This document shows positions 1 through 64,000 of a stretch of DNA of 64,000 nucleotides, in pieces; position 1 is the first letter of the stretch; every line of letters starts with the position of its first letter. Both the position numbers and the translations under genes were made by a program. The stretch is from positions 124,001 through 188,000 of IMG/VR virus record IMGVR_UViG_3300033984_000473; one strand, given 5' to 3'. A model generated the notes under the pieces. It saw only the letters and a list, made by a program, of their open reading frames with translations, did no database searches and was not told where the DNA came from.

Positions 1-33
1 TAGTTTTTCATATTGTTTGTTTTTATTATAATA

Positions 34-41
34 CAAAGGTA
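34..41 (-). promoter_or_regulatory. Bacteroidota sigma-A type -7 promoter box TAnnTTTG (TACCTTTG); representative of about 25 copies
   Basis: Plus-strand caaaggta/caaagata/caaatata recurs just upstream of minus-strand genes (near 34, 4995, 8297, 9280, 20491, 23960, 28084, 30970, 34806, 36557, 41681, 43567, 47098, 49050, 51180, 51698, 53104, 54547, 55478, 55687, 58119, 58770, 60302, 63221), often with TTG(AC) about 20 nt further upstream. Matches the known Bacteroides/Flavobacterium consensus. Confidence 0.85.
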
Positions 42-56
42 CAACCTTTTTTTTTA

Positions 57-1103
57 TTATGCAAGTATTTTTTCTAAAATTTCTTCTTTTTTATAATCTT
101 TTTCTAAAGACTTGGCAAAGAATACTTTATCAGTAGTCATACCTTCTGTTAATTCAGCTAATTCTATGTTACCATCTAGTATTTCTAGACGTTTTGCGTA
201 GGATGGGCCAGTTATTTCCCTAACGAACTTCATTCTAGACGGTCTATTCTTGATTGAATCATCGATTTTTTCGATATCATTACATGACATAACGAACAAA
301 ACCTTGTTATACTCATTGTAAACTCCATCTAAGATACTTAATATAACGTCAAACGTAAATTTTACTTCATTATTCTTCATCAAACATGTTCTTTTATCGA
401 AATAGTTATCAAAATCTTCAAATAATACGATACAATTCTCTGGTACATCGTTAAACATCACCAATATATCCAAGTTATTATACTCTGGGTTAAGATAAAT
501 CGAATATATCGGTAAATTATACTTAAGAGAGAAGTATTTTACTAGTCTAGTCTTACCAGTTCCAGGAACACCATGTAATAAAGCACTTGTTTTACCACCG
601 TTTTTTAGCATATTGACAACATCATTCTCTATATCACTATATTGTTCGTTATCTATATACACTTTAGGTACTTCTCTAGTATATATCTGCCCTAACTTAT
701 CTGACCCCCATGGTGTCAACGCCATAACATTGACATGTTCCTCGTTGTTGACTATAGAGTGTATGAATTTCTCTACCTTATCTCTATGCCATCTTAAAAA
801 ATATAGCTCAGATATGATTTCTTTGGACTGCCAACCAGCTGTAAGCAAACGCTCACTTCTAGAAAACAAAACTGGAATACCATTTACGATAGCAAAAGCC
901 GAATAAGTAGATGGGTATTTTTTGTTAACAGTAATCTCGTTAACCAACTCAAACTTATATTTCGCACCTTTAACCAATGGTATTATCAACTTGCTCAAAT
1001 TGTTATCAAGTCTTGTATTTTGTGACACAAGATATTTCATTGCAGCCCAAATAGAAACCAATACACTTAATAAAACTCCAAATATTCCTAATAATCCTGT
1101 CAT
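57..1103 (-). CDS. AAA+ ATPase with N-terminal TM helix (BCS1-like)
   Basis: Walker A GVPGTGKT, Walker B LFEDFD, SRH-like RPSR; hydrophobic N-terminus. Confidence 0.8.
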   Translation of the reverse strand: MTGLLGIFGVLLSVLVSIWAAMKYLVSQNTRLDNNLSKLIIPLVKGAKYKFELVNEITVNKKYPSTYSAFAIVNGIPVLFSRSERLLTAGWQSKEIISELYFLRWHRDKVEKFIHSIVNNEEHVNVMALTPWGSDKLGQIYTREVPKVYIDNEQYSDIENDVVNMLKNGGKTSALLHGVPGTGKTRLVKYFSLKYNLPIYSIYLNPEYNNLDILVMFNDVPENCIVLFEDFDNYFDKRTCLMKNNEVKFTFDVILSILDGVYNEYNKVLFVMSCNDIEKIDDSIKNRPSRMKFVREITGPSYAKRLEILDGNIELAELTEGMTTDKVFFAKSLEKDYKKEEILEKILA

Positions 1104-1104
1104 A

Positions 1105-1335
1105 TTAGCATCTTAATGTTACTCCATCACTATCTTTACTCGGAAACGATGGTGCTGAATGTGTTTGGTTTAATTCTAATTGATGTTCTGGACCACCCAT
1201 GCTTGGGTCAATCTCATGCTTGAATACAAGATTCAAGTGTCTTTTAATCATTTCGGTTTCCACCTTCCCAATTTGAACTGGGTCTGAAACTTCGAAGTAT
1301 CCTTGAAGCCAGAATGCAAAATCTCTGCTTGTCAT
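1105..1335 (-). CDS. conserved phage hypothetical protein
   Basis: MTSRDFAFWLQGYFE N-terminus; tightly packed in operon. Confidence 0.7.
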   Translation of the reverse strand: MTSRDFAFWLQGYFEVSDPVQIGKVETEMIKRHLNLVFKHEIDPSMGGPEHQLELNQTHSAPSFPSKDSDGVTLRC

Positions 1336-1448
1336 AGTTATTGTTTTATATAGTTTTCATTTGAATCCAACACATACTCAATTAGAGTACCGCTATTTTT
1401 AATAATAAAGTTGGTTTTCTAGCGTATGGTCCTAAGTTATGTGCAAGG

Positions 1449-1631
1449 CTACTCCCCGACATAAGTCCACTTGAAATATAGGTTTACATAATCAAGTCCT
1501 GGTGCTACCGTAACATTATCTAAATACATATCCGATACGTCTCCAGCGTTCTTTTCAGTTTCTTGCGTAAACACTATATCATAATGCTCTGGAAACTCTT
1601 CTAAAATTGCTAATAATTCTTTCTTTGTCAT
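1449..1631 (-). CDS. hypothetical protein
   Basis: ORF with ATG on the operon strand. Confidence 0.6.
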   Translation of the reverse strand: MTKKELLAILEEFPEHYDIVFTQETEKNAGDVSDMYLDNVTVAPGLDYVNLYFKWTYVGE

Positions 1632-1761
1632 TTTGTTTTTAAATTTAATTCAGTGCTGATAATCCGCCCAGCACATAACAGCGGTTTTGCGTCAGTCTTT
1701 CTATTATAGTCATTCCAGAATGTATCATCTGGATTATAACTTGGATATTTATTACTCATTG

Positions 1762-2067
1762 TTAACCAAATTTAGGTTCTTGATGAACCACGTTAATATT
1801 TGGTTTTGTTTTTTTGACTGGCTTCTCGTAGTTTGGTAAGTAATCACCAAATTCTCTAAGCATATTTACCTTAGCTATGTAATGATATTTTATTTCAACA
1901 TCAAAGTCTTTAGCTAGGATATTCCAAGCTGTACCTTTTGTCATACCTTTATTAACCTTGCTAACTTTGGTCCAATCAGTAATATTACATTTAGCGTTGT
2001 TAAACATTAAAAGTAATTCTTGATTTGATACCATCATCCCAAGTCTTATCGCTTCAGACTTATTCAT
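1762..2067 (-). CDS. hypothetical protein
   Basis: ORF in operon. Confidence 0.7.
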   Translation of the reverse strand: MNKSEAIRLGMMVSNQELLLMFNNAKCNITDWTKVSKVNKGMTKGTAWNILAKDFDVEIKYHYIAKVNMLREFGDYLPNYEKPVKKTKPNINVVHQEPKFG

Positions 2068-2070
2068 TAT

Positions 2071-2529
2071 TTAACTATTTAATATTTTAACAATATTTTT
2101 AGCTTTTGCGAAGTCATCAATACCCAATTCTTTAAGAACCAAATAAGCTTTGAAGTCTTCATCAGAGTAATTTTCAATACCTTGAGTTTCCATAAATTCA
2201 AGTTTTGTTTTCAACAAATTATTCTTGATGTTTAAATCAGAAATTTCTTCTTCGTTTTCAATGATTTGATTTTTCAAGTCTTCCGAAGTTGATAATTGTG
2301 CCTTTAATTCGTACTCATACACCCAACCATCACCATTATAATCTTTACCATCTCTATGAGTCATAGATACTCGGTAAGAAGTTGTGTGTGAGTTATCAAC
2401 ACCAGTAACCTTAACTATAAATTTACTCATAGAAGTTCTTTCCGTACCACTAAAGTTAGACGTTGCGTATCCTTCTGGTGTTTTTAGAATCTCATAAGAT
2501 TCACCAATTTTAATTTTGTTTTTTCCCAT
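2071..2529 (-). CDS. hypothetical protein (C-terminal coiled coil)
   Basis: ORF; start moved to MGKNK after an A-rich leader. Confidence 0.65.
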   Translation of the reverse strand: MGKNKIKIGESYEILKTPEGYATSNFSGTERTSMSKFIVKVTGVDNSHTTSYRVSMTHRDGKDYNGDGWVYEYELKAQLSTSEDLKNQIIENEEEISDLNIKNNLLKTKLEFMETQGIENYSDEDFKAYLVLKELGIDDFAKAKNIVKILNS

Positions 2530-2576
2530 TTTTTGTTTGATTATAAACGTTATTATTTTTATTAATTCCCTCATTG

Positions 2577-2903
2577 TTATTCTACTTTATTTTTGTTATC
2601 TAAGATAAAGATTGCTGTGTCTTCCCAACTTTCATCATCATGAGCCATTATATATGAAATACCATCTTTCTCACCCATAAAGAATTCTTTACCACTAGCA
2701 CCCAAAGAAGATATTTGAAACGAGAAATAGTTATCCTCTAAATCTTCATCTTCTATTTGAATGTGCAATTCATCACCAACAATTTCCCATTTTTTATCTA
2801 ATAAAAGCTCTAATGGTGATTCATCACAATAACCCATTATTGTTTTTAATTCTTCAATGATAGCATCTCTTTCAGCTACGTGTTTTAAAATTCTGTCTTT
2901 CAT
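2577..2903 (-). CDS. hypothetical acidic protein
   Basis: ORF in operon. Confidence 0.7.
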   Translation of the reverse strand: MKDRILKHVAERDAIIEELKTIMGYCDESPLELLLDKKWEIVGDELHIQIEDEDLEDNYFSFQISSLGASGKEFFMGEKDGISYIMAHDDESWEDTAIFILDNKNKVE

Positions 2904-2904
2904 A

Positions 2905-3561
2905 TTATTCTGTTTTAGTTAATTCGATTTCTAAAGGCAAATTGCTCATTACATAGTCTAAGTTCAATACACTAGCATTCATAAACACACCGCCATCTGG
3001 GAAATCAACTCTACCATAAGCTTCATGTATGTGTCCGTGAACAAACAAAGCAAGGTTTGTCATTTCTGTTATTTTTTCTAACAAATAAGGACAACCTGTT
3101 GATGTTCCTCTTTTGGTTAAGTCCAAATAACCTTTGGCTGGACCATGTGTAATAAGAATATTGGTATCCAATGGAATCATATCCCAGTGAGCACAAATTT
3201 CAGTACCCTTACGATTAAATGCCCATGAATAGAACCATGGCTGAACTGGACTTCCCCAAATCTTAAACCCTTCAATCTCAACACCACTATCATTCAAGTA
3301 GATGATGTTAGGGTATTTCGCTAACATAGCTTCTATCTCATACTCTGGTGCTTGCTCAAAGAAGAAATCGTGATTACCAGCAATAAGAATCTTGTACTTA
3401 TATGGTAACTCATTATACCATGCTAAGAAAACTTCTATCTCTTGTTTGGTACCTCTACCAGAAACATCACCCGCATGGATTATACAATCACCCCCAGTCA
3501 AATACTTACTAGGGATGTGTTCGTGTTTTGAATGCGTATCGCTGATACATGTAATATTCAT
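2905..3561 (-). CDS. calcineurin-like metallophosphoesterase
   Basis: DTH, HAGD, GNHD, THGP, GHIHE motifs. Confidence 0.9.
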   Translation of the reverse strand: MNITCISDTHSKHEHIPSKYLTGGDCIIHAGDVSGRGTKQEIEVFLAWYNELPYKYKILIAGNHDFFFEQAPEYEIEAMLAKYPNIIYLNDSGVEIEGFKIWGSPVQPWFYSWAFNRKGTEICAHWDMIPLDTNILITHGPAKGYLDLTKRGTSTGCPYLLEKITEMTNLALFVHGHIHEAYGRVDFPDGGVFMNASVLNLDYVMSNLPLEIELTKTE

Positions 3562-4973
3562 TATGAAAAGTTTTCACTATTAGTGTTATCTTCCCATGAA
3601 CCACCAGCACCGCCACCACTGAATCCACCACCACCAAATCCATCAGTAAATCTTGGGTCTTGACCCTCATTAAACCCTTGGTCATCGTTATTTAACATAT
3701 CACCCAAAGCAGCACCTAAAACATCACCACCTATAGCTGTTCCTATAAGGCTTGAATCTGTGATGTAACCAATCACCATTGATTCAATGAAAGAATCATC
3801 TTGAGTTGGGTATTGTCTTCTCAAATCTCTACGTGCTTTATCCTTAAGTTCGTTGTCAAGTTTTTCTCTACGTTTAAATTCAGCTTCTCTTAAAGCCATA
3901 CGTTGATTGGTATCTGGAACAATGTTGTGTTTATGTTGCACCTCTGGGTACAACTCAGTGTAACTCATATCAACTGCCTTATAGTTTTTCGTACTACCAG
4001 TATCTTCTCTATGGTTCATGTATTGTTTAACATACTCATCATTATCAGTCACATATAAACCATTGGCATCTTTCTCAGTGATTCCTTTAGCAATCGGTGT
4101 GAAGTCTTGAATACGTTTCAAGTATTGACGCTTAGTGACATCACCATGCCAAATGTGATATAAGTCACCTTTAACATAACCTAATCTTTGTCCAACAACT
4201 CGTCTGAATTGTTCTGACCATTCGTTAACAGCATCAATATCATCGGTAAATGATTTTGTAATACATGAGTGACCGATTTGTCCAGCAGCAGCATGTGCCA
4301 TGATATGGTCTGCACCACCGATAAGAGCTTTGTCATATAATGGCATAGCATCTACAACACTTCGTCTAGCACCCCATGCAAATCCTACGTGACCATGACG
4401 GTCATAGTTAGAATCACTAGAGTAATCGGTTGTTGCGTAGTTGGCACCAAAGCTTCTCCACAACTTAGGATTTCTAAGTGATGGTGTTGCAACATCTCGT
4501 CTTTCAAACTCAACGTCAAAGTCTGGTTCAGTTTGGTCTTGGTCCAAGTGAACACAATATTCAAACAATTGAACCATTCTATTGTTTTTTGGTTGCAATT
4601 GCTCAACAGCATCAACCATCCAATTAAAGTTTGTGAATTTTACATCGGCATCAATCCAAAATACATATTTGAATTCTCTAGGTAAGTTTTTCATTACACC
4701 ATTTAACAAAGCTTCTTTATGCCAAAGAGTTGTATTTGTAGATACTCTTGTAATAAACTCAGTCAAAGGTAATTGTGGTTCTGAATCACCAATAACACAT
4801 TCCACGATTCTGTGGTTAAGGTGTTTGATTGATTCATAGAAGGTATTGAAGGCTGATAACCTATAAGGATTGTTTGTTGGGTTGTAGTAACACGCAACGA
4901 TTACAGCTTCTGGATGCGATTTGTATCTGTTAGGATAGAAAAAAAGATTGTAGAGTTTCTCTAAAAATTTCAT
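3561..4973 (-). CDS. glycosyltransferase-like protein with Gly-rich C-terminal tail
   Basis: WHKEALLN, WIDAD (DxD), GGAD, HIWHG; tail GFGGGGFSGGGAGGSW; start set at MKFLE downstream of the promoter box at ~4995. Confidence 0.65.
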   Translation of the reverse strand: MKFLEKLYNLFFYPNRYKSHPEAVIVACYYNPTNNPYRLSAFNTFYESIKHLNHRIVECVIGDSEPQLPLTEFITRVSTNTTLWHKEALLNGVMKNLPREFKYVFWIDADVKFTNFNWMVDAVEQLQPKNNRMVQLFEYCVHLDQDQTEPDFDVEFERRDVATPSLRNPKLWRSFGANYATTDYSSDSNYDRHGHVGFAWGARRSVVDAMPLYDKALIGGADHIMAHAAAGQIGHSCITKSFTDDIDAVNEWSEQFRRVVGQRLGYVKGDLYHIWHGDVTKRQYLKRIQDFTPIAKGITEKDANGLYVTDNDEYVKQYMNHREDTGSTKNYKAVDMSYTELYPEVQHKHNIVPDTNQRMALREAEFKRREKLDNELKDKARRDLRRQYPTQDDSFIESMVIGYITDSSLIGTAIGGDVLGAALGDMLNNDDQGFNEGQDPRFTDGFGGGGFSGGGAGGSWEDNTNSENFS

Positions 4974-5026
4974 TTGTTTTATTTTAAGTTCATACAAAGG
5001 TACTACTAATATTTTAAATAAACAAA

Positions 5027-5803
5027 TTATCCCCAACCTTTTTTTACTAATCTTTCAGAAGCTTCAATTACAGCTTCCTCATACCATTTATCATAAGAAG
5101 ATAAGATATATTTTGTGTGAAAATCACTTTCACCAGCAAAATTAGAAAGCATTTTTGTTTGACTCAAAGGCCCATGACCAATCCATGTTACAACCCAATT
5201 CTTGCTACCTAGTGTGACAATAAGTTGTGAGAAGAAATCGTTTAATTTATCACCAATTACAGTATTTGAATACCATTCATTCAACCAATTGGTTGCAAAT
5301 TTTTGTTGGTAATCGGTTTCGTAATCAATCCTTGATTGTAATGACTCAATCAAGGATTTACTACTATCGCCTTCTTTGTATAAACTAATCAATTCATTCA
5401 AGGTTGGTATAATGTATTTTTCTTTATAGAAATCATTAAAGAAGTTGGTTATAAATTCTTCATGGTACAATTGTTTTCTGGCACTGGTAAAATGATTAAG
5501 AGTTTCATTTAACATAATCATACTTCCATCAGAACCAGACGCTTTTTCCAAATAATCTGTAAGAACGTGTGTTAAGATTCTTTTCTTAGCGTTAAACCAA
5601 CGTTGGAAGTATTCGATTGAATTAACAGTTCCATCAATATCTGGACTCACAAACTCACCAAATATTTTTCTGTATACCAATACAAAATCTCTTGGACTTA
5701 TCTCTTTATAGCTATCTACTTCTGTAATAACAAAACTACTCTTTGAAGTTTTCACAGTATAGTTTTTTTCTAAAAACTCGGTAATTAATTTTTCATCTGT
5801 CAT
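5027..5803 (-). CDS. hypothetical protein
   Basis: 258-aa ORF; N-terminus EKLIxxFLxKNY shared with 9288..9767. Confidence 0.7.
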   Translation of the reverse strand: MTDEKLITEFLEKNYTVKTSKSSFVITEVDSYKEISPRDFVLVYRKIFGEFVSPDIDGTVNSIEYFQRWFNAKKRILTHVLTDYLEKASGSDGSMIMLNETLNHFTSARKQLYHEEFITNFFNDFYKEKYIIPTLNELISLYKEGDSSKSLIESLQSRIDYETDYQQKFATNWLNEWYSNTVIGDKLNDFFSQLIVTLGSKNWVVTWIGHGPLSQTKMLSNFAGESDFHTKYILSSYDKWYEEAVIEASERLVKKGWG

Positions 5804-5851
5804 TGGTTAAATCTTTTCACCAATATAACTCATACTAAAATAAAATAAAGA

Positions 5852-7771
5852 TTATAGATTGATTAATGATAAATTAATGTTCTTTTTCTCAATATCTACA
5901 CTAGATACAACCACATGAACCATATCACCAAGTCTTAATTTAGAACCAGTATTGTATCCTTTTACACAGTAATTAGCCATGTCAGCCGAATAAACATCAC
6001 CACCAATATCAGACAATTTGATAAGTCCTTCACACTTGTTTTCCAGGATTTCAACAAACACACCATACTCAGTAACCGAACTAATGATACCTTCAAACAC
6101 TTTACCAATGTTATCACTCATGTAAATACATTGCATGTACTTGATTGAATCTCTTTCAGCTTTTTGTGCTTTCTTTTCTCTCTCAGATAAGTGAAGACAT
6201 CTAGTTTCAAGCTTCTCTAACTTAGGCATAGTTGTTTTGTTCTCATCCAAATACAAACCTAACAACCTATGAACGATTACATCTGGGTAACGTCTGATTG
6301 GACTTGTAAAGTGTGAGTAGTCTTTAAACCCAAGACCATAGTGACCAATGTTTTTGGTTGTATAGTTTGCTTTCTGCATAGTTCTAACTACCAGATTATC
6401 AATCATATCCGACTCAGCAGTACCTCTTGAATCAACTAGCAACTGGTTAAGTGTTTTTGTTGTTTCTTCTGGGCTAGTTGTTCTAATCTCATAACCGAAT
6501 TGTTTAATGAACTCTTTAAGACTATCTAACTTAGTTTCGTTAGGTTTGTCGTGAGCTCTGTTAACATTTGGCAGTGCTCTTTTGTTAATGTATTGAGCAA
6601 CGTGTCTGTTAGCCAATAACATATATTCCTCGATAAGCTTGTTAGCATCTTTGGCAACCTTGAAGATGATACCTGTTGGTTTGTTGTTCTCGTCTAACTT
6701 GAACTTAACTTCTTGTTTATCAAAAGATATAGAACCCTTAGACAAACGAACCTTACGCATTTTTTGTGCTACTCTATTCAAATGTAAAACAGCGTACTCC
6801 AATTTACTAACTACTTTATCAGTACCACCTTTTGTTTCAATTATTGTTTGAGCTTCTTCATAAGTAAGTCTACAATCAGAGTTGATTACAGTTCTACCAA
6901 ACCATTCTTCTAACACATGTCCATTATGGTCCATTTTAAAGACAGCTGAGAAGCAAAGCTTATCTTCGTTAGGTCTTAACGAACATAGTCCGTTAGATAA
7001 GTTCTCTGGAAGCATAGGGACACATCTATCTACTAGGTAGACACTTGTTCCTCTAGCATACGCTTCTTTGTCTAATTCGGTATCTGGTCGTAAGTAATGT
7101 GATACATCGGCAATGTGAACACCCAAAAACAATTCACCGTTTACCCATTCAACACTCAAAGCATCATCAAAATCTTTTGCATCAGCTGGGTCGATGGTAA
7201 ATGTAAGTACATCACGCATATCTCTACGCTTATCAATTTCAGCTTGTGTAATCTCCGTTGATATTGCTCTGGCTTCTGCCAACACATCTTCTTCAAAGTC
7301 GTATGGTAAACCATATTCTTCAAGGATGCTATGGATTTCAGTTTCATGTTCACCAGAATTACCTAGAATTCTAATTACTTCACCATTAGGGTTCTTTGCG
7401 TTGTCTTTCCATTCAGTTAACTTAACAATAACCTTTTGACCTTCAGTCGCATTCATTGTTTTATTTAAAGGAACAAAGAAATCAATTGGAAGCTTGCTGC
7501 TATCTGGTACAAAGAAAGCAAACTTTTCACTCAATTGGAGTACACCAACGAATTCGGTTCTGAATCTCTCTACGATTTCAACAACTTCACCTTCTAAAGC
7601 TCTACCATTTCCAGTAATAACTTTTATTTTTACAGTATCTAAGTGTAACGCTTTGTTGGTGTTACTTTTGCTTAGATAAATGTCTTTTGGTAAATCTTGA
7701 CTTACCAAGTAAGCGGAGCCGCTAGCATTCATGCTAACTTTTCCTTCTAATATATCATCTATTTTAATCAT
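5852..7771 (-). CDS. rnr: ribonuclease R (RNB family)
   Basis: CSD domains, TIDPADAKDFDDALS catalytic motif, HFTSPIRRYPD, C-terminal S1. Confidence 0.95.
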   Translation of the reverse strand: MIKIDDILEGKVSMNASGSAYLVSQDLPKDIYLSKSNTNKALHLDTVKIKVITGNGRALEGEVVEIVERFRTEFVGVLQLSEKFAFFVPDSSKLPIDFFVPLNKTMNATEGQKVIVKLTEWKDNAKNPNGEVIRILGNSGEHETEIHSILEEYGLPYDFEEDVLAEARAISTEITQAEIDKRRDMRDVLTFTIDPADAKDFDDALSVEWVNGELFLGVHIADVSHYLRPDTELDKEAYARGTSVYLVDRCVPMLPENLSNGLCSLRPNEDKLCFSAVFKMDHNGHVLEEWFGRTVINSDCRLTYEEAQTIIETKGGTDKVVSKLEYAVLHLNRVAQKMRKVRLSKGSISFDKQEVKFKLDENNKPTGIIFKVAKDANKLIEEYMLLANRHVAQYINKRALPNVNRAHDKPNETKLDSLKEFIKQFGYEIRTTSPEETTKTLNQLLVDSRGTAESDMIDNLVVRTMQKANYTTKNIGHYGLGFKDYSHFTSPIRRYPDVIVHRLLGLYLDENKTTMPKLEKLETRCLHLSEREKKAQKAERDSIKYMQCIYMSDNIGKVFEGIISSVTEYGVFVEILENKCEGLIKLSDIGGDVYSADMANYCVKGYNTGSKLRLGDMVHVVVSSVDIEKKNINLSLINL

Positions 7772-7778
7772 TCAATTT

Positions 7779-8294
7779 TTAGTATTTTATGAACTGTTCA
7801 ATCAGTTCATTATATTTTTTTTCATCATTTTGTATCTTACCATAATACAACTTTGTCATCGGTTCGTATTCTTTTTGTTTCACTTTCAGATTTAATTGTT
7901 GTGTTTGCCACCATGGATAAATATCTCGATTAAAGTGATAAAACATCATACACGCATATCTATCTGCAATTATTTCTTCCTCGAAAATGTGTTCAGTAAA
8001 CTCTGTAAAGTCTTCAAAAGACAATTTTCGTAATATCTCACTTCTACCAAACTTAGTAATCCTTTTAAAATGAGCAACTTCGTGAACTATTATAAAGAAA
8101 ACCAGCTTATCACTATATTTGTCAATCAATTCAATATTCAAATATATACAATCCAGAGTGGCAATACCCAAAGGACCATTTAAACATCTGTCTTTAAAAG
8201 TTATACCACTATTTTCAATAAAGGTTACTAAATCGTTAAAATTTAATTTCCCATGCCTTGCTTTCAACGCTGTTATTATTGTTTCATCTATCAT
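7779..8294 (-). CDS. HExxH metallopeptidase-like protein
   Basis: HEVAH plus downstream EIIAD. Confidence 0.6.
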   Translation of the reverse strand: MIDETIITALKARHGKLNFNDLVTFIENSGITFKDRCLNGPLGIATLDCIYLNIELIDKYSDKLVFFIIVHEVAHFKRITKFGRSEILRKLSFEDFTEFTEHIFEEEIIADRYACMMFYHFNRDIYPWWQTQQLNLKVKQKEYEPMTKLYYGKIQNDEKKYNELIEQFIKY

Positions 8295-8329
8295 ACACAA
8301 AGATACTACAATTATTTGTTTATTGCAAT

Positions 8330-8354
8330 AAAAAAACCCACTAAATTTAGCGGG
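8330..8354 (-). terminator. intrinsic terminator
   Basis: CCCGCTAA-AT-TTAGTGGG hairpin followed by T-run on minus strand. Confidence 0.6.
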
Positions 8355-8362
8355 CCTCTATC

Positions 8363-8878
8363 TTAATGCCTATCAGCTGGCACTACATTTATCTTGAAAG
8401 TTTTAATTCTTCCGCTTGAAATTAGCTTATCACCAAATGCTTTGAATATTGGAATATGTTCCAATCTATCATCCCATAGTTCAATCTCAGTAACCTGTGG
8501 GTACTTATGTAGTAAAGATTCAATTGTTTTCATCTTAGCCACTTCTGTTGCACCACCTCTGTTGAAATGGTATTCATCAAACTCTAGGTTTTTGCTATCT
8601 AAGATTTCTTTAACTAGGTCAGTAAGTAGAACCATACGACCAGTAAGCATAACCATAACAGTTGATTGGTCTTGTTTTTCTACATTGTAAGCATCAATGA
8701 CCATTGGTACACTTGGCATGTCAAATATTTTCATATCTAAGCTTAGTGGTCTACCCCACCATCCTGGAAAAGGCCAATCTCTACCTGTCTGTTCTTTGTA
8801 ATGTTTCTTACCAAATTCTGGTAATGGTGTATCAACCAGTGTTCCGTCAAAATCGAATATCGATAATTTTGTTTTCAT
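8363..8878 (-). CDS. HAD phosphatase, Swiss-Army-Knife RNA-repair-like
   Basis: FDFDGTL, WW, LTGR, WDDR motifs. Confidence 0.8.
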   Translation of the reverse strand: MKTKLSIFDFDGTLVDTPLPEFGKKHYKEQTGRDWPFPGWWGRPLSLDMKIFDMPSVPMVIDAYNVEKQDQSTVMVMLTGRMVLLTDLVKEILDSKNLEFDEYHFNRGGATEVAKMKTIESLLHKYPQVTEIELWDDRLEHIPIFKAFGDKLISSGRIKTFKINVVPADRH

Positions 8879-8883
8879 AGTTT

Positions 8884-9264
8884 TTAATTTATGACCAACA
8901 ATCCGATTGTGATTACTATAAAAATCATTCCTAGTATGAATGACCCTTTATTTATTTTCACATAATCCTGTTGGTCTGTGGTTCCATTGGCCAATAGTGA
9001 CCCGTGTATTCTTTTTGTTGCTGAACCAATCAGTACTGCTGTTATCGGTCCATGTGCGTTAATAGTTTGTTTTAAAGCACCGTTTATTCTTTTCGTTTCA
9101 TATATCTTTTCCTTTCTCAATTTCTCGATTGAATCCAAGTTATTTTTCTCATAGTCATCTACTAACGTAAGAATGGTTTCTAGATTTGGTTTGGTTTTAT
9201 CTAATTCAATTTGAATCTTGCTACCTAATTTTCCTCGTCTAGTTTTTAATATGTTAAATTTCAT
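8884..9264 (-). CDS. hypothetical protein with C-terminal TM helix
   Basis: ORF; hydrophobic C-terminus. Confidence 0.7.
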   Translation of the reverse strand: MKFNILKTRRGKLGSKIQIELDKTKPNLETILTLVDDYEKNNLDSIEKLRKEKIYETKRINGALKQTINAHGPITAVLIGSATKRIHGSLLANGTTDQQDYVKINKGSFILGMIFIVITIGLLVIN

Positions 9265-9287
9265 TTTTCATTTCGTTTACAAAGGTA

Positions 9288-9767
9288 TTAATTATTTTTG
9301 AATAATCCTAATATTCTATAATAAATATTCTCTATAACTTCAATAATTTTATTTTTTATCTTTTCATACATAGTTTCTTGTTTGTATTGAAAATCCATAT
9401 AAAACAATTGACCAACTGGTGCTGACATAGGCTGAACTGGTACCAAATCCATGGCTATGGTTTGTGCGAACACTCTTCGAACCATTGGAAACGCTACGTT
9501 TTCAAATAAATTTTCAAGGGTTTGCCAGAAGAATTCTAAATCAATATCTGGTTTTATTTTGGTAGACCAAAGATGTATATAAAGCTTAGCTTCTTCTTCT
9601 TCAATGTTAAATACAGTGATTAACTCATTGGTTAGCTTGGTGCCGCAATGTGGTGTTTTAAATTTCCTATCATCGGAAAATGAGTATATTCCATCGTTAC
9701 CAACTTCGCTAGTATCAACGTAATAATTTTTTGACAAATAATCGTATATGAGTTTTTCCATATACAA
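9288..9767 (-). CDS. hypothetical protein carrying a T4 gp23-like major-capsid (Gol-region) segment
   Basis: AFPMVRRVFAQTIAMDLVPVQPMSAPVGQLFYMDF resembles the conserved gp23 VRR..D...VQPM..P.G motif. Confidence 0.7.
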   Translation of the reverse strand: MYMEKLIYDYLSKNYYVDTSEVGNDGIYSFSDDRKFKTPHCGTKLTNELITVFNIEEEEAKLYIHLWSTKIKPDIDLEFFWQTLENLFENVAFPMVRRVFAQTIAMDLVPVQPMSAPVGQLFYMDFQYKQETMYEKIKNKIIEVIENIYYRILGLFKNN

Positions 9768-9797
9768 TTATAGTCATAATAAAAATAAGTGTCAAGG

Positions 9798-10292
9798 TTA
9801 TTTAACAACTTTCGGCTTGATTACCGCAAACATTTTTTTACCTTCTAACTTAGGCATAGCTTCTGCTGACCCAAATTCTTCAACAGCAACAATCATTTTA
9901 AGTATTTGTTGTTGACCAATATCAATATGTTGCATTTGACGACCTCTAAACTGAAGGCTAATCTTAACCCTGTGACCTTTTTTAAGGAACTCAACCATGT
10001 GTTTGATTCGGTATTCCAAATCATTATCGGTTGTGTTTGGTCCAAGCTTGATTTCTTTTACATCTAATCCTTTGTTCTTAGGCTTTTTGCTTAATTCGTA
10101 TATGAACTTTTCATAGTTCATTATCTTACAAATTACTGGAACTGTCTTATCGTTGATAAGAACCAAATCCATGTTTCTAGACTCAGCGATTTGTAAGGCT
10201 GCTGATAACGCCATAACACCACCTTCTTCAGCGACACGCACTTCTTTTGCGATGATTTCTGAATTAAGCTTATGCTGTTTCTTTTTGTTCAT
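9798..10292 (-). CDS. infC: translation initiation factor IF-3
   Basis: N..I.A.EVR, DLV, PVICKIMNYEK, KEIKLGP, G.RVKISLQFRGRQ, PKLEGK. Confidence 0.93.
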   Translation of the reverse strand: MNKKKQHKLNSEIIAKEVRVAEEGGVMALSAALQIAESRNMDLVLINDKTVPVICKIMNYEKFIYELSKKPKNKGLDVKEIKLGPNTTDNDLEYRIKHMVEFLKKGHRVKISLQFRGRQMQHIDIGQQQILKMIVAVEEFGSAEAMPKLEGKKMFAVIKPKVVK

Positions 10293-10821
10293 TTACTATT
10301 TTTTTAATCAATTCTAATTCTAATTGTTTTATGAAATTTTCATCGGTAATTCTACTTAAGTTGTTTGACCAACCTATTTTATGTTTAAGGTTTTCATTAT
10401 AGGTAACTGGTTGAAACCATACAACATGCTTGCCTTGAAATTCGCCTGGGTTATCTCGTTCTGATTCATTTGGATTGTATAATTTGTATTTATAATATCT
10501 TATAGAATCTAACATTACATGGTCAAGTGCATCAATGATATAGATGGGCCCTACTGAAACATCAACATAAGCATATCTAGCCATCAAAAAAGATTGTGTA
10601 CCATCCAGACTTAAACTTAACTTACCATTAAACACATTCTCAATGCTATAAAAAACTACATCGATTTCAGAATCTGGGTTATTGGCTTTGATTTTTCTTA
10701 CATGAGTTTCAATATTAGTATCCAAGTCAGCAAAGTTTTTAAGACCTCTTGAATTAACGTACTTAAGTTCATCATTTTGAAAAAAAATTGGAAACGTACT
10801 ATTGTGAATCTTTGTTAACAT
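10270..10821 (-). CDS. hypothetical protein
   Basis: ORF overlapping neighbours. Confidence 0.7.
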   Translation of the reverse strand: MLTKIHNSTFPIFFQNDELKYVNSRGLKNFADLDTNIETHVRKIKANNPDSEIDVVFYSIENVFNGKLSLSLDGTQSFLMARYAYVDVSVGPIYIIDALDHVMLDSIRYYKYKLYNPNESERDNPGEFQGKHVVWFQPVTYNENLKHKIGWSNNLSRITDENFIKQLELELIKKIVNEQKETA

Positions 10822-11282
10822 AAATCTTCTAAGATAAATTGAATCAATTCTTCTATAGATTCAACCATTGGTATGTCATATGTATTACAAACAATATCAA
10901 CATTACCTTTTCGCCAGAAACCTTCTGGACACATAACAACTAACTTACCACTTTTTGAATGCAATCCTAATTCCAATAAAGAAATTGGTGACATAGTGTT
11001 AGGGTCAAATACCATGACGATGATGTCGGCACGTTCCATAGAATCTAATTCCCATTCTACTTGTGTTCTAAACTGCTCATCGTTAATGTTTTGTATCAAT
11101 GATGAATCCCAATCATCTCTACGAGGATTTAAGAATAAGATTGGTTTATCGGCCAATGCTTCGATAAGTGTTTTTTGCCAATTTATGGCTTTACCCATTT
11201 CAATTGAACCACCTAAGAAGACTTTTAAATCGTGGGTTAGGGGTATTGAGTTAGGTGCTTGTATTTCTATTGCTTTTCCCAT
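10815..11282 (-). CDS. nucleoside 2-deoxyribosyltransferase-like protein
   Basis: VFLGGSI, NPRR, QVEWE, SPISLLELG. Confidence 0.85.
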   Translation of the reverse strand: MGKAIEIQAPNSIPLTHDLKVFLGGSIEMGKAINWQKTLIEALADKPILFLNPRRDDWDSSLIQNINDEQFRTQVEWELDSMERADIIVMVFDPNTMSPISLLELGLHSKSGKLVVMCPEGFWRKGNVDIVCNTYDIPMVESIEELIQFILEDLC

Positions 11283-11545
11283 TTTGCTTGCTCTTTTAAT
11301 AATTCTTCTAATTCTTTTTCAGCATCAATGTGATGATAACAGTGAAGCTCATCCATCTCTACTTTATATGTAACTGGTGTATCTAGGTAAGCTCTAAATG
11401 AGATACCTCTTTTGTAAAAAACCCAAACTAGTATTGTTTTAATTTTACCAATAAAACCCACATAGAACATATTTCTAACGGTCATCTTAATGATTTTACC
11501 ACCAGTAATTGTTCTACACTCTAATTTTAAATCTAATTCTTCCAT
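11267..11545 (-). CDS. hypothetical protein
   Basis: ORF in operon. Confidence 0.6.
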   Translation of the reverse strand: MEELDLKLECRTITGGKIIKMTVRNMFYVGFIGKIKTILVWVFYKRGISFRAYLDTPVTYKVEMDELHCYHHIDAEKELEELLKEQAKWEKQ

Positions 11546-11552
11546 AAAACTT

Positions 11553-11753
11553 TTAATTTAAACCAATGTCCAAATTAGCAAGACCTTCATTGTCTTCATC
11601 TATATTCTTGTTAGGTTCAGCGTTGGTTATTGAAATATATTCAATAATTCCTTCTAGCTCATCCAACACGCTAACATCAATTGCTCCTGTAGCGTCTTCA
11701 TATTCAATCTCAACAATGTATTCTCCTAAATCGATTCTTCTTGTAATTAACAT
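11553..11753 (-). CDS. hypothetical acidic protein
   Basis: ORF in operon. Confidence 0.6.
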   Translation of the reverse strand: MLITRRIDLGEYIVEIEYEDATGAIDVSVLDELEGIIEYISITNAEPNKNIDEDNEGLANLDIGLN

Positions 11754-11758
11754 TTTTT

Positions 11759-11998
11759 TTAATAGTTCATAGTATTCGGGGTTATGTTACCAGCAATGAT
11801 GTCTGGAAGTACCTTTTCTTGGTAATCGTTCAGTAAAACTTCTCGATTAACAGTCCAATCCAAAGGTGGAAGCGTATAATCTTCAAAGTATGTATAACGA
11901 ATTATCCCACGAAGTGTTGGTCCAACTTCCTTTACGGAACCATCAGCCATCAAAGCTTCAAACTTACCTTCACCCACATGTTTTATTTCGCTATACAT
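11759..11998 (-). CDS. hypothetical protein
   Basis: ORF in operon. Confidence 0.6.
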   Translation of the reverse strand: MYSEIKHVGEGKFEALMADGSVKEVGPTLRGIIRYTYFEDYTLPPLDWTVNREVLLNDYQEKVLPDIIAGNITPNTMNY

Positions 11999-12019
11999 AC
12001 TCTATTAGATTATTATTTA

Positions 12020-13276
12020 TTATCCACCACTTACTTCATCATTAATATCATCCCATGGAAATGGTTCTGATTCCATTACACTCCCTACTGATATTGGTCT
12101 TGAAACTGATTTTTCTTTCGTTTCAAAGATATTTTCACTACCATCTTCATCATCTTCATCAACAGCTTTCATGATGTTTTTAGCAAACTTAGAAATGCTT
12201 TTGCTAGGTTTATCAATCATTGAACTACCGTACCCATCATAAGCGTATGAATAGTTAACAACATCAGCATCAGAAACCTTTAAGATAATTGGTTTATCGA
12301 AACCTAATTTCTTACCCTTCTCACCATCAAATGGTGAAACTTCAACTGTAGTCCAGTCGATTACTCTAGTAATCATACCAATTGATTGACCATCAATTTC
12401 AAATCTATAGTTCACATTGTTATCACCATAGGTTGGTCTAGGATAAACCTTAACGCTGTTAGCCAATTGAGCCATTGTTCCATCTTCTTCTTTGATAGAA
12501 ATATTGTACGACCCTTTCAATTTTTTAACATTGAAAATGCTTTCAAATGCTGATGGTCCTTCTTCGTGGATGTTTACTTCATTGATAACTGCTTTCACAA
12601 TATCAACAGTAATTGTTTCCAAGTTAGAGATGAATTGAACGCATTCTTGTTTGAATTGTTTGTGCACCAATACATCGTCAACGATTTCCTCAACAATTTC
12701 TGGTTTAAGGTCTTCAAATTTCTTAAGATAACGAATTCTTCCAGGTCTTTGGATAAGATTTCTATCAACATACAACTCATTTGTAGTTAATAAAAATACT
12801 CGTCTGTGGTCTGAATTCATCGCACCATCCATGATTGTTAGCATTGACGCTGACTCACCGAATACCTTCTCATACTCATCAATAAATATCGTAATATTTT
12901 GAGAAATACCATTTAAAAACACATGAATTCCCTTGATTGCGACATCCACTAGGATAATTGGTTGGTTTAATCTACTGGCGATAATTTTCGAACTAACAGT
13001 TTTACCAGTTCCTTTCAACCCATTCAATAGAATACCTAAGTTTCCATTGGTTGTGGCGTTGTAAGTTTTTACAACTCTGTTAACCAATTCAGTTTCTAAA
13101 CCATAAATCTTATAGTCAAAAACAAACCCATCACTACTCTTTGTTAAGAAGAAACGACCATACTCATCTATACCTACGTTATAGATTGCATTCTCTAAAT
13201 TGTCAAACTCCCTAGATGGATATGCTGGGTATAATCTGTTGCTATCCTCATTCCACACTTTTTTCACTTCTGCCAT
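12020..13276 (-). CDS. AAA+ ATPase
   Basis: GLKGTGKT, IFIDEYEK, LTTN, RPGRIRY. Confidence 0.88.
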   Translation of the reverse strand: MAEVKKVWNEDSNRLYPAYPSREFDNLENAIYNVGIDEYGRFFLTKSSDGFVFDYKIYGLETELVNRVVKTYNATTNGNLGILLNGLKGTGKTVSSKIIASRLNQPIILVDVAIKGIHVFLNGISQNITIFIDEYEKVFGESASMLTIMDGAMNSDHRRVFLLTTNELYVDRNLIQRPGRIRYLKKFEDLKPEIVEEIVDDVLVHKQFKQECVQFISNLETITVDIVKAVINEVNIHEEGPSAFESIFNVKKLKGSYNISIKEEDGTMAQLANSVKVYPRPTYGDNNVNYRFEIDGQSIGMITRVIDWTTVEVSPFDGEKGKKLGFDKPIILKVSDADVVNYSYAYDGYGSSMIDKPSKSISKFAKNIMKAVDEDDEDGSENIFETKEKSVSRPISVGSVMESEPFPWDDINDEVSGG

Positions 13277-13527
13277 TATTTGTTGTTTAATTTGTTTATA
13301 AATTCTAATTTTTCTTTCCTAGAAAGTTGTTTGATTCTGTATTCTTCTTTGCATGCGTTGCTTCTATCTACAGCTTCAAATGAGGCTCTTAGAGCAACTG
13401 GTAATCTAGTCTTGGTATATTTTGCACCTTTACCTTTATTGTGTGTTAAAATGCGTTTCTGTATGTCTGTTGTTATCCCAGTGTACAATGTACCATCGGC
13501 ACACTCTAAGATATAAACATACCACAT
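13276..13527 (-). CDS. GIY-YIG nuclease (UPF0213/YhbQ-like)
   Basis: WYVYILEC, LYTGITTD, HNKGKGAKYT. Confidence 0.9.
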   Translation of the reverse strand: MWYVYILECADGTLYTGITTDIQKRILTHNKGKGAKYTKTRLPVALRASFEAVDRSNACKEEYRIKQLSRKEKLEFINKLNNK

Positions 13528-13748
13528 TATAAATCAAAGGTAACGCTACCTGTGTTGTTGTTTGTCAATAAATTGTTAGGTGTTAACCCATGTTCAGCTA
13601 AGCAACTAGTAACTATTTGTTTCATAATCTGAGAATTCCCAGTAATTATCTTTCCTTGAGGGGTATTGTTTTGAATGCACTCCCATATAAACATGTCAAT
13701 CTTTCGTATTACATCTTCATGTTTAGTCCCATGTAAATCTATTTGCAT
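13527..13748 (-). CDS. Smr-domain-like protein
   Basis: IDLHG ... IITG motif. Confidence 0.7.
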   Translation of the reverse strand: MQIDLHGTKHEDVIRKIDMFIWECIQNNTPQGKIITGNSQIMKQIVTSCLAEHGLTPNNLLTNNNTGSVTFDL

Positions 13749-13750
13749 GA

Positions 13751-14203
13751 TTACCCAATTATTTCTAAAATTTTATCGATACATGCTGCTTGTGTGTTGT
13801 GCAAAAGAGGTCTAGCTTCTTCTAGTGTTACCCATTTGTAACCATCCATTTCTGGAAAATTACCACGGGCATCTTCCACATCAGAATTACACTTCAACTC
13901 AACAGCATCCCATTCAATCTTTGAATCAAAGTTTTCTAAACACACAAACGGATATAGTATCTTTCTTTTATGTGTATAGTTTACCGATTGCAAAGGGTAA
14001 ACAGTAAACTTATTACTATCTTTTAAATTTAGATTGGTTTCTTCATAGGTTTCCCTAAAAGCACCTTCTAAAAAAGTCTCATTTTCTTCTACCTTACCCT
14101 TTGGAATGCTGTAAAAATCTTCGGCATGATTTGTTGGATGACAAATCAACAGTTTTTTATCTTTTCTTATGATAAATAAACCAGCTGCTATTACCTTTGC
14201 CAT
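13751..14203 (-). CDS. Nudix hydrolase
   Basis: Nudix box PKG..E..E....GAFRETYEETNL; FPEMD. Confidence 0.9.
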   Translation of the reverse strand: MAKVIAAGLFIIRKDKKLLICHPTNHAEDFYSIPKGKVEENETFLEGAFRETYEETNLNLKDSNKFTVYPLQSVNYTHKRKILYPFVCLENFDSKIEWDAVELKCNSDVEDARGNFPEMDGYKWVTLEEARPLLHNTQAACIDKILEIIG

Positions 14204-14541
14204 TATAATAATGTTGCACCAACACTGTAATTGGTTAATTGCGTAGAACCGTTAGCATCAGCAACCATAATCATTGCTTCGCTAGTTATACCCATCATTT
14301 TAGATGGTTTAAGATTCATAACAAAAGGAAAGTTAAGTCCAACAAACGCATCTGGTTCAAAAATTGACCCTAAATTGGTTACGACTGTGTATTCATCTTG
14401 TTCATTGATTCCAAATATAACGTTTAACTTCAAAAGCTTATCACTTTTTTCTACACGCTCAGCAGCAACTACATGACCGATACGTATTTCTAGTTTTGAT
14501 TCTATCTCTAAAAATTCAGAGAATTCAATTTGTGGTTTCAT
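14203..14541 (-). CDS. tRNA-binding OB-fold protein (Trbp111/CsaA/MetRS C-terminal like)
   Basis: LEIRIGHV..AE, SDKLLKL, NLKPSKMMGITSEAMI. Confidence 0.85.
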   Translation of the reverse strand: MKPQIEFSEFLEIESKLEIRIGHVVAAERVEKSDKLLKLNVIFGINEQDEYTVVTNLGSIFEPDAFVGLNFPFVMNLKPSKMMGITSEAMIMVADANGSTQLTNYSVGATLL

Positions 14542-14707
14542 TGATATAATATTGTTCTGTTAATATTCTAATTTGTTCCTCGTTTTTTTTGATTGCACTA
14601 TATATCCATGGTGAATCATTTGTTTCTCTCAATTCAGTTAGTACTTCATTTGAGTTTACCAAAGCTGCTTTTAACGCTTTAAGTGTAGTAATCGATAATT
14701 TGTACAT
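14525..14707 (-). CDS. hypothetical protein
   Basis: short ORF in operon. Confidence 0.55.
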   Translation of the reverse strand: MYKLSITTLKALKAALVNSNEVLTELRETNDSPWIYSAIKKNEEQIRILTEQYYINETTN

Positions 14708-14718
14708 TCTTTTTATTT

Positions 14719-15144
14719 TTAAATTAAACCTCTACTTTCTAACCATTCCTCTACCTTACCCCAGTCAACAAAAGGTCTCCTTGAGATACTTAAATCATAT
14801 TTCAAAGGACAACCCAAAGCACTATCATCAATCATCAACGGAGCGTAGCTTTTAGGGCTTTCAGTCCATGTGTGTTGAGTCGGATTCGTTTGAATACCAT
14901 AAACTGGTATGTCATTGTCTGCGAACCATTTAACCACATCATTCAAACCATTATGGTCAACCGTACCATCATACTTTGTAAATGGTCGGTTGCTTCTCAT
15001 GGTGAAGATAATCAGTCTATGACCTTTATCTGTCAGTCTTTTCAATACTGGCACAGAACCTATATCTGACCCCACATCTGGGAAGCTATGTGAAACACAT
15101 GTCCCATCAAAATCAATATTAATCTCAATCGTATTATCTTCCAT
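14719..15144 (-). CDS. HAD-superfamily phosphatase (BT0820-like)
   Basis: IDFDGT, FTMR, SPK, IDD. Confidence 0.8.
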   Translation of the reverse strand: MEDNTIEINIDFDGTCVSHSFPDVGSDIGSVPVLKRLTDKGHRLIIFTMRSNRPFTKYDGTVDHNGLNDVVKWFADNDIPVYGIQTNPTQHTWTESPKSYAPLMIDDSALGCPLKYDLSISRRPFVDWGKVEEWLESRGLI

Positions 15145-15145
15145 C

Positions 15146-16741
15146 TTAAAATGTTGTAAACTCTCCGTTAATGAAGTTTATGTGTTGTGACCTTCCATCG
15201 TTATGGATAATCACATGTGATTGTAACCATGTGCTGGCCCCTTTATTATACCCAACTCTTAATTTGGTTGATGTTCCAACTGCCAGTGCTCCGTCTTTTC
15301 TTCCTGGACTATGGTAGTGACCTACGATAATCTTTGTGTTTAATTTACGGAACTGTAACAATGAACCACGACTTCCATTCGAACCAATATCGCCATGTTG
15401 TCCTAACTCCCAATCTTTAACCCTATATGTGGCACTTCTACCAAGAGTAATGAACTTAGGGAATTTCTCGTTGATGATACATGGGATAACACCTTTTACA
15501 TTGTAAGGGTCATTACCATATTGTTCTAACAACATATCAGACATTTTCATGTAAAGTCTTGAGTTCTTGTATGTTGGTTGTTTTTTCCAATCTTCATTCT
15601 TTAACCAACGGTCTAAGAAATCATCATGATTACTTCTAACAATCACAACGTTATCGAACTTAGCAAATGCATCCAATCCATCTAACATCAAATCAATCTC
15701 TTTACCTAAGTCATTGGTTCCAGCAACCTCTTTACCATATTGGATAAAAGGGTCTTTCATTTCATGGTGGCTAATAGAATTTCCATCAAAAACGTCATGA
15801 AGAATCACGTGTTTTGGTTTTAACGAATCTAACAATCCCATTGTTGAATCCAAAACTTCTTGGTCATGGTGTCCGTAGTGAATATCACCTAGAACAGCAG
15901 CAGCGATAGTGTTTAAACCACTAATACTTCCACCTTCAACTCTATAATATAAATCACTAAAGTTACCAGTTTTATCATCGGCAGTTACCTGTCTAACAAA
16001 GAATGTTTCATCATCTTTTATTTCAACAATAACAAAACCAAACGTGTGGTGAAACTCACCAGTCTTACCAGACTTAGAATCAGTATAGTTTTTCTTGGTT
16101 ACTGAACCTGTGGTAAGCATAATCTTAGGTTTGTTACCCTCTAGTACTGGTATCATTTCCATTTGTACCTTTGGACTACCAAAAATAGATGAATTAACAC
16201 CACTTAATGCTTGTAATCCAGTCATAGGGTTAACCGCAGTAGCTTGTATCTTGATATCTGATAGTATAGAAACGTACTTATGTATGTCATGTCTATTGGC
16301 ATCTAGGTATTTTACCACTTCATCAGCCCAAAACTCTTCATTTTCTTGTTCATTTGACCATATACTAGTCGGATTCTTATACCTACCAGCAATTACATGG
16401 ACATCTGCATTGATATATTCAGCATAGGCTTCAATATTCTTAAGGAAACCCTTATGTACTGGTGTGTTATTCTGTGCCCAAGTGATGATAAATCGTTTTT
16501 TAGTACCATCATGTACCTTAGCTTTAGCTTTTACGTACTGTTCTGGTTCGATTTCAGTCTTTTCTTTGAAATTTAATTTTTTAAACCATTTTCTTACAGT
16601 TCTTTCTGAAAGATTAAACTCATTACCTAATTTTATTGCTAATCGTTCAACAGTTAAATTATTTTCTAACCTATTATCATATTCTAATTTAAAACGTGAA
16701 ATTATTTCATCGGTTAAATCTTTAAATTTAAATTTACTCAT
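15146..16741 (-). CDS. HTH plus metallophosphoesterase/nuclease (T5 A1-like)
   Basis: N-terminal SERTVRKW helix; GDIH, HDVFD, SNHD, HGD, GHYH metallophosphoesterase motifs. Confidence 0.7.
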   Translation of the reverse strand: MSKFKFKDLTDEIISRFKLEYDNRLENNLTVERLAIKLGNEFNLSERTVRKWFKKLNFKEKTEIEPEQYVKAKAKVHDGTKKRFIITWAQNNTPVHKGFLKNIEAYAEYINADVHVIAGRYKNPTSIWSNEQENEEFWADEVVKYLDANRHDIHKYVSILSDIKIQATAVNPMTGLQALSGVNSSIFGSPKVQMEMIPVLEGNKPKIMLTTGSVTKKNYTDSKSGKTGEFHHTFGFVIVEIKDDETFFVRQVTADDKTGNFSDLYYRVEGGSISGLNTIAAAVLGDIHYGHHDQEVLDSTMGLLDSLKPKHVILHDVFDGNSISHHEMKDPFIQYGKEVAGTNDLGKEIDLMLDGLDAFAKFDNVVIVRSNHDDFLDRWLKNEDWKKQPTYKNSRLYMKMSDMLLEQYGNDPYNVKGVIPCIINEKFPKFITLGRSATYRVKDWELGQHGDIGSNGSRGSLLQFRKLNTKIIVGHYHSPGRKDGALAVGTSTKLRVGYNKGASTWLQSHVIIHNDGRSQHINFINGEFTTF

Positions 16742-17633
16742 TCATTTTGATTTTTAGTATTTTCGTTATTTTATCTATTTTTTCATTATATTTAATAATA
16801 ATTAATTTTATTTTATTATTTTTACAATATTCTTTTTTAATTATATCTGTTTTATTTTGTTCTTTAAAACGTTTTTCACCGCCAAAGTATTCAATAGCTT
16901 TATAATGTTGAATACCGTTAAATTCAATACATGTATTATAATCTGGTAAATAAAAATCAAATGGTAAAACATTTTTATTTTTACAGTCATCAAATTTATG
17001 TTGAGCTATGAATTTAATAGAATATTTGTTTAATAAATCTCTAATTTTATTTTCACCTTTAGATTCTTTACAAAAAGGACAATTTTGGCCCTTTAAATGA
17101 TTTTGTGGTGTTTGTTTAAATTCACTATGAATTGGACAAATAACCACTACCTTTTTATCAAAACCTAAATAATCAACTAATGAATAATCAAATTTATCCC
17201 CATGAACTAATTTAGCTTTTTGAATAAATTCTAATGTTTTTGTTTTTCTTTTTACAAAACTACATAATTCACAATCAGAACCTTTTAAATGATTCGATGG
17301 TGTTTGTTCAAACCCACCATGAGTTGGACAAATTATTTTAACTTTAGTATCATAATTAACATAATCAACCAAAGAATAATCAAATTTATCTCCATGAATT
17401 AATTTACTTTTTTTAATAAATTCATTAATAGATAACTTTTGTTTATTTTGTGAACATTTAGAACATCCATTACCACTTAAATGCCCACTAGCCCTTTGTT
17501 CAAACTCACCATGAGCTGGACAAATTATTTTTACTTTAAACTTACTTTCAATATAATCAATCAATGAATAATCATATGTATCACCATGAACTAATTTAGC
17601 TTTTTCAATAAATTTTAAATTTTTATCTATCAT
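16734..17633 (-). mobile_element. free-standing homing endonuclease (DUF723-type Zn repeats plus PD-(D/E)xK/Vsr-like domain)
   Basis: Three repeats HGDKxDYSLVDY..KVxIICPxHG.FxQ...HLxG.xC..C; C-terminal FDFYLP..CIEFNG.QHY; very low GC. Confidence 0.8.
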
Positions 17634-17655
17634 AATATTATTTTATAATAAATAT

Positions 17656-17823
17656 CTAGATAAAACTAAAAAGACAAACTTTAAACCATTTTCTTACTGT
17701 TCTTTCTGATTTACCAAAGAATTTAACCAAAATATTCATTCTATCATCCCATGATAAAGTTTTATCTTGATAAACACCCCTAGCATAGTCAATTTGTTCT
17801 GTAGTTAATTCTTTAAAATCCAT
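17656..17823 (-). pseudogene. orphaned 5' fragment of the 15146..16741 gene (55 aa)
   Basis: Translated by hand: MDFKELTTEQIDYARGVYQDKTLSWDDRMNILVKFFGKSERTVRKWFKVCLFSFI; shares SERTVRKWFK and a ~30-nt near-identical repeat with 16580-16609. Confidence 0.7.
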
Positions 17824-17900
17824 TTTATTATTTTAAAACTTGTTATTTTATACAAAAATACGAATTTAATTGTATATTTGCAACATTCATACCTAATTAT

Positions 17901-18671
17901 TTACAATTTAGGTATAAGATTTATTAAAAAATCTCTATCACTAGTGAATATAGGTGTTTCTAAGGCTACCCAGTTACGTCTAACAGCAGCTGCTTCACCA
18001 CTATAGTCAATATCTGCTACTCTTTTGATAACTACCCCACGTTTATACTTGGTTTTATAGTCATTCCAATTGATACCCTTCTCATTAAACAACATTTCCT
18101 GTTTATCACTACCAGATTTACCCTCTAATAGTTTGTGTGAAAAGTTAGCAGATGCGGCCATACTAATACTATTTCTAGTACAGTCTTGCTGTCTGAATAT
18201 CATAGCGTTAACCATTTCATCAACCGTAGGTACTTGGAATACACGAGCATCAAAGAAAGCTAATTTGTTTAAGCTTTCAGCTAACCCTTCCATACCTTGC
18301 ATCGTTGACCTTAGATGCCTTAACTGGTTGAACTTAGCAGTTGCCAAAGAGGCAGCAATACTTGTCATCTTTTGTACGCTGTAATCAAACCACGCACTAG
18401 TTTCAAGTGTGTCATAATCGCACAACACCACGCTGATTTCGTCAGATTGTGTGTAAGCAAACTTTGCACCTTGAATGTTCTCACATAAGAAGATTGCGGT
18501 TGCATCCATGTCATCGCTAAACCCATCATCGAATGGTTTGTTTAAGTTTTTAGTGAATTTAGAAAATCCTTTACCATCAAGTCTAATGATTGTAATTGTT
18601 CTTCTATTCAAAAAAGTTTTGGTTCTGTTTTCGTAGAATTCTTTCATTCTATCACCTAAAGATAAAGTCAT
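17901..18671 (-). CDS. tRNA(His) guanylyltransferase Thg1-like protein
   Basis: RLDGKGFSKFT, YTQSDEIS, FDAR, RQQDCTRNSI. Confidence 0.92.
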   Translation of the reverse strand: MTLSLGDRMKEFYENRTKTFLNRRTITIIRLDGKGFSKFTKNLNKPFDDGFSDDMDATAIFLCENIQGAKFAYTQSDEISVVLCDYDTLETSAWFDYSVQKMTSIAASLATAKFNQLRHLRSTMQGMEGLAESLNKLAFFDARVFQVPTVDEMVNAMIFRQQDCTRNSISMAASANFSHKLLEGKSGSDKQEMLFNEKGINWNDYKTKYKRGVVIKRVADIDYSGEAAAVRRNWVALETPIFTSDRDFLINLIPKL

Positions 18672-18672
18672 T

Positions 18673-19296
18673 TTATTTTTTGTTTAGTTTAAGAATGCAA
18701 GTAATTGCTATTCTTGGTTTTGTTGTTGAATTTTCGTTTGAATAATGAACCGAGAACTGATTATGTACAACGCAATCACCATACTTCAACTCTACTGGTG
18801 TAAAGTCTTCCATTGGAATTTCTGATGTGTATTGTGACATACCAGTCTTACCAGTTCTTGTTCTTAGATTTGACCCACAATTTTCGTGATTGATTATTTC
18901 TCGTTTACCATCCCAATCAGCATAAAACATCGTTGAAGTCGAAACATCAACGTCATGCAATGGAATCCAGAAGGTTAGAATGTCATCATCATTGTTATCA
19001 AAGTAAGCACCATCTTGATGTGGTGCTGTAATCTTGTAATCTGGATGTTTGATAAAATACTGCATGTTAATAACTTCACCATCATAACCCAATACATTTT
19101 TTATGTATTTGGCTAACTCCATAAACAGGTGATAACCATGGCAGTTCTGGATTTGTTTTACGTCACCATTCTTGGTTCTGAAAACATTTTCGTCTTTACA
19201 TTGCAAAGCAATTGTTTCAAAATCTCGACTGAAAAGGTCTAACAATTCTGTATTAAAAGCTTTTTTTAGTATTTCATATCCTTTTTCCATTACCAT
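18673..19296 (-). CDS. 2OG-Fe(II) dioxygenase (PhyH family)
   Basis: HQD, WIPL, H..S..N...R motifs. Confidence 0.85.
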   Translation of the reverse strand: MVMEKGYEILKKAFNTELLDLFSRDFETIALQCKDENVFRTKNGDVKQIQNCHGYHLFMELAKYIKNVLGYDGEVINMQYFIKHPDYKITAPHQDGAYFDNNDDDILTFWIPLHDVDVSTSTMFYADWDGKREIINHENCGSNLRTRTGKTGMSQYTSEIPMEDFTPVELKYGDCVVHNQFSVHYSNENSTTKPRIAITCILKLNKK

Positions 19297-19481
19297 GAGT
19301 CATAATCGGTTATATCCTTTTCAATTCCATAGTCTTCAAATCTTACCTTTACGTTAAGACCGATACCAGTATAAGAAATTAGATAAGAAACCTTACCAAG
19401 CTTTCCATGTAAAAAATTTACACTTTCTTCTAGCTTTGCAAGTGTTTCCACTTCTTTTTCGTTTAAGTTAAAGTCAGCCAT
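19290..19481 (-). CDS. hypothetical protein
   Basis: short ORF ending DITDYDSW. Confidence 0.6.
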   Translation of the reverse strand: MADFNLNEKEVETLAKLEESVNFLHGKLGKVSYLISYTGIGLNVKVRFEDYGIEKDITDYDSW

Positions 19482-20473
19482 TAAAATCTTTCTTTTTTAA
19501 GCCCTTCGTAGCTTGTTTTACTATTGATTGCACTAACAGCTAAACCGATTTGTTTTGCCATGCTAATAACATTTAGTTTATCATTACCAAAGATACCATT
19601 GTAATCTGTTGGTTTTCTTAATGAATCACTAATAACCAATTCAGTTAGTACTGAATTTTCAATACGAGCCAAAGCTGGTCCAGAACAGATACCATGACTG
19701 ATGATTGCTCTTACACTCTTGGCACCAGCTTCCATAATAACTTCAGCGGCTTTGCAAAGTGTTCCAGCAGTATCAACCATATCATCTAAGATGATTACGT
19801 TCTTACCACTAACATCACCAATGATAACCATATCATCAATAACGTTGGCTTGTTTACGAGTTTTATCCAACATAACATAATTGATTGAAATGTCATGGTA
19901 GTTAGCCAATTGGTCTTTCATACGTTTAACACGTTTACCAGAACCAGCATCTGGGCCACACAAGATTGTATCTTCATCATATATCGAAGCGATGTACGAA
20001 TCAAAAACATTTTTACCTTCTAAGTGTGTAACTGGGATATTGAAAAACCCTTGAATTTGGTCAGCATGTAAATCAAATGTGATAACACCTGTTGCTCCAC
20101 GATGCTCAATCATTTCAACCATAACCTTGGCACCGATAGGTCCACGTGATTGGTCTTTCTTGTCTTGACGAGCGTATGGGAAGTAAGGTAAGATTGGAAT
20201 AATCTCTCTAGCGGCTGCACGTTTGGCGGCATCTATCGCTAGATTTAACTTTATGATTTCATCTGAATTATTAGGGCTAGACAAGATATAAACTCGCTTG
20301 CCTCTAATTGATGATTCAAAATCCACACATAACTCACCATCAGAAAATTTCTGACTGTTGATTATGTCTAGCTTTACTTTCTCTTTTATCTTTGAATTGT
20401 TATTGATAAAATCAATAACACTATTGGCTAAATCTTCTCTACCATCTAACGCCACTAATACTGAATCATTCAT
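19481..20473 (-). CDS. prs: ribose-phosphate pyrophosphokinase (PRPP synthetase family)
   Basis: FSDGE, PYFPYARQDK, DLHADQIQGFF, PDAG, DDMVDTAGT; start set at MNDSV downstream of the promoter box. Confidence 0.92.
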   Translation of the reverse strand: MNDSVLVALDGREDLANSVIDFINNNSKIKEKVKLDIINSQKFSDGELCVDFESSIRGKRVYILSSPNNSDEIIKLNLAIDAAKRAAAREIIPILPYFPYARQDKKDQSRGPIGAKVMVEMIEHRGATGVITFDLHADQIQGFFNIPVTHLEGKNVFDSYIASIYDEDTILCGPDAGSGKRVKRMKDQLANYHDISINYVMLDKTRKQANVIDDMVIIGDVSGKNVIILDDMVDTAGTLCKAAEVIMEAGAKSVRAIISHGICSGPALARIENSVLTELVISDSLRKPTDYNGIFGNDKLNVISMAKQIGLAVSAINSKTSYEGLKKERF

Positions 20474-20528
20474 AGTTATATATTTTTTAACAAAGGTACA
20501 TAAAAATTTTTGAATAAACAAATGTTTA

Positions 20529-20702
20529 TTATTCTTTATTACTTTTTCTATTAAATAAATAAATAACACCAGCAATCAAAGATGCCGTTGCCAAGTATTT
20601 CAATACACTAACGAATAAAAATATTCCAAAGAAAATACCTTGTAAGACGAACAATACTAGTAATACTGCTATAAAAATTCCGATTAATTTTACTGTTTTC
20701 AT
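20529..20702 (-). CDS. small membrane protein
   Basis: two hydrophobic segments. Confidence 0.6.
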   Translation of the reverse strand: MKTVKLIGIFIAVLLVLFVLQGIFFGIFLFVSVLKYLATASLIAGVIYLFNRKSNKE

Positions 20703-20706
20703 AATT

Positions 20707-21069
20707 TTATTTTGTTTTTTTCCATTCTCTATCATGGAATTTTGTTTTATAAGTACCTAATTCAAAACTTCCACGATACAATATTATATCCAAAGCCATT
20801 GGCAATTCCAAGTATAATTTATCCCATTCAGCTTTTTGTTCATCCGAATACTCTGGCATTTCTTCGGTGTTAAAAGGGTCGAAACCTTCTGGAACACCAT
20901 TAAGAATAAGGTCAATCGCCTCATATATGTTATTCTCACCAAATGGTGGAATATTTTCCACACCATCATGACCGACAGCAACAATTTGGTTTTCGGTGTT
21001 TAGCGACCAACGTAAATGCTTGATTAGTTTTACGTGTTCTTCTTTTATTTCTAATTTTAATATACTCAT
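20707..21069 (-). CDS. hypothetical protein
   Basis: ORF in operon. Confidence 0.7.
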   Translation of the reverse strand: MSILKLEIKEEHVKLIKHLRWSLNTENQIVAVGHDGVENIPPFGENNIYEAIDLILNGVPEGFDPFNTEEMPEYSDEQKAEWDKLYLELPMALDIILYRGSFELGTYKTKFHDREWKKTK

Positions 21070-21347
21070 TACTCTATGATATTTTTTCTTTCGAAATTAA
21101 TAATATCACCTAACTTAAATTTGTTGATTGAATCTGTAAATCTAAATGATAAGTTACTACCATCTCTACTTGAAAAGTAATTACCGTCAATTACTTCGAC
21201 AGTATAGATTGACATTTGAGGTAGACTATCATCACCTTGCATTCCAGTGATAACAAATCGTGTTGGAGAATCAACATAATCATTATTTTGAGTTTTATTA
21301 CATGATATAAACAAACCTAAAATTAGTATTGCTATTATTTTTTTCAT
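21069..21347 (-). CDS. lipoprotein
   Basis: MKK-hydrophobic-FISC lipobox. Confidence 0.7.
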   Translation of the reverse strand: MKKIIAILILGLFISCNKTQNNDYVDSPTRFVITGMQGDDSLPQMSIYTVEVIDGNYFSSRDGSNLSFRFTDSINKFKLGDIINFERKNIIE

Positions 21348-21700
21348 TATTTTTTTACTTTAACAGAGTCAAGCAATTGCTGAACTCTTTTGTTATCTTT
21401 TTTCGCTTTAGCAAATTCTTTTGCCGCTCTTTCGTCAATAACTTCACAAATCGCTATTGCTCTTAGATTTACATAGTGCTTACCTTGATATTCACTTCCT
21501 TTCACTACAAACGCAACTGTAACAACTTCGTTTACCATAAAGGTATCCAAGGCATCTACATTGTCGTTAATGAAATCTAATTTTAATTTTTCTGGGTAAG
21601 CTTCATCAGTTTCAATGATAAATTCTATTTTTTTAAATTTATCACCAAATGTTTGTACTTCACCAATGTGTCTAATTGTTCCTTCTACAAAATAATGCAT
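21347..21700 (-). CDS. DUF3127 family OB-fold (ssDNA-binding-like) protein
   Basis: G.I..IGE.QTFG..FKK.EFIIET.E.YP, V.F...G.EY.GK.Y. Confidence 0.75.
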   Translation of the reverse strand: MHYFVEGTIRHIGEVQTFGDKFKKIEFIIETDEAYPEKLKLDFINDNVDALDTFMVNEVVTVAFVVKGSEYQGKHYVNLRAIAICEVIDERAAKEFAKAKKDNKRVQQLLDSVKVKK

Positions 21701-21701
21701 C

Positions 21702-22454
21702 TTATTTGTCGTTTTTATCGTCTCCGATTGCATGCGTTAATAATCTATTTACTACTTCTGTTACACCTTCAACTGCTGATTTCTTTACGTACTCAACCTT
21801 AAGCCCATAATTATCTAAATAATGCATCGGCTCTGGGTCGATGTAAATTATTTGACAATCGGTTCTCACATTTTGTAACATATCCAAAGTATAACCAATT
21901 TGTAAGCTTGTACCAATTATTAATAATATATTGGCATTACGAACTGCTTGATATGCTCTGTCAACATGTTTTGGATATTCACCAAACCATACAATATCTG
22001 GTCTAAGTTGTGAATCAAATTTATCATCTTTATCACCAATGTTGATGTCGTTGTATCCTATGTCTATTGATTCGCAAACATCAGAAAAAGGACCTCGACT
22101 ACCACCATAACAACCTTTGGCTTTGGTTAATTCACCATGCAAGTGTAATATATTGGTTGAGCCACCTCTTTCATGTAAATCATCAACGTTTTGAGTTGTG
22201 ATAGTTACATCATATTCTTCTTCCAAGGAAGCCAACGCTGTGTGAGCAGCATTCGGGTGAACATCTGGTAATTGTCGTCTTCTCTCGTTGTAGAAGTCCA
22301 ATACCATAGCTCTATCTTTTTTCCAACCTTCGATAGTTGCTACGTCCTCAACCTTATGGTTATTCCATAGGCCATCTTTGACATCTCTAAAGGTGAGGAT
22401 TCCAGATTCTTTGCTGATACCAGCACCACTAAAAATTACAATTTTCTTTTTCAT
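21702..22454 (-). CDS. cobB: Sir2/CobB family NAD-dependent deacylase
   Basis: GAGISKESGI.TFR, TQNVDDLHERGG, HLHG, RPDIVWFGE, GTSL. Confidence 0.92.
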   Translation of the reverse strand: MKKKIVIFSGAGISKESGILTFRDVKDGLWNNHKVEDVATIEGWKKDRAMVLDFYNERRRQLPDVHPNAAHTALASLEEEYDVTITTQNVDDLHERGGSTNILHLHGELTKAKGCYGGSRGPFSDVCESIDIGYNDINIGDKDDKFDSQLRPDIVWFGEYPKHVDRAYQAVRNANILLIIGTSLQIGYTLDMLQNVRTDCQIIYIDPEPMHYLDNYGLKVEYVKKSAVEGVTEVVNRLLTHAIGDDKNDK

Positions 22455-22753
22455 TATCTATTGTTTAATGTTCTTAAACCAGCAAAAAAGATTTTGATAC
22501 CCTTGATTATAATACCTAACCCACCAACATAACCGAAGTTATACCAGAAACCGTTATTGTTTATAGCGTAGATAGCAATGTTATCTGAGAAAAGACTACA
22601 AATGAATGCTGGGAACATAATCATACCATGCCAAACTCCACCCCAAAATCCATAAACTTCTTGATTTGGGTCAAGGAATTGTATATGTGCAACATCGGCA
22701 CATCCAGTTAATAACAACAGCACAAATGCTGCTAAGAATATTTTTGTTTTCAT
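22454..22753 (-). CDS. membrane lipoprotein
   Basis: LLTGC lipobox; GFW.G.WHG, NNG.WYNFG. Confidence 0.7.
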   Translation of the reverse strand: MKTKIFLAAFVLLLLTGCADVAHIQFLDPNQEVYGFWGGVWHGMIMFPAFICSLFSDNIAIYAINNNGFWYNFGYVGGLGIIIKGIKIFFAGLRTLNNR

Positions 22754-22959
22754 ATTTTTTTGTTTTTTATTATATCAAATGTTAAGTTATTATGTATCTT
22801 GATTTGGTCTGACCTATAATGTTTAATATCGCCACCGTCACATAAAACAATGCACCATATATCATTTTCAAATGTTCCACCATTTGTAACATAAATAGCA
22901 TAACCTTCTTTATCTTCTTCAACAATCACAGGTATTGGAGTTTTAAATTCTAACATCAT
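22750..22959 (-). CDS. hypothetical protein
   Basis: ORF in operon. Confidence 0.65.
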   Translation of the reverse strand: MMLEFKTPIPVIVEEDKEGYAIYVTNGGTFENDIWCIVLCDGGDIKHYRSDQIKIHNNLTFDIIKNKKI

Positions 22960-23318
22960 AGTGAATCTTTTATTTTTTTCAAACGAGCTTCAACCCGTCT
23001 GTTTACTTCTTCTTCAATAACTCTACTAGTACTTAAAGAAACAATCTTTTCCGTGATACCGTTGATTTTATCATCAACATGTCTAATCATGCTACTTTCA
23101 ATTTGTTTTAGTCTGAAGTTAACCCTTTCAGTCAACGCTGATTTTGTTTCTTTTGTTATACCTTCTGCGAAGAAATCTAATTCATCGTTTAGATACTTGG
23201 TTAATATCTCTTTGACTTCACTATTAGATAATAAAACTGTTTCATCTGAAGTAGTTTTAATCTTCATGTTATCAAATTTATTTGAGTTGTACGTTAATAA
23301 ATCACTAATCCTTGCCAT
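22956..23318 (-). CDS. hypothetical protein
   Basis: ORF in operon. Confidence 0.65.
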   Translation of the reverse strand: MARISDLLTYNSNKFDNMKIKTTSDETVLLSNSEVKEILTKYLNDELDFFAEGITKETKSALTERVNFRLKQIESSMIRHVDDKINGITEKIVSLSTSRVIEEEVNRRVEARLKKIKDSL

Positions 23319-23748
23319 TATAGTTAGCAGTTAATAAATTTAAAACCAAACCCCAATCATTCTCTGGGTCAAATCCAGCTTTGTCCTCAAACAAAACGTT
23401 CATGTAAGGTTTTTTATCATAACATCCATATCCGTTGGTTTGTGTCGGAACCTCTGGGTTCTCATTCACATACTTGAAATGAATATCATTCTTTTTGAAT
23501 AATTCCAAATACTCATCAACCTCGTTAGGGTGTGAACACGTATAAAGGAACATTACAATATCTGGTCGTTTGCTGATAAATTGTAACGTTTCTATAGCCA
23601 AAGGATAAAATTCATCGGGTGTACTACCAACAGTGTAATTAGGTTTAAGAATTGTACCATGAATATCAAAGGCCCAAAATGTTCGGTCCCAGTTTCTAGT
23701 AATTTTGTACTCGAAGTGATTCGTTAGAATCGATTTAGTTATACTCAT
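23305..23748 (-). CDS. HAD-like protein
   Basis: AFDIHGT, YTCS, NENPE, FEDKAGF. Confidence 0.7.
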   Translation of the reverse strand: MSITKSILTNHFEYKITRNWDRTFWAFDIHGTILKPNYTVGSTPDEFYPLAIETLQFISKRPDIVMFLYTCSHPNEVDEYLELFKKNDIHFKYVNENPEVPTQTNGYGCYDKKPYMNVLFEDKAGFDPENDWGLVLNLLTANYNGKD

Positions 23749-23750
23749 AG

Positions 23751-23930
23751 TTATGTTTCAAAAATGTTTCTAAAATCTAAAATGTTCATTGAGAAATATG
23801 TGTCTTCTACTTTGAAGAACACAGCACTTCCAATATATGTTAGGTTAGTTGGTTGCCATTCTTTGACTACGTTGAGTGGGAACGTTTGTTCACCTTCGTT
23901 GGCAACGCCTACTTTAACAAGGTCATTCAT
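23751..23930 (-). CDS. hypothetical protein (59 aa, not in ORF track)
   Basis: MNDLVKVGVANEGEQTF...FRNIFET; directly downstream of the promoter box at ~23960. Confidence 0.6.
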   Translation of the reverse strand: MNDLVKVGVANEGEQTFPLNVVKEWQPTNLTYIGSAVFFKVEDTYFSMNILDFRNIFET

Positions 23931-24019
23931 TAATGCTAAATTTAAAAATTGTTATTTAACAAAGGTACTAATACTTTTGTTAAAAAGCAAGAGAAACCTA
24001 AAAATTATAGTAAACTGTA

Positions 24020-24469
24020 TTACGGTACATAGTTTACAATCGTAACATACTCACCACGAAGTTCTTCGTCAATGATTGCTTCAATTGTAGCCCAATCACC
24101 ACCAGCTAACCCAGCACCAATCTTTGGTAAACCAAATGTTTTACCAGAAAATTTAGCTTTCATCAACTTCAACGCAGAACGCAAAGCATCATAGTCTAAA
24201 TCCATCTGACCACTTCGTCTTCCAGTATAGTCATATTGACCATACAAGTTAACAACTATTGGTTTTGTAGCTTCACTATATGAAATAGTACCTAGCTTGT
24301 TAATATCCCCTTGAACTGTCTTGCAGTCAGCAGCGTAAGCATCTGGGAATTTATGTTTGATTTGCGGGGCAATACCAGCACCCATAGTGTTGAAACAATT
24401 ACAACAGTGCCCAATTACTTCGTAGTTTTCGGCATCCTTAACAAGGTCACCATCGATATATCTAATCAT
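24020..24469 (-). CDS. macro domain ADP-ribose-processing protein
   Basis: GDL, HCCNCF.TMGAGIA, NLYGQ, PKIGAGLAGGDW. Confidence 0.9.
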   Translation of the reverse strand: MIRYIDGDLVKDAENYEVIGHCCNCFNTMGAGIAPQIKHKFPDAYAADCKTVQGDINKLGTISYSEATKPIVVNLYGQYDYTGRRSGQMDLDYDALRSALKLMKAKFSGKTFGLPKIGAGLAGGDWATIEAIIDEELRGEYVTIVNYVP

Positions 24470-24983
24470 TTTGTTTAAATTTTTTGTTTGCCATTTCAAT
24501 ACTAGCAGCGATTGTGTCAACTAAAGTATTATAAATGATTGGGTTATATAATTCGTTTTCTTTGGCAACAGCTTCCCACATGATGTCTAAATAACCCATA
24601 CGATAAGCATCGTCTGGTCTACCATAAATCATTTTTTGTGGTTCTCTACCTTGCCAGTAACCAAACTCCATATTGGTTGTTAGAGCAATAAGTTCTCTAG
24701 TTCTTGGTATCCAAAATAAGACACAATCAGCTTTTTTAAGACCATTATATTCCCACATAGGAATCCAAGCCTTGTCTTTATCTGATTCAGTCTTAGAAGT
24801 AAATTCTGGGATGATTAAATCACCTTCAAATCCTTGACGTTTAAATTCTTCAATAGCCTCAAAACGCCATGATGTTAAATGAGGTTGATTTCCTCTTACA
24901 GTTGGTCCAGCTAAGAAAACTGAAGGTCTGTTTATCGACCTTACAGTATCTTCTGATTCTTCATATCTATGTACTTGTACCAT
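24462..24983 (-). CDS. nucleoside 2-deoxyribosyltransferase-like protein
   Basis: VFLAGPT, SWR, WE, FWIPR, TTNMEFG. Confidence 0.8.
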   Translation of the reverse strand: MVQVHRYEESEDTVRSINRPSVFLAGPTVRGNQPHLTSWRFEAIEEFKRQGFEGDLIIPEFTSKTESDKDKAWIPMWEYNGLKKADCVLFWIPRTRELIALTTNMEFGYWQGREPQKMIYGRPDDAYRMGYLDIMWEAVAKENELYNPIIYNTLVDTIAASIEMANKKFKQND

Positions 24984-25480
24984 TATGAATTTTTGTTAAA
25001 TGTTTCTCTTACTCGCATAATGGCTTCACCTAACCAGTTTTTGCCTTGCCATTTGCTTTTGTCTTCGATGTTTCTGTGGTCAACACCCATTCCAATACCC
25101 CAAATCTTGTCGTATGGACTAGCCTCAACAATTTCTTTGTCATCAGTTTTCATTAACTCAACCTTTAGACTAGGATTTTGTGTGAATTTAGCCAAGTTAC
25201 CTTGATAAACAAATTCTCTACACACTTCATTCCATCTGTCTGTGTTAAAGTTTTTAACTGTACGACCCAAAGATTTTTGGTCAACTGGTCTAGAGGCAGC
25301 CATGATAGCATCGTGACTCTCTTGGTCGTTGAATGTCAATGCTTTCATCGCCATCATGTATTGCTCACAGCAATTATATTCGATTCCAGCAATGCTGAAT
25401 TTAGACGAATACCACTGACTGTAGATTCCATTCCAAAAGAATACGAATTCATCAGTTGTTTTTTCGTTTGTATTTTTCAT
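24983..25480 (-). CDS. NADAR (YbiA-like) family protein
   Basis: SQWY, EQYMMA.KA..F.D, KFTQN, EASPYD.IWGIG, G.NWLG. Confidence 0.92.
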   Translation of the reverse strand: MKNTNEKTTDEFVFFWNGIYSQWYSSKFSIAGIEYNCCEQYMMAMKALTFNDQESHDAIMAASRPVDQKSLGRTVKNFNTDRWNEVCREFVYQGNLAKFTQNPSLKVELMKTDDKEIVEASPYDKIWGIGMGVDHRNIEDKSKWQGKNWLGEAIMRVRETFNKNS

Positions 25481-25481
25481 T

Positions 25482-25871
25482 TTAAATAGTTTTTTTAGTC
25501 GTGCTTCTATGAAATTCAATCAATTCCACACTTTTTATTTCTAACCCTTTGGTATATGTGAAAGTTTCAAGTCTTTCTTTTATCATATCCAAGTGTTCCT
25601 GTGTTGGTTCTTCATCAAAGAAAATCACAACACCTTTATTGGTACCACCATCTATATCGTTACCCAACGCTACTGGTCTATACGTACCATTATCATCAGC
25701 TTCATTTCCGATAACATCATCGAAAAATTCTGCAACAGTTTCATCGATTAATTCGTCACCAACTTCACAATCACCAACGTGACCAGTTAGGTGTGCACAC
25801 ATTTCTCTTTCAAAGTTTCCAGCGTACTGATTAGTTTCAATCAATACAGCAAATTTAGCTCTCATTCCCAT
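25482..25871 (-). CDS. hypothetical protein
   Basis: YAGNFEREMCA..TG motif; ORF in operon. Confidence 0.7.
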   Translation of the reverse strand: MGMRAKFAVLIETNQYAGNFEREMCAHLTGHVGDCEVGDELIDETVAEFFDDVIGNEADDNGTYRPVALGNDIDGGTNKGVVIFFDEEPTQEHLDMIKERLETFTYTKGLEIKSVELIEFHRSTTKKTI

Positions 25872-26476
25872 TATTCTAAGTTTTTAAGTGCGTTAGCTTT
25901 ATGGTTTGCACTAATTTTGTCATACAAACCAGATACAAGACTATAAGTGTATTCAAATAATCTTCGGAATGGGTTATTTAACAACGTACCCAACAATGAT
26001 AAAGGCCAGTATGAAATCCAAGCTACAATCGAAGCTTTATTATCCAATCCTTTCGGCATGATTTTATTTGCGATATCTGATGTAGTTTTAACATCACTAC
26101 TATAAACACTAATACCAACAAGTCTTAATTTTTCACACAAATTAACGATATAGTTTGGTGCTTTTAATTCATCAACTTTATTAGCCACAGTTTTAAATTT
26201 TCGATATACTGATTTTACAAACTCATTCCATTTTAAGAATGACCATATAACCCCACATATCAAATACCCTACGATAAATAAAACGGTTACGAGTATGTTG
26301 GCGGTCATAAAGGTCCATGCAATACCACCGTAGTTCCAAATTAATAATGCGATAGCTAAACTAAAAGCTGTTGTCGCAGTTCCTTCTGATTGTAATTCTA
26401 GTGATATAATAATCACCAACGCTGCGATAATACTAAACCATAGTATGAATGTCGCACTTGCTAATAATGTTAACAT
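25871..26476 (-). CDS. membrane protein
   Basis: three N-terminal TM segments; WISYWP. Confidence 0.7.
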   Translation of the reverse strand: MLTLLASATFILWFSIIAALVIIISLELQSEGTATTAFSLAIALLIWNYGGIAWTFMTANILVTVLFIVGYLICGVIWSFLKWNEFVKSVYRKFKTVANKVDELKAPNYIVNLCEKLRLVGISVYSSDVKTTSDIANKIMPKGLDNKASIVAWISYWPLSLLGTLLNNPFRRLFEYTYSLVSGLYDKISANHKANALKNLE

Positions 26477-26488
26477 GTTTTTCTTTTT

Positions 26489-28054
26489 TTAAATTGTTAT
26501 TTTTGCTCTTTCTCTAATTTCTTCGAATGTGTAATCAACAAGGATTTCACCATTTCTAAATACTTCAACCAATTCATCTGTTACTGAATCAAAGTCAGCA
26601 TCCATTGATGTAACGGTTCTGTATGTACCATCATCATTCTTAACTAATTTAAGCTTTCCTTGCTTAGATTTTTTGAATGATTTTGTAATGTTACCATCAG
26701 CATCCATTTCAGTTGGTGACTTAACAATATTTCTTTCTTCACCATTAACAATTGCATAACATGCTTTGGTTGCGAAGTTTTGCGTATCTCTGTTGATATC
26801 TGCTTGTAGCAATTTACCACCCATACCCAACGCTAAGTTCTCTGGAGAGATTTTCAATTCATCTAACATTGCGTAGATTTCTCTGATTGAATCCAAATTT
26901 ACACCATCACCTTGAATAACACGTACTTGTGGTGGCAATACCTTGTAACCTTTTTCATTGGTTGTGTAACCAAATTTATCGAATAAGATGTTGAAGATTT
27001 CTTTTAAAGTCATCAATACATCACCAGAATCTGGGCGTATAACCAATTGATTCCCTGGAGTTGCTGGTCTTGATAAAACCAATTCTTTCAACTCAGTTCC
27101 CCAATACTCAGAACATGCTCTGAAAATGTTAAATGAATCTGATACACACGCAACCAATCCAGTAGGATAAGTTTTCAATACACGCATCATAAGTGCTAAC
27201 TCACCTTCTTCACCGTTTAGGGTCATGATTGAGTGCTCTGTTGCTGGGATTGATAAACCATACACAGTTTCTGTGTTATAAAGGTCACGGATTAATTTTG
27301 ATGCTACTACGGTGTCTGAACCTCTAAAGTTCACCAAGTGAGCAGAACCACCAATCTTAGCTGATTGTACACTTGATACACCACGGAAACCGAAGTCATT
27401 CAATACGAAATCAACAAGGAAGTCGATAAGGCCAGCATCATACGCTGTTCCTTTTACGAATGCGGCAGTAACGATTTTTCTTACTTCTCTAGAAAGTGAA
27501 GCAACGGTAATCGGATACCAAACTTGAAGCAATATTGACTCTAAGAAGTTGGTCAACCATGCACATTCTGGGTCAAGACTTTCAATTACGAATAACACAT
27601 TTTTAGTGTTAACGATAGTTCCTTCTGGAACCGCCTTGATGCTGATAGGTAATTTCCCATCATATTTGTCAACGATGTAATCAAACTTGCTTCTATCGAA
27701 TACACCATCACGACCAAAGATACCTAATTCATTACCTAACATATCGTTAGCTTCATCAACTTCTTCTTTTGTAATAGCAATACCCTCTAAGTATTGTTTA
27801 AGTACAATCTGTAAACCATAGAATACGGTTTCTGAAAATTTACCACCTCTTGATTCCATGTATGAAACCATCTTGGTCATTTCAGAACCATAGAATTTGT
27901 GGTGTGAATATTTGTAACCATCGGAACATAAGACCAAGTTATCTGGCTTAGTGATGATTTTAGTAAGGTATTTTTGCATACCTTCAATACTAGACCAGTC
28001 TTTATTTTGAATGGCTGTCGCTAAATTCGTAGCTAATTGTGTTTGTAAACTCAT
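26489..28054 (-). CDS. nadV: nicotinamide phosphoribosyltransferase
   Basis: SDGYK.SH, DFGFRG, PATEHS, VSDS, IRPDSG, IQGDG, GMGG.LLQ, KSKQG. Confidence 0.93.
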   Translation of the reverse strand: MSLQTQLATNLATAIQNKDWSSIEGMQKYLTKIITKPDNLVLCSDGYKYSHHKFYGSEMTKMVSYMESRGGKFSETVFYGLQIVLKQYLEGIAITKEEVDEANDMLGNELGIFGRDGVFDRSKFDYIVDKYDGKLPISIKAVPEGTIVNTKNVLFVIESLDPECAWLTNFLESILLQVWYPITVASLSREVRKIVTAAFVKGTAYDAGLIDFLVDFVLNDFGFRGVSSVQSAKIGGSAHLVNFRGSDTVVASKLIRDLYNTETVYGLSIPATEHSIMTLNGEEGELALMMRVLKTYPTGLVACVSDSFNIFRACSEYWGTELKELVLSRPATPGNQLVIRPDSGDVLMTLKEIFNILFDKFGYTTNEKGYKVLPPQVRVIQGDGVNLDSIREIYAMLDELKISPENLALGMGGKLLQADINRDTQNFATKACYAIVNGEERNIVKSPTEMDADGNITKSFKKSKQGKLKLVKNDDGTYRTVTSMDADFDSVTDELVEVFRNGEILVDYTFEEIRERAKITI

Positions 28055-28130
28055 ATTGTTAAATTTTTTGTTCTTATTTGATACAAAGGTACTAAAAGTT
28101 TTTTGGATAACCAAATATTATATCGATTAT

Positions 28131-28472
28131 TTATTCATTCGTATTCACGATTAAAACTTTTTTACCTAATTTGTTTGCTTTATTGATACTATCTTTAGTA
28201 CCCTTAGATTCCATATCCCAAAAAGCTACTACTAATTCAGAAGCTTCCACTATCTGGGTATTCCTTAAAAAACCAGCAATTTTGCCATAGGCTTTCCAAT
28301 CTGGTTTAAATATAAGAGTTTCAATACCATTTTCTTTGGCATAATCCTCACCCAACGTATCAGCACCAGCGGCACCACCACTTATTATCAATGTTATACC
28401 TAATGGTTGTAGTGTTTTCTTTACTAATTCATAATCAGTAAAGCCTCGACTACCTATAATAGCTACTTTCAT
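28131..28472 (-). CDS. SLOG superfamily (DUF2493/YspA-like) protein
   Basis: IIGSR.F, ISGGA.GAD, AG..RN, AFWD..SKGT. Confidence 0.85.
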   Translation of the reverse strand: MKVAIIGSRGFTDYELVKKTLQPLGITLIISGGAAGADTLGEDYAKENGIETLIFKPDWKAYGKIAGFLRNTQIVEASELVVAFWDMESKGTKDSINKANKLGKKVLIVNTNE

Positions 28473-29968
28473 TAGTAATTACTTAATGTACCCTTGTTAT
28501 TTCTAACAATAACACTAGTAGGTTTTAATTCTTTTGGGCTAGTTAACCCCATAGCACCCAAAACTTCACGAATTTCATGAATTACAGCTGTATGATAGTT
28601 AAAAACACGTACTTTTTTCTCTTCTGGGTTCAACGCACTGATTAAATGCTTGTTTTGAGTAGCAATTCCTACTGGACATGTGTTCATATTACACTCTCTA
28701 GCTTGAATACATCCTAAACTAAGCATAAATGCACGTGCTGCGTTAACAATATCAGCACCCAACGCCAATAATTTGATAATATCGAATGAGTTGCTAGCTT
28801 TTCCAGATGCAATAAGAGTAATTTTGTCTCTCAAGTCGTATTGTTTAAGTGTTTTATTAACAAAAATCAACGCATCTACTAGTGGCATACCAACATTATT
28901 GGTAAAAACTATCGGTGCAGCACCTGTTCCACCCTCTCCACCATCAATTGTGATGAAATCTGGGTATATTTTTAGTTCTTTCATAGTATACACCAACGAT
29001 ATGAACTCACTTTCATCACCTAGACATAGTTTTATACCTATAGGTAACCCATCAGATAGGTCTCTAAGCTCACTTATGAACTCTAATAACTCTTTATGGT
29101 TAGTAAATGCACTATGGTATGGGGGACTCATTACATCTACATGTGGTTCTACCCCACGTATGTCAGCAATTTCTTGAGTATTCTTAGATGCTGGGAGAAT
29201 ACCACCATGACCAGGCTTGGCCCCTTGTGATAATTTTATCTCTACCATCTTGATACTCTTATTATTTAATATAGTATCAAAAAATCTAGGTGTTGAAAAT
29301 ACACGTCTACCATCAACTGTTCTGCCAGCACCAAAGTAACCAGTTCCAATTTGGAAACATAAATCCCCACCATTCTCTACATGATAAGGACTAACACCAC
29401 CTTCACCTGTATTGTGATAGAAGTTACCTAGCTTGGCACCACCATTCAATGCTCGAACAGCAGCATCTGACAAAGCTCCGTAACTCATTGCACTAATGTT
29501 AAAGATACTAGCCGAATAAGGATGGCGACAGTTTTCACCACCAATCGTTACACGAGGCTCAGCAATCAATGAAATGTCTTTAGGGAACATAGAATGACCT
29601 AAGAACTCGTAACCTTCCTTATACACGTCTAATTGCGTTCCGAAGGGTGTTGTGTTGATTTCACCTTTGGCTTTTTGATAGACATCAGAACGTTTCTCAC
29701 GATTGTATGGTGTTCCGTTGGTATCGTGCTCAATAAAGTATTGTTGTATCTTTGAACGTTCCGACTCAAAAACCCATCTAAGTCTTGCAACTAATGGGTA
29801 GTTTTTAAGTAGAGCATGTTTTGTTTGGAATATGTCGTGAATCACAACAATTAACGCAACTAAAAACAAGGTTGCTAATATCCATAAACCTAAGCTTTGA
29901 ACTATGTAAGAAATTACACCCAAGGCTATTGTCCAATAAACAAAAAAGATTACGATTTTATCTCTCAT
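28472..29968 (-). CDS. FMN-binding glutamate synthase family protein
   Basis: SAMSYGALS, NTGEGG, EIKLSQGAKPGHGG, DGGEGGTGAAP, CIQA..C....CP.G. Confidence 0.9.
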   Translation of the reverse strand: MRDKIVIFFVYWTIALGVISYIVQSLGLWILATLFLVALIVVIHDIFQTKHALLKNYPLVARLRWVFESERSKIQQYFIEHDTNGTPYNREKRSDVYQKAKGEINTTPFGTQLDVYKEGYEFLGHSMFPKDISLIAEPRVTIGGENCRHPYSASIFNISAMSYGALSDAAVRALNGGAKLGNFYHNTGEGGVSPYHVENGGDLCFQIGTGYFGAGRTVDGRRVFSTPRFFDTILNNKSIKMVEIKLSQGAKPGHGGILPASKNTQEIADIRGVEPHVDVMSPPYHSAFTNHKELLEFISELRDLSDGLPIGIKLCLGDESEFISLVYTMKELKIYPDFITIDGGEGGTGAAPIVFTNNVGMPLVDALIFVNKTLKQYDLRDKITLIASGKASNSFDIIKLLALGADIVNAARAFMLSLGCIQARECNMNTCPVGIATQNKHLISALNPEEKKVRVFNYHTAVIHEIREVLGAMGLTSPKELKPTSVIVRNNKGTLSNY

Positions 29969-30951
29969 TAGTATTTGATTAATTTATCAGTCACCACTTT
30001 TTTCAAGAATGTTTTCATCAACTCAACGTGTTCTGGAACAATCTTATCTTCAACCTTAAAGCCATAGTCAACCTTTGGAATGTGCCCATCACCTTGACTT
30101 GGTTCTGTTATTACATTTAAGAAATCTTTTAAGTCGAACCAACGAACTTCAGCGATATCGTCAGAAGCTTCTGGACGACCCATTTGGTCCCATTCGTATG
30201 TCATAAACAATGTTGTCATGATACCAGATTCCTCTTTGGCGTATCTCCAATCTTCAACAGCTTGACTGCAAATATAAGTCATACCCAATGCTGATAACTT
30301 GGTTTCTTCCATCAACTCTCTACGAGCAGCCATTTCCCAGTTTACATCGTCACGGTCAACAAAACCACCAACAAATCTAAAAAGAGTTTCTGCTGGTTTT
30401 CTAGCCAAAAGGATTTGTCCTTCTCTAGCTACAACAACATCAACGGTTGCATAGGTTACTGGTCTTTGTTTTGAGATACCATAGATTATACCAGCTCTAA
30501 AATCTTCACTTTCTTCAACAGTTTGTGCTGCTAAACCTCTGATTTCAGTAGCGTTGTGAGATTCGATTGGTGTAAATTCTTCTACATGGTGTCTACCATG
30601 ATAGTGAGGGATAAAAGAATCACGACTACCGTAAATGATAGCTTGTTTCTCTGGAAATATAGTTCTGATAGTGTTATCAAGGTTTGTTGACCATTTTTCG
30701 TCACTTCTATTATCTTCTAAAGGTAGAACTATAACATTAGGATACGTATTTTGTATCATTTTCTTTCTGGTAGGAAAATCCAAAGGATTTCTTTTTGTAT
30801 TCTGGATTCTAGCGATACCTAGAAATACAATAACATTTGAGTGTTTGTTGGTTACATGGTTAAGTAACCCTTTATGACCATCATGTAGATAAGGCGTTTC
30901 AAATCTACCAATAATAATCCCAATTGCTTCCGCTTCGTTTAATTTTTTCAT
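29968..30951 (-). CDS. bifunctional NMN adenylyltransferase / ADP-ribose Nudix hydrolase (NadM-Nudix)
   Basis: GRF...LHDGH, NPL, ATEIR; Nudix box GGFVD......AARREL.EET; SDD. Confidence 0.9.
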   Translation of the reverse strand: MKKLNEAEAIGIIIGRFETPYLHDGHKGLLNHVTNKHSNVIVFLGIARIQNTKRNPLDFPTRKKMIQNTYPNVIVLPLEDNRSDEKWSTNLDNTIRTIFPEKQAIIYGSRDSFIPHYHGRHHVEEFTPIESHNATEIRGLAAQTVEESEDFRAGIIYGISKQRPVTYATVDVVVAREGQILLARKPAETLFRFVGGFVDRDDVNWEMAARRELMEETKLSALGMTYICSQAVEDWRYAKEESGIMTTLFMTYEWDQMGRPEASDDIAEVRWFDLKDFLNVITEPSQGDGHIPKVDYGFKVEDKIVPEHVELMKTFLKKVVTDKLIKY

Positions 30952-30978
30952 GTTTCTAATTTTATAATACAAAGGTAC

Positions 30979-31010
30979 AAAAAAAATCCCGATAAAACAA
31001 ATTATCGGGA
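30979..31010 (-). terminator. intrinsic terminator
   Basis: TCCCGATAA/TTATCGGGA stem plus T-run. Confidence 0.7.
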
Positions 31011-31020
31011 AATATTTTTA

Positions 31021-32373
31021 TTAAACTTTGAAACCCATTGATTGTTTCTCTTTTTCAACTTGACTTGAGTAGAATCCTTTGTAAGATTCATTTATAAGAC
31101 TCACAGTATCTTCAATACTCCAGTTTTCATCATCCTCAGACATTTCTTTGATGTTGTCAGCCAAGTTGGCAATGAACGCACCAGTAATGTTAACCTTCTT
31201 TCCATTTATCTTACCATTCAAGGCAGCATAAACTTCTTCTGTTTGCCATTTCTCTGGTAAGTGGATATTACATACCTTGATGATTTGGTTTTCATCTAAG
31301 AAACTGTAATCTAACGTGAAGTTAAATCTTCCAGGTCTTTCAGCCGCTTTATCAACAAGTCCTTTATCATTGGTAGAGGCCAAAAGGCTAATCTTACGTT
31401 TCTTAACACCATCAAAGAATGATAAGAACTGACCCAACAATCTAGTGTAACTTCCATTATCTCTTGAACCTAAGTACAAGTCAATATCATCCATAACGAT
31501 AACTGCGTTCTCAAAAATCTCACATGCTTCCATGATACTAGTTAAATCTTCCGAGTTACCGAAGTCTGGAATAACGAAAGTAACATTAGGTATTAACTTT
31601 CTAGCAATCTCACGTATGCTTTCAGTTTTACCTGTTCCTGGTTCTCCATTCAATAAGTACCTAGCGTTTCCACCTCTGGCTACACGAGAAATAAAGTGTT
31701 GAATATATTTCATTTGAACATCATTAAGGATAAGCTCATTGCTAGCTTCTTTGATGTTGATTATTTCGATTCCTTTGAAACGACCTTCTCTCAATTTAAC
31801 CTTGATACATTTACCTTTGTATTCAGAGTTATTAAATGAAAGGTTTTTGATTTTCTTAACCAACTCACCAAAAGCTTTATGGTCAATACCTTTTTTAGCT
31901 GTAAGGTGGAATTGGTTAACCAATTCATTACGACCATCTAAGAACATTTTGGTTTGGAAAATGTAATCATTTTCATCATTTTCAATTGTAGTACTAAACC
32001 AGTACGAACCAGTTACTTCAAAACCACCACCAAAATCAATTCTACCGATATTATCGCTAGTACCATAGGCTCTTACATTCAATTCTTTTTGTTTACCTTT
32101 GAAAGCATCATGCAAGTAAGAATTTATAATAGCAAATTCAATGAAGCTAATTTCTTCAGTATAAGAATTTACCATGTAATCTTCTTCTTCATCATCATCT
32201 TCTTCAGTCCCAGTGAAACCAACATTTACTTCGTCATCTTCACCTATGTAAATCTCTTCACCATCTAAATCACTAAAGTTGATTCTTTTAATCCCAAAGT
32301 TGCTATGGAATTCTTTAACAATTTTCTCAATCTCGTTAGGTGTTGCTCTAACTGCTTTTTTTCTACCACTCAT
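31021..32373 (-). CDS. AAA+ ATPase
   Basis: GEPGTGKT, VMDDID, ASTN, RPGRF. Confidence 0.88.
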   Translation of the reverse strand: MSGRKKAVRATPNEIEKIVKEFHSNFGIKRINFSDLDGEEIYIGEDDEVNVGFTGTEEDDDEEEDYMVNSYTEEISFIEFAIINSYLHDAFKGKQKELNVRAYGTSDNIGRIDFGGGFEVTGSYWFSTTIENDENDYIFQTKMFLDGRNELVNQFHLTAKKGIDHKAFGELVKKIKNLSFNNSEYKGKCIKVKLREGRFKGIEIINIKEASNELILNDVQMKYIQHFISRVARGGNARYLLNGEPGTGKTESIREIARKLIPNVTFVIPDFGNSEDLTSIMEACEIFENAVIVMDDIDLYLGSRDNGSYTRLLGQFLSFFDGVKKRKISLLASTNDKGLVDKAAERPGRFNFTLDYSFLDENQIIKVCNIHLPEKWQTEEVYAALNGKINGKKVNITGAFIANLADNIKEMSEDDENWSIEDTVSLINESYKGFYSSQVEKEKQSMGFKV

Positions 32374-32392
32374 ATTTGTTTGTTTTCGTTAA

Positions 32393-32986
32393 TTATACAT
32401 GATGGTCTACATTACCAATTCCTTTGGTCGCCATTATTGTTTTTATTTCATCGTAATGAACTGGAGCATAGTCCCAACCATTACAACCCATATCCAATAC
32501 TTTTCTTTCGTAGTATTCTGGGTTTTGAATCACCAAGCTTTGGTGACAATGACCATGCAAATGCCAGTCTCCGTGATGTGCTTTGTCCCATGATAAAATA
32601 GGATAGTGCATCATCATAATCCCTTGTTTTTTTCTAGGGGTGTCGCTATCATTGATACTAAGGTTAACATAATCGCTAATTGTTTCAAATCGATTCAATT
32701 TACGAATATCTCTCTCGTCATCATGATTTCCAAGAATAAAGTGTATCTTACCCTTCAATTCCTTTAAGATACGTTGTGTATCATTACCATTTCTATCAAA
32801 GGATAAATCCCCTAAATAGAATACGACATCATTGTCGCTAACTTTTGAATTCCAGTTGTTAATCAACGTTTCATTCATTTCTTCGACACTCTCAAAAGGT
32901 CGTTTGTCGTATTTAATCACATTTGTATGACAAAAGTGAAAATCCGATGCAAAAAAAACCTTTTGATGGTCTAATTTAATTCTCAT
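32393..32986 (-). CDS. calcineurin-like metallophosphoesterase
   Basis: SDFHF.H, LGD, GNHD, HYP, HGHCH. Confidence 0.9.
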   Translation of the reverse strand: MRIKLDHQKVFFASDFHFCHTNVIKYDKRPFESVEEMNETLINNWNSKVSDNDVVFYLGDLSFDRNGNDTQRILKELKGKIHFILGNHDDERDIRKLNRFETISDYVNLSINDSDTPRKKQGIMMMHYPILSWDKAHHGDWHLHGHCHQSLVIQNPEYYERKVLDMGCNGWDYAPVHYDEIKTIMATKGIGNVDHHV

Positions 32987-33579
32987 TTTTCTTCTTTTTC
33001 TAATTGTTCTTTCAATTTCAATAGAGCAGAGTTTGAATCACCTAATGTGAAAGTTGCTGTTCTATCTTTAACTGAATTAATTTTATTTATTTTTTGCTGC
33101 ACATCAACATCATCGATGCTTTCAGCTCGTTTGATAAACGATTCTCTCCTAATTGACCCTAGCAACCAGTTGATATGTTTATCACCTTTAAGGGCTTTTG
33201 TAATCAACCAATCATAAAAGATTTGGAATGATTGGTATGACATGAATGTATTGGTATCTTTACCAGTAACACCCATTTTTCTATCACCAATAAGCTTAGC
33301 AATCGGTGATTCTACTTTAGCATTCTCACTGAACATATTCTTTAGATTGCTCATGAATTGACTTTTGAATTCTTCAGTGTGAATACCCTCAAGGATATCT
33401 TCTGAAGAAAATAATGGTTCTCTGGTCAATACACATTTGAAATCACCTTTTGGTGTTTCCCAAACCTTCTCAACACTGGTTATTGGCATGTAAGACCTAA
33501 CTAGGTGATTAAGGAAATTTTTAGATTTCGGATTGTCAAGCATTTTATCTAAGCTTGCGTGAATTTGTTCTTCGTTCAT
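32983..33579 (-). CDS. hypothetical protein
   Basis: ORF in operon. Confidence 0.7.
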   Translation of the reverse strand: MNEEQIHASLDKMLDNPKSKNFLNHLVRSYMPITSVEKVWETPKGDFKCVLTREPLFSSEDILEGIHTEEFKSQFMSNLKNMFSENAKVESPIAKLIGDRKMGVTGKDTNTFMSYQSFQIFYDWLITKALKGDKHINWLLGSIRRESFIKRAESIDDVDVQQKINKINSVKDRTATFTLGDSNSALLKLKEQLEKEEK

Positions 33580-33585
33580 AGTGTT

Positions 33586-33960
33586 TTATGTATGTAAAAT
33601 AATGTAATTGTAAACTAAAAATAACTGCACATAGTGTAATACTTGGTCGAAACCAACAACATTAAAGAATTGGTAGTACTTCTCTAATTTGTAATACTTG
33701 CTCGTTTGTCGGCTTGTAAAATAATCTGTCATCCAATGTGACATAAAAATAACACTAAACGCAATCAAACCTGTTTGTAATGTAATCGGAACCACAACAG
33801 CAAACAATAAACTCCAAAATAACATAGTAGCACATGAATATACACCAACATGCATTGTTAAGTAATAGTTGCTGGTACTTTTTCTCGTAGCCATGTGTCT
33901 GGTTTGTAAAACAAAATCAGAAACCCAATGAGCTAATATGATATATAAAAATGCCCACAT
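33586..33960 (-). CDS. DUF3307-like membrane protein
   Basis: HWVSDFVLQ, H...Y, HW.TD, GFDQVLH. Confidence 0.8.
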   Translation of the reverse strand: MWAFLYIILAHWVSDFVLQTRHMATRKSTSNYYLTMHVGVYSCATMLFWSLLFAVVVPITLQTGLIAFSVIFMSHWMTDYFTSRQTSKYYKLEKYYQFFNVVGFDQVLHYVQLFLVYNYIILHT

Positions 33961-34349
33961 TATGCTTCAGAGATTATTGATGAAACCAATTTGTTATCAG
34001 CCAACCCTTTGTAATCTCTACTAAATAACCCCATCATTTGACCAGCGTTAGTTAAACCAGCATCTTTGTAAGATTTAACAATAGTTCTGATTTGTTCTTC
34101 AGTCATAAGACTTGGTAAATAAGGTTCCATGTATGATAACTCGACCAAAGATTCTGGGTTGTTAGTTAGTTTAAGGGATTTTTCCATCTTACGTAAGATA
34201 ATCAAAACTGTTCCATCAGTTGTTACAGTTCCCCTACCTTCTTCGTTTTGGATTTCACTTTTCAATAGACCTAGAAAGTTTTTTCTTTCCATTTCTTTTG
34301 CTTTGAATGCTGTCAAGAAGTCAGCATTGATTTTTTCTTTTAAAGACAT
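33960..34349 (-). CDS. GatB/YqeY domain protein
   Basis: MSLKEKI..D...A.KA, YLP..MTEE, GQMMG, G.AD.K.VS. Confidence 0.85.
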   Translation of the reverse strand: MSLKEKINADFLTAFKAKEMERKNFLGLLKSEIQNEEGRGTVTTDGTVLIILRKMEKSLKLTNNPESLVELSYMEPYLPSLMTEEQIRTIVKSYKDAGLTNAGQMMGLFSRDYKGLADNKLVSSIISEA

Positions 34350-34356
34350 TTTGCTT

Positions 34357-34788
34357 TTAATTTTTGATTAATATATAATAGTGGTAAAAATCATCACCAT
34401 CTATTGCGAAATAAGCGAACTTAATTTCATTTTTTTGTACTCTTTCTGATATAACCTTAAAGTTATCCTTGTATTCACTACATGCGAATCTAATGTATTT
34501 ATCATCACTTGGCTTTGCCCTAACCCTTTTTGATTCCATAACCAACTCTGGGTTGACTGGCTCATCTTCAGTTATCTTTTTAATAGTCGGAATTGCTGGA
34601 ACCTTAACAACTGGTTTTGGTTCTACCCTTTTTTTAGACTCAACCTTTGGAACAGGTTTTGGTGTTACCTTAGCTTTTACTGGTTCAACAACCTTAACCT
34701 CTGGTTTAACTTCGATTGGTCGTTCTCTCTTTTTAGGTTCTATAGCGACCACTGGCTTTCTTTCAGCTTTTTTACGTTCTATTGCCAT
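34357..34788 (-). CDS. hypothetical protein with K/P/V-rich low-complexity N-terminus
   Basis: ORF with own promoter box. Confidence 0.7.
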   Translation of the reverse strand: MAIERKKAERKPVVAIEPKKRERPIEVKPEVKVVEPVKAKVTPKPVPKVESKKRVEPKPVVKVPAIPTIKKITEDEPVNPELVMESKRVRAKPSDDKYIRFACSEYKDNFKVISERVQKNEIKFAYFAIDGDDFYHYYILIKN

Positions 34789-34839
34789 GACTTATTTTCA
34801 TATTACAAAAGTACTACAATTTTTCCTTGAATGCAACTT

Positions 34840-35334
34840 TTATTTGGTTAATTTTCTGTAAACTTCAAATCTAAACTTTAAACCATTCTCTTCCAGTATC
34901 TTATCACTGTCAATCAAATCCCATTCTTCAATCTTCAAACCTTCTAAAAAAGTATCACCCTCAATTGTGGAATAAATTTGAGTAAAGAATAACTTATCAG
35001 CATAAACAAAGGCTTCTTTGTATAAATCAGCTCCACCGATAACGAAAAGTTCTTTATCACTCTCTTTATATGACTCTAATAGTTTGGTGTAATCAGTGTG
35101 AACTTCAGCACCTTCTGCTTTATAGTCTTTATTTCTAGTAACTACCAAGTTATCTCTATTTGGAAGTGGTCGATATTTTTCTGGGATACTTTCCCAACAC
35201 TTTCTTCCCATAACAACTACGTGTCCTTTGGTGATATCTTTAAAGTGTTTCATATCTGTTGGCAAATGCCAAGGTAAATCATTATCTTTACCGATAACCA
35301 TATTGGTTGATGCTGCTACTATAATATTAATCAT
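34840..35334 (-). CDS. folA: dihydrofolate reductase
   Basis: IG..N.LPW.LP.D...F, MGRK.WESI, PLPNR, IGGA..Y, GDTF. Confidence 0.95.
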   Translation of the reverse strand: MINIIVAASTNMVIGKDNDLPWHLPTDMKHFKDITKGHVVVMGRKCWESIPEKYRPLPNRDNLVVTRNKDYKAEGAEVHTDYTKLLESYKESDKELFVIGGADLYKEAFVYADKLFFTQIYSTIEGDTFLEGLKIEEWDLIDSDKILEENGLKFRFEVYRKLTK

Positions 35335-35338
35335 GTTT

Positions 35339-35512
35339 TTATTTTTTTAAACTTTCTTCTGTTATGGACACTAGTGTTGCTTTGTCATAAGTCATTACGT
35401 CAAATACGACTGACCTTTTTTGGTCTAACCATCTTTTGAAGATTAGCTCACCTTTACCATTGAATAGATAAAGTTCTTTACCATGTATTTCTTTTCTAAA
35501 TGTTCCGTTCAT
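35339..35512 (-). CDS. hypothetical protein (57 aa, not in ORF track)
   Basis: MNGTFRKEIHGKELYLFNGKGELIFKRWL...; fills the operon gap. Confidence 0.6.
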   Translation of the reverse strand: MNGTFRKEIHGKELYLFNGKGELIFKRWLDQKRSVVFDVMTYDKATLVSITEESLKK

Positions 35513-35796
35513 TATTTCTCAAAAATTTTACTAATCTGTGTAAGTGTAAACTTGTGTAAGTTCTCTAAAATTATTTTTATCTTAATCTCGTCATTTATCG
35601 TTGAATACGATGTGACCAGTGTATAGATTTCATTTTCTTTTAATATATCATCTACTAGGTTTTCTTCACCGTCTTTGATTACGTTTCTTAATCGTTTTAT
35701 TTGTTTCATATCCAAATGATGAGCATATGATTCCAAATGTTCAATCATTTCATCTTCAGTGAAATCATCTAAGTCAAATTCTACTTCTCTAATCAT
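35512..35796 (-). CDS. hypothetical protein
   Basis: ORF in operon. Confidence 0.65.
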   Translation of the reverse strand: MIREVEFDLDDFTEDEMIEHLESYAHHLDMKQIKRLRNVIKDGEENLVDDILKENEIYTLVTSYSTINDEIKIKIILENLHKFTLTQISKIFEK

Positions 35797-36122
35797 TTTT
35801 CAATTTCTTTACGTTTTTCAGTTAATAAACCAACCATTTCGTTGTATCTATCATTATTATCATATTCATTAAGATAAGCATATAAGAATTTTACAGCACC
35901 TTCTAAGTGTTCTGGTGTAACACATGATTTGATGGTTGCTATTACTTTTTTAGAAGCCATCAAATCAGCACACTTATTACAATACAATTTTGGTTCAGAC
36001 CCATCAAATGTAATATAAGCAGTTCTGTCTTCGTTTAACTTAACGTAGTTTGTAATTGTTCTACATTTTTTGCATAAGTAGACTGGATTACCACCATTAA
36101 ATTTTATAACTGGATTACTCAT
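35793..36122 (-). CDS. hypothetical Zn-finger protein
   Basis: KFNGG...LC..C and C..C. Confidence 0.65.
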   Translation of the reverse strand: MSNPVIKFNGGNPVYLCKKCRTITNYVKLNEDRTAYITFDGSEPKLYCNKCADLMASKKVIATIKSCVTPEHLEGAVKFLYAYLNEYDNNDRYNEMVGLLTEKRKEIEK

Positions 36123-36540
36123 TATTTGATTCTAATAGTTCAAAACTTAAACCATGTGGAAATGATTTCTTATCTTTCATAGCAACAAATGTAAAGTTAG
36201 CTGCACATATATCCTCGATTACACCCATAGTGGTTTCTCTACTAACACTAATCTTTGTTTGTATTGAAGATTTACCTAGCGTTTTAATTTCAGCAATCAT
36301 TGTAATTAAATCACCTAAGAAAGCGGGTTTCTTAAAATCAATTCTATCAACACACGCTGTAACTGCACCATCAGCACCTGTACCATATAAAGCACGTCTT
36401 ACGACCTTAACACCAGCTATATCCATCTCGGCCATAACCTTACCACCGAATAATGTATCGGCATAGTTTAAATCTTGTGGGAACACTGTAAACGAATGTA
36501 CAGCAGTTAATCTGTTCTTTTGAGTTTTGTCAACAATCAT
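36115..36540 (-). CDS. acyl-CoA thioesterase (hotdog fold)
   Basis: VFP.DLN...TLFGG....MD, VTA, F..P...GD, G.SS, FTFVA. Confidence 0.88.
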   Translation of the reverse strand: MIVDKTQKNRLTAVHSFTVFPQDLNYADTLFGGKVMAEMDIAGVKVVRRALYGTGADGAVTACVDRIDFKKPAFLGDLITMIAEIKTLGKSSIQTKISVSRETTMGVIEDICAANFTFVAMKDKKSFPHGLSFELLESNNE

Positions 36541-36569
36541 AATATCTATTTTGATACAAAGGTACTAAA

Positions 36570-37079
36570 TTATTTTGTTTCTTCCAAGTCTTTTTTGACT
36601 TTATTTTCCAATTCACCAATATTCAAACAATAACAATCACCTTTGAATGTCCATGTACCATTTGGAATGTTATCGTCTAGTTCACCTTTCTTTCGAAACT
36701 TAGCTTCTTTGAAGAATTTCTCTTTATCTTTCCACCCGACTATCCATGCTCTGGTTAAATCATTATGAACAACAACAAAACAATAGTAATCACATTTCTG
36801 TTTGGTATTGAAAGCAAAGATGTTATAGGTGTGATGTGGTGCTGGTGGATAATTTTGTGCTTTGGTTTTAACATCAACCTTTATACCTTTGATTATCATA
36901 TCATAATCATAAGACCCTACGTATTTGGTTTTGTTTTTGTATTTATCCCAAACAATGATTTCACCCAAAGCACCTACTTCGTTTCCTTTTCCTTCAGTTA
37001 CAGACCCGTTTAATACATTAAACTCATAAAGCTCTTTGGCTCTTTTTCTTTGGTCATCAGTTATTAATATTTCTTCCAC
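36570..37079 (-). CDS. PD-(D/E)xK-like nuclease, putative
   Basis: GALGE, YD....G..VDVKT motif. Confidence 0.55.
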   Translation of the reverse strand: MEEILITDDQRKRAKELYEFNVLNGSVTEGKGNEVGALGEIIVWDKYKNKTKYVGSYDYDMIIKGIKVDVKTKAQNYPPAPHHTYNIFAFNTKQKCDYYCFVVVHNDLTRAWIVGWKDKEKFFKEAKFRKKGELDDNIPNGTWTFKGDCYCLNIGELENKVKKDLEETK

Positions 37080-37088
37080 ACATAACGA

Positions 37089-37376
37089 TTAAGCTTTTTC
37101 GTTATTGTCGGTAGATTCTTCAGTTGTAGTTGAAGGGATTAATAAAAGTCCTAACTGCTCAATGGCTTTATTTACCATATCTTCTTTGTGTGCGTACTCA
37201 TTTTGGTCTGCTACGTGAATCAAAGTTATCAACGCCTCACACATACAAGATATGTCAGTTAGTATCATTTCTTTCGCCTCTTCTCTAGTAGTTGGCGGTT
37301 CATTTTCTTGACCTTTTCCAATAAGTATTGGTTGGTCTCTTTCCGTATCGATATCGATTAAGATTGAATTTTTCAT
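37089..37376 (-). CDS. hypothetical protein
   Basis: ORF downstream of the promoter box at ~37394. Confidence 0.65.
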   Translation of the reverse strand: MKNSILIDIDTERDQPILIGKGQENEPPTTREEAKEMILTDISCMCEALITLIHVADQNEYAHKEDMVNKAIEQLGLLLIPSTTTEESTDNNEKA

Positions 37377-37448
37377 ATATGTTAATTTTTTTACAAATAT
37401 ACTAATTTTTTTATTAGAAAACAAGTATTTATTAGAAAAATATTTAAC

Positions 37449-37589
37449 ATGGCAAAAGCAACATCAACAACAACTTCTGGCAGACTTGAAAAGACTCACA
37501 AGAAGAGACCTGGAATTCATTCGAAATCGAAATCATCAAAAATGAAAAATTCTAAGAACTACTTAAAAAAATCGGTAGGTCAAGGTTAA
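37449..37589 (+). CDS. small basic protein (46 aa, not in ORF track)
   Basis: MAKATSTTTSGRLEKTHKKRPGIHSKSKSSKMKNSKNYLKKSVGQG; preceded by GTATTTAT, followed by a terminator. Confidence 0.7.
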   Translation: MAKATSTTTSGRLEKTHKKRPGIHSKSKSSKMKNSKNYLKKSVGQG

Positions 37590-37592
37590 AAC

Positions 37593-37619
37593 AAAAATGG
37601 GCCCATTGGGCCCTTTTTT
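37593..37619. terminator. bidirectional terminator
   Basis: A-run, GGGCCC-ATT-GGGCCC, T-run between convergent genes. Confidence 0.7.
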
Positions 37620-38181
37620 AATTTAATTCGTATGTCTTTTTTTCACCATTTGGTTTTGAATAAACCAAGTTATCAACTTTGATTGGCATGTCTTCCATAC
37701 CTTTCATTTTTTTTATGTATTTGTCAGCCGTTTTAGGTTTCAAATAAGCAATTGTTACGTGTGGGTGATAATCTGGAAAGTTATTTGTATTTGGAAATTT
37801 CTTAAACTTTGTATTCATTTTATGCATGTCATCACTATCAACGTCAAACTTTAAAACATCAAACTTTTCGTTGCTAAATGCTGATATCCCTTTGAACCCT
37901 ATCTTAGGTACTTTTACCTTATCAATTTCTTGTTCTATGTCTTCATCTGGTACGTCTGCATGCAAACCAAATAATATTGTCGCATGCGGCTCAGTTTCTC
38001 TACCATAGCTTGGGTCTTCTTTATCAATGTATAAATCTTCGTCATCAATTATGTCTTGTAACTTATCCCAATCTTCATTGGCTACATCCAAGAAAACCAT
38101 AAGACACCCATATTCGTTTTTATGGGTTTTGTGTTTACCTTCTTTTAATAAAGCCGCCCTTAATTCTTTTTTAATATTCAT
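37618..38181 (-). CDS. 2H phosphoesterase, Acb1/T4 57B-like
   Basis: two HxT motifs: EPHATILFG and YHPHVTIAY. Confidence 0.75.
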   Translation of the reverse strand: MNIKKELRAALLKEGKHKTHKNEYGCLMVFLDVANEDWDKLQDIIDDEDLYIDKEDPSYGRETEPHATILFGLHADVPDEDIEQEIDKVKVPKIGFKGISAFSNEKFDVLKFDVDSDDMHKMNTKFKKFPNTNNFPDYHPHVTIAYLKPKTADKYIKKMKGMEDMPIKVDNLVYSKPNGEKKTYELN

Positions 38182-38190
38182 ATAAAACTT

Positions 38191-39204
38191 TTATTTGTTT
38201 TTAAGTAAATCTTGTCGATTTCCTTTATTAGCTTTATGTAAGTCTTTTAACTTATCATAATTTCCAGCTTTTTTATTTGCCATATAAGCTTTTGAAGCGT
38301 CAGTACCAGCTGGCTGACCACCATGCAATAACAAGGCAAAATTAGTATCACTACAACACGCTAATGAATCATCATAATCGATTGGTAACCTTAATTTCTT
38401 AGCATCTTCAATACTATAAACTACAGTTGAATATCTTAGATTATTTTGTAAGATTGTTTCTTCGTTATTTTTATCCATTGATGCTATTAAATTCATATTT
38501 TTAGGTACAGAACCTCTATTTGATATCCAAAATTTTAATGATGTTGTATGTGTGTAAAATTTGATATTTGGGAAAGCATTTGCAACTTCAATCCAAGCCT
38601 TGAAATAAGCGTCAGAAAAGAAATCTCCACCCTCGTGTATTCTAAAGATATTGCTACGGTCTAAACCAGCATACGTAATTGACTCAATAATCAAATCTGC
38701 CATACCTTTAACTCCACCATCTTTTTGTGCTGTCATCAATAATGATAGGTTACTAAAAGCTTTCTTGTTTGTTTCTGGATATTGTGCTTGAGCTCTAGCG
38801 GCATAACACATGTGTTCTGTTTTATCACTAGCTTGTTTTAAAGATTTGTTGTCTTTAAACTTTTGTCCAGGTTTAGATGCAAAATTCTTACATACAGTGG
38901 CAAATGGACATGTATAACCAGCTGGTAAAGAAAAATAAGGCCAATCTAATTTAGCGTTTGCATTTGAAAATGTTAATAAACAAATATTTTTATCTACTTT
39001 TTCGGTAGGTGCTGCTTGACCATGTGCAAATGGGTCAAAATCATCTTCTTCTCTTAAATAAACATAAAGCTCATTCAAATTATGTATGTCTTCATCTAAA
39101 TCACCCGAAAATTGAAAATAGTCTTTAACGGTTTCAAATAATTTAACTGGTCCTTCATTTAAACTAGTTTTTATAATACCTTCTCTTAATAATTTTTTAA
39201 TCAT
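38191..39204 (-). CDS. phage Gp88-like protein
   Basis: N.KL...FSLPAGYTCP, CYA, FRIHEGGDF, FY.HT. Confidence 0.7.
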   Translation of the reverse strand: MIKKLLREGIIKTSLNEGPVKLFETVKDYFQFSGDLDEDIHNLNELYVYLREEDDFDPFAHGQAAPTEKVDKNICLLTFSNANAKLDWPYFSLPAGYTCPFATVCKNFASKPGQKFKDNKSLKQASDKTEHMCYAARAQAQYPETNKKAFSNLSLLMTAQKDGGVKGMADLIIESITYAGLDRSNIFRIHEGGDFFSDAYFKAWIEVANAFPNIKFYTHTTSLKFWISNRGSVPKNMNLIASMDKNNEETILQNNLRYSTVVYSIEDAKKLRLPIDYDDSLACCSDTNFALLLHGGQPAGTDASKAYMANKKAGNYDKLKDLHKANKGNRQDLLKNK

Positions 39205-39218
39205 TTGTTTCTTTTAAT

Positions 39219-39226
39219 ATAAATAT
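39219..39226 (-). promoter_or_regulatory. second promoter class ATATTTAT (putative late/phage-specific promoter)
   Basis: Sense-strand ATATTTAT shortly upstream of starts (mostly 10-40 nt) at 17648, 39219, 41093, 44788, 57317 (minus) and 60354, 37425 (plus, the latter GTATTTAT); also inside the three tRNA-operon cassettes. Confidence 0.65.
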
Positions 39227-39238
39227 ACCAAAAGAAAC

Positions 39239-39263
39239 AAAAAAATCCATACTAGGTATGGAT
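39239..39263 (-). terminator. intrinsic terminator
   Basis: ATCCATAC-CTA-GTATGGAT plus T-run. Confidence 0.7.
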
Positions 39264-39916
39264 TATTCTTCGTTTAATTGTTGTCTTACTTCTTTCTTAG
39301 CAACGTTTTTCTCTTTCTTTAACTCTTGTCTATGCCAGAACTTTTGACCGCTTCTCCAACCACCCCATGGAAACCCTTTGGCCGCCTTGTAAAGCATCTT
39401 CTCATTCTCAGCATCCATTTGATAAAGAACGTTATCATGTTCTCTACGGTGTGTGATATATGATTGAGTGATTTTAACAACCAACTCATAAGATAAGGTG
39501 CAACGATAGTGAACATCACTAAAACCACTTTTCCAATACTTTTTACGCCAGTCATCATAAACAACAAAAAACTTTTTAGCCGTTGGTGACAACGCTTCAT
39601 ACTTTTCCTTGTTAATCTCGTTTAATTTAGGATACTGGATATACCATTTTTTTGTTTTGTAATCTCTGAACTTGAAGTCTTTCTTTTTTGACCAGATTTT
39701 TTGTTTGCACGCATCCAAAGCTTCTTTAAACGCATCGGCATCGGCACGTCTAAGAATATCTTCTCTAAGAACCCATTCAGCATCAAACCCATGTGGAATG
39801 GGTTTCTCCAACTCAATATACCCTTGATTGCGAATGGCATCTGAAATCTCTTTGTCTTTAAGCTTAAGACGTATAATCTCTTTTTCCCTTAAATAATGTT
39901 TGTTTCGTTTTTTCAT
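39263..39916 (-). CDS. hypothetical basic protein
   Basis: 217-aa ORF. Confidence 0.7.
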   Translation of the reverse strand: MKKRNKHYLREKEIIRLKLKDKEISDAIRNQGYIELEKPIPHGFDAEWVLREDILRRADADAFKEALDACKQKIWSKKKDFKFRDYKTKKWYIQYPKLNEINKEKYEALSPTAKKFFVVYDDWRKKYWKSGFSDVHYRCTLSYELVVKITQSYITHRREHDNVLYQMDAENEKMLYKAAKGFPWGGWRSGQKFWHRQELKKEKNVAKKEVRQQLNEE

Positions 39917-40240
39917 TTACTCATAAATTTTTTTAATTTCATATGTTGAGCTAAAATTCATCTCAATGAAAAACCCTAACTCGTTTGTAAATAAATTTTC
40001 ATTAATAACGAACCCATCTGTATCATAATTAATATCTAAGTCATCTAAATAAATTAGTTGTTTTATATCATCTAAATGATATAAAGTTTTAACATAATGT
40101 ATTGATAACGAACCTCTATTAATTCTAATAAATAAATTAAATTCAGAAATTGGCGAAAATTCGTCACCTTCAATAATCGTTATTGGTAATAGTAAATAAA
40201 TTCGTTTTAATAAATCTTCTAAGGTCTCAAATTTTGTCAT
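39917..40240 (-). CDS. hypothetical protein
   Basis: ORF behind a promoter box. Confidence 0.55.
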   Translation of the reverse strand: MTKFETLEDLLKRIYLLLPITIIEGDEFSPISEFNLFIRINRGSLSIHYVKTLYHLDDIKQLIYLDDLDINYDTDGFVINENLFTNELGFFIEMNFSSTYEIKKIYE

Positions 40241-40294
40241 AATTTTATTTTTTCTACAAATATACGAATTAATTCGACTGATTGCAAGTTTTTG

Positions 40295-40389
40295 AGCAGA
40301 AAAGAGGAATCGAACCTCTGAATCTTCACGTAGTCATACGATTTTTTCTCCCTTGGAATTGGGTGTTTTACCAACTAAACTATTTCTGC
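40295..40389 (-). ncRNA. atypical tRNA-Gly(TCC)-like RNA with imperfect anticodon stem and ~25-nt extra arm
   Basis: acceptor GCAGAAA/TTTCTGC, D-loop AGTTGGTA, T-arm AGAGG-TTCGATT-CCTCT; insert contains a CGTA..TACG hairpin. Confidence 0.6.
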
Positions 40390-40392
40390 ATG

Positions 40393-41307
40393 TAACAAAG
40401 TGAGCGTAGCCACGTTCCTGTTTTATTTCATCATTTATCTTTTATAGAGTATTTTTGTTTTTGTTTTTAATAATATTGGTTCTAATTGCTGCTTCTCTCA
40501 TTTTTTCTCTAGCTTCTTCAGATAATACTCTTTTACCACCAACTAGTTTGCTTTTAACTAAATTTGATAGTTTAATTTTTTGTTCTTTACCATCTTCAGA
40601 ATCCCAATAATTTGTGATTTGTTTAGACATAAATTCTTTATATTCATCACCTCTTTCGAATAAACCACCATTAGGTATAAATCGACCATCTGAAATTGCT
40701 TTTTTTATCGAAGAACTTAAATTTTGCTTGTGTTCTTCAGTCCACAAATAATTAATAACACCTTCACCACCATCAGTTAAATTTAATAATGGTCCAGTTT
40801 TAATATCACGTCTTCCAATTTTCTTAATCATCAGTTTTTCAAATTCTAACGCTTCTAATTCATTTTCAGTTGTTAATATTTTTTCATAAAATATTTCAGA
40901 ATCTTTATTAATCATCTGTCTAATTTTAGATAAAACTGGTGATTTTAATTTGGTTCTTTTAGCTCGTCTGTAATGTTCATACATTCGTAATTTAGAACCC
41001 TTTCCAACATAAAATGGTGTTTCACCATCTTTTAAAACATAAACATAATACTCCATAATTTTCTACTTTATCTTAACTTATACCCGTTAGATATAAATAT
41101 CTTGATATTTTGAAAAAGCCACTACCCGTCTATCATCGCAATCCAAGTTCCCTTGCTAAGACTGTATGTGTTGCACCCCGTGTTGCGGTAGTAATAACGA
41201 TACTTCGTTGACAGTCCCACTTTTAGGCCTTCGTAGGTATCTCCTACCTCTTGGAGAGATGTCGTGAACTTCCTCTGTTGCCAGCGATGAATCCTCTTTC
41301 TTTGTTA
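40393..41307 (-). ncRNA. rnpB: RNase P RNA (divergent), interrupted by a GIY-YIG ORF; segments 41119-41307 and 40393-40441
   Basis: P1 TAACAAAG/CTTTGTTA, P2 TTCATCG/TGATGAA, P3 CTG-GCAA-CAG, P4 GAGGAAGTTCACG / ACAGGAACGTGGCT with bulged U, AGCAAG, GGGTAG and AGATAAATG conserved elements. Confidence 0.8.
40442..41056 (-). mobile_element. GIY-YIG homing endonuclease inside the RNase P RNA gene
   Basis: YYVY...FYVGKG...R, E..A..FE, GPLLNLTDGGEG, NUMOD-like tail; own ATATTTAT promoter. Confidence 0.85.
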
Positions 41308-41676
41308 TTCTATTTCTATTTTTTTAATCATTTCAAATGGTAAAAAACCATCCAACCTTGTTTCAGCTACATCAGCAAAATATGGCAAGTCTTCCAAATA
41401 GAACTCACCCATTGTAAAGTTGATACATAGGAACTTCCCTTTGGTAGCATCCCATTTAGCCACATGACCAGCTCTCCATCTATGACCGTTGTAATAAGCA
41501 CCATCAATAAGGTTTTCTTTAGGTATCATAACAGCAACCATTCTAATCAAACGATTAGCTTCCTTGATATCTTCATCTTTTCTTCTTAATTCAGCTTCAA
41601 TCATAGCATCGTTAATCTTATCAGCTTTTTCTTTACCGACAACTTCTACCAACTTATTATAATGTTCTGTTTTCAT
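41305..41676 (-). CDS. hypothetical protein
   Basis: IPK..L..GAYY.G..R...VA.W motif; own promoter box. Confidence 0.7.
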   Translation of the reverse strand: MKTEHYNKLVEVVGKEKADKINDAMIEAELRRKDEDIKEANRLIRMVAVMIPKENLIDGAYYNGHRWRAGHVAKWDATKGKFLCINFTMGEFYLEDLPYFADVAETRLDGFLPFEMIKKIEIE

Positions 41677-41721
41677 AATACAAAGGTATTAAATTAATTT
41701 GATATAAACAACTAATATCGT

Positions 41722-41780
41722 AATAAAGCTAAAAAATGTATAATAAACCAATAAGCTTTATTATACATTTTTTACTTTAT
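41722..41780. repeat. long AT-rich inverted repeat (hairpin) at the end of tRNA operon 1
   Basis: taaaaaatgtataataaa ... tttattatacatttttta arms flanked by ataaag/ctttat. Confidence 0.6.
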
Positions 41781-41802
41781 CGTTCTAGTAATCAAGTACT
41801 TG

Positions 41803-41877
41803 TGCATCCACTGGGGCTCGAACCCAGACAGCCCATATTAAAAGTATGGTGCCTTATTCCATTTTGGCTATAGATGC
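41803..41877 (-). tRNA. tRNA-Lys(TTT)
   Basis: CCATA-CTTTTAA-TATGG anticodon arm; cloverleaf. Confidence 0.85.
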
Positions 41878-41890
41878 TTTGTTAATCTAG

Positions 41891-41962
41891 TAGCCCCAAC
41901 GGGAATCGAACCCATTTCCCCCCGTTAAAAGCGGGGTGCATCGCCATCAATGCTTTGAAGCC
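41891..41962 (-). tRNA. tRNA-Lys(TTT)
   Basis: CCCCG-CTTTTAA-CGGGG. Confidence 0.85.
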
Positions 41963-41999
41963 ATAGTTGTAACTATCCCTTCAACGCATTGAAAGGCAG

Positions 42000-42035
42000 T
42001 TACTGTTTACTCTTTATGTTCTTTATTGTTTTCAT
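42000..42035 (-). CDS. putative Lys-rich leader peptide MKTIKNIKSKQ
   Basis: 11 codons, 4 Lys; stop overlaps a long hairpin (41969-42003) just upstream of the two tRNA-Lys genes. Confidence 0.45.
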   Translation of the reverse strand: MKTIKNIKSKQ

Positions 42036-42066
42036 ATCTTTATTTTAAATCAATTTTTTTTATTTG

Positions 42067-42142
42067 GCCTCCCAGAAGGATTCGAACCTTCCATCCATAA
42101 GCCCCCACTGGGCTCCGCTTTTCCTACTAAGCTATGGGACGC
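42067..42142 (-). tRNA. tRNA-His(GTG)-like, atypical (A33, G:G acceptor mismatch, encoded G-1 opposite C73)
   Basis: GAGCC-CAGTGGG-GGCTT; canonical T-arm. Confidence 0.55.
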
Positions 42143-42150
42143 ATATTTTG

Positions 42151-42222
42151 AGCGGGAGATGGGGTTCGAACCCACGACCCTCTGGTTGGTAACCAAATGC
42201 TCTACCACTGAGCTACTCCCGC
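42151..42222 (-). tRNA. tRNA-Gly(ACC)
   Basis: GCGGGAG acceptor, TTTGG-TTACCAA-CCAGA, U73. Confidence 0.85.
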
Positions 42223-42297
42223 AATTTTACCCAGAATCGTTTAACTGGGTGATAGTTAGCATGACTATCTTCGCTACATGCAACGATTTTTACTTTG

Positions 42298-42370
42298 AGC
42301 AGAAGACGGGGCTCGAACCCGCAACATCCAGCTTGGAAGGCTAGCACTCTACCAATTGAGCTACTTCTGC
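42298..42370 (-). tRNA. tRNA-Gly(TCC)
   Basis: CTAGC-CTTCCAA-GCTGG, U73. Confidence 0.92.
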
Positions 42371-42486
42371 ATTAATAACGTCAGTAGGACTTAAAGGGAA
42401 CCACTCATCTTTATCCCTTCATCAATGGGTCATTATCCCATATTTGGCGTAATCCATACATTGCTGCACGTCTATCCTACTTTTTG

Positions 42487-42559
42487 AGCCTCAAGTCGGA
42501 TTCGAACCAACGACATCTTGTTTACAAAACAAGTGCTCTACCAACTGAGCTATTGAGGC
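42487..42559 (-). tRNA. tRNA-Thr(TGT)
   Basis: CTTGT-TTTGTAA-ACAAG. Confidence 0.92.
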
Positions 42560-42571
42560 ATTTTAAATTAG

Positions 42572-42645
42572 AGCTCTGTGACGGTATCGAACCGACTCTA
42601 TTCTGGGTTACAAATCCAGTGCACCACCTCTTGTGCGTACAGAGC
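42572..42645 (-). tRNA. tRNA-Thr(TGT), divergent
   Basis: CTGGA-TTTGTAA-CCCAG; T-loop TTCGATA. Confidence 0.75.
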
Positions 42646-42713
42646 ATTGTAATTTTTATTGTCCACTTGAAAAGCCAAGTTCTGGTCAAAAATTTAAAAT
42701 CTACCCTAACGAG

Positions 42714-42795
42714 TGGGGCCGATAGGATTCGAACCTACTCAGCTTACGCAACGGTGTTACAGACCGCCCCAACTCTCCAACTTTGGCGAGACCCC
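42714..42795 (-). tRNA. tRNA-Tyr(GTA)
   Basis: GCGGT-CTGTAAC-ACCGT, long variable arm. Confidence 0.88.
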
Positions 42796-42852
42796 ATTTT
42801 TGATTTTTTGTCTAGCATTTTCCAGAAATCAATAAAACTACATACTCGCCAG

Positions 42853-42933
42853 TGGGCCTAGAGGGACTCGAACCCCCACGTCTTTCAAACTTGGGCTACA
42901 ACCAAGCGAGCCAGCCAATTGCTCAATAGACCC
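42853..42933 (-). tRNA. tRNA-Tyr(GTA), divergent
   Basis: CTTGG-TTGTAGC-CCAAG, long variable arm. Confidence 0.8.
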
Positions 42934-42941
42934 ATTAAGAA

Positions 42942-43001
42942 CAGAGTGATATTTTGGTTCAAATTAAAAGTTTGTTTTTGTTTACTTGCTGAAATCACTC
43001 T
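42942..43001 (-). ncRNA. anticodon-displaying stem RNA, member A (Lys UUU loop)
   Basis: AGAGTGAT/ATCACTCT stem, TTCAGCAA motif, CAAA-CTTTTAA-TTTG hairpin. Confidence 0.6.
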
Positions 43002-43010
43002 TTATCTCTG

Positions 43011-43082
43011 TTGTCCTACTAGGATTCGAACCTAGACGGACTGGCTCAAAACCAGTAATGCTAACCGTTACATTATAGGACA
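43011..43082 (-). tRNA. tRNA-Gln(TTG)
   Basis: U1-A72, ACTGG-TTTTGAG-CCAGT. Confidence 0.9.
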
Positions 43083-43088
43083 ATAATT

Positions 43089-43144
43089 CTAATTCTACGC
43101 AGACACTTACATCGTATGGGCCCCTATGAATCAGTAACAGTCTC
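43089..43144 (-). repeat. repeated structured spacer motif, copy 1 (copy 2 at 56601-56648)
   Basis: GAGACTGTTA-CTRATTC-ATAG...GCGTA-GAATTAG. Confidence 0.7.
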
Positions 43145-43150
43145 TTCTCG

Positions 43151-43238
43151 TCTAGATAACGGGACTCGAACCCGCATAATGCTTTTAAACAATTCTCGAT
43201 TCCAAATCGAGTCGGCTTCCAATTGCCTTCATATCTAG
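43151..43238 (-). tRNA. tRNA-Pro(TGG) with unusually long variable arm
   Basis: CTCGA-TTTGGAA-TCGAG; ~19-nt variable region. Confidence 0.75.
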
Positions 43239-43249
43239 TTAATTATCAG

Positions 43250-43322
43250 TCTAAATGGCAAGATTCGAACTTGCGGTCTCTACGGTCCAAGTGTAGCGGA
43301 TTTCCAACTTTCCCACATCTAG
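43250..43322 (-). tRNA. tRNA-Pro(TGG)
   Basis: CTACA-CTTGGAC-CGTAG, C1-G72, A73. Confidence 0.82.
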
Positions 43323-43337
43323 TTAATTTTTGAACAT

Positions 43338-43371
43338 AAAAAAACCCAGTCTAGATTTCTCTAACTGGGTT
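43338..43371 (-). terminator. attenuator terminator of tRNA operon 1
   Basis: AACCCAGTTAGA...TCTAGACTGGGTT followed by T-run, 16 nt before the first tRNA. Confidence 0.85.
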
Positions 43372-43397
43372 GTATAAATTAATACTTGCGTACTTTT

Positions 43398-43502
43398 CTA
43401 TCCTACAATCACATCCTTCAACATGACATACCCAGTCGTCCCGTTAGGCGTTCCGCCTTTAGGTTGATACTGTTTCGTTTGATATGTTGCTGTTGTTTTC
43501 AT
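43398..43502 (-). CDS. leader peptide 1: MKTTATYQTKQYQPKGGTPNGTTGYVMLKDVIVG
   Basis: 34 aa, translated by hand; 22 of residues 2-25 are K/T/Y/Q/P/G; contains antiterminator ACTGGGT (43430-43436). Confidence 0.75.
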   Translation of the reverse strand: MKTTATYQTKQYQPKGGTPNGTTGYVMLKDVIVG

Positions 43503-43530
43503 AATTTTTTGTTTGTTGAGTTTTACCTCG

Positions 43531-43600
43531 TTGTTTATAAATATACTCTTATTCTTAAAAGTTACACAAAGGTACTACATTTATTTTGATTTGTCAAGTT
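43531..43600 (-). promoter_or_regulatory. tRNA-operon dual promoter cassette, copy 1
   Basis: TTGAC..TACCTTTG-TGTA-ACTTTTAAGAATAAGAGT-ATATTTATAAACAA; near-identical at 58083-58152 and 60266-60334. Confidence 0.8.
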
Positions 43601-43602
43601 TT

Positions 43603-44037
43603 TTATGACTTTTTTTTAATTTTTTTTTGTTTTTTAATCTCATCCCTTATGTTTGCTGCTATTTCGTAGTCTTCATTCTCTACAGCTTCAGCTAATTTTT
43701 CATCTAATGTTTTTTCTAAGACAGGTTTTTCTGGTTTTATCGTTGTATATGGAATGTCAACCATCACCACTTTTACCAATTCACCACCAAAAGCATACCA
43801 TACTCTTTTCTCAAAATGGAAACCATCTTCTTCAAATGTCTCTATCTTGTCTGGCTCACCTAATTGCTCATCAATACTATCGATGTGTTCGATGTTATCA
43901 AGCATGTTGATAAGTCCTTTGATTTGTTCTTCTTTTTCAGCATCGAATTCTTTATTCTTAGCATCTTTTCTTAAAATCTTTTTTTTATTGTTCTTCCCTA
44001 AGAAGTCATTAAAAAGGTCGTCAAATTTATCTGTCAT
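43603..44037 (-). CDS. protein with C-terminal UvrB/UvrC (UVR) motif
   Basis: L..AVE.EDYE.AA.IRDEI. Confidence 0.75.
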   Translation of the reverse strand: MTDKFDDLFNDFLGKNNKKKILRKDAKNKEFDAEKEEQIKGLINMLDNIEHIDSIDEQLGEPDKIETFEEDGFHFEKRVWYAFGGELVKVVMVDIPYTTIKPEKPVLEKTLDEKLAEAVENEDYEIAANIRDEIKKQKKIKKKS

Positions 44038-44476
44038 TTTTTTTGATTTTATTTGTAATTTTTGTGTGCGTTTCTTTCGCATGATACTTAAACAATTCAA
44101 CTACGTTTATTCTATATAGATACATAAAAATACCAAAGAATGTTCCAGCCAAAGCATACATGATGCTCATTGTCATCCAGTAATCATTTGTTAATTGCAT
44201 GATACCATATACTACGATATCATAACCCAATGGGTTTAAAAATAACGCTAACGTTATCAATAAGTTTCCTATTGCTTGTTTTCCTATTTTAAAGAAGACA
44301 TAAGACAATAAAAATGATAGGAATGCCAACCCATAAAGAACGTGCATTGTACTCCAATAGTCGTTTGTTAACTGTGTCAGTTTGTAAACTAAAATGTCGA
44401 ACCCAAACGGGTTTAGAAAAGTCGCTATCATCAGACATGCTGTCCCTATCGCTTTTCTCGTTACTATTCTCTTCAC
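44027..44476 (-). CDS. membrane protein with internal tandem duplication
   Basis: two copies of AIG.....A.FLNP.G.DI.VY...QLTNDYW.TM...Y.LA. Confidence 0.75.
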   Translation of the reverse strand: MKRIVTRKAIGTACLMIATFLNPFGFDILVYKLTQLTNDYWSTMHVLYGLAFLSFLLSYVFFKIGKQAIGNLLITLALFLNPLGYDIVVYGIMQLTNDYWMTMSIMYALAGTFFGIFMYLYRINVVELFKYHAKETHTKITNKIKKNDR

Positions 44477-44582
44477 TATCCATTTTGTTTTATTTTAGGA
44501 CATATCCCACACTCTCAATTAAATGTACGACATCTTATTTTCTAGAACAAGGTAATGCGAATCAACTCATTACCAGTTTAAA

Positions 44583-44768
44583 TTACTTTACAGAATCTTT
44601 TGCTACCTTAGCGGTATCAACAGAAGTAGCTGTAGTGTCAACCTTAACTGAATCAGTAGCAACAGCTGTAGAATCAGTAGCAGTTGCATCAGTAGCTGTT
44701 GCATCGTTTTTACATGAAGTAAAAGATACTGCTACTAATAAAGCTAATGCGAAAATCATTTTTTTCAT
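44583..44768 (-). CDS. small Bacteroidota-type lipoprotein
   Basis: VSFTSC lipobox, TDSTAVATDS low-complexity tail. Confidence 0.8.
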   Translation of the reverse strand: MKKMIFALALLVAVSFTSCKNDATATDATATDSTAVATDSVKVDTTATSVDTAKVAKDSVK

Positions 44769-44826
44769 CTTGTCTTTGTTTTTGTTTATAAATATGTTAT
44801 TTTTTGGTTTTATTGGTACCCCACCA

Positions 44827-45147
44827 TTACTTTAAATACTTTCTAAATGCAAAGATACTCCTGGATTTAAGATAAGTCAAGTTATTTTCGTTGGCATAAG
44901 CCTCTTTTTCAAAAGAAATATTCACATATCCAACTCGATACAACGCTATCAAATACCACACATAAAATGGTAAGATTCCCAGCTCCAATTGCTGCATTAA
45001 ATGAATCTTTTCGTGATTTATTAGCTCTGGATATATATCACTTGCATCACCTATAAATATGAAGGGAAAGAAAGCTAACCCTCTTATCCCCTCACTATTC
45101 AATACCCATTCAAAGAATCGAATGGCTCTTCTACTTACTACTATCAT
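44827..45147 (-). CDS. HExxH zinc-peptidase-like membrane protein
   Basis: FPFIF, INHEKIH..QQ.E, ISFEKEAY. Confidence 0.75.
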   Translation of the reverse strand: MIVVSRRAIRFFEWVLNSEGIRGLAFFPFIFIGDASDIYPELINHEKIHLMQQLELGILPFYVWYLIALYRVGYVNISFEKEAYANENNLTYLKSRSIFAFRKYLK

Positions 45148-45968
45148 TATGATTTAAGTAGCAATTCTTTCATGTCTTTTACCAACTCTCTATGTCCACT
45201 ACCATATGGTTCCCACGCCAACCCCATTGCTTTAAGGTCGTAGTGTTTAACTATCGTTGAATACGATGTTTCACCTTCTGGAAACCCAACAATATAAATA
45301 CTATCAGCCAATTCAGCAGCAAGTCTTAAATCGTGTGTCGAAAAAATAATCGTATTGTATTCATTGCTTTTACCAATTCTAACAAATGATTCTTTCACTT
45401 TTTCGATGTTACCAACATCCAACCCAGAGAACGGTTCATCCAAAATCATAAAGTGTTTAGATGAAAGCATTTGCTCAATGATTGCAGTTCTTTGTCTTTG
45501 ACCACCAGATAATTCACAAGAATATTTGTCTTTGTGTTCCAACAATCCCCAATCAGTTAGATACTCTTTAATCTGAGCCTCTTTTTCAGCCTTTGTAAGC
45601 GTTGATTTTCTCAAAGCATACTCACAAATCTGTGTGATGGTTTTGTGTCTAAAAAGGGTGTATTTTTGGTCTACAAACCCTATGTCGCCCTCTGACAAGT
45701 TCTTTGCATCGTCAGCAACATCGGTAGTTAAGTCACTAATAAGCATTTGACCACTTAATGGCTTCAATAAACCAGTTAGTGTTTTGAATAAGGTAGATTT
45801 ACCTCTACCAGAACGACCAATAAAAGCAATTACTTGCCCAGTTGATTCATGTCCTTGTCTTATGATGTCTTTTTCTTCAAAAGAAACATCTTTAAGGATT
45901 GTTTTTCCATCGTAACCAGCACTTAGGTCTTTAACGTATAATAACGTTTGTTCAGCTTTATAACTCAT
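45147..45968 (-). CDS. ABC transporter ATP-binding subunit (NitT/TauT-like)
   Basis: GRSGRGKST, LSGGQRQR, ILDEPFSGLD, THD. Confidence 0.92.
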   Translation of the reverse strand: MSYKAEQTLLYVKDLSAGYDGKTILKDVSFEEKDIIRQGHESTGQVIAFIGRSGRGKSTLFKTLTGLLKPLSGQMLISDLTTDVADDAKNLSEGDIGFVDQKYTLFRHKTITQICEYALRKSTLTKAEKEAQIKEYLTDWGLLEHKDKYSCELSGGQRQRTAIIEQMLSSKHFMILDEPFSGLDVGNIEKVKESFVRIGKSNEYNTIIFSTHDLRLAAELADSIYIVGFPEGETSYSTIVKHYDLKAMGLAWEPYGSGHRELVKDMKELLLKS

Positions 45969-45971
45969 AGT

Positions 45972-46742
45972 TTAGTAATTTGAATATCTAAAGATTAATT
46001 TTCTTAATTTTGTGATAATGAAGTCTAAGGTTAAACCTACAACTACGATTATGATTTGCAATGCGATTACTTTACCAGCATCACCTAACTTATCATTGTT
46101 CTTGATAAGGAATCCAAGTCCACCAGCGGCCACAAGGATAGATTCAACGGTTACAAGCATCATCCATACGATTGCCAAGTTTTGTCTAACCAACTCAAAT
46201 ACGTAGTCAATACGACCTTTGATTACAACTTCCCATAAACATTCCCATCTGCTGCAACCTAATGTCCTAGCGTGGTCGAATTCTTCTTCTGGAATATCTT
46301 TAATCATTTGCATAAGACTTGTGGTTAAGAATGTTGTCATAAAAACAACAAGAACCCAGACTTGAAGTGTTCTAGCATCATTGATAAGAATTGCAATGTA
46401 AAATGCGATACCAGTCAAAGGTAGATATCTAAGCTTAGATATGAATGTACCAACTGGTTTAAAGAAAGGAATTGCAGATGAATAAGCAAACATAAGTGAA
46501 ATCACGATGGAAATCATTACAGCTTGACTACATAACCAAATTGAACTTGCAATGTGAACGACCAACCCATCGGCCCAAAGGTCTTTTAACCCATGCAATA
46601 CTTGTAGTGGTGTTGGGAAAAGGTGAGTATCACCAAAACTGTTAAGTCCCCAAAACGTTAATAGAATTACTAACCATGATGTCAGTATTGTCGTTTTACT
46701 AGAACCTTTAAGATTCTCAAACGGTTTAAATAATCTTTTCAT
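45972..46742 (-). CDS. ABC transporter permease (NitT/TauT-like)
   Basis: FPTP, multiple TMs, EAA-like FDHARTLGCSRW, GGLG. Confidence 0.88.
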   Translation of the reverse strand: MKRLFKPFENLKGSSKTTILTSWLVILLTFWGLNSFGDTHLFPTPLQVLHGLKDLWADGLVVHIASSIWLCSQAVMISIVISLMFAYSSAIPFFKPVGTFISKLRYLPLTGIAFYIAILINDARTLQVWVLVVFMTTFLTTSLMQMIKDIPEEEFDHARTLGCSRWECLWEVVIKGRIDYVFELVRQNLAIVWMMLVTVESILVAAGGLGFLIKNNDKLGDAGKVIALQIIIVVVGLTLDFIITKLRKLIFRYSNY

Positions 46743-47069
46743 TTAATCTTTTTTAAGTGTTAATTTATATGCTTCTCGGTCTTTAATCATTTTTTGTCTA
46801 AGTGCTTCCAAATCCACTTCTTTCTTTTTGGCTCTTGTAGAACCTTTAAAAGGTGTTCTTTCGATGATTGTGATTTGACGTTCAACTTTTACAATTGTTC
46901 TCATGCCATTCTTATCACCACATCTTTCTAAGATATCGGTAACACCATCAATAGTTTTGTAAGCTTTTGCTTTTAACTCATTATGAGTATAAGAAAATTC
47001 ATAGTTTGGTTGCTCATCAGCATAAAAACCTTTATTTTCTACATGTCCTAAAAATCTAGTTTCTTTCAT
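46743..47069 (-). CDS. hypothetical protein
   Basis: ORF behind a promoter box. Confidence 0.65.
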   Translation of the reverse strand: MKETRFLGHVENKGFYADEQPNYEFSYTHNELKAKAYKTIDGVTDILERCGDKNGMRTIVKVERQITIIERTPFKGSTRAKKKEVDLEALRQKMIKDREAYKLTLKKD

Positions 47070-47139
47070 TTTTAAGTGTTTTATAATTTCTACCTAACAA
47101 AGGTACAACTAATATTTTATATAACCAAATATTTTACAT

Positions 47140-47173
47140 AAAAAAAATCCCTAACTATGTGTTAAGGATTTTT
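47140..47173 (-). terminator. intrinsic terminator
   Basis: AATCCTTAAC...GTTAGGGATT plus T-run. Confidence 0.65.
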
Positions 47174-47190
47174 GTAAGTTTATGTTTCTG

Positions 47191-49005
47191 TTAGTTTAAC
47201 AAAGTGATTTCCACTCGTCTGTTTTTAGCTTTACCACTAGCAGTGTTGTTATTAGCTACTGGGTTAGTATCACCTTTACCATCAACCAATTGGAAACGGT
47301 CTTTAGAAATACCTCTACCAGTTAAGTAATTTACTACTGAATTAGCACGACCTTTAGATAATGATAAGTTAGAATCAGAGTTACCAACGTTATCTGTGTG
47401 ACCAACAATTCTCAATTTGGTTTGTTCAGCTTGTACTAGTAAGTTGTAGATTGCTTCTAAATCTTTTTCAGAACCAGCGATTTCTGAACTACCTGTTGCA
47501 AAGCTAATGTTCCATTGACCATCAGCCAATACTTTAGTTTTAGTGTCAGTATAAGTTATTTTATCAGCTTTACCAGAAGCAACATCAGTTACCGATTTCA
47601 AGAAGTATAAATTAACCGCATCTTCGTAAGGTACAACACCATCTTTACATGTTTCATTAAAACCACATGGGTTCAAGTCAGTCAAGTAAACCGATACTTG
47701 GTTATAAACCGCTTTGTATCTGTTGTTACCATCTGTGATTCCGTAGTATTGCATTGCATCAGCATAGTTAAACACTTTTGAACCACCGATATTGTAATCT
47801 AAACCATCTTTGGTACCTTTTTGACCTTTGAATAAATCATACCAGTATTTAGGTGTTTCAAAGTCATATGTTTTAGCAACACATTCAGATGCTTTAACAG
47901 CCCACTCATCATATTGTTTGATTTGATTAGAAGCAGTATATGTTTGTTTCAATATATTAACAACTTCTTTCTCATGTTGCAATGCCCATTCTTTAATAAC
48001 AACTAGTGTTGTTGCCATTTGGTTAACAAATTCTTTAGTTGAAACTACATCGGTGAAACCACTCAAAGCATCGAAAGCCATTTTATCACCAGGAGTCCAT
48101 GTAGTTGCCCCATCAATTTTGTGGTTAACTGTTTTACCAGTTAATTTACCATTCTCAACCACTTTTAAAGGAACAGTATAACCTGTTTTTTGTGACTTGA
48201 TAAGTTCTTTCACAGAGTTGATGTAGTCATCGTCTTGTGATGGTACGAAGTTAATCGCATTAGCATCATAAGTACTTGGGTCTGGATTCACTGGAATCTT
48301 ATTAGCAAAAGCATAGTTGATTGCAACAACCCAGTCACCATCACCGATTACAGAAGATATTACAGCACCTTTCATTGATTGTGGATTATCTTTCCAGATT
48401 TTTGGTCCGATTAATTTATCTTCACCATATGAAAGACCGTAAGCACCAATTACTTGTACGTGGTATTTACCTTTACCAAATTTTTCATCCAAAGCTTTTT
48501 GTGTAGTCGTAATATAGAACGGCACACCGTCACCCATAATACTTACACCAAACGCTGATTTATCTGATACTGGATATTGAGCACCCTTAGAGAATTCCTC
48601 AACGAATTTTAATTGCATATCACGTAACCCACCGACCATGTCTTGTCTTACGATTTCTAAGTTAACACCAGAAGCTTCCATAAGAGAACCTTGAGTTGTA
48701 CGTGGACCACCGTTAGCCACAATCATACCAGCGTTACCATTCCATGCATATTCTGCAATACGGATAAGACCTTTGTTTGCTACAGCTGTTGATGGCTGAT
48801 TAGACGGAGTTGGTAGCTTGGCACCACTCGTTACGTTGTTCAATTCATCAGTATTGATACTTAATGAAGTTAATTGCTTTGAAACAGCAACTCGTAATCC
48901 AGGTGATACGAAATAAACGATTCCTAATACGATTGCTAGACCTAATGCTAAGATTGTCCCCTCAGCTAAGGTAGTTAATTTTGGTTGTTTGAAGATTGCT
49001 CCCAT
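47191..49005 (-). CDS. membrane-anchored ABC substrate-binding-like protein with C-terminal OmpA domain
   Basis: N-terminal TM; ISFATGS, GHTD..G....N..LS..RA, N.T..G.AKNRRVEI. Confidence 0.85.
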   Translation of the reverse strand: MGAIFKQPKLTTLAEGTILALGLAIVLGIVYFVSPGLRVAVSKQLTSLSINTDELNNVTSGAKLPTPSNQPSTAVANKGLIRIAEYAWNGNAGMIVANGGPRTTQGSLMEASGVNLEIVRQDMVGGLRDMQLKFVEEFSKGAQYPVSDKSAFGVSIMGDGVPFYITTTQKALDEKFGKGKYHVQVIGAYGLSYGEDKLIGPKIWKDNPQSMKGAVISSVIGDGDWVVAINYAFANKIPVNPDPSTYDANAINFVPSQDDDYINSVKELIKSQKTGYTVPLKVVENGKLTGKTVNHKIDGATTWTPGDKMAFDALSGFTDVVSTKEFVNQMATTLVVIKEWALQHEKEVVNILKQTYTASNQIKQYDEWAVKASECVAKTYDFETPKYWYDLFKGQKGTKDGLDYNIGGSKVFNYADAMQYYGITDGNNRYKAVYNQVSVYLTDLNPCGFNETCKDGVVPYEDAVNLYFLKSVTDVASGKADKITYTDTKTKVLADGQWNISFATGSSEIAGSEKDLEAIYNLLVQAEQTKLRIVGHTDNVGNSDSNLSLSKGRANSVVNYLTGRGISKDRFQLVDGKGDTNPVANNNTASGKAKNRRVEITLLN

Positions 49006-49265
49006 TTTTAATTTTTGTTTTTAGTTTATACTATTTAATTTTAACTCTACAAAGGTAGTTATAATTTTCGACACTACCAAATTTATTATGAATTATTTTT
49101 ATTTTTTTTTTCGCTATCGGAGAAACTATCCTCATCGACCTAAAACTCTTTTAGCTACCATCTTACTTGTTTAGGCTCGGCCATCCCACTAATATAATTG
49201 TCCACTACTTCCAAATCAGATAATGAGTCATGATTCTTACTCGAACAGTTTTTTTTAAATTTTTC

Positions 49266-50399
49266 TTAGAACATATCTCCGAACCCACCAGATTTCAATT
49301 TGTCACTTGATGACAAGTTGTATTCTGGGTTAGAGTATTGTTTAGCATCTGGAATGATGTCAGCACCAACTTTAATCTTGTCAGCAACAGCGTTCAAGTT
49401 TGCGTACAATTCATCAGAATCCAAGGTATAGTTGCTTGTGATACTTTCGATATCTTTCAAGTTACCAGCGGTAATTGCGATATCAGCAGCAATCGTAGAT
49501 GTAACAACATCCAAAGCGTAATCAAATTCCCAACCTTTAGCGAAGCCCATTGCTGATTTAGCGGCAGACGTAGCAGCGTTTGATTTTTGACCAAAGTCAT
49601 AGTCTTTTTTAAGCATGATGATAGTCGCATCAAAGTCTTGGATTTTAATATCCATTGCAGTTTCAACTAGCGTAAGCTTTTGTCCCATTTTCTTCATAAT
49701 GTTAGCACGAGAACCATATTTTTGAACGAAATCTTTTGATTGGTTCAATTGGTTTGCTACACGTTGTGATTCAGCCAACAACTTTTGTAAGCTAGAAGCA
49801 TAATCAACATAAGCATCTTCACCTTTAGCCGCAACACCTTTTTCTTTAACCATTTCATCCATGGCTTGTTTAATAGTTCCAGCTTTACCTTGCAAGGATA
49901 GTATTTTGTTTTGACCTTGTTCAGCTTCTTTTTCTGACCTGTCAGCTTCAATTTCCATTTCTTGTTTCAATGACACAATGTTTTGTTTTGCTACTCTAAA
50001 TGTTTGTTGGTTTACAAGCATTTTTTGTCTTTCAATTTCTAACTGAGCAAATGGGTCATACTTGATAAGTGCTTTGTGAATTGCTCTTGTGAATACACGA
50101 ATACCCTTAACAATTACTGGTGCCATAATAACTCCAGCAACAATAAATACACCCGTAGCGAATACTGCTAATAATTGACCAATCGCTTGGAATACTGGTG
50201 GTAACACGTATGTCCATGTTAAATAACCAACACCGATAAGTGCCGCTAATTTAAAGAACCAGAACATGTTTTTCTCTCCTTTTCTAAAGGTATCAACCTT
50301 TGTTGAAATTTCATTCTCACTATAATTCTTCATCATAGGTAAGTTCATCAAATTTGCATTAAATGCAGTTTGTGTCGATGTTTGTGTTTGTGTTTGCAT
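49266..50399 (-). CDS. two-TM coiled-coil protein
   Basis: two TM helices then a long heptad region. Confidence 0.75.
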   Translation of the reverse strand: MQTQTQTSTQTAFNANLMNLPMMKNYSENEISTKVDTFRKGEKNMFWFFKLAALIGVGYLTWTYVLPPVFQAIGQLLAVFATGVFIVAGVIMAPVIVKGIRVFTRAIHKALIKYDPFAQLEIERQKMLVNQQTFRVAKQNIVSLKQEMEIEADRSEKEAEQGQNKILSLQGKAGTIKQAMDEMVKEKGVAAKGEDAYVDYASSLQKLLAESQRVANQLNQSKDFVQKYGSRANIMKKMGQKLTLVETAMDIKIQDFDATIIMLKKDYDFGQKSNAATSAAKSAMGFAKGWEFDYALDVVTSTIAADIAITAGNLKDIESITSNYTLDSDELYANLNAVADKIKVGADIIPDAKQYSNPEYNLSSSDKLKSGGFGDMF

Positions 50400-50408
50400 A
50401 ATCTTTTT

Positions 50409-51146
50409 TTATTTTAAATTGTTATTAATTCCTTGTTTTACTAATTCGATAGAATTAACTATCTTATCTTTAGCCATGTTGTTGGCTGTTAATTTGTTAT
50501 CAACTTCACTAATCATTGGACCATATTTGCTATCGATTACGGATAGTTTGTTTTGACGGTCAGCGATTTGAATTTGTAATTGCTCCAATTGTTGTTTCAT
50601 CAAATCCAATTCACCCATAAGTGATTGATTTTCATGGTTTTTTTGGTCAACAATCTCTTGTCTTTTAGAATTCCCTTTTACTACGAAATCATTGTAAACC
50701 TTATTGATTTCATTTAGATAAAAATCTGATTGTGAAATCAATTTGCTTTTGTTTATGGTTTTATCCATACCAGAACCCATCGCAAATGCCATAGTGTATA
50801 TCTGAGGATTGTCAACCCCAGCACCGATAACTGCTTGATAGAATTCATAGAAATCATATCCAGGTTGATTCAAAGAATCAAACCCATTGGTATATGTCGC
50901 TAAAGCTTTTGCTAATTGTTCTTCGCTAACACCTTGAGTTGATGGTGTTGAAGTAAATGTTGGTGTAACAACTGCTGGTTCTGATTTTGGAAAACCAAAG
51001 CTGCTGAATACACTAGTTTCCTCTGGTTGAGGCGTTGAACTTGGAAACTTAGTTACAGACGTTGCTGCTGGACTAGGAGTAGTTTGTTCTACTGGTTTAT
51101 CGTTAGGTGTTTCTTCACTAACAATAAATAAATCTTTTAATCCCAT
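50409..51146 (-). CDS. coiled-coil hypothetical protein
   Basis: MGLKDLF, P/S/T linker, N.PG.D.YEF, coiled coil. Confidence 0.75.
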   Translation of the reverse strand: MGLKDLFIVSEETPNDKPVEQTTPSPAATSVTKFPSSTPQPEETSVFSSFGFPKSEPAVVTPTFTSTPSTQGVSEEQLAKALATYTNGFDSLNQPGYDFYEFYQAVIGAGVDNPQIYTMAFAMGSGMDKTINKSKLISQSDFYLNEINKVYNDFVVKGNSKRQEIVDQKNHENQSLMGELDLMKQQLEQLQIQIADRQNKLSVIDSKYGPMISEVDNKLTANNMAKDKIVNSIELVKQGINNNLK

Positions 51147-51202
51147 GTTTTATTTTTTAGTTTTTTAACTTGTTGAGTACAAAGGTATGAATAATATTTG
51201 AC

Positions 51203-51673
51203 TTATGCAAATTTTTCTGGTATTTTTTCTATGTGTCTTGTCAAAATAATTCTAGAACACCATGCAAAGCTTTCTGTTTGCTGGAAATACCCTTCTAAAA
51301 TTTTATAGTGTGACCTATCACAATCCCATAACGCATCTTCGATTCCTTGAGTGAATTGTTTCATGTTGGTAGGTACAACTCTAGGTACTAGAACTTCTAT
51401 AGTTTCTTTAAGATATTTTTCTTCTAGCTTATGATACCATTTACGGTTTTCATAGAAACGTTTAGTTCTGGCTTCTTCTTTAGCTTCTCTGTCTGGGTCT
51501 TTGCTACTAATGTATATTTGTTGTGGTTTTTCTAATATTTCCCATTCAGCGGTTTCTTCTGGAGAAACTTCAATGATAACTCTAGTTTTTATCATATCAG
51601 TACTTAACGTTGGTAAGTGCAACGCTATGATATATTCACCTACATATTGACCTAATTGGTAATTTAAACCCAT
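51203..51673 (-). CDS. hypothetical protein
   Basis: ORF behind a promoter box. Confidence 0.7.
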   Translation of the reverse strand: MGLNYQLGQYVGEYIIALHLPTLSTDMIKTRVIIEVSPEETAEWEILEKPQQIYISSKDPDREAKEEARTKRFYENRKWYHKLEEKYLKETIEVLVPRVVPTNMKQFTQGIEDALWDCDRSHYKILEGYFQQTESFAWCSRIILTRHIEKIPEKFA

Positions 51674-51706
51674 AACTTATTTTTTTTTTACATTACAAAG
51701 GTACAT

Positions 51707-51746
51707 AAAAAAAATGACACTACCAAAGATAATGTCATTTTTTTTT
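51707..51746. terminator. terminator hairpin
   Basis: A-run, TGACA..TGTCA, T-run. Confidence 0.6.
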
Positions 51747-51993
51747 AAGAACAGTGACTTACGGGAATCTCACCTTGATTCTAGAAATCGTTCCTTTAAC
51801 TTCGCCCCCTGTATCATTGGAGATTTAACCCAATTAGATGCCCATGGTCAGCCACAGCTCTTTTTCTCATATCCCAAATGTGGGAAAGGGAGCCACCTTT
51901 AAAGTACGTAAGTATGTTCTTATTAATTGATTTGATTCTGCTTTACATAGACCATCGAAGGACGATATACATACATTGGACCAAACCTATTTG

Positions 51994-52110
51994 TACAAAG
52001 AGTAGGATTCGAACCTACGTAACTCCCTACGTCATGCTTCCAAACTGAAAAGGAATCGAACCTTACACACGAATTCAAGGGGGAGTGCTTTACCACTAAG
52101 CTATCTCCGT
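51994..52110 (-). ncRNA. tRNA-like RNA with ~50-nt insert in the anticodon loop containing a second T-arm
   Basis: acceptor ACGGAGA/TCTTTGT, D-arm, CTCCC/GGGAG stem, inner AAGG-TTCGATT-CCTT, outer GTAGG-TTCGAAT-CCTAC. Confidence 0.65.
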
Positions 52111-52199
52111 ATTTGAGGCTGAGGCCTCTGCGTTGTGTAGACTATTCATCATCTATTACAATTCTAGCTTTCCTTTCTCAAGGGAACAACACAATAAGT

Positions 52200-52346
52200 T
52201 AGACAACAAGATTAACTTTTTTCTTTTTCGTGCTCTAACCATTAAGCTAACCGCCCAGTGTCTTAGGACAGTATGGGACTCGAACCCATATCACGAGCTT
52301 AACAGGCTATAGATTTTTTGTTGCTGAAATAATCTTTCAATGTCTA
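52200..52346 (-). ncRNA. circularly permuted tRNA-like RNA (YrlA/Y-RNA-like), member B (Asn GUU loop)
   Basis: terminal stem, TTCAGCAA, AGC-CTGTTAA-GCT, T-arm, loop-closed acceptor ACTGTCC/GGGCGGT, D-arm, AAAAAAGTTAATCTTG. Confidence 0.75.
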
Positions 52347-52390
52347 GTTACAAACTAAGCAATTTCTCACTTAGCTTATATTTTTGGGTA

Positions 52391-53026
52391 TTATTTTCCT
52401 TGTCCAGAAACGTTAATTGACCCTACTGAACCAGCTTTAGCTCTTTCGATACCAGCAGCTCTTTCAGCATCTAATTGTAAATACAATTTAGTTACTTGTT
52501 CACTTAAGAACTCGTTTTGGTTAGCCAACGTACCAATCTTAGCAGCGTTTTCAGCAGCAATAGCTTTATTCTCTGAGTGAATCAATTTGATTTCATTCTC
52601 GTATTGAGATTTAAGGCTAGAAACTACCGTAGCAACTTCTTTTTTGATTAATCCATCAGTGTTAGACTTAACCTCGTCTAACTCTTTACGCAATGAACTC
52701 AATTCACTAGCTGGAATTACTGTTTTCCCAACGCTTGTTAAGTATTCATTAACAACACGGTCTGTGTTAGCTCTGAAACTTAAATCTAAATCAACTTTCA
52801 ATTGACGCTCTTTTTCAGCAAAAGCTACATCTAATGATATAATCGCTTCTTCTTTGTTAGCAACTTGTAAAGTTAATTCTTCAGCTTGCTCAACCATTTT
52901 ATTGATTGTGTTAGTGGCAGAAGCTAATTCGCTTACTGCTTTCGTAATTTGTTGTGCAGCTTGTCCTAAGACAATCTCTGTGCTAGCACTTGCTTTCTTT
53001 GCGGGTGTTGTTTTTGTTACAGCCAT
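52391..53026 (-). CDS. coiled-coil hypothetical protein
   Basis: 211 aa, heptad-rich, own promoter. Confidence 0.75.
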   Translation of the reverse strand: MAVTKTTPAKKASASTEIVLGQAAQQITKAVSELASATNTINKMVEQAEELTLQVANKEEAIISLDVAFAEKERQLKVDLDLSFRANTDRVVNEYLTSVGKTVIPASELSSLRKELDEVKSNTDGLIKKEVATVVSSLKSQYENEIKLIHSENKAIAAENAAKIGTLANQNEFLSEQVTKLYLQLDAERAAGIERAKAGSVGSINVSGQGK

Positions 53027-53193
53027 TTTTTTTTTCTTTGTTTTTTTGTTTATTATGTTATTATGTTATTATGTTATTGTATTATTCTCTACTTATTATA
53101 CTACAAAGATACTACATTTTTCATTAAAAGTCAAGTAAAAATGAATATTTTTTTAATCTTTTTTACACTTTTAATAAGCTGTAAATCAAGCTG

Positions 53194-53556
53194 TTACCCA
53201 GCCAAATACATACTATTTGACATCAACGCATGTCTTGCAAAATCGGTCTCATCTTGGACGTATTCATTGAACTCAGATTGCTCTAATTCAACTATGTCTT
53301 CGACTTCCCAATTGAACATATCAATGATTTTGTCATAGTTATTGCTGTTGTCAACTGGTGTTGTTAAATCTAATCTAACTTTCATATCTCCAGCTTCAAC
53401 TTTTTTGGTAATGTCTGCTAATTGTTTAAGTGCTTCTTTCTTGTAAGCAACAACGGCTTTGGTATAAGCTTCAATGTGTTGTGCTTTATTTTCTTGAATC
53501 TTAGCAATTAAATCTGCTTTGTTAACCTTGATGGTTCTGTTTCCGTTTCTTCTCAT
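53194..53556 (-). CDS. hypothetical protein
   Basis: ORF in operon. Confidence 0.75.
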   Translation of the reverse strand: MRRNGNRTIKVNKADLIAKIQENKAQHIEAYTKAVVAYKKEALKQLADITKKVEAGDMKVRLDLTTPVDNSNNYDKIIDMFNWEVEDIVELEQSEFNEYVQDETDFARHALMSNSMYLAG

Positions 53557-53577
53557 TGGAATTTATTTTTACGTATG

Positions 53578-53955
53578 TTATTGTATGATATCTCCGACTT
53601 CAACATTTAAGAACAAATCCTCATCAATGTCTTTTTTAATCGTTAACGTTTCGTTAGGCCTTTTGATTGTAATGTAGTTGTCTTTTAAATCTGCTTTTTC
53701 GTTTTCTGAACGACAATTAGCACAATCTTTATTTACAACAATACCGACTGGTAATTTAGTTTCAGAACTTGACCAATAACGCTTATCAGCTACCTTAACG
53801 TCACTTTCTGTAGGTTCGTCTTGATTGCGATAATCAGAAGAATCTGAAAGGATTACAGCATCATAAGTTTCAACGTTTTCTGTTGGTTGTTCAGTTTTAG
53901 GTTTACATGAAACAGTTAAACCTAAAACCAAAGCTACTAAAAACATTTTTTTCAT
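53578..53955 (-). CDS. lipoprotein
   Basis: LTVSC lipobox. Confidence 0.75.
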   Translation of the reverse strand: MKKMFLVALVLGLTVSCKPKTEQPTENVETYDAVILSDSSDYRNQDEPTESDVKVADKRYWSSSETKLPVGIVVNKDCANCRSENEKADLKDNYITIKRPNETLTIKKDIDEDLFLNVEVGDIIQ

Positions 53956-54128
53956 TATGTTCTACTTTTTAGAACTTCAATTTCTTTGTTGATTCTTTTG
54001 ATATCAGAATCATTCAAAGGAACTTTAACGTCAGTTGTTTTCTTTTGTGTTTTCACACCACTTTTTAATTGCTTCTCAAGCATTTCGATTACTCTAGACT
54101 GTCTAGAACGTTTTGCAGCTGTTGCCAT
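53955..54128 (-). CDS. hypothetical basic protein (57 aa, not in ORF track)
   Basis: MATAAKRSRQSRVIEMLEKQLKSG...EIEVLKSRT. Confidence 0.65.
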   Translation of the reverse strand: MATAAKRSRQSRVIEMLEKQLKSGVKTQKKTTDVKVPLNDSDIKRINKEIEVLKSRT

Positions 54129-54147
54129 AGTTAAATTTATTTATTTG

Positions 54148-54252
54148 TAGATGGTACAGGATTCGAACCTGTGAATCTCTTTGTATAGGTATCATACATA
54201 CCACATCAAGACTTTATGTATGCTCAACCTTAAGCCACTCGGTCAACCGTCT
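54148..54252 (-). ncRNA. tRNA-like RNA with extended anticodon arm and no canonical anticodon loop
   Basis: acceptor AGACGGT/ACCATCT, D-loop GAGTGGCTTAA, CATACATA/TATGTATG stem, T-arm ACAGG-TTCGAAT-CCTGT. Confidence 0.55.
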
Positions 54253-54376
54253 ATTTAATGAGAATTTGGGCCATCGGTATCTCATAATTGTTAGTCCTTC
54301 CTTAGCTAACACCCTTACCCAAGCCGTTCCTATGGGCTGGTAAATTTCACTATACTATAGGAGTCAAGTGAATACT

Positions 54377-54452
54377 TGGTGGTACCGAGTGGATTCGAAC
54401 CACTGACACCCGCATCTTCAGTGCGGTGCTCTACCAACTGAGCTACGGTACC
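54377..54452 (-). tRNA. tRNA-Phe(GAA) with encoded CCA
   Basis: CCGCA-CTGAAGA-TGCGG. Confidence 0.93.
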
Positions 54453-54596
54453 TTTTTATCTCGTAGTTTTTAAGGCTCAAGTGATTACATTGCTGCTCAC
54501 TCTAAGTAACCGTGATATAGTACAAACCTATGATATTTCTATACTACAAAGATACTAATCTTTTTTTAAAGTTGCAACCTTTGTATCGTTTTTTTT

Positions 54597-55082
54597 TTAA
54601 CTTTTTCTAGCTAAAATATACTCATATTGTGAGTCAGTATTTGTATTGCCATATACATAGTTTGGAATTCTAGTTAAACACATGTCTTCTAGAACTTTAT
54701 CCAATGGACAACCTTCACCATATTCAAAATAGATAGCACCATATTCAACATAGCTCTCATCAGAATCAAAAGCTTCAACTTCGTTGATATCTCTAACATT
54801 TATGTTTTCATCACTGATAACACAAATTGATTCATAACCTTTTCTATATTTAAAAGCACCTATTTGCTCAAATAACCCTTTACCAATTATGTATTCATCT
54901 TCTTTTGATAAATCTGGAACTACAACCATGTATTCACATTCCAATAAGTCTTTGTGACTATATAGACCACCTTTGAATTCAACTGTTTGTATATTAAATT
55001 GGTTAAGGATTTGGCGAACTCTAGTAACCACATCTGGGTTAGCTCTATTAGACTTCGCCAAATAAACCTTTGGTATGTTCAT
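54597..55082 (-). CDS. hypothetical protein
   Basis: ORF in operon. Confidence 0.7.
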   Translation of the reverse strand: MNIPKVYLAKSNRANPDVVTRVRQILNQFNIQTVEFKGGLYSHKDLLECEYMVVVPDLSKEDEYIIGKGLFEQIGAFKYRKGYESICVISDENINVRDINEVEAFDSDESYVEYGAIYFEYGEGCPLDKVLEDMCLTRIPNYVYGNTNTDSQYEYILARKS

Positions 55083-55429
55083 TATTTCTTACCTTTGGTA
55101 GCTGGAGCCTCGTCAGCAAACCATTCATCATAGATTGATTGTGCTTCCACAAGTTGAACTTCTTTCAAAGCTAAATCCATTTTTGTTCTGTGTAATTCAG
55201 CCACCCATTTAGCAGCGTTGAAATCAGCACCACCTGGACGTAGAGAGTAAGTGTTCTCTGGAGCCAAGTCAGTCAAGTCATTTAACTTGCTATTCAATTG
55301 CAATTTCTCTTTTCTTAGGTTTGCGATGAAAGACTCAACTTCCAATACGGCAGCATCTGCTAAATTTTTCGCTCTGTTTCCTAATGTTGCTGAACTATCC
55401 GCTGATAGCATTTGTGCAAATTTACTCAT
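55082..55429 (-). CDS. hypothetical protein
   Basis: ORF behind a promoter box. Confidence 0.75.
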   Translation of the reverse strand: MSKFAQMLSADSSATLGNRAKNLADAAVLEVESFIANLRKEKLQLNSKLNDLTDLAPENTYSLRPGGADFNAAKWVAELHRTKMDLALKEVQLVEAQSIYDEWFADEAPATKGKK

Positions 55430-55526
55430 AATTTTCTAGTTTTAAATTAAATTGTTTTTGTTTATTTTTTAGATTACAAAGGTATGAAATGTTTTTGACC
55501 TGTGCAAGTTTTTTTTAAAGTTTTTT

Positions 55527-55682
55527 TTAGTCGAGGTAAATATCAAACCATTCAACAGCGTAGAAGTCTAACCACATTCCCATTTCTAAATAGAATTGGA
55601 AAATTCTCTCGTCTCCACCGATTTCCATACGTAGTTTCTCTATGATGTAATCGGCCATGTATTGTAATATCTTTCTTTTCAT
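55527..55682 (-). CDS. hypothetical protein (51 aa, not in ORF track)
   Basis: MKRKILQYMADYIIEKL...FDIYLD; ATG lies 4 nt after the TAnnTTTG box, so possibly near-leaderless. Confidence 0.55.
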   Translation of the reverse strand: MKRKILQYMADYIIEKLRMEIGGDERIFQFYLEMGMWLDFYAVEWFDIYLD

Positions 55683-55709
55683 AATACAAAGGTACTAATT
55701 AGTTTTTTA

Positions 55710-56087
55710 TTATCCAAACAATGTGTTGTGTTTTTTTGAAAATTTTTTAGCAATTCTTTTATAAAACTCTGTTAGTAGCGAACTAGGAATCTTAATCCCT
55801 TCATCTTCAAATATATCCAAGATTTCTTTAGGTGTAAACGTTCCTTCAACAATACCATCTGACCATTGGTCACTCCAAAGTCCCCAAGACTTTTTACCTA
55901 CAATAACAGCTTTTACTATATTAGGGTGTCTTGATACTATTGGGACTCCATTTCTAAAATCTCCATTGTCAAATTTTCTGAATGTGAATTTTCCTTCTGT
56001 TTCGTTGACATCAAATTCAACCTTTACGATAGCACCACAAAAAGATAGGATGCCTTTCCTATTTGATTTAAGGAAGAAGTTGAACAT
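55710..56087 (-). CDS. hypothetical protein
   Basis: ORF; the frame stays open 36 codons further upstream. Confidence 0.6.
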   Translation of the reverse strand: MFNFFLKSNRKGILSFCGAIVKVEFDVNETEGKFTFRKFDNGDFRNGVPIVSRHPNIVKAVIVGKKSWGLWSDQWSDGIVEGTFTPKEILDIFEDEGIKIPSSLLTEFYKRIAKKFSKKHNTLFG

Positions 56088-56238
56088 TTCATTGAAATTA
56101 TCGGAATACTTGGTTAGCTTTTTTTGATGTCTGCTACCAGTTTCCTTTTTACGTAACTCTATACGTTCTTGTCTTGTTAACGGGCTCCCAAGCGGTCACC
56201 CCCATTTTGTGTGTTTTTCATAACATTTATATTTGTTG

Positions 56239-56311
56239 TTGAGGAAGAGGGACTTGAACCCTACTCTACCACCCGTCTAGGTGGTCTTCTAACCAGTTAA
56301 AGTATTCCCCA
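56239..56311 (-). tRNA. atypical tRNA with 6-nt anticodon loop (TAGACG; Val-like or undetermined)
   Basis: acceptor TGGGGAA/TTCCTCA, D- and T-arms present, CCACC/GGTGG stem. Confidence 0.5.
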
Positions 56312-56400
56312 AAATTACCAGAGGTTGCCAGATAGAATTTATAATACCTGTGTTTTCAACCTTTCTCCGTAAATAAAATTACCAGAAGTTACCAGATTTG

Positions 56401-56519
56401 CAGCGGCACCAGGAATCGAACCTAGAACAATGGCGTGACAGGCTATATTGAATGCTGAACGTAATCTTCTTAATCAGATTAACTTTTTTAACATTGTTAT
56501 ACCATTTAACTATACCGCT
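56401..56519 (-). ncRNA. tRNA-Asp-like RNA with the Y-like module inserted in the anticodon arm, member C
   Basis: AGCGGTA/TGCCGCT acceptor, G73, D and T arms; insert AAAAAAGTTAATCT-loop-AGATTACGTTCAGCA-...-GC-CTGTCAC-GC. Confidence 0.7.
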
Positions 56520-56521
56520 AG

Positions 56522-56594
56522 TGGAGCCACGGAGATTCGAACTCCGTTCTGCTGGGTGCAAGCCAACTATTTTCGCCCAGTAAACTATGACCCC
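56522..56594 (-). tRNA. tRNA-Ala(TGC)
   Basis: GTTGG-CTTGCAC-CCAGC; G3:U70 identity pair. Confidence 0.88.
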
Positions 56595-56600
56595 AATTTT

Positions 56601-56648
56601 CTAATTCTACGCTTACAATATGTAGTTCTATGAATTAGTAACAGTCTC
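56601..56648 (-). repeat. repeated structured spacer motif, copy 2
   Basis: GAGACTGTTA-CTAATTC-ATAG...GCGTA-GAATTAG. Confidence 0.7.
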
Positions 56649-56659
56649 ATCTGTAACTA

Positions 56660-57298
56660 TTATTCTCTACCTTGAAACCATCCTTGTAATAGGTAATTTT
56701 CAAGTTCTTCTTTTTTAATCTTTTTGTTAATACTATCTTTGGTTATCCAACATGTACCATATTGGCTATTTGTCTTACCAGTTCCAGTACCCTTTTTCTT
56801 TTCAGACATCAATTTTTTAGTTTCTTCTGAATGATTTCTATCATTCCAATCGAACCTTTTTATTTTACCAGTTAACAACATATTTGTCATATGTGTTGAA
56901 GCTTTATCTCTATGTATTTTAGCAAATTCTTCATCATTTTTTAATTTGTCAGCAAAAGCTTTTCCAGCACAAACTGAACGATGTTTTTGTTGTTCATCGC
57001 TGATAAAACCACCACTTCCACCACCCATTAAATTCATACAGTTTTTATCTGTTATCATTTCTGGTGTGATAGTTTTTATCTCAGCTTCAACCAACAATTC
57101 TCTTGTTTCAAAGAACTCTAAAATTTCTTTATTGAAATTCTCAATCCCATACTTACGCATTGAAGCTCTTAATCTTCTACCGCTACCTAAGTAACCATCA
57201 TTTATGTCATTCGTACTATGCATCCCTACATAATATCTTCCTGTTACATTACATGTTGTTTTATACAAATAATGTATTGTTTTTTCTTTTCTTGTCAT
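56660..57298 (-). mobile_element. GIY-YIG homing endonuclease (Seg-like, NUMOD3) inside tRNA operon 2
   Basis: YLYKTT...G.YYVGMH, YLGSG, YG..NF.KEIL, HSEETK..MS; own ATATTTAT promoter. Confidence 0.87.
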
Positions 57299-57350
57299 TG
57301 TCGTATATCTTTTATTATAAATATACGACAAAGTACAAAAAAGTCAAGGG

Positions 57351-57422
57351 CGGTCTATGAGAGAATCGAACTCTCATCTCTACCGTGACAGGGTAGCATC
57401 CTAGCCGTTGAACGAATAGACC
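57351..57422 (-). tRNA. tRNA-Asp(GTC)
   Basis: CTACC-CTGTCAC-GGTAG, G73. Confidence 0.9.
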
Positions 57423-57431
57423 TTATATTTG

Positions 57432-57503
57432 TAGCCCGTAGGGGAGTTGAACCCCTCTTTCTAGGTTGAAAACCGAGCGTCCTTACCGATAGACGAACGG
57501 GCC
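57432..57503 (-). tRNA. tRNA-Glu(TTC)
   Basis: CTCGG-TTTTCAA-CCTAG. Confidence 0.87.
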
Positions 57504-57511
57504 ATTTTTTG

Positions 57512-57584
57512 CGGAACACACGGGAGTCGAACCCGCAATCTCTTAAGTGACAGTCAAGGATGTTACCATCAACACCTCTGTTCC
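57512..57584 (-). tRNA. tRNA-Asp(GTC), divergent
   Basis: CTTGA-CTGTCAC-TTAAG, G73. Confidence 0.85.
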
Positions 57585-57678
57585 AATTTAGAGTTTCTTT
57601 CCACTCTCAAGTCAACGATGTCTATTATTTCCCCTAGTTACTGTGCCGACCATCGCATTTGCACACGTTCTTTAATTG

Positions 57679-57751
57679 TACTACCAACGGGATTCGAACC
57701 CGTGTTTTACCCGTGAAAGGGGCACGTCCTTACCGACTAGACGATGGTAGC
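57679..57751 (-). tRNA. tRNA-Glu(TTC)
   Basis: TGCCC-CTTTCAC-GGGTA. Confidence 0.9.
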
Positions 57752-57815
57752 ATAGGTGTCCCGTCACTCGTGCACGAGCCATGGCATTACGGGACCGATG
57801 TTTTTCCATATTCTG

Positions 57816-57888
57816 TGGTTCCAGTGGGGCTCGAACCCACGACACCTAGAGCTTCAATCTAGTGCTCTACCAACTGAGCTACAGAACC
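57816..57888 (-). tRNA. tRNA-Phe(GAA)
   Basis: CTAGA-TTGAAGC-TCTAG. Confidence 0.92.
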
Positions 57889-57904
57889 AATTATTTTATT
57901 GCAT

Positions 57905-57934
57905 AAAAAAAGTCTGACTTATTAGGTCAGACTT
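57905..57934 (-). terminator. attenuator terminator of tRNA operon 2
   Basis: AAGTCTGAC-CTAATAA-GTCAGACTT plus T-run, 16 nt before tRNA-Phe. Confidence 0.85.
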
Positions 57935-57959
57935 ATCATTTTGTTAGATTAACTACTCG

Positions 57960-58049
57960 TTAACTTATGACAGTGTTTGACCTTCCGAAAGAGTAATCCT
58001 CTTCGGCTGCGAAAAATGCGATATCAAATATGTTAGTTAATGTTCTCAT
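57960..58049 (-). CDS. leader peptide 2: MRTLTNIFDIAFFAAEEDYSFGRSNTVIS
   Basis: 29 aa; 11 of residues 8-21 are F/D/E/A; antiterminator AGGTCAAAC (57975-57983). Confidence 0.75.
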   Translation of the reverse strand: MRTLTNIFDIAFFAAEEDYSFGRSNTVIS

Positions 58050-58082
58050 AGTTTTTTATTTTTGTGGGTTTCCCCTTTTTGT

Positions 58083-58152
58083 TTGTTTATAAATATACTC
58101 TTATTCTTAAAAGTTATACAAAGGTACTACTTTTTTTAATACAAGTCAAGTT
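58083..58152 (-). promoter_or_regulatory. tRNA-operon dual promoter cassette, copy 2
   Basis: near-identical to 43531-43600. Confidence 0.8.
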
Positions 58153-58156
58153 TTTT

Positions 58157-58474
58157 TTAATCTTTTTTTAATATTTTTTGTAACTTCCTAAGTGTCAGCA
58201 GTTCTAATAATACGTCACCATGACATTTTTCTGGCTTACAGAAGCAACCTAGTGTCTTACCTTCTAATTCATCTAGGGATTCCATCAACTCTGGGCTAGC
58301 CAATACATATTCTTTGTACTTAGATAATGCTTCTTCTTTTGAATCCACTATTTCTTTTGCCAGTGTTGGTCTATCTTTGATTATCGTATAAGGACAACCC
58401 CATTTGGAACCTCTACCTATATAAACATCGAAAGCTTCATCTTTCATGTTAACAATCTTGGTTATATTACTCAT
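58157..58474 (-). CDS. DUF4326 family protein
   Basis: DVYIGRGSKWG.P, L.GK.LGCFC.P..CHGDVL. Confidence 0.88.
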   Translation of the reverse strand: MSNITKIVNMKDEAFDVYIGRGSKWGCPYTIIKDRPTLAKEIVDSKEEALSKYKEYVLASPELMESLDELEGKTLGCFCKPEKCHGDVLLELLTLRKLQKILKKD

Positions 58475-58754
58475 CTTTAAAAATTTTATCTTTAAATCTC
58501 CAGTACCAACCTTTTAAGCCACTAGATACTCTATCATCTTCTTCAGCACAGAAACTTTCAAAAGGTCTTACTTTTAAGTCTAACCATAATTTGCTAGTTG
58601 CTACATTCAAACTAGGATATTTTTTAAATGAATCATCGTAACGCTCTTCATATTCTTTATAATTAGTAAAAATATGAAAATCATTTCGTAACGCTACTTG
58701 TGTTACCATATAATGAATCCAAATCTTATATTTATCATCTTCGCTAAACTCCAT
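58467..58754 (-). CDS. hypothetical protein
   Basis: ORF behind a promoter box. Confidence 0.65.
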   Translation of the reverse strand: MEFSEDDKYKIWIHYMVTQVALRNDFHIFTNYKEYEERYDDSFKKYPSLNVATSKLWLDLKVRPFESFCAEEDDRVSSGLKGWYWRFKDKIFKDE

Positions 58755-58809
58755 TGTTTATTTTTTTTACAAAGGTACAATTAAAAAATGACAATAGCAA
58801 ATATATTTG

Positions 58810-58893
58810 TGACCAAGGTGAGACTCGAACTCACACTCCCTAATGGGAACCAGCTTCTTAGACTGGCGGGTCTACCAATTCCCCCACTCGGCC
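58810..58893 (-). tRNA. tRNA-Leu(AAG)
   Basis: CCAGT-CTAAGAA-GCTGG, long variable arm, A73. Confidence 0.87.
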
Positions 58894-58898
58894 AAATA

Positions 58899-58979
58899 CA
58901 AGATAGTTTTGTGGGATTGAACCACTTAGTTTTGTGTATGAGACAAAATTTTAACCGTTTTGTTTGCAGTAACTATCTT
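58899..58979 (-). ncRNA. anticodon-displaying stem RNA, member D (CAU loop plus T-arm)
   Basis: AAGATAGT/ACTATCTT stem, TACTGCAA, TTTTGT-CTCATAC-ACAAAA, GTGG-TTCAATC-CCAC. Confidence 0.65.
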
Positions 58980-58983
58980 TTAG

Positions 58984-59058
58984 TACATCTTGTAGGATTC
59001 GAACCTACGACTTCCACCTTGTAAGGATGGCACTCTGAACCAACTGAGTTAAAGATGC
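58984..59058 (-). tRNA. tRNA-Val(TAC)
   Basis: CCATC-CTTACAA-GGTGG. Confidence 0.9.
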
Positions 59059-59064
59059 ATATTG

Positions 59065-59145
59065 TACCCATGGCGAGAGTCGAACTCGCACCCCTTTCGA
59101 GCCTAGTTTCTAAGACTAGTGTGTCTACCATTCCACCACACGGGC
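59065..59145 (-). tRNA. tRNA-Leu(TAG)
   Basis: CTAGT-CTTAGAA-ACTAG, long variable arm. Confidence 0.9.
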
Positions 59146-59204
59146 AAATTTCGGTCTATAAGGTCAGACCGACAACCAGAGCCTTCTCCCTAGGGAGATG
59201 CCAG

Positions 59205-59289
59205 TAGCCGAAGTGGGACTCGAACCCACACGCCCATTACTGAGCACTGGATTTTAAGTCCAGCGTGTCTACCATTCCACCATTCGGCC
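59205..59289 (-). tRNA. tRNA-Leu(TAA)
   Basis: CTGGA-CTTAAAA-TCCAG, long variable arm. Confidence 0.92.
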
Positions 59290-59299
59290 AAATTATCTT

Positions 59300-59524
59300 C
59301 TATTCAGAAGATATCATTTGTTTAGCTTTCCCTTCATATAAGTCAGCAAGGTTTATTTTTCCTTCAGTGTTGGTCAATCCTTCCAAAAGACCACTAGCTT
59401 CCCATTTTTCAATGATTTTAGCTTTTTGATATTCACCAACACATCTATGATGCATAAACTTTCTATCATGAATAGCCGCAACTCCTTGGCTATGTTCTCC
59501 GCAATGTGCACATGTAAATGTCAT
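59300..59524 (-). CDS. small Zn-ribbon protein fused to a major-capsid N-terminus-like segment
   Basis: CAHC...HHRC then IIEKWEASGLLEGL...NLADLYEGKAKQMI. Confidence 0.6.
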   Translation of the reverse strand: MTFTCAHCGEHSQGVAAIHDRKFMHHRCVGEYQKAKIIEKWEASGLLEGLTNTEGKINLADLYEGKAKQMISSE

Positions 59525-59553
59525 AATTTTTAGTTTTAATTTTTGTTATTTTG

Positions 59554-59625
59554 TAGGAATAGGGAATTTTGAAATCCCGACCTATTGTATGTAACACAAT
59601 CGCTCTCCCTCTGAGCTACACTCCT
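59554..59625 (-). tRNA. tRNA-Val(TAC), divergent
   Basis: ATTGT-GTTACAT-ACAAT; T-loop TTCAAAA. Confidence 0.75.
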
Positions 59626-59635
59626 AATTGATAGC

Positions 59636-60019
59636 TTATACTACCTTTATAAATTCTCCTTTGTCAATGGCTTTTGAAATCCATCTATTTAAGTCTGAAC
59701 CTTTCATTTCAGCTTCAAAGGTTGTTGTACCTAAATCTTCTGATAATTGAATTCCAGGAACAGAATCAAATATTGGTTCTCTATCTTCAACCGTTGCAAT
59801 TGGAAACTGATATGTTCCAACACTCAATTCTACTTTGTAATATAAATTACCACTTACATAATGACTAAATTTAGCCATATTTTTTGACTTATACAAGTCT
59901 TTCTTTACTTCGTTTTTATCAAACGCTTTTGCTTCCATATACATTGTTGTTTTTATTTGTCCAGATGAAGCATAAGTAACAAAAGAACCTATTTCAACTA
60001 TTTCTTCATTATTTTCCAT
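59636..60019 (-). CDS. hypothetical protein
   Basis: ORF inside tRNA operon 3. Confidence 0.7.
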   Translation of the reverse strand: MENNEEIVEIGSFVTYASSGQIKTTMYMEAKAFDKNEVKKDLYKSKNMAKFSHYVSGNLYYKVELSVGTYQFPIATVEDREPIFDSVPGIQLSEDLGTTTFEAEMKGSDLNRWISKAIDKGEFIKVV

Positions 60020-60036
60020 CTTTTCTTTTTTTTTAG

Positions 60037-60108
60037 AGGCACCGACTGGATTCGAACCAGTGTACGAGGTTTTGCAAACCCCTACCTAAACCACTCGGCC
60101 ACGGTGCC
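60037..60108 (-). tRNA. tRNA-Cys(GCA)
   Basis: GGGGT-TTGCAAA-ACCTC, U73. Confidence 0.92.
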
Positions 60109-60115
60109 ATTAAAT

Positions 60116-60145
60116 AAAAAACCCACCTAATTTCTTAGATGGGTT
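60116..60145 (-). terminator. attenuator terminator of tRNA operon 3
   Basis: AACCCATCTAA-GAAA-TTAGGTGGGTT plus T-run, just before tRNA-Cys. Confidence 0.85.
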
Positions 60146-60172
60146 CCATTGTTATAGTATTTAATTACTTAC

Positions 60173-60250
60173 TTAACAAGCATAACCCATCCTGTCTGCT
60201 ACTAGCAAACATAAGACTAAAAGGACTACTACGTTGTTAAAATTTTTCAT
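60173..60250 (-). CDS. leader peptide 3: MKNFNNVVVLLVLCLLVADRMGYAC
   Basis: 25 aa; residues 7-17 are all V/L/C; antiterminator GGATGGGTT (60184-60192). Confidence 0.75.
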   Translation of the reverse strand: MKNFNNVVVLLVLCLLVADRMGYAC

Positions 60251-60265
60251 TGTTATATTTTTTGT

Positions 60266-60334
60266 TTGTTTATAAATATACTCTTATCTCTAAAAGTTAT
60301 ACAAAGGTACGAAACATTTTTGTAATAGTCAAGC
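60266..60334 (-). promoter_or_regulatory. tRNA-operon dual promoter cassette, copy 3
   Basis: near-identical to the other copies; hairpin loop AGAA changes to GAGA. Confidence 0.8.
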
Positions 60335-60374
60335 TTTTTTATGTTTTTTTTTGATATTTATAGTAAAAAAGATT

Positions 60375-61118
60375 ATGAAACTTTATAAACTATACGAAAC
60401 ACTAATGTCCGAGGTTGAAAACCCTTCTTGTGTTTCTAAATTTGGTCAAGAATTATTTGGTGATGAATTAGGTGGTAAAGAACGCAATACACCGATTGAA
60501 AACAATTACTTAGAATTGATTAAAGATTTCACTGATAATATGTATGGTGAAGAAACTACAAATCAATTCATCAACGCTCTTACCAATCTTAAAAATTGTA
60601 TGAGCCAATATCCAGATGTTCTAGTTCCAGAATCATCAACAGTTTATAGAGGAACGATGATACCATTGACTTACTTCATCAATAACAAACAACCCATAGA
60701 TATTCAAGGCCCTAACAATTATACTTACAAAGCCAATAGTCCAGTTCAAAGTTGGTCAATAAGCTACGAAACAGCTTCTAATTTTGGTTCACATGAAACT
60801 CTTAATGAAATTGCTAATCATATTGGTCACGTAGAAACTTCTAGTAGAGAAGACTTGGCTAGATTATTACAAACACTGGTAAACGAGGATATGCGACTTT
60901 CTTTTGTATTTGCTTACAAAACATCACCAGATGAATTTATCTTTAAATCAGAAGCTTTTAGCAAACTATCTAAAATGGAACATGAAGTTGAACTTATTAG
61001 ATTTACCAACAAACCAATCCACGTAACCGCATATTTCAACGATAATGAGGACAATCATTTATCCGAAGATTCAATCAATTTAATAAAAGCAATTAATGAA
61101 GCTATTTCGTTAAGATAA
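60375..61118 (+). CDS. ADP-ribosyltransferase-fold protein (R-S-E type), putative
   Basis: TVYRG, QSWS..Y..A..F, EHEVE; preceded by ATATTTAT. Confidence 0.55.
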   Translation: MKLYKLYETLMSEVENPSCVSKFGQELFGDELGGKERNTPIENNYLELIKDFTDNMYGEETTNQFINALTNLKNCMSQYPDVLVPESSTVYRGTMIPLTYFINNKQPIDIQGPNNYTYKANSPVQSWSISYETASNFGSHETLNEIANHIGHVETSSREDLARLLQTLVNEDMRLSFVFAYKTSPDEFIFKSEAFSKLSKMEHEVELIRFTNKPIHVTAYFNDNEDNHLSEDSINLIKAINEAISLR

Positions 61119-61155
61119 CTTGACTATTTAAAAAAAATTGTCTATAATTGTATCT

Positions 61156-61485
61156 ATGATTGGATATGTTTACCTTTTATTACAAATTGATACCGATGGC
61201 CACGAGAGCCACAAGATTGGTATTACCAAAAATGACCCACAACTTAGGGTTAAGCAGCTGCAAACGGGTAACCCAAACAAAATAAGTCTTTTAAGAAAGT
61301 ATCAATCCAAGAACTACTTGAAGGTGGAACGTTGGTTACACCGTAAACACTCTGGCTCCAAAACTGAAGCCAAGAATGAATGGCGTGTGCTTGCCGATGA
61401 ATTCGTTTTCTCATTCATAAGCGATTGCCAAGAAGCTGATGAAACTATCAATTTCCTATTGGAAAATAACTCGCTGTACGATTAA
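61156..61485 (+). CDS. T5orf172/MUG113 GIY-YIG-like protein
   Basis: GYVYLL, KIGIT, R.KQLQTGNP, E..LH, NEW. Confidence 0.85.
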   Translation: MIGYVYLLLQIDTDGHESHKIGITKNDPQLRVKQLQTGNPNKISLLRKYQSKNYLKVERWLHRKHSGSKTEAKNEWRVLADEFVFSFISDCQEADETINFLLENNSLYD

Positions 61486-61486
61486 A

Positions 61487-61990
61487 TTAAGTATTAAAGA
61501 TTTCTTTAAACGCATCTAAGAAAGCTTGTTTAGCTTCAGCATGTGTCATACAAACAAATTCTTCATTGTCAACCAAAACCATGTTTTCCCACTCAATGTG
61601 TAACATGTCAGCATCAGCTTTTTTAACTTCTACATTCAATGGATAATCAAAACCATATTTAGCTCCAATCAATAACATCAAGTTATTCTCATACAACTTA
61701 TAGTCTGGAAGTCTAGATTTGATTGGTGTTGGCATGTCAAGCATATAAGCTTCACTAGCATCGTGCATAAGAGCCGCTTTTTTGTTTTCTTGCGATACTC
61801 TAGCAGCACAATTAACGCTGTGTTGAGCAACAGAATAATGACGGTTCAAATGACCACCAAACCTTGGCATTGAAGCCAAGGCATGTGCGATATCTTCAAT
61901 ACAAATCATATCCATCTCTGGTTCAAAAATGTTAACGAAAAGCCCAGAGTTTGTTCTTATCGTATCTTTTGGGGCATCAAATATATTCAT
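61487..61990 (-). CDS. HD-domain phosphohydrolase (YfdR-like 5'-deoxynucleotidase)
   Basis: EDIAHALA..PRFGGH, YSVAQHS, LMHDASEAY..D.P.P.K. Confidence 0.88.
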   Translation of the reverse strand: MNIFDAPKDTIRTNSGLFVNIFEPEMDMICIEDIAHALASMPRFGGHLNRHYSVAQHSVNCAARVSQENKKAALMHDASEAYMLDMPTPIKSRLPDYKLYENNLMLLIGAKYGFDYPLNVEVKKADADMLHIEWENMVLVDNEEFVCMTHAEAKQAFLDAFKEIFNT

Positions 61991-61993
61991 AGT

Positions 61994-63205
61994 TTAAATG
62001 TTAGTTGCCGAGATTGGCAAGTTATAGAAATCTCTTCTTATTGTTACTAAAAGTGCATCTACTAATCCTGGGTTTACCTTGTTTGGTAAATCAGATTTAT
62101 CAAATACCTCGTCCATATTTGCTATGGCTTCATCGGCCATGACAATCAACCCATCTAAATCAACTTCACCACGTCTAATCTTAAGAAGTTCTTCAGCATC
62201 TGGTCGTCTAACGATGATACCTTTACCTTCTCCGATTTCTGTAGCCATATTGATAAGTCGCATACAATGCATCATGTTCTTACCATCAATCTTTTGACCA
62301 TGACCTTGAACTTCAACGTATCTGGTTACATTTCTTTTATCTAACCATTCTTGGTATTCTTTAAAGTCTTTACAGTGCTCTGAATAACCATCTTTGTTAT
62401 AAACGATTGTACTGATTGTTTTTTCACCTTTAGGAATACTAGAAAGACGTAGTTGATTTGAGATACCATAGTTAATGACCCCATCTTCATCTTCATGACC
62501 AGTGTTTACAAGTCCTTTATATCCAAGACCCATTGGCTTACCAGCATCTTTTAGAACAGCCTTTCTTTGGTTGCGTTCTACTTCTGAAAATTTATCAGAG
62601 TGACACATTTCACCAACACTGTCATAAAATAAAGCATACGTATCCCTAGCGTTAGGTATGTTTACAGCACCTATGAATTTTTCATCGTACTTCCCAGAGT
62701 TCCATATTTTCCATGGAATTGATTTCTCACCTTCAAGTACATAACAGAAATCCAATAGGTCTTTACGAACTACTTTGTCCTGTTCCCAGTTTTGTTTCTT
62801 GTTAAGTCCTTTGGCTTTTTTGATTTGCTGTCTAGCGTAACCACCGAAAGAATCTTTACACGCTTTGGTGATGAAATCTTCCTTGTGAGCAATGATAATG
62901 TCAAACAAAGGGTTCTTTGTGACGATACAATCTTCTGGACTGTTAAGGAGCTCAAGAACAGTTGGGTTGTTTGTACTCATAAGTTCTAAGAACCTTTTAA
63001 GTTCCCAACCCGTCCAATCTTTATTGATATTCAACTGTTCAACATATCCAGTACCCAAGATATTATCAATAGGCAAGATGTAAACGAATTTTTTATCCAC
63101 ATCAGACGTTGGTGTCTGCGTACCATAGGCTTGACTACCAATAATGCATTCAAAAAGAATCAATCCATTCTCTTTAAGGTAATCGTATGTAATTTTCTGT
63201 GTCAT
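61994..63205 (-). CDS. nucleotidyltransferase (YcgL/DNA pol beta-like family)
   Basis: GSQAYGT.TP.SDVD, NP..LE.L, K.MMH..RL. Confidence 0.85.
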   Translation of the reverse strand: MTQKITYDYLKENGLILFECIIGSQAYGTQTPTSDVDKKFVYILPIDNILGTGYVEQLNINKDWTGWELKRFLELMSTNNPTVLELLNSPEDCIVTKNPLFDIIIAHKEDFITKACKDSFGGYARQQIKKAKGLNKKQNWEQDKVVRKDLLDFCYVLEGEKSIPWKIWNSGKYDEKFIGAVNIPNARDTYALFYDSVGEMCHSDKFSEVERNQRKAVLKDAGKPMGLGYKGLVNTGHEDEDGVINYGISNQLRLSSIPKGEKTISTIVYNKDGYSEHCKDFKEYQEWLDKRNVTRYVEVQGHGQKIDGKNMMHCMRLINMATEIGEGKGIIVRRPDAEELLKIRRGEVDLDGLIVMADEAIANMDEVFDKSDLPNKVNPGLVDALLVTIRRDFYNLPISATNI

Positions 63206-63288
63206 ATTCTTAATTTTTAACAAAGGTATGTATAATTTATTAAACTACCAAACATTTTTACATTTTAATTCCAGTAAGATAGATAAAT

Positions 63289-63996
63289 TTACTTAAATTT
63301 ACGTTCTACTTCCATCCTCTTTAAACATTCGAAAGGTGTTTCGTTGGGGTTAAGTGTATAATTACATCCAATAACACCACCCTTCCAACTACCAGTTCTT
63401 TCACCAACTTCTTCATTAAAGTTTATCTCAATAACATGTCTAGTTTTAATTTGTAAACCAAACCATCTCTTCCAATATCTTTTAACTTGATGAATCGTTG
63501 CTTTTATATTTTGAATGTCGCCAGAATTTAATTGATAAGCATAATCATGCACTTCATATAATATTTTATCGGACCATTTATCTGAATCCCAAAAATCATC
63601 ACCTTTTTCTTCTTTTTTCCAACCATCTTTAAGTAAGTATTCAGTTTTTAAATGGTTATACGCCCATGGAAAATCAAATGATAGTTTATGGAAACCTCTA
63701 ACCCAAAATTGGTTTGGAAATCCACTGTCAATATGGTAAAACATAAGACCATATGTTTTTGATTCAGAAGTATTACCTCTACCAGTATCATACGGTAAAT
63801 GAATATATAAATTACCCCAAGAATAAAAACATAATATCAACGATATCGGTATTAACCATAAACTAATGAATGGTAACACTAATAAAAGTAACGTTGTTAA
63901 ATTAGTGTTAATTTGTGGTCTAGGGTCGAAATAACCATTATTTTCATATGTTAAATAGAAACCATTACCTTTACTACTTTTAGGATAAAAAGACAC
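63289..63996 (-). CDS. hypothetical membrane protein (5' end probably beyond the window edge)
   Basis: TM segment; C-terminal F..EVGERTGSWKGG..GC. Confidence 0.65.
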   Translation of the reverse strand: MSFYPKSSKGNGFYLTYENNGYFDPRPQINTNLTTLLLLVLPFISLWLIPISLILCFYSWGNLYIHLPYDTGRGNTSESKTYGLMFYHIDSGFPNQFWVRGFHKLSFDFPWAYNHLKTEYLLKDGWKKEEKGDDFWDSDKWSDKILYEVHDYAYQLNSGDIQNIKATIHQVKRYWKRWFGLQIKTRHVIEINFNEEVGERTGSWKGGVIGCNYTLNPNETPFECLKRMEVERKFK

Positions 63997-64000
63997 CCAT

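What the first reader, a model, noticed from the sequence alone, without database searches (positions are those of the whole stretch)
52200..56519. Two tRNA-like RNAs that are circular permutations of each other
Element B (52200-52346) reads: stem 5' arm, TTCAGCA, TATAGC-CTGTTAA-GC (Asn loop), T-arm, acceptor closed by a loop, D-arm, AAAAAAGTTAATCT. Element C (56401-56519) has the same parts but is opened at the acceptor: acceptor, D-arm, AAAAAAGTTAATCT, loop, AGATTA-CG-TTCAGCA, TATAGC-CTGTCAC-GC (Asp loop), T-arm, acceptor with G73. Established: the T / closed-acceptor / D order in B is the architecture of bacterial YrlA Y RNAs, which bind Ro60/Rsr. C looks like the same fold with free acceptor ends, possibly chargeable, and could be a tRNA-to-Y-RNA intermediate. 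No Ro60 or RtcB gene is visible in this window.
Basis: partly seen in the sequence, partly recalled or inferred. Interest (0 to 1): 0.82.

Follow-up and report, generated by a model that had tools for sequence, protein, structure and literature searches.

The report
Permuted and split tRNA genes in phage
A giant bacteriophage carries one tRNA gene whose two halves are in swapped order and another interrupted by the same short conserved insert, an arrangement known from a few algae and one archaeon and, as far as I could find, not reported for viruses of bacteria.

Summary
On the minus strand, element B (52346-52200) runs leader, tRNA positions 29-73, 8-nt spacer, positions 1-28, trailer. Element C (56519-56401) is a colinear tRNA with a 48-nt insert after position 29. 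Rejoined in silico, they give canonical tRNA-Asn(GUU) and tRNA-Asp(GUC).

Both carry the same module: A-run, UAAUCU, loop or distal helix, AGAUUA, UUCAGCA, A-rich linker.

About 40 such elements, permuted or insert-bearing, occur in roughly 30 contigs of one clade of uncultivated jumbo phages, probably of Bacteroidota. Acceptor stems, the leader/trailer helix and the 15:48 tertiary pair covary. None of 12 core-pattern matches in 185,579 cellular genomes lies in a tRNA.

B is not YrlA: 24.7 bits against a threshold of 69, no Ro60-binding motif, no TROVE gene in about 91 kb, and a complete anticodon loop.

Best reading: a circularly permuted tRNA gene and an intron-type tRNA gene sharing an undescribed, non-BHB intervening sequence. 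It would be removed by cleavage and ligation. Rnl1- and Rnl2-type ligases lie 6-13 kb beyond the window. No nuclease was identified and there are no transcript data.

The parts
52341..52346 (-). B leader: 3' strand of distal helix P2 (UAGACA). It pairs with the trailer at 52200-52205.
   Evidence: sequence. The RNAfold MFE pairs leader and trailer. P2 changes sequence but stays complementary in relatives: GGG/CCC, AAAGG/CCUUU, UAGGU/ACCUA.
52330..52335 (-). B leader: 3' strand of helix P1 (AGAUUA)
   Evidence: The same hexamer occurs in C and in most relatives. P1 is 98.5% paired over 22 distinct copies.
52322..52328 (-). B leader: conserved single-stranded motif UUCAGCA
   Evidence: Invariant in alignments A1 and A2.
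52309..52321 (-). B leader: A-rich linker between UUCAGCA and the 3' junction
   Evidence: Its length and sequence vary among relatives.
52265..52308 (-). B: 3' half of tRNA-Asn, positions 29-73. Anticodon loop CUGUUAA (GUU at 52301-52303), T arm 52273-52289, acceptor 3' strand 52266-52272, U73 at 52265.
   Evidence: ARAGORN on the rejoined halves. The junction is 28/29 by comparison with L003 and L005.
52257..52264 (-). B: 8-nt spacer closing the acceptor stem. Expected to be opened by RNase P and 3' trimming (inferred).
   Evidence: The spacer is 3-15 nt and unconserved in 12 orthologues, while the 7-bp acceptor stem is kept at 6-7/7 pairs.
52229..52256 (-). B: 5' half of tRNA-Asn, positions 1-28 (acceptor 5' strand GGGCGGU, D arm, C27 G28)
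   Evidence: U8, A14, the D-loop GG and a covarying 15:48 pair are present.
52215..52228 (-). B trailer: A-rich run (AAAAAGAAAAAAGU)
52209..52214 (-). B trailer: 5' strand of P1 (UAAUCU)
52200..52205 (-). B trailer: 5' strand of P2 (UGUCUA)
56492..56519 (-). C exon 1: tRNA-Asp positions 1-29
   Evidence: Rfam tRNA 42.3 bits. ARAGORN on the spliced form.
56444..56491 (-). C: 48-nt intervening sequence in the 5' strand of the anticodon stem. A-run 56483-56489, P1 56476-56481 with 56462-56467, UUCAGCA 56453-56459, linker 56444-56452.
   Evidence: Model R1 gives 57.3 bits.
56401..56443 (-). C exon 2: tRNA-Asp positions 30-73 (GUC at 56437-56439, G73 at 56401)
8363..8878 (-). HAD_SAK_1 phosphatase of RNA-repair type. 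A possible end-healing enzyme; the link to B and C is inferred only.
   Evidence: Pfam PF10307, 56.3 bits.
37618..38181 (-). 2H phosphoesterase (LigT/Acb1-like). It could open 2',3'-cyclic phosphate ends; the link is inferred only.
   Evidence: Pfam PF13563, 34.1 bits.
61994..63223 (-). RlaP (RNA-ligase-associated Pol-beta nucleotidyltransferase). The link is inferred only.
   Evidence: Pfam PF10127, 82 bits. Rnl2-type and Rnl1-type ligase genes lie about 6-7 and 12-13 kb beyond the window end on the same contig.

Best explanation
B is a circularly permuted tRNA gene and C is a colinear tRNA gene. Both are interrupted at nearly the same point of the anticodon stem's 5' strand (28/29 in B, 29/30 in C) by one conserved intervening module: A-run, helix P1 UAAUCU/AGAUUA, UUCAGCA, A-rich linker.

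Proposed pathway:
1. The precursor folds into the normal L-shape, with the module protruding from the anticodon stem. In B the leader and trailer pair through P1 and P2, so the two ends sit side by side (shown: the sequences allow this and relatives keep it).
2. The module is cut away at both junctions and the exon ends are ligated. For C this gives a linear tRNA-Asp. For B it gives a circular intermediate (inferred).
3. In B the 8-nt spacer closing the 7-bp acceptor stem is opened by RNase P and 3' trimming, and CCA is added, as for the short spacers between the neighbouring tandem tRNA genes (inferred).

Ligation is most likely done by the phage's own ATP-dependent RNA ligases. Rnl2-type enzymes seal nicks in duplex RNA and Rnl1-type enzymes seal anticodon-loop breaks. 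The phage's 2H and HAD phosphoesterases would heal the ends if needed (inferred). The cutting activity is unknown. Because P1 and its flanks are conserved in sequence and no exon-guide pairing was found, I favour a protein that recognises the module.

The products would be working tRNAs. B would supply the only tRNA-Asn seen in this window, which holds about 30 tRNA genes.
For: - Rejoining gives perfect cloverleaves with U33, a purine at 37 and a 5-bp anticodon stem.
- The same logic works for about 30 further elements in relatives. Anticodons include GUU, AUU, CUU, UUU, CCU, GUC and UUC; junctions fall at 26/27, 28/29, 29/30 and 31-34.
- In 12 permuted orthologues there are 8 different acceptor stems, each 6-7/7 paired with its own partner against 3.8/7 in cross-pairings. 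The closing spacer is 3-15 nt and unconserved.
- The Levitt pair covaries: A15:U48 in B and L032, G15:C48 in the 11 others. U8, A14 and the D-loop GG are kept.
- The leader/trailer helix P2 changes sequence but keeps pairing. P1 is 98.5% paired, with U-A to C-G and A-U to U-A exchanges.
- The module is more conserved than the neighbouring protein. AAGATTATTTCAGCAA is invariant across all 12 aligned orthologues, among them loci whose 211-aa neighbour is 66-79% identical to the window's.
- Permuted and colinear forms of the same tRNA lineage both exist: the GAGCACG|... scaffold is colinear in L075.
- No other tRNA-Asn and no other unassigned T arm, apart from one odd tRNA-like element, is in the window.
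- The same genome (100% identical over 12.5 kb) encodes PF09414 (41.8 bits) and PF09511 (52.6 bits) RNA ligases. The window holds RlaP, Thg1-like, HAD_SAK_1, 2H and RNase II/R genes.
- The module core in a tRNA context is absent from 185,579 cellular genomes.
Against: - There are no transcript, end-mapping or charging data.
- No endonuclease was identified. There is no bulge-helix-bulge motif and no EndA-like Pfam hit.
- The ligases and healing enzymes have an ordinary explanation in jumbo phages, namely repair of tRNAs cut by host anticodon nucleases (PMC7824862). Their presence is permissive, not specific.
- Junction positions and the distances from the module to the junctions vary, which is awkward for a simple measuring enzyme.
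- The discriminator base varies (U, C, A, G) among orthologues. Some orthologues have a 31-39 or 27-43 mismatch.
- No uninterrupted orthologue and no spliced junction was found in viral or metagenome contigs.
- The function of the conserved UUCAGCA and A-run is unexplained.
Confidence: 0.65

Rival explanations
1. The RNAs are never spliced. B, and perhaps C, are stable tRNA mimics in the manner of YrlA/Y RNAs. They would use the closed acceptor, the L-shape and the P1/P2 stem to bind a partner: a Ro60-like protein elsewhere in the genome, a host enzyme, or a host anticodon nuclease for which they act as decoys.
For: - The T / closed-acceptor / D order is shared with YrlA, and the YrlA model gives a weak full-length alignment (24.7 bits, E 0.049 over 4227 families).
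- The P1 stem and its flanks are conserved in sequence, as a protein-binding site would be.
- The discriminator base is not conserved.
- The anticodon varies within one scaffold, as might be expected of decoys for different nucleases.
- The genome is rich in RNA-repair and counter-defence genes.
Against: - The score is far below the YrlA threshold, there is no GNCGAA motif, and no TROVE gene lies in about 91 kb.
- YrlA lacks an anticodon loop. These elements keep canonical 7-nt loops with U33 and a purine at 37.
- The exon ends complete a 5-bp anticodon stem only on joining.
- The acceptor stem is 7 bp and closed by a spacer of variable length. That is the feature that makes M. smegmatis YrlA an RNase P substrate.
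- The colinear form C would be an odd design for a closed mimic.
Confidence: 0.15
2. The module is itself catalytic: a small self-cleaving or self-splicing RNA. Its cuts would leave 2',3'-cyclic phosphate and 5'-OH ends, which the phage's 2H/HAD enzymes and ligases heal and seal. No dedicated endonuclease would then be needed.
For: - A roughly 35-nt core (A-run, P1, UUCAGCA) is conserved in sequence.
- No candidate endonuclease gene was found.
- The phage has the enzymes needed to heal cyclic-phosphate ends.
- The module is absent from cellular genomes, so host factors need not have co-evolved with it.
Against: - No Rfam ribozyme family matches the region, even at E up to 10.
- Two cuts at variable distances from the core are needed.
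- The one candidate guide pairing (exon-1 end with GCA-NN) is no better than with shuffled partners: 3.03 against 3.19 pairs.
- The core has a single 6-7-bp helix, which is little structure for a ribozyme.
Confidence: 0.12
3. B and C are non-functional debris: tRNA genes broken by insertion of a small DNA element with terminal inverted repeats, or by the homing endonucleases that sit among the tRNA genes. B would be the leftover of a tandem duplication.
For: - The module contains an inverted repeat (TAATCT/AGATTA).
- GIY-YIG-type ORFs lie within the tRNA clusters at 40442-41056 and 56660-57331.
- Two intact tRNA-Asp(GUC) genes already exist at 57349-57422 and 57511-57584.
- A tandem-duplication origin of B is plausible in any case.
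Against: - The syntenic element is conserved in phages whose flanking protein is only 59-79% identical.
- Compensatory changes occur in the acceptor, T, P2 and 15:48 pairs.
- G-U pairs work only on the transcribed strand.
- The anticodon loops are intact.
- The pairing outside the inverted repeat (P2) changes sequence freely, which a protein-bound DNA end would not.
Confidence: 0.05

Closest known systems
Circularly permuted tRNA genes of Cyanidioschyzon merolae, some green algae and nucleomorphs, and the archaeon Thermofilum pendens (Soma 2007; Maruyama 2010; Chan 2011, as summarised in PMC4090602, and bioRxiv 10.1101/312249)
   Same: The 3' half lies upstream of the 5' half on one strand. 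The acceptor stem is closed by a short spacer. The leader and trailer pair so that the ends meet inside the tRNA body. Rejoining gives a canonical cloverleaf. Colinear genes in the same genome carry the same kind of intervening sequence. A tandem-duplication origin is plausible.
   Different: Those precursors form a bulge-helix-bulge motif cut by the archaeal/eukaryal splicing endonuclease. Here there is no BHB, the junctions are flanked by long A-rich single strands and a sequence-conserved hairpin module, and no EndA-like gene was seen. The carrier is a virus of bacteria, a domain where protein-spliced tRNA introns are not known (PMC4090602).
Archaeal non-canonical tRNA introns and split tRNAs (BHB-dependent)
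   Same: Short introns without ORFs sit at positions other than 37/38, including in the anticodon stem. The same motif is used for introns and for joining separate or permuted halves.
   Different: The recognition element is different (a conserved sequence module instead of a BHB). The introns of this phage clade are near-identical in sequence, like copies of one element.
YrlA / bacterial Y RNAs (Rfam RF02553; PMC4201824)
   Same: T arm, closed acceptor-like stem and D arm in that order. A tRNA-like L-shape with a 15:48 pair. The ends pair into a stem. A 7-bp acceptor form (M. smegmatis) is cut by RNase P and receives CCA. A proposed origin from dimeric tRNA transcripts.
   Different: B has a complete anticodon loop and a stem completed only by joining the ends. 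It lacks the Ro60-site motif, has no adjacent TROVE gene, and scores well below the family threshold.
Phage T4 tRNA repair (PrrC cut, Pnkp healing, Rnl1 sealing) and Rnl2 nick sealing
   Same: A phage-encoded heal-and-seal toolkit acting on breaks in the tRNA anticodon arm. This phage encodes Rnl1- and Rnl2-type ligases, a HAD phosphatase, a 2H phosphoesterase and RlaP.
   Different: In T4 the break is inflicted by a host defence nuclease on an intact host tRNA. Here the discontinuity is written into the phage's own genes.
Group I introns in bacterial and phage tRNA or protein genes
   Same: Intervening sequences in the anticodon region of tRNA genes in the bacterial world.
   Different: Those are over 200 nt with a P1-P9 core and sit in the anticodon loop. 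This insert is about 45-50 nt with one hairpin and has no Rfam intron match.

Membership tests
YrlA / Y RNA (RF02553) | Reaches the Rfam gathering score (69 bits) | tested here: not met
   24.7 bits, E 0.049, at 52200-52324 on the minus strand. No match for C.
YrlA / Y RNA (RF02553) | Encoded next to a Ro60/TROVE gene | tested here: not met
   No TROVE Pfam hit in any window ORF of 140 aa or more, nor among called genes in the 27 kb beyond the window end. The other ~140 kb of the 233-kb contig was not examined.
YrlA / Y RNA (RF02553) | Ro60-binding stem with the conserved GNCGAAN0-1G motif on the 5' strand (PMC4201824) | tested here: not met
   The leader at 52346-52309 has no such motif. The conserved leader motif is AGAUUA-UU-UCAGCA instead.
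YrlA / Y RNA (RF02553) | T arm, closed acceptor-like stem-loop, D arm in that order, with tRNA tertiary pairs | tested here: met
YrlA / Y RNA (RF02553) | No anticodon loop: the anticodon-stem position leads into the Ro60-binding stem (bioRxiv 10.1101/312249) | tested here: not met
   B has the loop CUGUUAA closed by G30-C40 and C31-G39 (A29-U41 too if the junction is 28/29). Its orthologues keep 7-nt loops with U33.
tRNA (RF00005) | Cloverleaf reaching the Rfam gathering score or accepted by ARAGORN | tested here: met
   C scores 42.3 bits (threshold 29) with the insert skipped. Rejoined B and spliced C are called tRNA-Asn(gtt) and tRNA-Asp(gtc) by ARAGORN. Raw B is not detected.
Permuted tRNA genes (C. 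merolae / T. pendens type) | 3' half upstream of 5' half on the same strand, short spacer, rejoined halves form a canonical tRNA | tested here: met
Permuted tRNA genes (C. merolae / T. pendens type) | Leader and trailer form a bulge-helix-bulge motif at the junction | tested here: not met
   The leader and trailer pair (P1, P2), but the junctions lie 9-22 nt away in A-rich single strands. No 3-nt bulges separated by 4 bp are visible, by inspection of B and C and in the MFE folds. This was not searched systematically in all relatives.
Permuted tRNA genes (C. merolae / T. pendens type) | Maturation through a circular RNA intermediate | not testable with these tools
   Needs RT-PCR or RNA-seq from infected cells.
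Permuted tRNA genes (C. merolae / T. pendens type) | A splicing endonuclease (EndA/Sen) is available | tested here: not met
   No tRNA_int_endo Pfam hit in the window ORFs or the flanking 27 kb. Bacteria are not known to have one. A divergent enzyme cannot be excluded.
Group I intron in tRNA | More than 200 nt with a P1-P9 core; Rfam Intron_gpI match | tested here: not met
   The insert is 48 nt. No such match at E up to 10.
Known small self-cleaving ribozymes (hammerhead, twister, pistol, hatchet, etc.) | Match to the Rfam family model | tested here: not met
   No ribozyme family among the matches at E up to 10 in 51900-56700.

The most novel reading that the evidence does not exclude
A clade of jumbo phages of bacteria has its own class of tRNA intervening sequence: a roughly 45-nt sequence-conserved module that is neither group I/II nor BHB. 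The module spreads among tRNA genes, tolerates circular permutation of the gene, and is removed by a phage-specific cut-and-ligate pathway using an unknown nuclease or the RNA itself plus Rnl1/Rnl2-type ligases. This would be the first enzyme-spliced tRNA introns and the first permuted tRNA genes in the bacterial world. It would also give phage RNA ligases a second, housekeeping role.
Probability: 0.5. Interest if true: 0.9.

Novelty: new variant of a known kind. Interest (0 to 1): 0.85.

Why it matters
- Permuted tRNA genes have been a curiosity of a few algae and one archaeon, always tied to the BHB splicing endonuclease. Finding them, together with colinear genes carrying the same insert, conserved across dozens of phage genomes that infect bacteria implies a cut-and-ligate tRNA maturation route where none is known.
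- It offers a concrete physiological substrate for phage Rnl1/Rnl2, RlaP and Thg1-like enzymes beyond damage repair.
- It shows that standard tRNA finders miss part of phage tRNA repertoires. Here the only tRNA-Asn candidate was invisible to ARAGORN and to Rfam at threshold.
- It provides a living example of the permuted-tRNA state from which YrlA-type Y RNAs have been proposed to derive.
- The conserved module is a compact, testable RNA element: it is either a protein-binding site or a ribozyme.

Tried and rejected
1. YrlA membership: below threshold, motif absent, no TROVE gene (Pfam scans).
2. BHB motif: not present in B or C, by inspection and in the folds.
3. Known ribozyme or other Rfam family for the module: none at E up to 10.
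4. A guide-like helix between the end of exon 1 and GCA-NN of the UUCAGCA motif. It looked good for the Asp lineage (AAUGU/GCAUU, UAUGU/GCAUA). Over 36 distinct elements it is no better than with permuted partners: 3.03 against 3.19 pairs. Rejected.
5. Reading tandem permuted units as one long-intron gene. The 5' half of unit 1 pairs with its own upstream 3' half (7/7), not with the downstream one (4/7, counted by hand from the sequence). Rejected. The roughly 26-bit model hits spanning two units are a by-product.
6. Distal helix P2 statistics: own partner 5.5 pairs, against 3.8 (cross) and 4.1 (shuffled). This is supportive but weak in A/U-rich sequence. I rely on the explicit sequence exchanges instead.
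7. Cellular homologues: 12 pattern matches in genome contigs, none in a tRNA and about the number I estimated for chance.
8. Uninterrupted orthologue or spliced product: 0 matches for the B junction in viral and metagenome contigs and for the C junction in metagenome contigs.
9. Isolated or annotated relatives: none in GenBank phages.
10. Neighbouring conserved ORFs (377 aa at 49266-50399, 245 aa at 50409-51146, 211 aa at 52391-53026) as candidate nucleases: no informative family, PDB or Atlas match. Left open.
11. The exact-sequence look-up for the RlaP ORF failed, probably because of start-codon choice. The neighbouring ORF worked.
12. Literature: no paper on permuted or protein-spliced tRNA genes in phages in the held library.

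Full report
**What the window is.** All genes run on the minus strand. The window holds about 30 tRNA or tRNA-like genes in clusters at 40-43.3 kb and 52-60 kb. It is part of IMG/VR contig UViG_3300033984_000473 (232,931 bp), about contig positions 124,001-188,000. An ENA assembly is 100% identical over the 12.5 kb of overlap. No related isolate exists in GenBank phages. The Bacteroidota -7 promoter motif TAnnTTTG is enriched, 138 against 97 +/- 11 expected, and sits upstream of minus-strand genes. Homologues of a neighbouring protein are labelled mostly Bacteroidota. This is therefore an uncultivated jumbo phage, probably of Bacteroidota.

**The observation.** B runs leader, anticodon hairpin, T arm, acceptor 3' strand, U73, 8-nt spacer, acceptor 5' strand, D arm, C27 G28, trailer. 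C runs acceptor, D arm, A27 U28 G29, 48-nt insert, G30 C31, anticodon loop, T arm, acceptor, G73. The insert of C and the trailer plus leader of B carry the same motifs: AAAAAAG-U-UAAUCU, then AGAUUA-(CG or U)-UUCAGCA, then an A-rich linker. The exact 14-mer occurs only at these two sites.

ARAGORN sees nothing in raw B. It calls tRNA-Asn(gtt) when B's 5' half is placed before its 3' half, and tRNA-Asp(gtc) when the 48 nt are removed from C. Both have 5-bp anticodon stems and 7-nt loops. Rfam's tRNA model scores C at 42.3 bits by skipping the insert.

**Comparative evidence.** The 211-aa gene just upstream of B brought in 17 related loci with 59-98% protein identity. In most of them a permuted tRNA sits at the same place, and several have a second permuted tRNA directly after it.

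A pattern for the module plus a T loop found 91 stretches in IMG/VR. After checking for the complementary P1 strand and an A-run, 46 distinct candidate elements remained, 30 scored as permuted and 16 as insert-type; a few insert-type calls are artefacts of tandem units (see below), leaving about 40. They come from about 30 contigs, most sharing gene order with this window.

Rejoining in silico gives ARAGORN-accepted tRNAs for most of them:
- The B lineage (GAGCACG | AGC-CUNNUAA-GCUCG) has junction 28/29 and anticodons GUU, AUU, CUU, UUU or CCU.
- The C lineage has junction 29/30 with GUC or UUC.
- Others are broken at 26/27 or at 31-34.
- A colinear, insert-bearing copy of the B-lineage scaffold exists (L075).

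**Structure is under selection at the RNA level.**
- Twelve B orthologues have eight different acceptor stems. Each pairs 6-7/7 with its own partner across a spacer of 3-15 unconserved nucleotides, against 3.8/7 in cross-pairings.
- T stems vary with compensation.
- The tertiary 15:48 pair is A:U in B and L032 and G:C in the 11 others. U8, A14 and the D-loop GG are invariant.
- The distal leader/trailer helix differs in sequence but stays complementary: UAGACA/UGUCUA, GGG/CCC, AAAGG/CCUUU, UAGGU/ACCUA, and UAGGU/GCCUA with a G-U pair that works only in the transcript.
- P1 is 98.5% paired in 22 distinct copies, with a few double changes, but it is mostly conserved in sequence.
- AAGAUUAUUUCAGCAA is invariant across all 12 aligned orthologues, among them loci whose neighbouring protein is only 66-79% identical to the window's.

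**Not YrlA.**
- The YrlA model aligns B end to end at only 24.7 bits against a gathering score of 69.
- The defining 5'-strand motif GNCGAAN0-1G and the adjacent Ro60 gene (PMC4201824) are absent.
- No TROVE, RtcB or EndA Pfam hit occurs in any window ORF of 140 aa or more, nor in the 27 kb beyond the window end.
- YrlA lacks an anticodon loop, whereas B keeps one.

The resemblance is real at the level of architecture. The YrlA literature itself compares YrlA with permuted pre-tRNAs and notes that a 7-bp acceptor makes one YrlA an RNase P substrate that then receives CCA. B has such a 7-bp stem.

**How it probably works.** What is shown is that the sequences encode two halves that make a canonical tRNA only after the module is removed and the ends are joined, and that evolution preserves this. 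The rest is inferred:
- cleavage at both junctions;
- ligation, giving a circle in the case of B;
- opening of the acceptor spacer by RNase P and 3' trimming;
- CCA addition.

The same genome encodes an Rnl2-type ligase (PF09414, 41.8 bits) about 6-7 kb beyond the window end. It also encodes an Rnl1-type ligase (PF09511, 52.6 bits) about 12-13 kb beyond it. At least one of the two ligases appears in the truncated hit lists for 12 of 19 module-bearing contigs of 50 kb or more (my tally).

The window adds these RNA-end enzymes:
- RlaP, 61994-63223
- a Thg1-like enzyme, 17901-18671
- a HAD_SAK_1 phosphatase, 8363-8878
- a 2H phosphoesterase, 37618-38181
- an RNase II/R, 5852-7771

A nick at 28/29 in a duplex is the preferred substrate of Rnl2-type enzymes, and a break in the anticodon loop is that of Rnl1 (established for the T4 enzymes). 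These genes are also what a jumbo phage carries for tRNA repair (PMC7824862), so they permit the pathway rather than prove it.

The nuclease is unknown. There is no BHB, no known ribozyme match and no consistent guide pairing. The sequence-conserved hairpin with conserved flanks suggests a protein-recognition site. The 12 core-pattern matches in 185,579 cellular genomes are about the number I estimated for chance, and none lies in a tRNA. That suggests the recognising factor is phage-encoded or is the RNA itself.

**Weak points.**
- There are no expression data.
- No spliced junction or uninterrupted orthologue is in the sequence collections.
- The discriminator base varies, and B has G3-U70, the alanine identity pair.
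- The distances from module to junction vary.
- About 140 kb of the genome was not examined.

**Novelty.** I found no report of permuted or enzyme-spliced tRNA genes in phages or bacteria in the held literature. Reviews state that protein-spliced tRNA introns are absent from bacteria and that permuted tRNA genes are known from algae and one archaeon. I file this as a new variant of a known kind: a permuted or intron-bearing tRNA gene with a different junction element, in a new biological setting. I put about an even chance on it representing a new class of intron and processing pathway.

Noticed in passing
window 51994-52110 (-): A tRNA (Rfam 54 bits) with a 44-50-nt insert at or after the anticodon loop. 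The insert holds a second T-arm-like hairpin (GUAAGG-UUCGAUU-CCUUUU) and ends in AUGACGUA. The same insert type sits in the tRNA that follows the permuted gene in L010 and L013, with covarying anticodon stems. It looks like a second, different intervening-sequence family. ARAGORN -i calls it tRNA(uga) with a 44-nt intron at position 37.
   Followed up: partly
window 54130-54260 (-): A tRNA-like element with a good acceptor stem, a 3-bp D stem of class II type and a perfect T arm, but an unreadable anticodon and variable region. Rfam tRNA gives only 17 bits and ARAGORN misses it. It may be another disrupted tRNA.
   Followed up: partly
window 56238-56311 (-): A tRNA with stem CCACC/GGUGG and a 6-nt (or 8-nt) anticodon loop UAGACG. 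ARAGORN reports a 4-base anticodon. The orthologue in L002 has a different loop.
   Followed up: no
window 40294-40389 (-) and 43150-43238 (-): Two over-long tRNAs (96 and 89 nt) with inserts in the variable region. The first contains AUGACUACGU, resembling the AUGACGUA motif of the insert at 51994-52110.
   Followed up: no
window 52355-52374 (-), between the 211-aa gene and B: A conserved hairpin directly after the stop codon. The stem changes with compensation among relatives (CUAAG/CUUAG, CUACG/CGUAG, CACG/CGUG, UAUG/CAUA). The 10-nt loop UGRGRAAYUG is conserved, even in relatives that lack the permuted tRNA (L015, L018). It could be a terminator or a processing signal. B has no promoter of its own and seems co-transcribed with the gene.
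   Followed up: partly
window 52250-52272 (-), and orthologues: B's acceptor stem has G3-U70, the main alanine identity element, and U73. G3-U70 recurs in several orthologues but not all. The discriminator varies, and the anticodon of the same scaffold switches among GUU, AUU, CUU, UUU and CCU. The amino-acid identity of these tRNAs is therefore uncertain.
   Followed up: partly
window 19481-30972 (-): A block of NAD-related genes: PRPP synthetase (19481-20575), Sir2 (21702-22454), Macro (24020-24520), NADAR (24983-25519), NAMPT (26489-28114) and an NMNAT-like/Nudix gene (29968-30972). An Acb3-like gene lies at 63289-63996. These look like counter-defence functions.
   Followed up: no
window 9798-10292 (-), 33960-34349 (-), 17901-18671 (-): Translation-related phage genes: an IF3 homologue, a YqeY/GatB-like protein and a Thg1-like 3'-5' polymerase.
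   Followed up: no
window 40442-41056 (-), 43603-44100 (-), 56660-57331 (-): ORFs resembling GIY-YIG or UvrC-motif homing endonucleases are interspersed among the tRNA genes, as the seg genes are in T4. They are a possible driver of the duplications and rearrangements that produce permuted genes.
   Followed up: no
L004, L005, L007, L008 (e.g. L004:10840-11080): A second permuted tRNA directly follows the first in several relatives. It is broken at 26/27. It is of class I shape but carries anticodons GUA, AGA or GGA, and its acceptor stem has G3-U70.
   Followed up: partly
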